A DNA stretch of 25,215 bases from the IMG/VR virus record IMGVR_UViG_2706794695_000002. The stretch is one strand, 5' to 3'. A program made the position numbers and the translations under genes. The stretch is from a virus. Lineage: Duplodnaviria; Heunggongvirae; Uroviricota; Caudoviricetes. This document shows positions 1 through 25,215 of the stretch, one piece after another. How positions within the stretch are numbered: the stretch's first letter is position 1; every line of letters starts with the position of its first letter. A model generated the notes under the pieces. That model searched no databases and was not told the DNA's origin. It saw only the letters and a list, made by a program, of their open reading frames with translations.

Positions 1-257
1 GGTTATCGCTCGCCACGGGAATATCTGCGGCAGCGGGCTTGTAATGGGTTAAGTGATAACAGATGTCTGGAAATATAGGGGCAAATCCAATCGTCGCCGT
101 ATTCCCGTATTAACAGAGACCGTAGCCCGACGGGGAACTCCTTCTGCGCGAGTGTGCGGGAATAATCAAAAACGATGCACACCGGGGTTACCGGGTACAC
201 ATATTTCATCATGCCAGCGAGTCCGGTTCTGGCACGGAAGAAACCGGACGTTATGAT

Positions 258-668
258 TTAGTGCGGAAATATTTGTGTAGTGTTCTGTATGTTCTCAGTA
301 AAGAGTAATGAATTATCAAAGGTATAGTAATACCTTTTGTTTTCGTGGATATTTGTAATCCATCTGAAAACCCCTGCTGTAGCAAGATTTTTCCTGTATT
401 CGTAAAATGATAACTCTCCTGATTTGAATCCTTTTAAGGTGGCTTCTATAAGGCATTTATTTTTTGAAAATCTTACATTTACAACCTTACCCTGTCCTTT
501 TATTAAAACCGTATTATCGTTTTCAAGAACAAGATGAATATTCTCTGTGGCTAAATAGTAAATGTAATGTGAGACATTGTGACGTTTTAGTTCAGAATAA
601 AACCAGTGATAGTTTAAATTATTTCGCACTTTATCGAATATTTGTTTAAAAATGGCAACCTGAGCCAT
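258..668 (-). CDS. Conserved phage protein of unknown function (resembles the lambda right-end ORF and E. coli prophage ybcV-type DUF1398 proteins, as recalled)
   Basis: Track ORF 258..683 (-). The in-frame ATG at 666-668 ([11 protein letters not shown]...) has a GGAAGG Shine-Dalgarno about 9 nt upstream on the minus strand, so it is preferred over the ATG at 681-683, which lies inside that SD. The gene sits in visibly AT-rich DNA (about 27% G+C in a hand-counted 60-nt line). Homology is from memory only. Confidence 0.6.
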
Positions 669-725
669 TGTAGTACCTTCCATGTGATATGAGGGGGCGT
701 AGTCTGCACGATTATCTAAATTGCT

Positions 726-959
726 TCAATCTGGTCTAACCTGTTTTCTGAGCAATTCAGTAATGTCACTCTTTTCTTTGTTTGCTTCAGGCGAAACTCT
801 TTTTTCTGAGCACAGTCTCCGGCGGCAGGCTTCAATGACCCAGGCTGAGAAATTCCCGGACCCTTTTTGAACAAGAGCGATGTTAATTTGTTCAATCATT
901 TGGTTAGGAAAGCGGATGTTGCGGGTTGTTGTTCTGCGGGTTCTGTTCTTCGTTGACAT
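726..959 (-). CDS. Small Arc/MetJ-type ribbon-helix-helix DNA-binding protein (resembles prophage ylcI-type proteins, as recalled)
   Basis: Track ORF, 77 aa. After a basic N-terminus (MSTKNRTRRTTTRNIRFP) comes a segment matching the RHH pattern: a beta-strand (NIRFPNQMIEQI), helix A, a G-S-G-N-F-S turn like the GRSVNSEI turn of P22 Arc, and helix B (AWVIEACRRRL). It lies 57 bp upstream of the 258..668 gene on the same strand. The SD is weak. Confidence 0.5.
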   Translation of the reverse strand: MSTKNRTRRTTTRNIRFPNQMIEQINIALVQKGSGNFSAWVIEACRRRLCSEKRVSPEANKEKSDITELLRKQVRPD

Positions 960-1139
960 GAGGTTGCCCTGTATTCAGTGTCGCTGATTTGTATTGTCTG
1001 AAGTTGTTTTTACGTTAAGTTGATGCAGATCAATTAATACGATACCTGCGTCATAATTGATTATTTGACGTGGTTTGATGGCGTAGATGCACGTTGTGAC
1101 ATGTAGATGATAATTATTATCATTTTGCGGGTCCTTTCC

Positions 1140-1325
1140 GGCGATCCGACAGGTTACGGGGCGGAAGGCGCGCGGGTTTTCGCTATTTATGACAATTTTC
1201 CGGTTTAAGGCGTTTCCGTTCTTCTTCGCCGTAACCTAATGTTTTTATTTAAAACACCCCCTGAAAAGAAAGGAAACGACAGGTGCTGAAAACGGGCTTT
1301 TTGGCCTCTGTCGTTTCCTTTCTCT
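1140..1325. promoter_or_regulatory. cos DNA-packaging site: cosN nick region (1159-1170) with cosB terminase-binding repeats R3, R2, R1 and the cosQ side upstream
   Basis: The flanks match lambda cos as I recall it (...CCGACAGGTTACG / 12-nt core / CGCGGGTTTTCGCTATTTATGA...). CGTTTCC at 1211-1217 (R3), the inverted GGAAACG at 1272-1278 (R2) and CGTTTCC at 1312-1318 (R1) are in the expected positions, with an AT-rich IHF-like segment between R3 and R2. nu1 starts immediately downstream. Confidence 0.85.
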
Positions 1326-1347
1326 GTTTTTGTCCGTGGAATGAACA

Positions 1348-1867
1348 ATGGAAGTCAACAAAAAGCAGCTGGCTGACATTTTCGGTGCGAGTATCCGTAC
1401 CATTCAGAACTGGCAGGAACAGGGAATGCCCGTTCTGCGAGGCGGTGGCAAGGGTAATGAGGTGCTTTATGACTCTGCCGCCGTTATAAGATGGTATGCC
1501 GAAAGGGATGCTGAAATTGAGAACGAAAAGCTGCGCCGGGAAGTTGAAGAACTGCGGCAGGCCAGCGAGACAGATCTCCAGCCAGGGACTATTGAGTACG
1601 AACGCCATCGACTTACGCGTGCGCAGGCCGACGCACAGGAGCTGAAAAATGCCAGAGACTCCGCTGAAGTGGTGGAAACCGCATTCTGTACTTTCGTGCT
1701 GTCGCGGATCGCAGGTGAAATTGCCAGTATTCTCGACGGGATCCCCCTGTCGGTGCAGCGGCGTTTTCCGGAACTGGAAAACCGACATGTTGATTTCCTG
1801 AAACGGGATATCATCAAAGCCATGAACAAAGCAGCCGCGCTGGATGAACTGATACCGGGGTTGCTGA

Positions 1868-1893
<26 letters not shown>
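1348..1893 (+). CDS. nu1: Terminase small subunit
   Basis: Track ORF, 181 aa (MEVNKKQLADIFGASIRTIQNWQEQGMPVL...), essentially identical to lambda gpNu1 as recalled. It lies directly downstream of cosB and its 3' end overlaps the start of A. Confidence 0.97.
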
Positions 1894-5574
<3,681 letters not shown>

Positions 5575-5594
<20 letters not shown>

Positions 5595-6894
5595 TCTCCC
5601 GCATATTGCCAGCATGGCTTTTAATGAGCCGCTGATGCTTGAACCCGCCTATGCGCGGGTTTTCTTTTGTGCGCTTGCAGGCCAGCTTGGGATCAGCTGC
5701 CTGACGGATGCAGTATCCGGCGACAGCCTGACTGCCGGAGAGGCACCCGCGGCGCTGGCGTTATCCGGTGATGATGACGGACCACGACAGGCCCGCAGTT
5801 ATCAGGTAATGAACGGCATCGCCGTGCTGCCGGTGTCCGGCACGCTGGTCAGCCGGACGCGGGCGCTGCAGCCGTACTCGGGGATGACCGGTTACAACGG
5901 CATTATCGCCCGTCTGCAACAGGCTGCCAGCGACCCGATGGTGGACGGCATTCTGCTCGATATGGACACACCGGGCGGAATGGTGGCGGGAGCATTTGAC
6001 TGCGCTGACATCATCGCCCGTGTGCGTGACATAAAGCCGGTATGGGCGCTGGCCAATGACATGAACTGCAGCGCAGGTCAGCTGCTTGCCAGTGCCGCCT
6101 CCCGGCGTCTGGTCACGCAGACCGCCCGGACAGGCTCCATCGGCGTCATGATGGCTCACAGTAATTACGGCGCTGCACTGGAGAAACAGGGCGTGGAAAT
6201 CACGCTGATTTACAGCGGCAGCCATAAGGTGGATGGCAACCCCTACAGCCATCTACCGGATGATGTCCGGGAAACATTGCAGTCCCGGATGGATGCAACC
6301 CGCCGGATGTTTGCACAGAAGGTGTCGGCATATACCGGCCTGTCCGTGCAGGCTGTGCTGGATACCGAGGCTGCAGTGTACAGCGGTCAGGAGGCCATTG
6401 ATGCCGGACTGGCTGATGAACTTGTTAACAGTACCGATGCGATCACCGTCATGCGTGATGCACTGGATGCACGTAAATCCCGTCTCTCAGGAGGGCGAAT
6501 GACCAAAGAGACTCAATCAACAACTGTTTCAGCCACTGCTTCGCAGGCTGACGTTACTGGCGTGGTGCAAGCGACGGAGGGCGAGAACGCCAGCGCGGCG
6601 CAGCCGGACGTGAACGCGCAGATCACCGCAGCGGTTGCGGCAGAAAACAGTCGCATTATGGGGATCCTCAACTGTGAGGAGGCTCACGGACGCGAAGAAC
6701 AGGCACGCGTGCTGGCCGAAACCCCCGGTATGACCGTGGAAACGGCCCGCCGTATTCTGGCCGCAGCACCACAGAGTGCACAGACGCGCAGTGACACTGC
6801 GCTGGATCGTCTGATGCAGGGGGCACCGGCACCGCTGGCTGCAGGTAACCCGGCATCTGATGCCGTTAACGATTTGCTGAACACACCAGTGTAA
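5575..6894 (+). CDS. C: Capsid assembly protease C
   Basis: The track ORF 5440..6894 overlaps B by about 150 nt. The GTG at 5575-5577 gives MTAELRNLPHIASMAFNEPLML..., which matches the lambda gpC N-terminus as recalled (439 aa). Confidence 0.9.
6289..6894 (+). CDS. nu3: Scaffolding protein Nu3 (in-frame internal start within C)
   Basis: In-frame ATG at 6289-6291 (MDATRRMFAQKV...) shares the stop of C, at the offset expected for lambda nu3. Supported by synteny and established lambda biology, not by an independent sequence signal. Confidence 0.65.
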   Translation: MDATRRMFAQKVSAYTGLSVQAVLDTEAAVYSGQEAIDAGLADELVNSTDAITVMRDALDARKSRLSGGRMTKETQSTTVSATASQADVTGVVQATEGENASAAQPDVNAQITAAVAAENSRIMGILNCEEAHGREEQARVLAETPGMTVETARRILAAAPQSAQTRSDTALDRLMQGAPAPLAAGNPASDAVNDLLNTPV

Positions 6895-6903
6895 GGGATG
6901 TTT

Positions 6904-7236
6904 ATGACGAGCAAAGAAACCTTTACCCATTACCAGCCGCTGGGCAATAGTGACCCGGCTCATACCGCAACCGCGCCCGGCGGATTGAGTGCGAAAGCGC
7001 CTGCAATGACCCCGCTGATGCTGGACACCTCCACCCGTAAGCTGGTTGCGTGGGATGGCACCACCGACGGTGCTGCCGTTGGCATTCTTGCGGTTGCTGC
7101 TGACCAGACCAGCACCACACTGACGTTCTACAAGTCCGGCACGTTCCGTTATGAGGATGTGCTCTGGCCGGAGGCTGCCAGCGACGAGACGAAAAAACGG
7201 ACCGTGTTTGCCGGAACGGCAATCAGCATCGTTTAA
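6904..7236 (+). CDS. D: Capsid decoration protein D
   Basis: Translation from 6904 is [27 protein letters not shown]..., matching lambda gpD as recalled. The track ORF starts two codons earlier at 6898 (MFM...), so either start is possible. Confidence 0.95.
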
Positions 7237-7291
7237 CTTTACCCTTCATCACTAAAGGCCGCCTGTGTGGCTTTTTTTACGGGATTTTTTT

Positions 7292-8317
7292 ATGTCGATG
7301 TACACAACCGCCCAGCTGCTGGCGGCAAATGAGCAGAAATTTAAGTTTGATCCGCTGTTTCTGCGTCTCTTTTTCCGTGAGAGCTATCCCTTCACTACGG
7401 AGAAAGTCTATCTCTCACAAATTCCGGGACTGGTAAACATGGCGCTGTACGTTTCGCCGATTGTTTCCGGTGAGGTTATCCGTTCCCGTGGCGGCTCCAC
7501 CTCTGAATTTACGCCGGGATATGTCAAACCCAAGCATGAGGTGAATCCGCAGATGACCCTGCGTCGCCTGCCGGATGAAGATCCGCAGAATCTGGCGGAC
7601 CCGGCTTACCGCCGCCGTCGCATCATCATGCAGAACATGCGTGACGAAGAGCTGGCCATTGCTCAGGTCGAAGAGATGCAGGCAGTTTCTGCCGTGCTCA
7701 AGGGCAAATACACCATGACCGGTGAAGCCTTCGATCCGGTTGAGGTGGATATGGGCCGCAGTGCGGCGAACAACATCACACAGTCCGGCGTCACGGAGTG
7801 GAGCAAGCGTGACAAGTCCACGTATGACCCGACCGACGATATCGAAGCCTACGCGCTGAACGCCAGCGGTGTGGTGAATATCATCGTGTTTGACCCGAAA
7901 GGCTGGGCGCTGTTCCGTTCCTTCAAAGCCGTCAAGGAGAAGCTGGATACCCGTCGCGGCTCTCATTCCGAGCTGGAGACAGCGGTAAAAGACCTGGGCA
8001 AAGCGGTGTCCTATAAGGGAATGTATGGCGATGTGGCCATCGTCGTGTATTCCGGACAGTACGTGGAAAACGGCGTCAAAAAGAACTTCCTGCCGGACAA
8101 CACGATGGTGCTGGGGAACACTCAGGCTCGCGGTCTGCGCACCTATGGCTGCATTCAGGATGCGGACGCACAGCGCGAAGGCATTAACGCTTCTGCCCGT
8201 TACCCGAAAAACTGGGTGACCACCGGCGATCCGGCGCGTGAGTTCACCATGATTCAGTCAGCACCGCTGATGCTGCTGGCTGATCCTGATGAGTTCGTGT
8301 CCGTTCAACTGGCGTAA
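7292..8317 (+). CDS. E: Major capsid protein E
   Basis: The ATG at 7292 gives MSMYTTAQLLAANEQKFKFDPLF..., 341 aa, matching lambda gpE as recalled. The track ORF extends upstream to 7265. Confidence 0.97.
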   Translation: MSMYTTAQLLAANEQKFKFDPLFLRLFFRESYPFTTEKVYLSQIPGLVNMALYVSPIVSGEVIRSRGGSTSEFTPGYVKPKHEVNPQMTLRRLPDEDPQNLADPAYRRRRIIMQNMRDEELAIAQVEEMQAVSAVLKGKYTMTGEAFDPVEVDMGRSAANNITQSGVTEWSKRDKSTYDPTDDIEAYALNASGVVNIIVFDPKGWALFRSFKAVKEKLDTRRGSHSELETAVKDLGKAVSYKGMYGDVAIVVYSGQYVENGVKKNFLPDNTMVLGNTQARGLRTYGCIQDADAQREGINASARYPKNWVTTGDPAREFTMIQSAPLMLLADPDEFVSVQLA

Positions 8318-8318
8318 T

Positions 8319-8342
8319 CATGGCCCTTCGGGGCCATTTTCT
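8319..8342 (+). terminator. Stem-loop with UUCG tetraloop followed by a T-run, in the E-FI intergenic region (possible attenuator or RNA-stability element)
   Basis: ATGGCCC-TTCG-GGGCCAT is a perfect 7-bp stem, followed by TTTTCTCTCT. Late transcription must continue through it into FI and beyond, so it is unlikely to be an efficient terminator. Confidence 0.45.
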
Positions 8343-8358
8343 CTCTGTGGAGGAGTTC

Positions 8359-8757
8359 ATGACGAAAGATGAACTGATTGCCCGTCTTCAGGAGCTGGGT
8401 GAGCAATTGAACCGCGATGTCAGTTTGACGGGAACGAAAGAAGAACTGGCGCTTCGTGTGGCAGAGCTGGAAGAAGAGCTTGATGACACGGATGAAACTG
8501 CCGGTCAGGACACCCCTCTCAGCCGGGAAAATGTGCTGACCGGGCATGAAAATGAGGTGGTATCAGCGCAGCCGGATACCGTGATTCAGGATACGGCTGA
8601 ACTGGTCACGGTCGTGGCACTGGTGACGCTGCATACTGATGCACTTCACGCCACGCGGGATAAACCTGTGGCATTTGTGCTGCCGGGAACGGCGTTTCGT
8701 GTCTCTGCCGGTGTGGCAGCCGAAATGACAGAGCGCGGCCTGGCCAGAATGCAATAA
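8359..8757 (+). CDS. FI: DNA packaging protein FI
   Basis: The ATG at 8359, preceded by GGAGG, gives MTKDELIARLQELGEQLNRDVSLTG..., 132 aa, matching lambda gpFI as recalled with a few substitutions. Confidence 0.9.
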   Translation: MTKDELIARLQELGEQLNRDVSLTGTKEELALRVAELEEELDDTDETAGQDTPLSRENVLTGHENEVVSAQPDTVIQDTAELVTVVALVTLHTDALHATRDKPVAFVLPGTAFRVSAGVAAEMTERGLARMQ

Positions 8758-8768
8758 CGGGAGGCGCT

Positions 8769-9122
8769 GTGGCTGATTTCGATAACCTGTTCGATGCTGC
8801 CATTGCCCGCGCCGATGAAACGATACGCGGGTACATGGGAACGTCAGCCACCATGACATCCGGTGAGCAGTCAGGTGCGGTGATACGTGGTGTTTTTGAT
8901 GACCCTGAAAATATCAGCTATGCCGGACAGGGCGTGCGCGTTGAAGGCTCCAGCCCGTCCCTGTTTGTCCGGACTGATGAGGTGCGGCAGCTGCGGCGTG
9001 GAGACACGCTGACCATCGGTGAGGAAAATTTCTGGGTAGATCGGGTTTCGCCGGATGATGGCGGAAGTTGTCATCTCTGGCTTGGACGGGGCGTACCGCC
9101 TGCCGTTAACCGTCGCCGCTGA
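8769..9122 (+). CDS. FII: Head-tail joining protein FII
   Basis: 117-aa track ORF at the position and length of lambda gpFII. Confidence 0.93.
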   Translation: MADFDNLFDAAIARADETIRGYMGTSATMTSGEQSGAVIRGVFDDPENISYAGQGVRVEGSSPSLFVRTDEVRQLRRGDTLTIGEENFWVDRVSPDDGGSCHLWLGRGVPPAVNRRR

Positions 9123-9133
9123 AAGGGGGATGT

Positions 9134-9712
9134 ATGGCCATAAAAGGTCTTGAGCAGGCCGTTGAAAACCTCAGCCGTATCAGCAAAACGGCGGTGCCCG
9201 GTGCCGCCGCAATGGCCATTAACCGCGTTGCTTCATCCGCGATATCGCAGTCTGCGTCACAGGTTGCCCGTGAGACAAAGGTACGCCGGAAACTGGTAAA
9301 GGAAAGGGCCAGGCTGAAAAGGGCCACGGTCAAAAATCCGCAGGCCAGAATCAAAGTTAACCGGGGGGATTTGCCCGTAATCAAGCTGGGTAATGCGCGG
9401 GTTGTCCTGTCCCGCCGCAGGCGTCATAAAAAGGGGCAGCGTTCATCCCTGAAAGGTGGCGGCAGCGTGCTTGTGGTGGGTAACCGTCGTATTCCCGGCG
9501 CGTTTATTCAGCAACTGAAAAACGGCCGGTGGCATGTTATGCAGCGTGTGGCCGGGAAAAACCGTTACCCCATTGATGTGGTGAAAATCCCGATGGCGGT
9601 GCCGCTGACCACGGCGTTTAAACAGAATATTGAACGGATACGGCGTGAACGTCTTCCGAAAGAGCTGGGCTATGCGCTGCAGCATCAACTGAGAATGGTA
9701 ATAAAGCGATGA
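9134..9712 (+). CDS. Z: Tail completion protein Z
   Basis: 192-aa track ORF at the position and length of lambda gpZ. Its stop overlaps the start of U. Confidence 0.93.
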   Translation: MAIKGLEQAVENLSRISKTAVPGAAAMAINRVASSAISQSASQVARETKVRRKLVKERARLKRATVKNPQARIKVNRGDLPVIKLGNARVVLSRRRRHKKGQRSSLKGGGSVLVVGNRRIPGAFIQQLKNGRWHVMQRVAGKNRYPIDVVKIPMAVPLTTAFKQNIERIRRERLPKELGYALQHQLRMVIKR

Positions 9713-10104
9713 AACATACTGAACTCCGTGCAGCCGTACTGGATGCACTGGAGAAGCATGACACCGGGGCGACGCTTTTTGATGGTCGCCCCGCTGTTTT
9801 TGATGAGGAAGATTTTCCGGCAATTGCCGTTTATCTCACCGGCGCTGAATACACGGGCGAAGAGCTGGACAGCGATACCTGGCAGGCGGAGCTGCATATT
9901 GAAGTTTTCCTGCCTGCTCAGGTGCCGGATTCAGAGCTGGATTCGTGGATGGAGTCCCGGATTTATCCTGTGATGAGCGATATCCCGGCACTGTCAGATT
10001 TGATCACCAGTATGGTGGCCAGCGGCTATGACTACCGGCGCGACGATGATGCGGGCCTGTGGAGTTCAGCCGATCTGACTTATGTCATTATCTATGAAAT
10101 GTGA
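9709..10104 (+). CDS. U: Tail terminator protein U
   Basis: 131-aa track ORF at the position and length of lambda gpU. Confidence 0.93.
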
Positions 10105-10111
10105 GGACGCT

Positions 10112-10852
10112 ATGCCTGTACCAAATCCTACAATGCCGGTGAAAGGTGCCGGGACCACCCTGTGGGTTTATAAGGGGAGCGGTGACCCTTATGCGAACCC
10201 GCTTTCAGACGTTGACTGGTCGCGTCTGGCAAAAGTTAAAGACCTGACGCCCGGCGAACTGACCGCTGAGTCCTATGACGACAGCTATCTCGATGATGAA
10301 GATGCAGACTGGACTGCGACCGGGCAGGGGCAGAAATCTGCCGGAGATACCAGCTTCACGCTGGCGTGGATGCCCGGAGAGCAGGGGCAGCAGGCGCTGC
10401 TGGCGTGGTTTAATGAAGGTGATACCCGTGCCTATAAAATCCGCTTCCCGAACGGCACGGTCGATGTGTTCCGTGGCTGGGTCAGCAGTATCGGTAAGGC
10501 GGTGACGGCGAAGGAGGTGATTACCCGCACGGTGAAGGTCACCAATGTGGGACGTCCGTCGATGGCAGAAGATCGCAGCACGGTGACGGCGACGACCGGC
10601 ATGACGGTGACACCCGCCAGTGCTTCCGTAGTGAAAGGGCAGAGCACCACGCTGACCGTGGCATTCCAGCCGGATGGCGCAACCGACAAGAGCTTCCGTG
10701 CGGTGTCTGCGGATAAAACAAAAGCCACCGTGTCGGTCAGTGGTATGACCATCACCGTGAAAGGTGTTGCTGCAGGCAAGGTCAACATTCCGGTCGTATC
10801 TGGTAATGGTGAGTTTGCTGCGGTTGCAGAAATCAACGTCACCGCCAGTTAA
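10112..10852 (+). CDS. V: Major tail tube protein V (with C-terminal Ig-like domain)
   Basis: The ATG at 10112, preceded by GAGGAC, gives [22 protein letters not shown]..., 246 aa, matching lambda gpV as recalled. The track ORF begins 10 codons upstream. Confidence 0.95.
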
Positions 10853-10867
10853 TCCGGAGAGTCAGCG

Positions 10868-11290
10868 ATGTTCCTGAAAACCGAATCATTTGAACATAAC
10901 GGTGTGACCGTCACGCTTTCTGAACTGTCAGCCCTGCAGCGTATTGAGCATCTCGACCTGATGAAACGGCAGGCAGAACAGGCGGAGTCAGACAGCAACC
11001 GGAAGTTTACTGTGGAAGACGCCATCAGAACCGGCGCTTTTGTGGTTGCGATGTCCCTGTGGCATAACCATCCGAAGAAGACGCAGATGCCGTCCATGAA
11101 TGAAGCCGTTAAACAGATTGAGCAGGAAGTGCTTACCACCTGGCCCACAGAGGCAATTTCTCATGCTGAAAACGTGGTGTACCGGCTGTCCGGTATGTAT
11201 GAGTTTGTGGTGAATGATGCTCCTGAACAGGCAGAGGACGCCGGGCCTGCAGAGCCTGTTTCTGCGGGAAAGTGTTCGACGGTGAGCTGA
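10868..11290 (+). CDS. G: Tail assembly chaperone G
   Basis: 140-aa track ORF at the position and length of lambda gpG. Confidence 0.93.
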   Translation: MFLKTESFEHNGVTVTLSELSALQRIEHLDLMKRQAEQAESDSNRKFTVEDAIRTGAFVVAMSLWHNHPKKTQMPSMNEAVKQIEQEVLTTWPTEAISHAENVVYRLSGMYEFVVNDAPEQAEDAGPAEPVSAGKCSTVS

Positions 11291-11706
11291 GTTTTGCCCT
11301 GAAACTGGCGCGTGAGATGGGGCGACCCGACTGGCGCGCCATGCTTGCCGGGATGTCATCCACGGAGTATGCCGACTGGCACCGCTTTTACAGTACCCAT
11401 TATTTTCATGATGTTCTGCTGGATATGCACTTTTCCGGGCTGACGTACACCGTGCTCAGCCTGTTTTTCAGCGATCCGGAGATGCATCCGCTGGATTTCA
11501 GTCTGCTGAACCGGCGCGAGGCTGACGAAGAGCCTGAAGATGATGTGCTGATGCAGAAAGCGGCAGGGCTTGCCGGAGGTGTCCGCTTTGGCCCGGACGG
11601 GAATGAAGTTATCCCCGCTTCCCCGGATGTGGCGGACATGACGGAGGATGACGTAATGCTGATGACAGTATCAGAAGGGATCGCAGGAGGAGTCCGGTAT
11701 GGCTGA
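10868..11706 (+). CDS. Tail assembly chaperone G-T, made by programmed -1 ribosomal frameshift
   Basis: The slippery heptamer GGGAAAG at 11266-11272 lies near the 3' end of G. The -1 frame (track ORF 11272..11706) stays open to 11706 and overlaps the start of H. This is the established lambda G/GT mechanism. Confidence 0.8.
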
Positions 11707-14260
11707 ACCGGTAGGCGATCTGGTCGTTGATTTGAGTCTGGATGCGGCCAGATTTGACGAGCAGATGGCCAGAGTCAGGCGTCATTTTTCCGGTACGGAA
11801 AGTGATGCGAAAAAAACAGCGGCAGTCGTTGAACAGTCGCTGAGCCGACAGGCGCTGGCTGCACAGAAAGCGGGGATTTCCGTCGGGCAGTATAAAGCCG
11901 CCATGCGTATGCTGCCTGCACAGTTCACCGACGTGGCCACGCAGCTTGCAGGGGGGCAGAATCCCTGGCTGATCCTGCTGCAACAGGGTGGTCAGGTTAA
12001 GGACTCCTTCGGCGGGATGATCCCCATGTTCAGGGGGCTTGCCGGCGCGATCACCCTGCCGATGGTGGGGGCCACCTCGCTGGCGGTGGCGACCGGTGCG
12101 CTGGCGTATGCCTGGTATCAGGGCAACTCAACCCTGTCCGATTTCAACAAAACGCTGGTCCTTTCCGGTAATCAGGCGGGACTGACGGCAGATCGTATGC
12201 TGGTCCTGTCCAGAGCCGGGCAGGCGGCAGGGCTGACGTTTAACCAGACCAGCGAGTCACTCAGCGCACTGGTTAAGGCGGGGGTAAGCGGTGAGGCTCA
12301 GATTGCGTCCATCAGCCAGAGTGTGGCGCGTTTCTCCTATGCATCCGGCGTGGAGGTGGACAAGGTCGCTGAAGCCTTCGGGAAGCTGACCACAGACCCG
12401 ACGTCGGGGCTGACGGCGATGGCACGCCAGTTCCATAACGTGACGGCGGAGCAGATTGCGTATGTTGCTCAGTTGCAGCGTTCCGGCGATGAAGCCGGGG
12501 CATTGCAGGCGGCGAACGAGGCCGCAACGAAAGGGTTTGATGACCAGACCCGCCGCCTGAAAGAGAACATGGGCACGCTGGAGACCTGGGCAGACAGGAC
12601 TGCACGTGCATTCAAATCCATGTGGGATGCGGTGCTGGATATTGGTCGTCCTGATACCGCGCAGGAGATGCTGATTAAGGCAGAGGCTGCGTTTAAGAAA
12701 GCAGACGACATCTGGAATCTGCGCAAGGATGATTATTTCGTTAACGATGAAGCACGGGCGCGTTACTGGGATGATCGTGAAAAAAAACGCCTGGAGCGGG
12801 ATGCAGCCCAAAAGAGGGTAGATCAACAGCGTCAACAGGACAAAAATGCGCAGCAGCAGAGCGATACCGAAGCGTCACGGCTGAAATATACCGAAGAGGC
12901 GCAGAAGGCTTACGAACGGCTGCAGACGCCGCTGGAGAAATATACCGCCCGTCAGGAAGAACTGAACAAGGCACTGAAAGACGGAAAAATCCTGCAGGCA
13001 GATTACAACACGCTGATGGCGGCGGCGAAAAAGGATTATGAAGCGACGCTGAAAAAGCCGAAACAGTCCGGCGTGAAGGTGTATGCGGGCGATCGTCAGG
13101 AAGACAGTGCTCATGCGGCCCTGCTGACGCTTCAGGCAGAACTCCGGACGCTGGAGAAGCATGCCGGAGCGAATGAGAAAATCAGCCAGCAGCGCCGGGA
13201 TTTGTGGAAGGCAGAAAGTCAGTTCGCGGTACTGGAGGAGGCGGCACAACGTCGCCAGCTGTCCGCACAGGAGAAATCCCTGCTGGCGCATAAAGACGAG
13301 ACGCTGGAGTACAAACGCCAGCTGGCTGCACTTGGTGACAAGGTTACGTATCAGGAGCACCTGAATGCGCTGGCGCAGCAGGCGGATAAATTCGCACAGC
13401 AGCAACGGGCAAAACGGGCAGCCATTGATGCGAAAAACCGGGGGCTGACTGACCGGCAGGCAGCGCGGGAAGCCACGGAACAGCGCCTGAAGGAACAGTA
13501 TGGCGATAATCCTCTGGCGCTGAATAACGTCATGTCAGAGCAGAAAAAGACCTGGGCGGCTGAAGACCAGCTTCGCGGGAGCTGGATGGCAGGCCTGAAG
13601 TCCGGCTGGAGTGAGTGGGAAGAGAGCGCCACGGACAGTATGTCACAGGTTAAAAGTGCAGCCACGCAGACCTTTGATGGTATTGCACAGAATATGGCGG
13701 CGATGCTGACCGGCAGTGAACAGAACTGGCGCAGCTTCACCCGCTCCGTGCTGTCCATGATGACAGAAATTCTGCTTAAGCAGGCAATGGTGGGGATTGT
13801 CGGGAGTATCGGCAGCGCCATTGGCGGGGCTGTTGGTGGCGGCGCATCCGCGTCAGGTGGTACAGCCATTCAGGCCGCTGCGGTGAAATTCCATTTTGCA
13901 ACCGGGGGATTTACGGGAACCGGCGGCAAATATGAGCCAGCGGGGATTGTTCACCGTGGTGAATTTGTCTTCACGAAGGAGGCAACCAGCCGGATTGGCG
14001 TGGGGAATCTCTACCGGCTGATGCGCGGCTATGCGGAAGGTGGTTATGTGGGCGGTGCCGGAAGTCCGGCGCAGATGCGGCGGGCTGAAGGCATTAATTT
14101 TAATCAGAACAATCACGTGGTGATTCAGAACGACGGTACGAATGGTCTGCCAGGTCCACAGATGATGAAGGCCGTGTATGACATGGCCCGCAAGGGTGCC
14201 CGTGATGAAATTCAGACACAGATGCGTGATGGTGGCCTGTTCTCCGGAGGTGGACGATGA
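11699..14260 (+). CDS. H: Tail tape measure protein H
   Basis: 853-aa track ORF, the same length as lambda gpH, with the usual Ala/Gln/Lys-rich helical middle and Gly-rich C-terminal part. Confidence 0.97.
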   Translation: MAEPVGDLVVDLSLDAARFDEQMARVRRHFSGTESDAKKTAAVVEQSLSRQALAAQKAGISVGQYKAAMRMLPAQFTDVATQLAGGQNPWLILLQQGGQVKDSFGGMIPMFRGLAGAITLPMVGATSLAVATGALAYAWYQGNSTLSDFNKTLVLSGNQAGLTADRMLVLSRAGQAAGLTFNQTSESLSALVKAGVSGEAQIASISQSVARFSYASGVEVDKVAEAFGKLTTDPTSGLTAMARQFHNVTAEQIAYVAQLQRSGDEAGALQAANEAATKGFDDQTRRLKENMGTLETWADRTARAFKSMWDAVLDIGRPDTAQEMLIKAEAAFKKADDIWNLRKDDYFVNDEARARYWDDREKKRLERDAAQKRVDQQRQQDKNAQQQSDTEASRLKYTEEAQKAYERLQTPLEKYTARQEELNKALKDGKILQADYNTLMAAAKKDYEATLKKPKQSGVKVYAGDRQEDSAHAALLTLQAELRTLEKHAGANEKISQQRRDLWKAESQFAVLEEAAQRRQLSAQEKSLLAHKDETLEYKRQLAALGDKVTYQEHLNALAQQADKFAQQQRAKRAAIDAKNRGLTDRQAAREATEQRLKEQYGDNPLALNNVMSEQKKTWAAEDQLRGSWMAGLKSGWSEWEESATDSMSQVKSAATQTFDGIAQNMAAMLTGSEQNWRSFTRSVLSMMTEILLKQAMVGIVGSIGSAIGGAVGGGASASGGTAIQAAAVKFHFATGGFTGTGGKYEPAGIVHRGEFVFTKEATSRIGVGNLYRLMRGYAEGGYVGGAGSPAQMRRAEGINFNQNNHVVIQNDGTNGLPGPQMMKAVYDMARKGARDEIQTQMRDGGLFSGGGR

Positions 14261-14586
14261 AAACCTTCCGCTGGAAAGTGAAACCCGGTATGGATGTGGC
14301 TTCGGCCCCTTCTGTAAGAAAGGTGCGCTTTGGTGATGGCTATTCCCAGCGAGCGCCTGCCGGGCTGAATGCCAACCTGAAAACGTACAGCGTGACGCTT
14401 TCTGTCCCCCGTGAGGAGGCCATGGTACTGGAGTCGTTTCTGGAAGAGCACGGGGGCTGGAAAGCCTTTCTGTGGACGCCGCCTTATGAGTGGCGGCAGA
14501 TAAAGGTGACCTGCGCAAAATGGTCGTCGCGGGTCAGTATGCTGCGTGTTGAGTTCAGCGCAGAGTTTGAACAGGTGGTGAACTGA
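14257..14586 (+). CDS. M: Tail tip protein M
   Basis: 109-aa track ORF at the position and length of lambda gpM. It overlaps the H stop. Confidence 0.93.
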   Translation: MKTFRWKVKPGMDVASAPSVRKVRFGDGYSQRAPAGLNANLKTYSVTLSVPREEAMVLESFLEEHGGWKAFLWTPPYEWRQIKVTCAKWSSRVSMLRVEFSAEFEQVVN

Positions 14587-15284
14587 TGCAGGATATCCGG
14601 CAGGAAACACTGAATGAATGCACCCGTGCGGAGCAGTCGGCCAGCGTGGTGCTCTGGGAAATCGATCTGACAGAGGTCGGTGGAGAACGTTATTTTTTCT
14701 GTAATGAGCAGAACGAAAAAGGTGAGCCGGTCACCTGGCAGGGGCGACAGTATCAGCCGTATCCCATTCAGGGGAGTGGTTTTGAACTGAATGGCAAAGG
14801 CACCAGTACGCGCCCCACGCTGATGGTTTCTAACCTGTACGGTATGGTCACCGGGATGGCGGAAGATCTACAGAGTCTGGTCGGCGGAACGGTGGTCCGG
14901 CGTAAGGTTTACGCCCGTTTTCTGGATGCGGTGAACTTCGTCAACGGAAACAGTGACGCCGATCCGGAGCAGGAGGTGATCAGCCGCTGGCGCATTGAGC
15001 AGTGCAGCGAACTGAGCGCGGTGAGTGCCTCTTTTGTACTGTCCACGCCGACGGAAACAGATGGCGCTGTTTTTCCGGGACGTATCATGCTGGCCAACAC
15101 CTGCACCTGGACCTATCGCGGCGATGAGTGCGGTTATCACGGTCCGGCGGTCGCGGATGAATATGACCAGCCAACGTCCGACATCACGAAGGATAAATGC
15201 AGCAAATGCCTGAGTGGCTGTAAGTTTCGCAATAACGTCGGCAACTTTGGCGGCTTCCTTTCCATTAACAAACTTTCGCAGTAA
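14586..15284 (+). CDS. L: Tail tip protein L
   Basis: 232-aa track ORF at the position and length of lambda gpL, with a Cys cluster in the C-terminal part (CTWTYRGDECGY ... CSKCLSGC). Confidence 0.93.
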   Translation: MQDIRQETLNECTRAEQSASVVLWEIDLTEVGGERYFFCNEQNEKGEPVTWQGRQYQPYPIQGSGFELNGKGTSTRPTLMVSNLYGMVTGMAEDLQSLVGGTVVRRKVYARFLDAVNFVNGNSDADPEQEVISRWRIEQCSELSAVSASFVLSTPTETDGAVFPGRIMLANTCTWTYRGDECGYHGPAVADEYDQPTSDITKDKCSKCLSGCKFRNNVGNFGGFLSINKLSQ

Positions 15285-15289
15285 ATCCC

Positions 15290-15718
15290 ATGACAGAGAC
15301 AGAATCAGCGATTCTGGCGCACGCCCGGCGATGTGCTCCAGCGGAGTCGTGCGGCTTCGTGGTAAGAACGCCGGAGGGGGAAAGATATTTCCCCTGCGTG
15401 AATATCTCCGGTGAGCCGGAGGCGTATTTCCGTATGTCGCCGGAAGACTGGCTGCAGGCAGAGATGCAGGGTGAGATTGTGGCACTGGTCCACAGCCACC
15501 CCGGTGGTCTGCCCTGGCTGAGTGAGGCCGACCGGCGGCTGCAGGTGCAGAGTGATTTGCCGTGGTGGCTGGTCTGCCGGGGGGCGATTCACAAGTTCCG
15601 CTGTGTGCCACATCTTACCGGGCGGCGCTTTGAGCACGGGGTGACGGACTGTTACACGCTGTTCCGGGATGCTTACCATCTGGCGGGGATTGAGATGCCG
15701 GATTTTCATCGTGAGGAT
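15290..15718 (+). CDS. K: Tail tip assembly protein K (JAB/MPN plus NlpC/P60 type), 3' end lost in the N run
   Basis: MTETESAILAHARRCAPAESCGFVV... contains the JAMM-like EIVALVHSHPGG motif. The reading frame runs into the N run that starts at 15719. The classical lambda K start corresponds to the internal ATG near 15434; the upstream start at 15290 is used because it includes the conserved ESCG segment. Confidence 0.85.
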
Positions 15719-15789
15719 NNNNNNNNNNNNNNNNNNNNNNNNNNNNNNNNNNNNNNNNNNNNNNNNNNNNNNNNNNNNNNNNNNNNNNN
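15719..15789. other. Run of 71 N (assembly gap or masked bases) covering the K 3' end and I 5' end
   Basis: Literal n characters in the sequence. The track ORF 15290..16270 is an artifact of translating through the N run. Confidence 0.99.
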
Positions 15790-16270
15790 TGCCGGGCAGG
15801 ATGTTAGCACGTCCGGATTAACGGCACAGTTACATGAGGCTCTGCCTGACGGCGCTGTGATTCATATTGTTCCCAGAGTCGCCGGGGCCAAGTCAGGTGG
15901 TGTATTCCAGATTGTCCTGGGAGCAGCCGCCATTGCCGGATCATTCTTTACCGCCGGAGCCACCCTTGCAGCATGGGGGGCTGCCATTGGTGCCGGTGGT
16001 ATGACCGGCATTCTGTTTTCTCTCGGTGCCAGTATGGTGCTCGGCGGTGTGGCTCAGATGCTGGCACCGAAAGCCAGAACTCCCCGCACACAGACAACGG
16101 ATAACGGTAAGCAGAACACCTATTTCTCCTCACTGGATAACATGGTTGCCCAGGGCAATGTTATGCCTGTTCTGTATGGTGAAATGCGCGTGGGGTCACG
16201 TGTGGTATCTCAGGAGATCAGCACGGCAGACGAAGGGGACGGTGGTCAGGTTGTGGTGATTGGTCGCTGA
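15790..16270 (+). CDS. I: Tail tip assembly protein I, 5' end lost in the N run
   Basis: The sequence after the gap (AGQDVSTSGLTAQLHEALPDGAVIHIVPRVAGAKSGGVFQIVLGAAAIAG...VVVIGR) matches the C-terminal two-thirds of lambda gpI as recalled. The stop is at 16268-16270. Confidence 0.85.
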
Positions 16271-16330
16271 TGCAAAATGTTTTATGTGAAATCGCCTCCG
16301 GGCGGTTTTATCGTTTATGGAGCATGACGA

Positions 16331-19300
16331 ATGGGTAAAGGCAGCAGTAAGGGGCATACCCCGCGCGAAGCGAAGGACAACCTGAAGTCCACGCAGCTGC
16401 TGAGTGTGATCGATGCCATCAGCGAAGGGCCGGTTGAAGGTCCGGTGGATGGATTAAAAAGCGTGCTGCTGAACAGTACGCCGGTGCTGGACAGTGAGGG
16501 GAATACCAACATCTCCGGCGTCACGGTGGTGTTCCGGGCAGGTGAGCAGGAGCAGTCACCGCCGGAGGGATTTGAATCCTCCGGCTCCGAGACGGTGCTG
16601 GGTACGGAAGTGAAATATGACACGCCGATCACCCGGACCATCACGTCGGCAAACATTGACCGACTGCGTTTTACCTTCGGTGTACAGGCACTGGTGGAAA
16701 CCACCTCAAAGGGAGACAGGAATCCGTCTGAAGTTCGCCTGCTGGTTCAGATACAGCGTAACGGTGGCTGGGTGACGGAAAAAGACATCACCATTAAGGG
16801 CAAAACCACCTCGCAGTATCTGGCCTCGGTGGTGGTGGATAACCTGCCGCCGCGCCCGTTTAATATCCGGATGCGCAGAATGACGCCGGACAGCACCACA
16901 GACCAGCTGCAGAACAAAACGCTCTGGTCGTCATACACCGAAATCATCGATGTGAAACAGTGCTACCCGAACACGGCACTGGTCGGCGTACAGGTGGATT
17001 CGGAGCAGTTCGGCAGCCAGCAGGTGAGCCGTAATTATCATCTTCGCGGGCGCATTCTGCAGGTGCCGTCGAACTATAATCCGCAGACGCGGCAATACAG
17101 CGGTATCTGGGACGGAACGTTAAAACCGGCATACAGCAACAACATGGCCTGGTGTCTGTGGGATATGCTGACCCATCCGCGCTATGGCATGGGGAAACGT
17201 CTTGGTGCGGCAGATGTGGATAAATGGGCGCTGTATGTCATCGGCCAGTACTGTGACCAGTCGGTGCCGGACGGCTTTGGCAGCACGGAGCCGCGCATCA
17301 CCTGTAATGCCTGGCTGACCACACAGCGCAAGGCGTGGGATGTGCTCAGTGATTTCTGCTCGGCGATGCGCTGTATGCCGGTATGGAACGGGCAGACGCT
17401 GACGTTCGTGCAGGACCGACAGTCGGATAAGGTGTGGGCCTATAACCGCAGTAATGTGGTGATGCCGGATGATGGCGCGCCGTTCCGCTACAGTTTCAGC
17501 GCCCTGAAAGACCGCCATAATGCCGTTGAGGTGAACTGGATTGACCCGGATAACGGCTGGGAGACGGCGACAGAGCTTGTGGAGGATACGCAGGCCATTG
17601 TCCGTTACGGTCGTAACGTCACGAAGATGGATGCCTTTGGCTGTACCAGCCGGGGGCAGGCACACCGCGCCGGGCTGTGGCTGATTAAAACGGAACTGCT
17701 GGAGACGCAGACCGTGGATTTCAGCGTGGGTGCTGAAGGGCTTCGTCATGTACCGGGCGATGTCATTGAAATCTGCGATGATGACTATGCCGGTATCCGC
17801 ACCGGCGGGCGCGTGCTGGCGGTGAACAGCCAGACCCGGACGCTGACGCTCGACCGTGAAATCACGCTGCCATCCTCCGGCACCACGCTGATAAGCCTGG
17901 TTGACGGGCAGGGGAATCCGGTCAGCGTGGAGGTCCAGTCCGTCACCGACGGCGTGAAGGTAAAAGTGAGCCGTGTTCCTGACGGTGTTGCTGAATACAG
18001 CGTGTGGGGGCTGAAGCTGCCGACGCTGCACCAGCGATTGTTCCGCTGCGTGAGTATCCGTGAGAACGACGACGGCACGTATGCCATCACCGCCGTGCAG
18101 CATGTGCCGGAAAAAGAAGCCATCGTGGATAACGGGGCGCACTTTGACGGCGACCAGAGCGGCACGGTGAATGGTGTCACGCCGCCAGCGGTGCAGCACC
18201 TGACTGCCGAAGTCACCGCAGACAGCGGGGAATATCAGGTGCTGGCGCGCTGGGACACGCCGAAGGTGGTGAAGGGCGTGAGCTTCCTGCTCCGTCTGAC
18301 CGTAACAGCGGATGACGGCAGTGAGCGGCTGGTCAGCACGGCCCGGACGACGGAAACCACTTACCGCTTCACACAACTGGCGCTGGGGAACTACAGGCTG
18401 ACAGTCCGGGCAGTAAATGCGTGGGGGCAGCAGGGCGATCCGGCGTCGGTATCGTTCCGGATTGCCGCACCGGCAGCGCTGTCGCGGATTGAGCTGACGC
18501 CGGGCTATTTTCAGATAACCGCCACGCCGCATCTTGCGGTTTATGATCCGACGGTACAGTTTGAGTTCTGGTTCTCGGAAAAGCGGATTGCGGATATCAG
18601 GCAGGTTGAAACCACAGCACGCTATCTTGGCACGGCGCTGTACTGGATAGCCGCCAGTATCAATATCAAACCGGGCCATGATTATTACTTTTATATCCGC
18701 AGTGTGAACACCGTTGGCAAATCGGCATTCGTGGAGGCTGTTGGTCAGCCGAGTGATGATGCATCCGGTTATCTGGATTTTTTCAAAGGCGAGATAGGGA
18801 AAACCCATCTGGCTCAGGAGCTGTGGACGCAGATTGATAACGGTCAGCTTGCGCCTGACCTGGCTGAAATCAGGACGTCCATTACGGATGTCAGCAATGA
18901 AATCACGCAGACCGTCAATAAGAAACTGGAAGACCAGAGTGCGGCAATTCAGCAGATACAGAAGGTTCAGGTTGATACAAATAATAACCTGAACAGCATG
19001 TGGGCTGTGAAGCTGCAGCAGATGCAGGACGGACGCCTTTATATCGCGGGTATTGGTGCCGGTATTGAGAACACCCCTGACGGCATGCAGAGTCAGGTGC
19101 TGCTGGCGGCGGACAGGATTGCGATGGTTAATCCTGCGAATGGCAACACAAAACCGATGTTTGTTGGTCAGGGCGATCAGATATTCATGAACGACGTGTT
19201 CCTGAAACGCCTGACGGCCCCCACCATTACCAGCGGTGGAAATCCATCGGCATTTTCCCTGACTCCGGACGGAAAGCTGACCGCTAAAAATGCGGATATC

Positions 19301-19828
19301 AGTGGCAGTGTGAATGCGAACGCCGGGACGCTCAACAATGTCACGGTAAATGAAAACTGTACGATTAAGGGCATGCTGGAGGCGACTCAGGTCAGAGGTG
19401 ACTTCGTTAAAGCTGTATCCAAATCATTTCCGAAACAGGCTGGTACGTGGGGTAACACGGAAACACCAAACGGGACGGTTACAGTCACCATAAGCGATGA
19501 TCATAACTTTGACCGCCAGATTATTATTCCGCCCATTATTTTTAACGGTATAGCGTATGACGATCCGGGGAGCGGAAATAACCCAGGAGGCACGCGATAC
19601 ACGGGTTATGGTTTTGAAGTTCGCAAAAACGGCGTATTAATCGCATCCAGAGAAACTAAAGGGGCCATTCCCGGTAGTTACAGTGCAGTTATTGATATGC
19701 CTAGTGGTGGTGGTAGCGTCACTCTGGAGTTTAAGATTTTCCAGAAAGGCAATCAGGGGGCAGGCAATATCACCGACTGTACGGTGATTGTGACCAAAAA
19801 AGCGGCTTCCGGCATCAGTATTCGTTGA
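16331..19828 (+). CDS. J: Central tail fibre / host-specificity protein J, with a C-terminal receptor-binding region that differs from lambda
   Basis: 1165-aa track ORF. The N-terminal ~1000 aa match lambda gpJ as recalled; the last ~150 aa differ and the protein is about 33 aa longer than lambda J. Confidence 0.95.
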
Positions 19829-19850
19829 AATATTTATAACCCCAATAAAT

Positions 19851-19876
19851 GGCGTCAGGAATGACGCCTTTTTTAT
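19851..19876 (+). terminator. Rho-independent terminator downstream of J
   Basis: GGCGTCA-GGAA-TGACGCC is a perfect 7-bp stem with a 4-nt loop, followed by TTTTTTATT. Confidence 0.65.
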
Positions 19877-19898
19877 TGCAGAAAAGCGAGAGGTAATT

Positions 19899-20498
19899 AT
19901 GCGTAAAGTTTGTGCAGCCATTTTGTCCGCAGCCATTTGCCTGGCCGTATCCGGTGCGCCTGCATGGGCGTCTGAACATCAGTCCACGCTGAGCGCGGGG
20001 TATCTTCATGCCCGGACCAACGTTCCCGGCAGTGATGATCTGAACGGGATTAACGTGAAATACCGTTATGAGTTTACGGATACGCTGGGGCTGGTGACGT
20101 CATTCAGCTATGCAGGAGACAAGAATCGCCAGCTGACCCGTTACAGCGATACCCGCTGGCATGAAGATTCCGTTCGTAACCGCTGGTTCAGCGTAATGGC
20201 GGGGCCGTCTGTGCGCGTGAATGAATGGTTCAGCGCGTATGCGATGGCGGGTGTGGCTTACAGCCGTGTGTCGACTTTTTCCGGGGATTATATCCGCGTA
20301 ACTGACAATAAGGGGAAAACGCACGATGTGCTGACCGGAAGTGATGACGGTCGCCACAGCAACACGTCTCTGGCGTGGGGAGCTGGCGTGCAGTTTAACC
20401 CGACCGAATCCGTGGCCATTGATATTGCTTATGAAGGCTCCGGCAGTGGCGACTGGCGCACTGACGGTTTCATCGTGGGTGTCGGTTATAAATTCTGA
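19899..20498 (+). CDS. lom: Outer-membrane beta-barrel protein Lom (Ail/OmpX/PagC family), a moron gene
   Basis: 199-aa track ORF with a signal peptide (MRKVCAAILSAAICLAVSGAPAWA). The conserved barrel segments INVKYRYE and DIAYEGSGSGDWRTDGFIVGVGYKF match lambda Lom as recalled. The RBS is GAGAGG. It sits between two terminators in the lambda lom position. Confidence 0.9.
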   Translation: MRKVCAAILSAAICLAVSGAPAWASEHQSTLSAGYLHARTNVPGSDDLNGINVKYRYEFTDTLGLVTSFSYAGDKNRQLTRYSDTRWHEDSVRNRWFSVMAGPSVRVNEWFSAYAMAGVAYSRVSTFSGDYIRVTDNKGKTHDVLTGSDDGRHSNTSLAWGAGVQFNPTESVAIDIAYEGSGSGDWRTDGFIVGVGYKF

Positions 20499-20524
20499 TT
20501 AGCCAGGTAACACAGTGTTATGAC

Positions 20525-20552
20525 AGCCCGCCGGTTCAGGCGGGCTTTTTTG
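20525..20552 (+). terminator. Rho-independent terminator downstream of lom
   Basis: AGCCCGCC-GGTTCA-GGCGGGCT is a perfect 8-bp GC-rich stem, followed by TTTTTTGT. Confidence 0.7.
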
Positions 20553-20556
20553 TGGG

Positions 20557-23500
20557 GTGAATATGGCAGTAAAGATTTCAGGTGTACTGAAAGACGGCAC
20601 AGGAAAACCGGTACAGAACTGCACAATCCAGCTGAAAGCAAAACGTAACAGCACCACGGTGGTGGTGAACACGCTGGCCTCAGAAAATCCGGATGAAGCC
20701 GGGCGTTACAGCATGGACGTTGAGTACGGTCAGTACAGCGTTATTCTGTTGGTGGAAGGATTCCCGCCGTCACATGCCGGGACCATCACCGTGTATGAAG
20801 ATTCCCGACCCGGTACGCTGAATGATTTTCTCGGTGCCATGACGGAGGATGATGCCCGTCCGGAGGCACTGCGCCGTTTTGAGCTGATGGTGGAAGAGGT
20901 GGCGCGTAACGCGTCCGCGGTGGCACAGAACACGGCAGCCGCGAAGAAATCAGCCAGCGATGCCAGCACATCAGCCCGTGAGGCGGCAACCCATGCGACT
21001 GATGCTGCAGATTCAGCACGTGCAGCCAGCACGTCAGCCGGACAGGCCGCTTCGTCGGCTCAGTCAGCGTCTTCCAGCGCAGGAACGGCATCAACAAAGG
21101 CCACTGAAGCCTCAAAAAGTGCTGCCGCTGCAGAGTCCTCAAAAAGCGCGGCGGCTACCAGTGCCGGTGCGGCGAAAACGTTAGAAACGAATGCGGCAGC
21201 GTCACAACAATCAGCAGCCACTTCTGCATCCACCGCGACCACGAAAGCGTCAGAAGCTGCCACCTCAGCCCGGGATGCGTCGGCTTCAAAAGAGGCGGCA
21301 AAATCATCAGAAACGAACGCATCATCAAGCGCCAGTAGCGCAGCTTCCTCGGCGACGGCGGCTGCAAATTCTGCGAAGGCGGCCAAAACGTCCGAGACGA
21401 ACGCCAGGTCTTCTGAAACGGCAGCGGGACAGAGTGCCTCAGCTGCGGCAGGCTCAAAAACAGCGGCTGCGTCGTCTGCCAGCGCCGCGTCAACAAGTGC
21501 CGGGCAGGCCTCAGCCAGTGCCACCGCCGCCGGAAAATCGGCAGAAAGCGCCGCATCATCCGCTTCAACAGCCACAACGAAGGCTGGCGAAGCCACTGAG
21601 CAGGCCACGGCAGCAGCGAGGTCAGCTTCCGCAGCGAAGACATCCGAAACGAACGCGAAAGCGTCGGAAACCCGTGCAGAATCCTCAAAAACGGCTGCCG
21701 CATCGTCCGCCAGTTCGGCGGCGTCATCGGCATCATCGGCGTCTGCTTCAAAAGATGAGGCGACCAGACAGGCGTCAGCAGCGAAGGGCAGCGCCACGAC
21801 GGCATCCACGAAGGCGACAGAGGCTGCTGGTAGTGCGACGGCAGCAGCTNNNNNNNNNNNNNNNNNNNNNNNNNNNNNNNNNNNNNNNNNNNNNNNNNNN
21901 NNNNNNNNNNNNNNNNNNNNNNNNNNNNNNNNNNNNNNNNNNNNNNNNNNNNNNNNNNNNNNNNNNNNNNNNNNNNNNNNNNNNNNNNNNNNNNNNNNNN
22001 NNNNNNNNNNNNNNNNNNNNNNNNNNNNNNNNNNNNNNNNNNNNNNNNNNNNNNNNNNNNNNNNNNNNNNNNNNNNNNNNNNNNNNNNNNNNNNNNNNNN
22101 NNNNNNNNNNNNNNNNNNNNNNNNNNNNNNNNNNNNNNNNNNNNNNNNNNNNNNNNNNNNNNNNNNNNNNNNNNNNNNNNNNNNNNNNNNNNNNNNNNNN
22201 NNNNNNNNNNNNNNNNNNNNNNNNNNNNNNNNNNNNNNNNNNNNNNNNNNNNNNNNNNNNNNNNNCAGCGCGACCAACAGCACGTCTGAAACGCTGGCGG
22301 CAACGCCAAAGGCAGTAAAAGCAGCCAATGACAATGCTGAGAAACGTCTGCAGAAAGATCAGAACGGTGCGGATATCCCTGGCAAAGACACCTTTACGAA
22401 AAATATTGGTGCCTGCCGTGCCTTCGGTGGGTCAGTAAGCACAACAACAGGAAACTGGACGACTGCACAGTTTATCGAGTGGCTGGATTCTCAGGGAGCA
22501 TTTAACCATCCATACTGGATGTGCAAGGGTTCCTGGTCTTATGGCAATAATAAAATCATTACTGATACTGGCTGCGGTAATATTCATCTCGCCGGAGCTG
22601 TCATTGAAGTAATGGGGATAAAGTCAGCGATGACGATCCGCATTACCACTCCGACCACATCCAGCGGTGGCGGAACAACCAACGCCCAGTTTACCTATAT
22701 TAATCACGGAACAGATTATTCACCTGGCTGGCGAAGGGACTATAACTCCAGAAATAAGCCAACGGCATCAGAGATCGGGGCGCTACCGTCAGGTGGAACA
22801 GCAGTATCATCAGTTAATCTGGCTTCAAAAGGTCGGGTAGCCGCGCTGACAGACAATACGCAGGGGGCAGCAGGTCTTGAGTTATACGAGGTGTATAACA
22901 ACGGATATCCAACAGCGTATGGAAATATCATTCACCTGAAAGGGATGACAGCCGTTGGCGAAGGTGAGTTACTCATCGGCTGGAGTGGTACAAGCGGTGC
23001 TCATGCTCCGGCATTTATTCGTTCACGACGGGATACGACCGACGCAAACTGGTCGCCGTGGGCGCAGCTTTACACCTCGGCTCATCCTCCTGCAGAGTTT
23101 TATCCAGTCGGTGCACCAATCCCGTGGCCATCAGATACCGTTCCGTCTGGTTATGCCCTGATGCAGGGGCAGACTTTTGACAAATCTGCTTACCCGAAAC
23201 TTGCAGCCGCTTATCCGTCAGGCGTGATCCCTGATATGCGTGGCTGGACGATTAAGGGCAAGCCCGCCAGTGGTCGTGCCGTATTGTCTCAGGAACAGGA
23301 TGGCATTAAATCGCACACCCACAGCGCCAGCGCATCCAGTACGGATTTGGGGACGAAAACCACATCGTCGTTTGATTACGGCACTAAATCCACGAATAAC
23401 ACCGGGGCGCATACGCACAGTCTGAGCGGCTCTACAAGTTCAGCTGGGGCCCACCAACATAGTCAGACTGGGCCCAGAACGAATAGCGGGAGTCAACCTA

Positions 23501-23802
23501 CTGGAATGTTTCCGGCAGGGAGTACTCAAGTTAGCGGGACTAATCAGGTTGGTATCAGTGGCTCATTAACCAGTGGCACCTCCCAATGGGTAGGTAAATC
23601 ATCTTCAGAAGGAAACCATACACACTCACTGTCCGGCACAGCAGCATCTGCGGGTGCACACGCGCATACTGTCGGTATTGGTGCTCATACGCACTCTGTT
23701 GCGATTGGTTCACATGGACACACCATCACCGTTAACGCTGCTGGTAACGCGGAAAACACCGTCAAAAACATCGCATTTAACTATATTGTGAGGCTCGCAT
23801 AA
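20557..23802 (+). CDS. stf: Side tail fibre protein Stf (apparently one uninterrupted frame; interior interrupted by an N run)
   Basis: Track ORF. The N-terminal part has a long Ala/Ser/Thr-rich repeat shaft (repeated ...AAKTSETNA...-type units). The C-terminal part has His-x-His repeats (GAHTHS, GAHQHS, GNHTHS, GAHAHT, GAHTHS, GSHGHT) and ends ...[11 protein letters not shown], as in lambda Stf and T4 gp37-type fibres as recalled. The true length is unknown because of the gap. Confidence 0.9.
21850..22265. other. Run of 416 N inside the stf repeat region (assembly gap)
   Basis: Literal n characters. The surrounding sequence is highly repetitive Ala/Ser/Thr-coding DNA, which typically collapses in short-read assembly. 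Confidence 0.99.
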
Positions 23803-24383
23803 TGGCATTCAGAATGAGTGAACAAGCACGGACCATAAAAATTTATAACCTGCTGGCCGGAACTAATGAATTTATTGGTGAAGGTGACGCATATATTCCG
23901 CCTCATACAGGTCTGCCTGCAAACAGTACCGATATTGCACCGCCAGATATTCCGGCTGGTTTCGTGGCTGTTTTCAACAGTGATGAGTCATCGTGGCATC
24001 TCGTTGAAGATCATCGGGGTAAAACGGTTTATGACGTGGCTTCCGGCGACGCGTTATTTATTTCTGAACTCGGCTCATTACCGGAAAATGTCACCTGGTT
24101 ATCCCCGGAAGGGGAGTTTCAGAAGTGGAACGGCACAGCCTGGGTGAAGGATACGGAAGCAGAAAAACTGTTCCGGATCCGGGAGGCGGAAGAAACAAAA
24201 AACAGCCTGATGCAGGTAGCCAGTGAGCATATAGCGCCGCTTCAGGATGCTGTGGATCTGGAGATCGCAACGGAGAAAGAAACCTTGTTGCTGGAAGCTT
24301 GGAAAAAGTATCGGGTGTTGCTGAACCGTGTTGATACATCAACTGCACCGGATATTGAATGGCCAGTAGCACCTATAGGGTAA
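23802..24383 (+). CDS. tfa: Tail fibre assembly protein Tfa
   Basis: 193-aa track ORF ([44 protein letters not shown]...) matching lambda Tfa as recalled. Its start overlaps the stf stop (TAATG). Confidence 0.95.
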
Positions 24384-24475
24384 ATTCGTAATGATTACCT
24401 AAATACGTTATTCTTTTGTTAAAAAAGTGATTTTGCTATAGGTAGGGAGTATGTTCTTGGATTAAGAATAAAAAA

Positions 24476-24500
24476 TCGCCATGAAAGAGCTTCATGGCGA
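24476..24500 (-). terminator. Candidate rho-independent terminator on the minus strand
   Basis: TCGCCATGAA-AGAGC-TTCATGGCGA is a perfect 10-bp inverted repeat. On the + strand it is preceded by AATAAAAAA, so on the minus strand the hairpin is followed by TTTTTTATT. There is no T-run after it on the + strand. Confidence 0.45.
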
Positions 24501-25132
24501 GTACATAAACGTACAAAATGTGATGAAAGTAGAGTGGCGTAAGCCACTATATTAAGATATGACAATAGCGAAGAAAAGTAAATAACATTTTATGGACGTT
24601 TAATTGTTAATTATAAAAACTAGAGTGCCCGATATTGTTTATCTTGCTTTAAAATAATGTACTCAAACCAAATTTTTGAGCTAAAAGCTCAAATAATATA
24701 AATGCAATAATAATGTTTAATAAGACAATTAGCTTGCTTTGTATTTTCATTTCGGAATACTGTTAAGTAACTTTGATGACCCTAACAATAGATCGGAATT
24801 TTCTTAGAGTCAATGGTCACTGTTTTTGCTTGCAAAGCAAATGTTTTGGTGGTTATAAGTCGTCTTAATATAGTCACGCATGCAACTTGTTCCATGCGGA
24901 GATTAAAGATTGGAATATAACGCGAAGATGGAATTAAATTACATTTGCAATAATTAATTTATTATTACTCAATAATTACCGATATTATTATTGTAAATTA
25001 ATCATTAGAATGCAAAAAGAAATGTAACGGCAAAATAAGAGGACGATAGCTGAGAAAAAAGCGTGCTTTCCCAATCTGGGGCAAATCACGTCTGAATGAC
25101 ACCTGAAAACAGGTGGTAGCCTCAAGAAGGCT

Positions 25133-25215
25133 GGTGATGCTGCCAACTTACTGATTTAGTGTATGATGGTGTTTTTGAGGTGCTCCAGTGGCTTCTGTTT
25201 CTATCAGCTGTCCCT
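25133..25215 (+). mobile_element. End of an IS1 insertion sequence (terminal inverted repeat and start of insA); the element continues past the window
   Basis: GGTGATGCTGCCAACTTACTGATTTAGTGTATGATGGTGTTTTTGAGGTGCTCCAGTGGCTTCTGTTTCTATCAGCTGTCCCT matches the IS1 insA-proximal end as I recall it. There is an abrupt change from AT-rich spacer to IS1 sequence at 25133. Confidence 0.85.
25188..25215 (+). CDS. insA: IS1 InsA, first 9 codons only (truncated by the window edge)
   Basis: GTG GCT TCT GTT TCT ATC AGC TGT CCC translates to (M)ASVSISCP, the InsA N-terminus as recalled. Confidence 0.7.

Follow-up and report, generated by a model that had tools for sequence, protein, structure and literature searches.

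A minority natural cosN allele in a probably functional lambda-type cos site

Does a lambda-type cos site still work when most of one half of its cohesive-end core (cosN) departs from that of lambda? The question is raised by a 25,215-nt stretch of tailed-phage DNA (Caudoviricetes; IMG/VR record IMGVR_UViG_2706794695_000002), the whole of which is called the window below. An earlier note, made from the letters alone, had described the core at 1159-1170 as carrying six contiguous changes in its right half relative to lambda, and had proposed as a check an alignment to lambda itself. It offered three explanations: different cohesive ends, a defective site in a locked-in prophage, or an assembly error. 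The departure from lambda is real, as GGGCGGAAGGCG lies at this place between lambda-type flanks, and the alignment, run here against NC_001416, showed that the lambda core was given correctly in the note as GGGCGGCGACCT. The most likely explanation is that the core is a natural version of cosN, widespread though not the usual one, in a working site, and so an ordinary finding. From the sequence comparisons described here we consider it highly probable that this is a functional lambda-type cos site with a minority natural cosN allele. Of the three explanations offered earlier, the evidence thus favors different cohesive ends, the ends themselves being predicted.

The cos site and late region of the window

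Read directly, the core at 1159-1170 is flanked by ...CAGGTTACG on its left and by CGCGGGTTTTCGC... on its right (...GATCCGACAGGTTACG on the 5' side and CGCGGGTTTTCGCTATTTATGA... on the 3' side when the flanks are taken further out). A total of 660 bases around cos were aligned with lambda NC_001416, the right end of lambda being joined to its left end. The left half of the core (GGGCGG, 1159-1164, + strand) is the same in both, whereas the right half (1165-1170, + strand) reads AAGGCG in the window and CGACCT in lambda. Cohesive-end positions 7, 8, 9, 10 and 12 are changed while both sequences have C at position 11, so the changes were correctly assigned to the right half but affect five of its six positions and are not contiguous. 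The remainder of the alignment, outside the core, has 22 differing columns out of 649 (3.4%). With this background, the probability of at least five differences in six positions is 2.6e-7 at one given place and about 1.7e-4 over all positions of the alignment, and the changes in the core are therefore not chance scatter. Inversion of the six bases was considered as their origin and rejected, since the reverse complement of CGACCT is AGGTCG and not AAGGCG. Reasoned by hand, the inversion route is no more parsimonious because extra substitutions would still be required.

The window shares with lambda cosQ, the left half of cosN, the CG pairs at the nick sites, the three R sequences and the spacing between cosN and R3; it differs from lambda in an R2-R1 spacer that is 1 bp shorter, in minor spacer substitutions and in a lower symmetry of cosN. 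The conserved 5'-CG-3' is found around both nick positions, as in lambda (cosN with 2 bp on each side, CG-GGGCGGAAGGCG-CG, 1157-1172, + strand; ACG/GGG... and ...GCG/CGC, the slash marking the nick). These CG pairs and the 7-bp cosQ are reported to be highly conserved (PMC4669245). Twofold symmetry over the 16-bp site holds for 8 of 16 positions in the window against 10 of 16 in lambda, and what is left of it still includes the CG flanks and the G2:C11 pair. The GC content of the 12-mer (10 of 12) is the same as in lambda. The packaging-termination signal cosQ (GGGTCCT, 1129-1135, + strand) lies 30 bp upstream of cohesive-end base 1, and in the alignment both its sequence and its offset are those of lambda, where cosQ lies at 48473-48479. 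A second small cluster of substitutions is found upstream of cosQ in non-coding DNA, at 1083-1089 (lambda -76 to -70), where CTCCACG of lambda is replaced by GTAGATG with four changes in seven positions.

On the other side of cosN, the critical TerS binding site R3 (AAGGCGTTTCCGTTCTTCTTCG, 1207-1228, + strand) is identical to lambda bp 49-70, lambda R3 itself being bp 50-65 (PMC9026076), and it stands at the same distance from cosN as in lambda. The R3-R2 spacer (1229-1261, + strand) has five substitutions and by homology contains the IHF site I1, which sits between R3 and R2 (PMC4669245). R2 is an inverted R sequence (1262-1281, - strand; GAAAAGAAAGGAAACGACAG on the + strand) identical to that of lambda, with an approximate extent based on the 16-bp sequence that R2 and R1 share (PMC9026076). 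After an R2-R1 spacer (1282-1306) with one substitution and the 1-bp deletion, R1 (CTGTCGTTTCCTTTCTCTG, 1307-1325, + strand) is again identical to lambda. The complex cosB order R3-I1-R2-R1 and the critical cosN-R3 spacing are both present, with IHF binding at I1 as a prediction. Smaller differences had been noted earlier in the IHF-bend segment between R2 and R1; they do exist, but this placement was only partly correct, as five of them sit between R3 and R2.

Several of the differences recur in other phages. Those at lambda bp 73, 102 and 134 and the 1-bp deletion are common to phage 2H10, which has a canonical cosN, and to PhiR46_1 and YDC107_1, which carry the variant core. The spacer difference at bp 97 is also found in these phages bar one, the four differences shared with 2H10 not including it, and that at bp 71 recurs only in the variant carriers PhiR46_1 and YDC107_1. 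Compared with the same three phages, the differences at bp 35 (A in lambda, C in the window) and bp 78 are the window's own.

Measured against the canonical GGGCGGCGACCT, 5 of the 12 core bases differ, and the differences are confined to bp 7-12, with bp 1-6, the CG flanks and cosQ conserved. The site has every testable defining feature of a lambda-like cos and lacks only identity with the canonical 12-mer.

The two terminase genes follow directly. Nu1 (TerS, 181 aa; 1348-1893, + strand) is 98.3% identical to lambda Nu1, and A (TerL, 641 aa, the endonuclease that nicks cosN; 1868-3793, + strand) is 99.4% identical to lambda gpA, which bears out the earlier impression of a lambda-like terminase. 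The window contains the complete set of lambda morphogenesis genes from W to J together with stf and tfa, and the products from Nu1 through J, with those of stf and tfa, match lambda at 70-100% amino acid identity without frameshifts or stops. K, I and stf are interrupted by runs of N only. These runs, at 15719-15789 (71 bases) and 21850-22265 (416 bases), indicate a draft-quality assembly and have no biological meaning, being either masked sequence or gaps left in scaffolding. The first stands in place of about 403 bp of K/I sequence. The K-I fusion open reading frame that results (15290-16270, 326 aa) was considered as a sign of a prophage defect and rejected, as it is an artefact of the N run and not a deletion. 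The second lies inside the stf open reading frame (20557-23802, 1081 aa).

Some features of the late region set it apart from lambda. The stf gene is full length, unlike the frameshifted stf of laboratory lambda, J (16331-19828) is 82% identical to lambda J overall, and the gene in the Lom position (19899-20498) is only 46% identical to lambda Lom and so represents a different allele of the Ail/Lom family. The differences in Lom, J and stf look like host-range module differences. Right after tfa (23802-24383), the segment from about 24400 to 25215 matches the IS1A family at more than 99% identity. The junction between tfa and IS1 is common to 285 complete E. coli genomes, and the end of the contig in IS1 is probably a typical draft assembly break.

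Distribution of the variant core

In every scan of a sequence collection, GGGCGG and some of the flanking bases were kept fixed. When the six variable positions could take any base, IMG/VR gave at least 120 loci, and the 121 sites among the matches listed comprised 119 canonical cores, one CGACCG and one AAGGCG; as the canonical IMG/VR count is a lower bound, allele frequencies from IMG/VR are not comparable. The exact variant was found in 29 IMG/VR contigs with the window's own left flank, in 80 with any left flank and the right flank CGCGGGTTTTC, and in 86 once the right flank was freed as well. One of these collection contigs (L132) is 100% identical to window positions 258-14014 and is probably the same assembly. 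At least 13 different left-flank contexts occur among the variant contigs, nearly all of them retaining GGGTCC(T) at the cosQ offset, and an identical 45-nt left flank was seen with both alleles. AAGGCG was by far the commonest non-canonical allele in the IMG/VR scans, with 80 contigs, no other exceeding 4. The rarer right-half alleles in the same scans were CAGGCG, CAGACG, AGACCT, TGACCT, GAGCGT, CGACCG, AAGGCT, AAGCGT and CTGACG, among which CAGGCG and AAGGCT are each one step from AAGGCG.

Frequencies were taken from complete E. coli genomes (n=5,426), using exact 37-mer queries, each unable to seed on the other allele. Identity bands from 55- and 70-nt BLAST queries were confounded by partial matches and were not used for allele counts. 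The variant is present in 155 of the 5,426 genomes, at 166 places, and the canonical allele in 4,101 genomes, at 7,413 places, which gives the variant a share of about 2.2% of the lambda-type cos sites. The earlier note had foreseen that the core might prove common among lambdoid phages; it does recur, as a minority allele. The variant was also found in two GenBank phage records, in metagenome-derived IMG/VR contigs and in an Escherichia sp. genome. A scan of species-representative genomes returned one match only, Escherichia sp. E1V33, and in that scan the allele with this right flank was not found outside Escherichia.

Typing by cos bp 45-70 and the N-terminus of Nu1 was carried out on the IMG/VR loci (L001-L229), and three cosB/TerS types were found to carry the variant. 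One is the lambda type. The second has the R3 region GGGAAAATCATGTCGGTACTTCTCGA and presumably resembles phage 21, and a third cosB type, GGGACTGGTGGTGGTTTTGTTGTTCG, was additionally found with the variant. Both alleles occur with the lambda-type R3 and Nu1 and also with the second type. Since each allele is found with more than one cosB/Nu1 type, the cosN allele and the packaging specificity assort independently.

Among named elements, the exact 12-mer is carried by the Escherichia phages PhiR46_1 (PV340565) and YDC107_1 (CP025712) and by the plasmid pAH01-1 (NZ_CP055252). As in the window, their cosB, Nu1 and A are of lambda type, and in their lambda-type head and tail module the K-I-J region is about 96-97% identical to the window at the nucleotide level. 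All three are N15-like linear plasmid prophages of 46-47 kb, with telL/telR or a protelomerase, ParAB/SopAB and a 4-kb RepA-primase, and their flank on the cosQ side differs from that of the window. In the window itself, only lambda-like DNA on the upstream side of cos and the late region are represented. PhiR46_1 appears in a strain table as an isolated temperate phage (PMC13190303), and the main text of the same paper reports plaquing (EOP) assays on a temperate-phage panel from the same source. None of the GenBank phage records found here starts at the variant cos, that of PhiR46_1 being deposited from telL to telR.

The variant is strongly enriched on plasmid records, to which 16 of the 166 variant places belong compared with 19 of the 7,413 canonical ones (41-fold; odds ratio 41, Fisher p = 4e-18). 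The plasmid-record elements that were inspected, pAH01-1 and the extrachromosomal YDC107_1, are both N15-like plasmid prophages with lambda-type heads and tails.

Terminase, cleavage and rival explanations

The earlier note held that nicking by terminase depends on this core. For the changed part of the core, published work reports otherwise: TerS sitting on R3 holds TerL in place, and changes at bp 7-12 therefore have very little effect (PMC4669245, drawing on Xu & Feiss 1991 and Hang et al. 2001). The mutation C11G has no phenotype, while the symmetric G2C costs 10-fold (Xu & Feiss 1991, via PMC4669245), and this functional asymmetry of the cosN halves requires cosB close by (Hang, Catalano & Feiss 2001, via PMC4669245). 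Differences at bp 7-12 are described as "common" in lambda-like phages, in which natural variation is concentrated in that half, and lambda TerL gave equal yields and bursts with cosN-lambda and cosN-N15, showing no cosN specificity between the two (PMC4669245).

Several natural variants can be set beside the core of the window. The cosN of N15 and phiD326, GGGCGGCGTCCG, varies in the right half only and has G at bp 12, like the window; the N15 end was confirmed here. It has two changes (bp 9 and 12) as against five in the window (PMC4669245). N15 is also unlike the window in its simple cosB with a single R3 and in a terminase about 65% identical to that of lambda, and in experiments lambda TerL cut its cosN with no drop in yield (PMC4669245). 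The cosN of Gifsy-1 differs at bp 8, 9 and 11 and keeps GGGCGG, as the window does (PMC4669245), and mEp213 and LLS, with GGGCGGCGCGCT (PMC12315714), again vary in the right half and retain GGGCGG. These three have two to three changes, none of them at bp 7, and head genes distant from those of lambda, whereas the allele of the window lies within a module otherwise about 97% identical to lambda. Variation of the right half has thus already been published, and the variant of the window is the most divergent instance found here. None of the published cosN mutants and natural variants compared alters five positions together, including bp 7 and 8 adjoining the symmetry centre. A search of the full-text literature for the 12-mer matched only an unrelated Ginkgo paper, sequences printed in figures escaping such searches. 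The AAGGCG allele was not found described in the literature, and the cosN survey of Vahanian et al. 2017 (Virology 509:140) may tabulate it.

By homology to lambda, Nu1 dimers would bind R3, R2 and R1 of cosB across an IHF bend, and the bound TerS would anchor gpA for a nick in the bottom strand between bp 12 and 13 (1170/1171). A second TerL would nick the top strand just 5' of bp 1 (1158/1159), both positions being placed by homology (PMC9026076). The changed half adjoins cosB, and there the placing of TerL by TerS makes nicking insensitive to sequence. All five changes fall in bp 7-12, where TerS positions TerL, and for this reason an ordinary lambda-type terminase should cut the variant; that it would do so with full efficiency is extrapolated from variants changed at one to three positions. 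Virion DNA is predicted to carry 12-nt 5' overhangs, 5'-GGGCGGAAGGCG at the left end and 5'-CGCCTTCCGCCC at the right end, which would be perfectly complementary to each other since both come from one duplex site. The variant ends match the canonical lambda end at 7 of 12 positions only and should anneal poorly with it.

Five simultaneous changes exceed any tested mutant, and the earlier note had expected TerL to read the core and its symmetry. The site could then be functional only with a co-adapted terminase, as a distinct cosN specificity class in which a TerL variant recognises AAGGCG. We regard this as very unlikely. We compared gpA from 38 variant and 38 canonical loci and Nu1 from 39 variant and 47 canonical loci. 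The gpA proteins are as similar between the allele groups (mean identity 99.0%) as within them (99.0% and 99.1%), five gpA and four Nu1 sequences occur in 100% identical form with either allele, and no allele-discriminating residue was found in gpA or Nu1 across these loci. The N-terminal 40 aa of the window's Nu1, recognition helix included, have the form seen most often next to either allele, and the variant loci include Nu1 proteins down to 77% mutual identity. The gpA of the window is itself nearly that of lambda (the 99.4% given above), whose TerL does not distinguish lambda cosN from N15 cosN (PMC4669245). As identical TerL and TerS flank both alleles and no residue separates them, there is no need for terminase co-adaptation.

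Another explanation, raised in the earlier note, is a decayed, non-cleavable cos in a locked-in defective prophage. The allele is rare, at about 2.2% of the lambda-type sites in complete E. coli genomes, its symmetry is down to 8 of 16 bp, and it lies here in a draft contig with IS1 just after tfa, in a prophage that may not be competent. Decay, however, would scatter mutations, whereas about 86 IMG/VR contigs and 155 genomes have one and the same 12-mer, across many flank contexts and three cosB types, and the functionally critical parts of the site are unaltered. Intact terminase genes are in fact more frequent beside the variant: among loci whose sequence runs on for at least 2.7 kb downstream of cos, a full-length 181-aa Nu1 together with a 641-aa gpA was found at 38 of 45 variant loci and at 36 of 64 canonical loci. 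The allele is, moreover, carried by the isolated temperate phage PhiR46_1. The persistence of one exact 12-mer across diverse flanks and cosB/TerS types argues for a functional site, and we give decay little credence. That the six bases arose through an error of sequencing or assembly, as the draft quality marked by the two N runs and the terminal IS1 might suggest, is refuted by the identical sequence in 155 independently finished E. coli genomes and two GenBank phage records, in metagenome-derived IMG/VR contigs and in an Escherichia sp. genome.

Cohesive-end compatibility and annotation

Lambda-type phages that are otherwise nearly identical might fall into two cohesive-end compatibility groups, with the AAGGCG allele marking the second, an idea that we advance tentatively and think rather improbable. 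If it were true, a chromosome cut between a canonical and a variant cos, in a mixed concatemer or in tandem prophages, would have ends matched at 7 of 12 positions and would cyclise poorly; a mismatch of two bases between the ends already costs about 4-fold (PMC4669245). There would then be a partial barrier to productive recombination with co-resident canonical-cos prophages, or to packaging across them, and the allele might persist by frequency-dependent selection. Its place as the most abundant non-canonical allele and its enrichment on plasmids would agree with an old allele that is spreading horizontally, as opposed to drift.

In cloning, variant DNA mixed with lambda arms, as in cosmid work or in vitro packaging, would give non-annealing ends. 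Annotation pipelines based on GGGCGGCGACCT miss the genome ends of about 2% of the lambda-type prophages of E. coli and 16 of the 35 lambda-type cos sites on E. coli plasmid records, where the two elements inspected are lambda/N15 hybrid phage-plasmids. The core of the window, altered at five of six positions, is the most extreme natural case found here of a rule already published, by which terminase does not read the half of cosN nearest cosB.

Follow-up and report, generated by a model that had tools for sequence, protein, structure and literature searches.

The h434 host-range allele has been in use in lambda genetics for decades. Phage 434 uses OmpC as its receptor, and a lambda whose J has been exchanged for the tail-fibre gene of 434 binds OmpC as well (PMC3509688). 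That both 434 and lambda with 434 J use OmpC instead of LamB is stated likewise in PMC11101478 and PMC12502783, with Hantke 1978, as cited, for the case of 434 and protein Ib. For two other alleles, exchange of only the part of J after lambda residue 964 moves lambda from LamB to OmpC, the junction of these Eligo chimeras having been set in the "last stretch of identity" (PMC11338833). In lambda itself, the three C-terminal Ig-like domains push four bottom loops into the LamB trimer, whereupon the domains spread, a twist passes up the fibre and the tail opens; the domain map of the same protein places the alpha-helical shaft (AHS) at residues 841-861 (PMC11101478).

We describe here the allele identity, breakpoints, mosaic structure and prevalence of a J gene carried by a Caudoviricetes sequence from IMG/VR (IMGVR_UViG_2706794695_000002), the whole 25,215-nucleotide stretch of which is referred to as the window. 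The 3' end of this gene encodes a 434-type Ig-like receptor-binding domain (RBD). We consider it probable that this domain, which most probably docks on OmpC, came to sit on a lambda-like tail by recombination of a tip/terminator/lom block, and that the phage-21-type shaft above it derives from a second exchange.

From nu1 to tfa the window follows lambda collinearly at ~97% identity, and it corresponds to the structural half of a lambda-like phage or prophage; by blastn, nucleotide identity to lambda is 97% over positions 1171-15718 and 95% over positions 15790-18827. The first 1170 nucleotides, 5' of the lambda-like left end (nu1), hold small minus-strand ORFs at 258..683 (141 aa) and 726..959 (77 aa). 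Further in, a 71-base N run lies inside K/I at 15719-15789, where lambda has 404 bases. The 326-aa ORF at 15290..16270 has the appearance of a K-I fusion deletion that would make the prophage defective, but it is an artefact of this run, which masks part of K and I. In genome_contigs, an exact search with 200 nt of the window gave no match, and a 60-nt pattern from the RBD matched one E. coli contig, which at 96% identity to the window is not its source.

J keeps its place in the lambda tail gene order, 3' of I and 5' of lom and stf, and is longer than its lambda counterpart (1165 versus 1132 aa). Its overall identity is 82% to lambda J and 90% to 434 J. Six Pfam families are matched, all above their curated cut-offs, in the order Phage-tail_3, FNIII-A_GpJ, Ig_J, Ig_J_second, Phage_Tail_Tip and Ig_GpJ_C, with the tail tip fibre family (PF09327) spanning residues 872-1000. 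The protein therefore has the architecture of a lambda-type tip protein, with a hub, FNIII and Ig domains, a tail-tip fibre and a C-terminal Ig RBD. Within this conserved architecture, J is a mosaic of three parts, lambda-like, then 21-like, then 434-like (Table 1). The hub and FNIII part is ~97% identical to lambda, with 37-40 matches in every 40 residues.

Table 1. Features of J and of the genes downstream of it, in window coordinates
Feature	Position	Strand	J residues	Basis and remarks
J (tip attachment protein / central tail fibre)	16331..19828	+	1-1165	1165 aa, intact ORF; ORF list and translation
J hub and FNIII part	16331..18745	+	1-805	Common to lambda, 434 and 21
Phage-21-type module: alpha-helical shaft and upper straight fibre	18746..19165	+	~806-945	Sliding-window nucleotide identity
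Conserved lower-fibre stretch	19166..19330	+	~946-1000	Common to all alleles; likely recombination junction
434-type receptor-binding end	19331..19828	+	1001-1165	Sliding-window identity, RBD identity, PF12421
Ig_GpJ_C domain (PF12421)	19415-19822	+	1029-1164	Pfam
Terminator-like hairpin followed by T-run, 3' of J	19851..19868	+		Consensus scan; predicted
lom (Ail/Lom outer-membrane protein), 434-type	19899..20498	+		PF06316, E = 2.4e-122
stf (side tail fibre)	20557..23802	+		phage_tail_N and Collar domains; length uncertain, N run inside
tfa (tail fibre assembly)	23802..24383	+		PF02413; 92.8% nucleotide identity to lambda orf-194

The original prediction for this locus held that J matches lambda up to about residue 1000 and that its receptor-binding C-terminus has been replaced, as is usual for host-range switching by module exchange. 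The peptides on which it relied are all found in J, and alignment with lambda J confirms that the end of the protein diverges: from residue ~1001 (nt 19331) identity falls from 38/40 to 9-21/40 per 40 residues. The start of divergence had been put at 19300 (residue 990), ~10 codons or less from the true breakpoint. Over the last ~155 residues the two proteins are 38.6% identical, so the C-terminus is not highly similar to that of lambda. It is nonetheless no unrelated replacement, since it can be aligned to lambda from end to end (tblastn E = 6e-15) and belongs to the same Pfam family. The match to that family, PF12421 (Ig_GpJ_C, described in Pfam as "C-terminal receptor binding domain"), scores 89.2 bits against a gathering cut-off of 26.2 and covers profile positions 1-134 of 135.

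When the C-terminus is searched against other lambdoid J proteins the match is the allele of phage 434, an OmpC user according to the literature. The last 214 residues of J align to 434 (434B) J without gaps and with 199 identities (93%). Within the RBD, J shares 95.5% of its residues with wild-type 434, 94.8% with the laboratory hybrid lambda h434 imm21 and 99.4% with 2B8; the last 165 residues differ from 434 by 9 substitutions and from PhiR26_1 by 1. The same picture is obtained at the nucleotide level, where sliding-window identity across the receptor-binding end is 83-100% to 434, 87-100% to 2B8 and 38-72% to lambda. High identity to the LamB-binding allele of lambda (lambda J residues ~988-1132) is absent, the 38.6% figure being accompanied by indels, and identities to other lambdoid tips are also low (42.5% to 21, 45.5% to A8 and ~45% to Fels-1 and phi330). 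We considered the OmpC-binding tip of the Eligo A8 chimera as the identity of this domain, and phi330, a known OmpC user, as a proxy for it; with only ~45% RBD identity in each case, the former is ruled out and the latter was set aside. Across phage records, 74 are at least 90% identical to the last 150 residues of J and every other match falls below 60%. The 74 include Evi, 2B8, mEp332, mEp460, cdtI, phi458 and Stx1a, Stx2a, Stx2c, Stx2d and Stx2k phages. The near-identity to the 434 J C-terminus, with zero indels, shows that the J tip is the classical phage 434 (h434) host-range allele and not the LamB-binding version of lambda.

Upstream of the tip, the shaft module has a different affiliation. 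At the nucleotide level it agrees with phage 21 and 1H12 at 93-100% of positions and with lambda, 434 and 2B8 at 10-65%; against lambda, identity drops to 10-30% in some 60-nt windows, and blastn returns no lambda alignment at all for 18828-18996. Relative to lambda and 434 the module contains 28 extra residues at J residues ~836-866 (nt 18836-18928), seen as one 28-aa gap against 434 and equal in number to four heptads. Aligned to the lambda domain map, these residues appear to belong to the alpha-helical shaft or to border on it, above the straight fibre. J proteins of phage 21 and 1H12 are 1160 aa long, and those of lambda, 434 and 2B8 1132-1137 aa. The shaft block is present in 65 phage records, with various RBD types: it occurs with 21-type tips in 1H12 and PhiR47_2 and with a 38%-identical type of tip in the PPompW phages. 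In 2B8 and PhiR26_1, on the other hand, the 434-type tip goes with a short shaft. The two modules therefore assort independently.

These features qualify the original prediction in two respects. Identity to lambda does not persist to residue ~1000 but already collapses in the shaft module, at residues ~806-945. Likewise, J is indeed 33 aa longer than in lambda, but 28 of the 33 residues lie upstream and not in the C-terminus, the receptor-binding end being only ~5 aa longer than that of lambda. Because the differences from lambda thus form two separate modules, the difference in length is not a property of the RBD. The proposal of a host-range module exchange and a receptor other than LamB is supported, since the end is the 434 allele, sits next to a conserved stretch that is the likely recombination junction, and 434 as well as lambda with 434 J use OmpC instead of LamB. 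It had escaped notice that the allele is a classical one with a name of its own, that it far outnumbers the lambda allele, and that J contains a second, independent module swap further upstream.

Between the two variable modules is a lower-fibre stretch that is conserved among all the alleles compared, with lambda, 434, 21 and 2B8 all at 77-98% nucleotide identity (lambda at 87-98%). Homologous recombination in this stretch, just upstream of the tip, would swap tip, terminator and lom between lambdoid phages, which would account for a 434-type allele on an otherwise lambda-like tail. A second, independent exchange further upstream would have given J its longer phage-21-type helical shaft. The DNA downstream of J follows the affiliation of the tip. 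At 91.6% identity, positions 18997-20984 align to 434; up to 20371, the alignment to lambda consists of no more than scattered fragments. The 434-like DNA thus extends past the J stop codon through the hairpin and lom and into the start of stf, to ~20984. The phage 434 record has a terminator annotated at the position matching the hairpin, and Lom is identical to 434 Lom at 192 of 199 residues (96%). This continuity through the terminator-like hairpin and lom indicates that the tip moves as a block with lom.

The remainder of the region is occupied by stf and tfa. The stf ORF, as read, is 1081 aa long and runs through a 416-base N run at 21850-22265; the C-terminal 250 residues of Stf are 70% identical to lambda orf-314. 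From the 22840-24383 region, stf is apparently full-length, unlike the frameshifted stf of laboratory lambda. The Stf of Ur-lambda has been reported to bind OmpC, and by analogy J and Stf might share one porin target here. Between lom, stf and tfa (19899-24383) the ORF list and Pfam reveal no further plus-strand ORF of at least 80 aa, and hence no candidate of that length for cor, the exclusion gene found 3' of the tail-fibre genes in FhuA-dependent lambdoid phages of the phi80/N15/HK022 type.

How would this tip work? As in lambda, three copies of J would form the tip, and their bottom loops would dock on a trimeric outer-membrane porin, whereupon the fibre would rearrange so as to open the tail. 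In the present case OmpC, and not LamB, is most probably the porin. For this variant, both the binding to OmpC and the mode of docking are inferred from the known systems: 434 uses OmpC, and tip swaps retarget lambda to OmpC. The lambda h434 hybrid does not by itself tell the contribution of the J tip apart from that of the side fibre, because its 434 DNA reaches into stf; in lambda h434 imm21 (OM418627) the left lambda/434 crossover lies inside J at record nt 17619-17637 (residues ~705-711), and from there on the sequence is of 434 type, lom included, and remains so within stf as far as record nt 21499 or beyond, the comparison having ended there. The literature examined contained no experiment on this exact J variant or its 99%-identical relatives, and no receptor data for Evi, 2B8, mEp332, mEp460, cdtI, phi458 or the Stx1a and Stx2c phages. 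The nearest solved structures are those of A8 gpJ, including a complex with OmpC, and of lambda gpJ with LamB. A single-sequence AF2 model of the RBD shows only beta structure, at a confidence (pLDDT 52.7) too low for placing the substitutions on the receptor-contact loops, and a Foldseek search with this low-confidence model returned only 9wca, 9wcb, 8xck and 8xcj at E <= 0.001, with TM ~0.5.

Similarity between RBDs is a poor guide to the receptor, and small changes can matter. The tip of A8 gpJ is 98.6% identical to that of phi330 and 81% identical to that of phage 21; A8 and phi330 use OmpC, while phage 21 is reported to use LamB. Only a handful of substitutions in lambda J, reportedly found by Meyer et al. 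in 2012 and alluded to in PMC11101478, adds the use of OmpF. It is therefore worth asking whether the window carries a 434-type allele of shifted specificity, accepting another subset of OmpC variants than 434 does or another trimeric porin (OmpF, or LamB again). The 9 substitutions relative to 434 would give scope for such a shift, as would the span of 90-99% nucleotide identity within the 434-type family across 2113 genomes. OmpC is moreover polymorphic, and two other gpJ alleles accept different OmpC variants (PMC11338833). Set against this, the RBD matches 434 at more than 95% identity without indels, and near-identical alleles occur in phages with K-12 as the recorded host, the background in which 434 uses OmpC (the records of both PhiR26_1, one substitution away in the last 165 residues, and mEp332 give E. 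coli K-12 MG1655). We regard a shifted specificity as unlikely. A related proposal, marginally easier to entertain though still improbable, is that both variable modules of J, assorting independently, may each be adaptive, the shaft affecting reach or triggering and the 9 tip substitutions tuning the range of OmpC variants. Were this true, the commonest tail tip among E. coli prophages would be locked in a continuing arms race with the polymorphic OmpC.

Two further readings fare considerably worse. A non-porin receptor, with FhuA as an example, might be considered for the tip because mEp332 and mEp460 carry the 434-type tip allele, and FhuA is given as the most frequent receptor in the Mexican mEp lambdoid collection, with OmpC secondary, by Hernandez-Sanchez 2008, as cited in PMC11893012. 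This is difficult to reconcile with a domain that shares 95.5% identity with its counterpart in 434, an OmpC user, and belongs to the Ig_GpJ_C family, the characterised members of which all bind trimeric porins; in addition, the ORFs 3' of J are lom, stf and tfa, with none of 80 aa or more between them that could be cor. Of all the readings considered this is the least credible. Only slightly less far-fetched is the idea that J is a relic in a defective prophage, with a tip that has no current function. The two N runs mask parts of K/I and of stf, which leaves some room for such a state, but J is an intact 1165-aa frame, the lambda-like head and tail genes are all there, at ~97% identity to lambda, and the seeming K-I fusion reflects an N run and no deletion. 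Docking of a functional 434-type tip on OmpC thus remains our preferred reading.

Of 5426 complete E. coli genomes, 2113 (~39%) carry the 434-type tip (nt 19385-19828) and 98 carry lambda's own tip, all 98 at 99% identity or more; the three lambda-tip records listed are all laboratory strains. The long shaft and the 434-type tip occur together, at a coverage of at least 80%, in 1164 complete E. coli genomes. What looks like a replacement is therefore the usual condition, with reference lambda as the outlier. Since the allele is classical, named and widespread, the finding is real but ordinary, and, with the exact mosaic already in GenBank as mEp332, it carries little weight as a discovery. Its use lies in annotation, where the prophage of the window should be recorded as a probable OmpC user and not a LamB user, and lambda's own tip recognized as the rare one.

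J can be compared with several described systems. Lambda J (NC_001416; PDB 8XCJ/8XCK) has the same architecture and the same Pfam RBD family, but differs in the RBD (38.6% identity) and in the shaft module. A8 gpJ (PDB 9WCA, and 9WCB with OmpC), in which an OmpC-binding tip sits on a lambda scaffold, is the best match of solved structure (E = 9e-105), but the RBDs of A8 and phi330, at ~45% identity, represent a different allele. In phage 21 and 1H12 J the module of shaft and upper fibre is shared, complete with its 28 extra residues, whereas the RBD of 21 is only 42.5% identical. Phage 434 J (OL657226) has the same receptor-binding end (95.5%, gap-free), terminator position and 434-type lom, but is a 1137-aa protein with a short, lambda-like shaft in place of the 28-aa-longer phage-21-type shaft of the window. 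In mEp332, J (PV340541) has the same 1165-aa, three-part mosaic without indels, at 97% identity and with 33 substitutions overall.

Follow-up and report, generated by a model that had tools for sequence, protein, structure and literature searches.

The window of our study is the whole stretch of 25,215 nucleotides of a Caudoviricetes virus record (IMGVR_UViG_2706794695_000002), and the region of interest occupies its positions 24384-25132, between a tail fibre assembly gene and an insertion sequence. The upstream gene, tfa (23802..24383, plus strand), encodes a tail fibre assembly protein of 193 aa; this assignment is based on the ORF itself, on how RefSeq annotates the identical gene of relatives, and on the Pfam family Caudo_TAP detected in the 193-aa product. 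Its 3' end also matches the Rfam entry IS009 with 157 bits. On the other side lies the left end of an IS1 element (25133..25215, plus strand; IRL GGTGATGCTGCCAACTTACTGAT...), and the window ends inside the element. A previous sequence-only reading of this DNA described a drop to AT-rich sequence right after tfa that is bounded by IS1, and our analysis confirmed both observations: the IRL begins at 25133, the G+C content of 24384-25132 is 31.5% (29.4% for 24384-25047) versus 55.4% in the remainder of the window, and single 60-nt lines drop to 18-23%. It also holds true, as had been claimed, that neither strand of the region contains an ORF of at least 60 aa, the longest one having 48 aa; but 77% of composition-matched shuffles of 749 bp likewise contain no ORF of at least 60 aa, and consequently the scarcity of ORFs in this region carries no information.

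Partial matches in other genomes divide the region by history, with bases 1-578 (24384-24961) forming one module and bases 665-749 (25048-25132) another. The 578-bp module (24384..24961, 30% G+C, not assigned to a strand) travels with tfa, its upstream anchor, regardless of the DNA that comes next. It is located directly after tfa in 56 of 57 loci, with 78-100% identity, and in the remaining locus tfa is truncated. Downstream of it, 29 loci present the fossil attR class to which our window belongs (10 of them with IS1), 21 loci present a 100-bp remnant from the 3' end of a different tfa allele followed by, for example, ydfJ, and three loci present sitABCD. The module is missing after the tail-fibre genes in two loci (L005 and L006). 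The full 749 bp were found at about 99% identity in 280 complete Escherichia coli chromosomes and partially in 1343, and among phages in mEp332, PhiR70_1, and ev099 (three distinct phages, four records); a distant blastn search against phages gave no records beyond these same four. Among the matches listed, RefSeq has no feature under the match, the one exception being the call of an unrelated ORF of 37 aa in PhiR70_1. The sequence-only reading had left room for an ordinary intergenic stretch that aligns end to end with a characterized phage and lacks conserved structure; the alignment does exist, with unannotated intergenic DNA of mEp332, ev099, and PhiR70_1, yet conserved coding and structure are present as well.

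The short ORFs of the region had been said to look random, a judgement that missed a minus-strand ORF of 33 aa (24750..24649, including the stop codon) whose product, MKIQSKLIVLLNIIIAFILFELLAQKFGLSTLF, shows family homology and purifying selection and is predicted to be a YncL-family single-helix membrane protein. Its sole match in NCBIfam is NF000537, "stress response membrane protein YncL" (E=1.3e-5, 25.0 bits), with ORF residues 1-28 aligned on model positions 1-28 of 30. Three natural variants of the peptide score 25.0, 23.5, and 22.5 bits against this model (E-values of 1e-5 to 7.5e-5), all below the curated YncL cut-off of 35 bits, and K-12 YncL scores 68.6 bits; none of seven controls (six shuffles and the reversed sequence) matched. 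A BLASTP comparison with the reference K-12 YncL (MNVSSRTVVLINFFAAVGLFTLISMRFGWFI, YNCL_ECOLI) aligned 28 positions free of gaps, 11 identical and 18 positive, with E=2e-7. The profile-profile comparison by hhalign gave a probability of 89.9% over 29 columns, Pfam PF28073 (YncL) appears as a weak precomputed match on the same product in a protein collection, and our own Pfam scan of the ORF returned no match; it is important to note that a hydrophobic query of 33 aa has little statistical power in such comparisons. The positions common to the ORF and YncL are Ser5, a basic residue at 6, Asn12, Leu19-Phe20, Leu22, a basic residue at 26, and Phe27-Gly28, and all of them are invariant across the three prophage variants. 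The family search of the ORFs that we tested returned YncL only.

The K-12 yncL gene is located at 1517099-1517194, between patD and ortT, and it has the Shine-Dalgarno sequence AGGTGG; the prophage ORF instead follows tfa, and no Shine-Dalgarno precedes its ATG in either variant. Since the ORF scores below the curated threshold and has a different genomic context, we did not file it as YncL itself; judged from its homology, it is most likely a distant paralogue and not a YncL equivalog. Inside the ORF lies a 7-bp inverted repeat that had been reported at 24670-24688; the repeat exists, its correct coordinates are 24675-24693, and it is lost in the divergent copy described below.

Most copies of the unit are 95-100% identical. 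One lineage (loci L008 and L038) carries a module that is only 78.5% identical, and therefore offers enough divergence to ask what is constrained. In this lineage, the 33-aa ORF keeps its length and its frame, has no indel, and presents five mostly conservative replacements, and the non-coding flanks show several indels. By the Nei-Gojobori method, 11 synonymous differences over 19.7 sites are found versus seven non-synonymous ones over 79.3 sites, that is, 56% versus 9% of the respective sites; dS is about 1.0, dN about 0.09, and dN/dS about 0.09, values which come from 18 substitutions in a test that rests mainly on this one divergent lineage. By codon position, the differences distribute as 7:1:11. 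As read from these substitutions, the pattern is characteristic of purifying selection on a translated gene. Of the checks that the sequence-only reading had suggested for this DNA, the search for small-ORF conservation was productive, with a conserved ORF and a dN/dS of about 0.09, and the Rfam search found no family in the region.

The other short ORFs did not behave in this manner. The frame of a 37-aa minus-strand ORF (24895..24782, annotated as hypothetical in PhiR70_1) is broken by net +2 indels in the divergent lineage, and a 48-aa ORF (24565..24419) reads through the terminator. A 52-aa ORF (24988..25146, annotated with 55 aa in ev099) extends from the class-specific DNA into the shared arm and is interrupted by IS1, and for these reasons it is not a conserved unit. 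On the plus strand, a 24-aa ORF (24481..24555) presents mostly non-synonymous changes together with frameshift variants.

Upstream of the 33-aa ORF, a consensus scan predicted a sigma-70-like promoter on the minus strand (24785..24813), with the -35 hexamer TTGACT at 24813-24808, a 17-nt spacer, and the -10 hexamer TATTGT at 24790-24785, which would place the transcription start near 24778. Of 34 distinct variants, 32 have the -35 hexamer unchanged; the divergent copy (78.5% identical) shows a single substitution in the -10 hexamer (TATCGT) and a spacer of the same length. The site is a 9-of-12 match to the consensus, and we consider it a prediction only, because such matches are no commoner in the region than in shuffles (five found versus 3.6 expected). 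Downstream of the ORF, the perfect hairpin with a 10-bp stem and a minus-strand T-run that had been called a terminator is present precisely where it had been located (24476-24500): the repeat arms are 24476-24485 and 24491-24500, they are followed by TTTTTT, and the consensus terminator scan identified an intrinsic terminator with a U6 tail on the minus strand. The promoter-like site, the ORF, and the terminator are collinear, on one strand and in the correct order.

This unit was identified in 828 of 5426 complete E. coli genomes (15%), with up to four copies per genome, always in the chromosome and never in a plasmid. Of these 828 matches, 816 span at least 80% of the unit. Two scans of GTDB species-representative genomes did not find it; our matches to it came only from E. 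coli prophages. At the protein level, the exact 33-aa peptide forms an unnamed two-member cluster among about 15 billion predicted proteins; a scan of 1.84 billion protein representatives was significant only for the peptide itself and one frameshifted variant, and a homologue search with this 43-aa frameshifted variant returned near-identical sequences only. When phages were searched by tblastn with the peptide, no match appeared, an outcome that the low-complexity filter probably explains. Our literature search found no paper containing the peptide string or describing a prophage YncL paralogue.

The 3' part of the predicted transcript is a structured block of 96 nt at 24465..24560 on the minus strand that was defined by conservation, fold, and terminator scan. 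From its 5' side, the fold comprises a 6-bp hairpin with a GTAA loop (24533-24548; this stem had been noticed before, and only its coordinates, given as 24531-24546, were off), a single-stranded stretch of 18 nt (24515-24532), a 4-bp mini-hairpin (24501-24514), and the terminator. The block is the best-conserved stretch of the module, with a divergence of about 9% in a copy that is 21.5% divergent overall and about 19% divergent in the ORF. Its folding energy is -27.1 kcal/mol (z=-6.4), and across 10 distinct variants 98% of the cells are paired. All four one-sided changes in the stems leave wobble-compatible pairs in the minus-strand RNA; on the plus strand, three of the four would disrupt pairing. 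These variants contain no compensatory double changes, and for this reason the structure is not proven by covariation. In the 316-nt fold of the whole transcript, long-range pairing between the 5' and 3' parts was also predicted, and a comparison of the 5' leader showed it to be absent from the divergent copy.

These properties raise the question of whether the block itself, and not the peptide, is the main product of the locus. According to this alternative, 24465-24560 would be an Hfq-type sRNA, produced from its own promoter or cut from a 3' UTR, with the ORF as a secondary or dual-function element, an arrangement that is compatible with a moron. The conservation of the block (about 9% divergence versus about 19% for the ORF) speaks in its favour, and so do its fold (z=-6.4) and its layout, which fits that of Hfq-type sRNAs: a stem-loop, a single-stranded A/U-rich stretch of 18 nt, and a Rho-independent terminator with a U6 tail. 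The tolerance of one-sided stem changes only on the minus-strand RNA and the non-coding-like changes, with frameshift variants, of the overlapping 24-aa plus-strand ORF point in the same direction, as does the precedent of the Salmonella yncL transcript, which was first catalogued as the sRNA STnc1110 (PMC5437024). Against it, inspection of the sequence right before the block revealed no promoter that was convincing or conserved, and we found neither covariation nor an Rfam family: in a scan of the region with E-values up to 10, only IS009, inside tfa, was significant, and the matches to MicC (E=0.93), to Esr41 (E=4.7), and to two snoRNAs were at chance level. A comparison by eye of the single-stranded stretch with ompC gave only an 8-mer around the start codon, which was not convincing. 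Furthermore, the block almost never occurs without the ORF, as expressed by the 816 of 828 matches that span at least 80% of the unit. We therefore regard a main role for the sRNA as unlikely, though with some weight. The sequence-only reading had suggested a small RNA or regulatory locus for the whole stretch; such a role is possible for the 3' block, where no Rfam match was found. Because the plus-strand ORF is non-coding-like, no Rfam match exists, and the block is rarely separated from the ORF, we read it as a functional 3' UTR belonging to the message of the small protein and, possibly, as the source of a 3'-derived sRNA.

A small hydrophobic peptide encoded by a message with a long UTR also invites comparison with type I toxin-antitoxin systems, where the peptide would be a depolarising toxin kept in check by an antisense RNA from the plus strand. 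Production of YncL lowers membrane potential and viability (PMC12542507), and the absent Shine-Dalgarno of the prophage ORF could mean tight translational control. A promoter-like site on the plus strand (24559-24588) is aimed into the ORF; this site, however, is weak, lies in a poorly conserved stretch, and is not followed by a plus-strand terminator. The sole plus-strand hairpin (24675-24693) is not conserved either, the long-range 5'-3' pairing predicted for the mRNA is lost in the divergent copy, and no antitoxin is described for YncL in two reports on this protein (PMC12542507, PMC10470546). Taken together, these observations make a toxin-antitoxin pair improbable.

It could also be argued that the region is non-functional b-region or junction DNA that is young, decaying, and hitch-hiking with tfa, and that the 33-aa ORF arose by chance. 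Copies that are mostly 95-100% identical imply recent divergence, the annotation pipelines leave it without a call, chance alone predicts the lack of long ORFs, the ORF has no Shine-Dalgarno, and older tfa 3'-end remnants nearby mark an area of recombination scars. What speaks against this view is that divergence is very uneven, reaching 56% at synonymous sites, compared with 9% at non-synonymous ones and about 9% in the 3' block, that the ORF matches one specific family and the shuffled controls do not, and that promoter, ORF, and terminator follow one another along the same strand. Decay of this kind is hardly probable. The sequence-only reading had also proposed an H-NS-silenced moron either decayed or cut by IS1; the moron stands, and the decay does not, given that the predicted transcription unit is intact and that IS1 lies outside the 578-bp module, 383 bp upstream of the ORF start, which leaves the module whole.

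The remaining DNA, from 24962 to the insertion sequence, has a different history. Homology with the other two contexts of the module ends at 24961, and the next 86 bp (24962..25047, no strand) are very AT-rich junction DNA that contains the inverted repeats I1-I3 and is found only in the prophage class of our window. The final 85 bp (25048..25132, plus strand) match right prophage ends: they are the stump of a 213-bp P-arm-like segment that is found at the right ends of lambdoid prophages, beside zinT/serU and beside uspF. In relatives free of IS1, the 213-bp segment leads into the final 60 nt of the tRNA-Ser(CGA) gene serU, from the anticodon stem to CCA, and then by about 278 bp of serU-yodB intergenic DNA (positions 5862-6199 of locus L001 correspond to K-12 2043527-2043190 with 96.7% identity); the 269 bp downstream of the tRNA fragment are present in 5405 of 5426 genomes. 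The serU core is present in the IS1-free loci L001-L003 and at the prophage end in L005, and it is absent from the lineage of the window. Beyond the fossil attR, the relatives carry a YdeO/GadX-like regulator of the AraC family, IS fragments, and a live int/xis or an attR at ybhB-bioA. In 79 complete genomes, which belong to the lineage of the window, RefSeq places IS1A at precisely this junction; in one relative (L064), the element stands in place of 550 bp, among them the remainder of the arm, the serU core, and the captured DNA, and 206 bp separate its end from the AraC-type gene downstream. On these alignments, the final 85 bp are a fossil attR stump truncated by an IS1-associated deletion; the fossil site, which lies with its captured chromosomal DNA in the b region of a phage, is the footprint of aberrant excision.

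The search for a prophage-host boundary and an att core, as suggested by the sequence-only reading, thus recovered a fossil attR arm (25048-25132) whose core is missing in the window lineage, and the proposal of a remnant attachment or junction region is valid for these 85 bp and for no other part of the DNA. A remnant attachment site, or a prophage-host boundary, is very improbable as the identity of the entire region and, as an account of all 749 bp, refuted: the homology of 25048-25132 to the prophage-side attR arm at the serU and uspF/ttcA sites, and the serU 3' fragment and chromosomal DNA that come next in relatives, agree with it, but the arm covers only 85 of the 749 bp, the lineage of the window lacks its core, the live boundary of the prophage is reached only beyond it (after an AraC-type gene and IS fragments, at int/xis or at ybhB-bioA), and the other 578 bp occur in contexts unrelated to att.

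Our results are best explained, with good though not complete confidence, by a moron: most of the AT-rich stretch would be a minus-strand unit encoding a membrane peptide paralogous to YncL, with a structured 3' UTR, and the rest would be junction DNA. We propose that this moron is a self-contained, horizontally acquired unit that sits between tfa and the prophage end, convergent with the late operon. The sigma-70-type promoter at 24813-24785 would drive a transcript of about 310 nt ending at the terminator (24500-24476), and this transcript would encode the 33-residue protein with one hydrophobic helix (24750..24649), a putative distant paralogue of YncL. By analogy with YncL, the peptide would most likely enter the inner membrane of the lysogen and there lower the membrane potential or modulate a membrane partner, altering host physiology or phage sensitivity. 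The 3' block would most likely stabilise the mRNA or bind Hfq, and it may release a 3'-derived small RNA. The remaining DNA, about 170 bp, would correspond to the 86 bp of class-specific AT-rich sequence plus the 85-bp fossil attR stump. A more ambitious version, which we consider doubtful, is a dual-function lysogenic-conversion locus where the peptide, by lowering the membrane potential, would block superinfection or induce tolerance, and where the 3' block would be released as an Hfq-dependent sRNA and reprogramme host mRNAs; if true, it would represent a phage-spread coding sRNA, unannotated in about one of every seven E. coli genomes.

Only for a few small membrane proteins of bacteria is a function beginning to emerge, and YncL is one of them (PMC12542507). 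With a paralogue carried by phages along with their tail-fibre cassettes, horizontal spread of such proteins by temperate phages would be demonstrated, and the unit would offer a natural presence/absence system for testing the function of small membrane proteins. The locus also reveals an annotation gap, with 828 of 5426 complete E. coli genomes carrying the gene. In addition, the fossil attR provides a clean example of cargo reaching phage b regions via aberrant excision.

Several known systems resemble the unit in part. Morons of lambdoid phages, which were reportedly defined by Juhala and Hendrix in 2000, include lambda bor and lom and HK97 gp15. The prophage unit is moron-like as an additional gene that has a promoter-like site and a terminator of its own, located between conserved modules near the tail-fibre/att end, in its composition (30% versus 55% G+C), and in its presence in some related phages and absence from others. 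Of the two flanking signals, the terminator is a strong, conserved one; as a promoter we have a 9-of-12 match with conserved hexamers, and matches of this quality are not enriched over shuffles. Unlike those morons, it carries as cargo a protein of 33 aa whose message has a long and conserved 3' UTR; the unit is convergent to the late operon, and its expression is predicted only. The b region of lambda offers a positional likeness, between tfa and the attachment site, and the last 85 bp of our region do derive from an attR arm; but there is no homology to b-region genes, and the four matching phage records all belong to relatives with the same module. Unlike lambda att, the arm is the remnant of an integrase module of the serU/ttcA type, fossil and truncated by IS1.

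With the type I toxins (Hok, Ldr, TisB, ShoB, ZorO), the locus has in common a small, hydrophobic peptide that is predicted to reside in the inner membrane and an mRNA that is long relative to its ORF. In contrast to these toxins, no conserved antisense RNA gene or fold-back was found, and the peptide has no sequence similarity to them, its only profile match being YncL. Another parallel is STnc1110, a Salmonella "coding sRNA" that carries the yncL orthologue (PMC5437024); both it and the prophage unit are short transcripts of the YncL family, predicted in our case, with an sRNA-like look. STnc1110 is chromosomal and sigma-S dependent, whereas the unit described here is a prophage copy with no Rfam match.

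The unit also invites comparison with YncL of E. coli K-12 (b4598, 31 aa). This protein is induced by heat shock and minimal medium, its production causes sublethal membrane depolarisation and nucleoid condensation (PMC12542507), and it is a substrate of RseP in vivo (PMC10470546). Both proteins have about 30 aa, a short basic N-terminus, one hydrophobic helix with Asn12, and a basic residue followed by Phe-Gly at positions 26-28, and both belong to a short stand-alone transcript, which in the case of the prophage ORF is predicted. The ORF differs from yncL in being prophage-borne beside tfa and not in the patD-yncL-ortT locus, in scoring below the cut-off (25 versus 35 bits), in having no Shine-Dalgarno, and in a promoter and 3' UTR that on inspection do not resemble those of yncL. 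Morons and the YncL family are both already known, and the sequence comparisons suggest that what our study adds to them is, most likely, a new and distant paralogue of the YncL family carried in a moron.

The side tail fibre gene of the window (20557-23802) cannot be read throughout its length because a run of 416 Ns (21850-22265) falls inside its Ala/Ser-rich repeat region; a second run, of 71 Ns, occupies 15719-15789. In the phage mEp332 locus (L001), a match to isrG in Rfam was found within the side tail fibre gene (1593-1759, minus strand), in a GC-rich repeat region; with 32.8 bits, below the gathering score of 100, it is probably a compositional artefact. The Rfam "IS009" match at window 24200-24343 is the conserved 3' end of tfa, the tail fibre assembly gene, and nothing more.

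Our comparison also covered what lies downstream of the module, the 578-bp AT-rich unit that follows tfa. On the same strand, 3' remnants of other tfa alleles have accumulated in relatives (L004, approximately 5590-5690 and 6333-6421; L008, 4546-4645), and these are scars from tail-fibre cassettes that were replaced repeatedly. On the opposite strand, directly downstream of the module, some prophages carry sitABCD, the iron/manganese transporter operon (L008, 4843-8536; L009, 4781-8230), accompanied in one case by an MFS efflux gene; sitABCD is a second kind of cargo at this position.

The terminal IS1 of the window (25133-25215) is common to 79 complete genomes. In L064, a relative with IS1 at the same junction, the element stands in place of 550 bp of the IS1-free relative L003 (L064 6134-6901 versus L003 6750-7299), which represents an IS1-associated deletion. 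The end of IS1 and a downstream gene for an AraC-family regulator (YdeO/GadX-like) are 206 bp apart, and the insertion may affect expression of that gene.

Two places in the chromosome, serU and the side of uspF/ttcA, share one 213-bp prophage-end arm, a P-arm-like segment (relatives L005, 4001-4250, and L006, 4001-4215). The two loci share the core GGTCTCGAAA(A/C)CCG and diverge immediately beyond it, which suggests a single integrase type with two targets.

A fossil attR, which is not present in the window, was found within the b region of functional phages, namely mEp332 (5665-6199) and the relatives L002, L003 and L007. It has three parts: the 213-bp arm; the 3'-terminal 60 nt of the tRNA-Ser(CGA) gene serU; and approximately 278 bp that are 96.7% identical to the K-12 serU-yodB intergenic region. 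The presence of these three parts together in a phage b region provides evidence that an ancestral phage left serU by aberrant excision, taking host DNA along.
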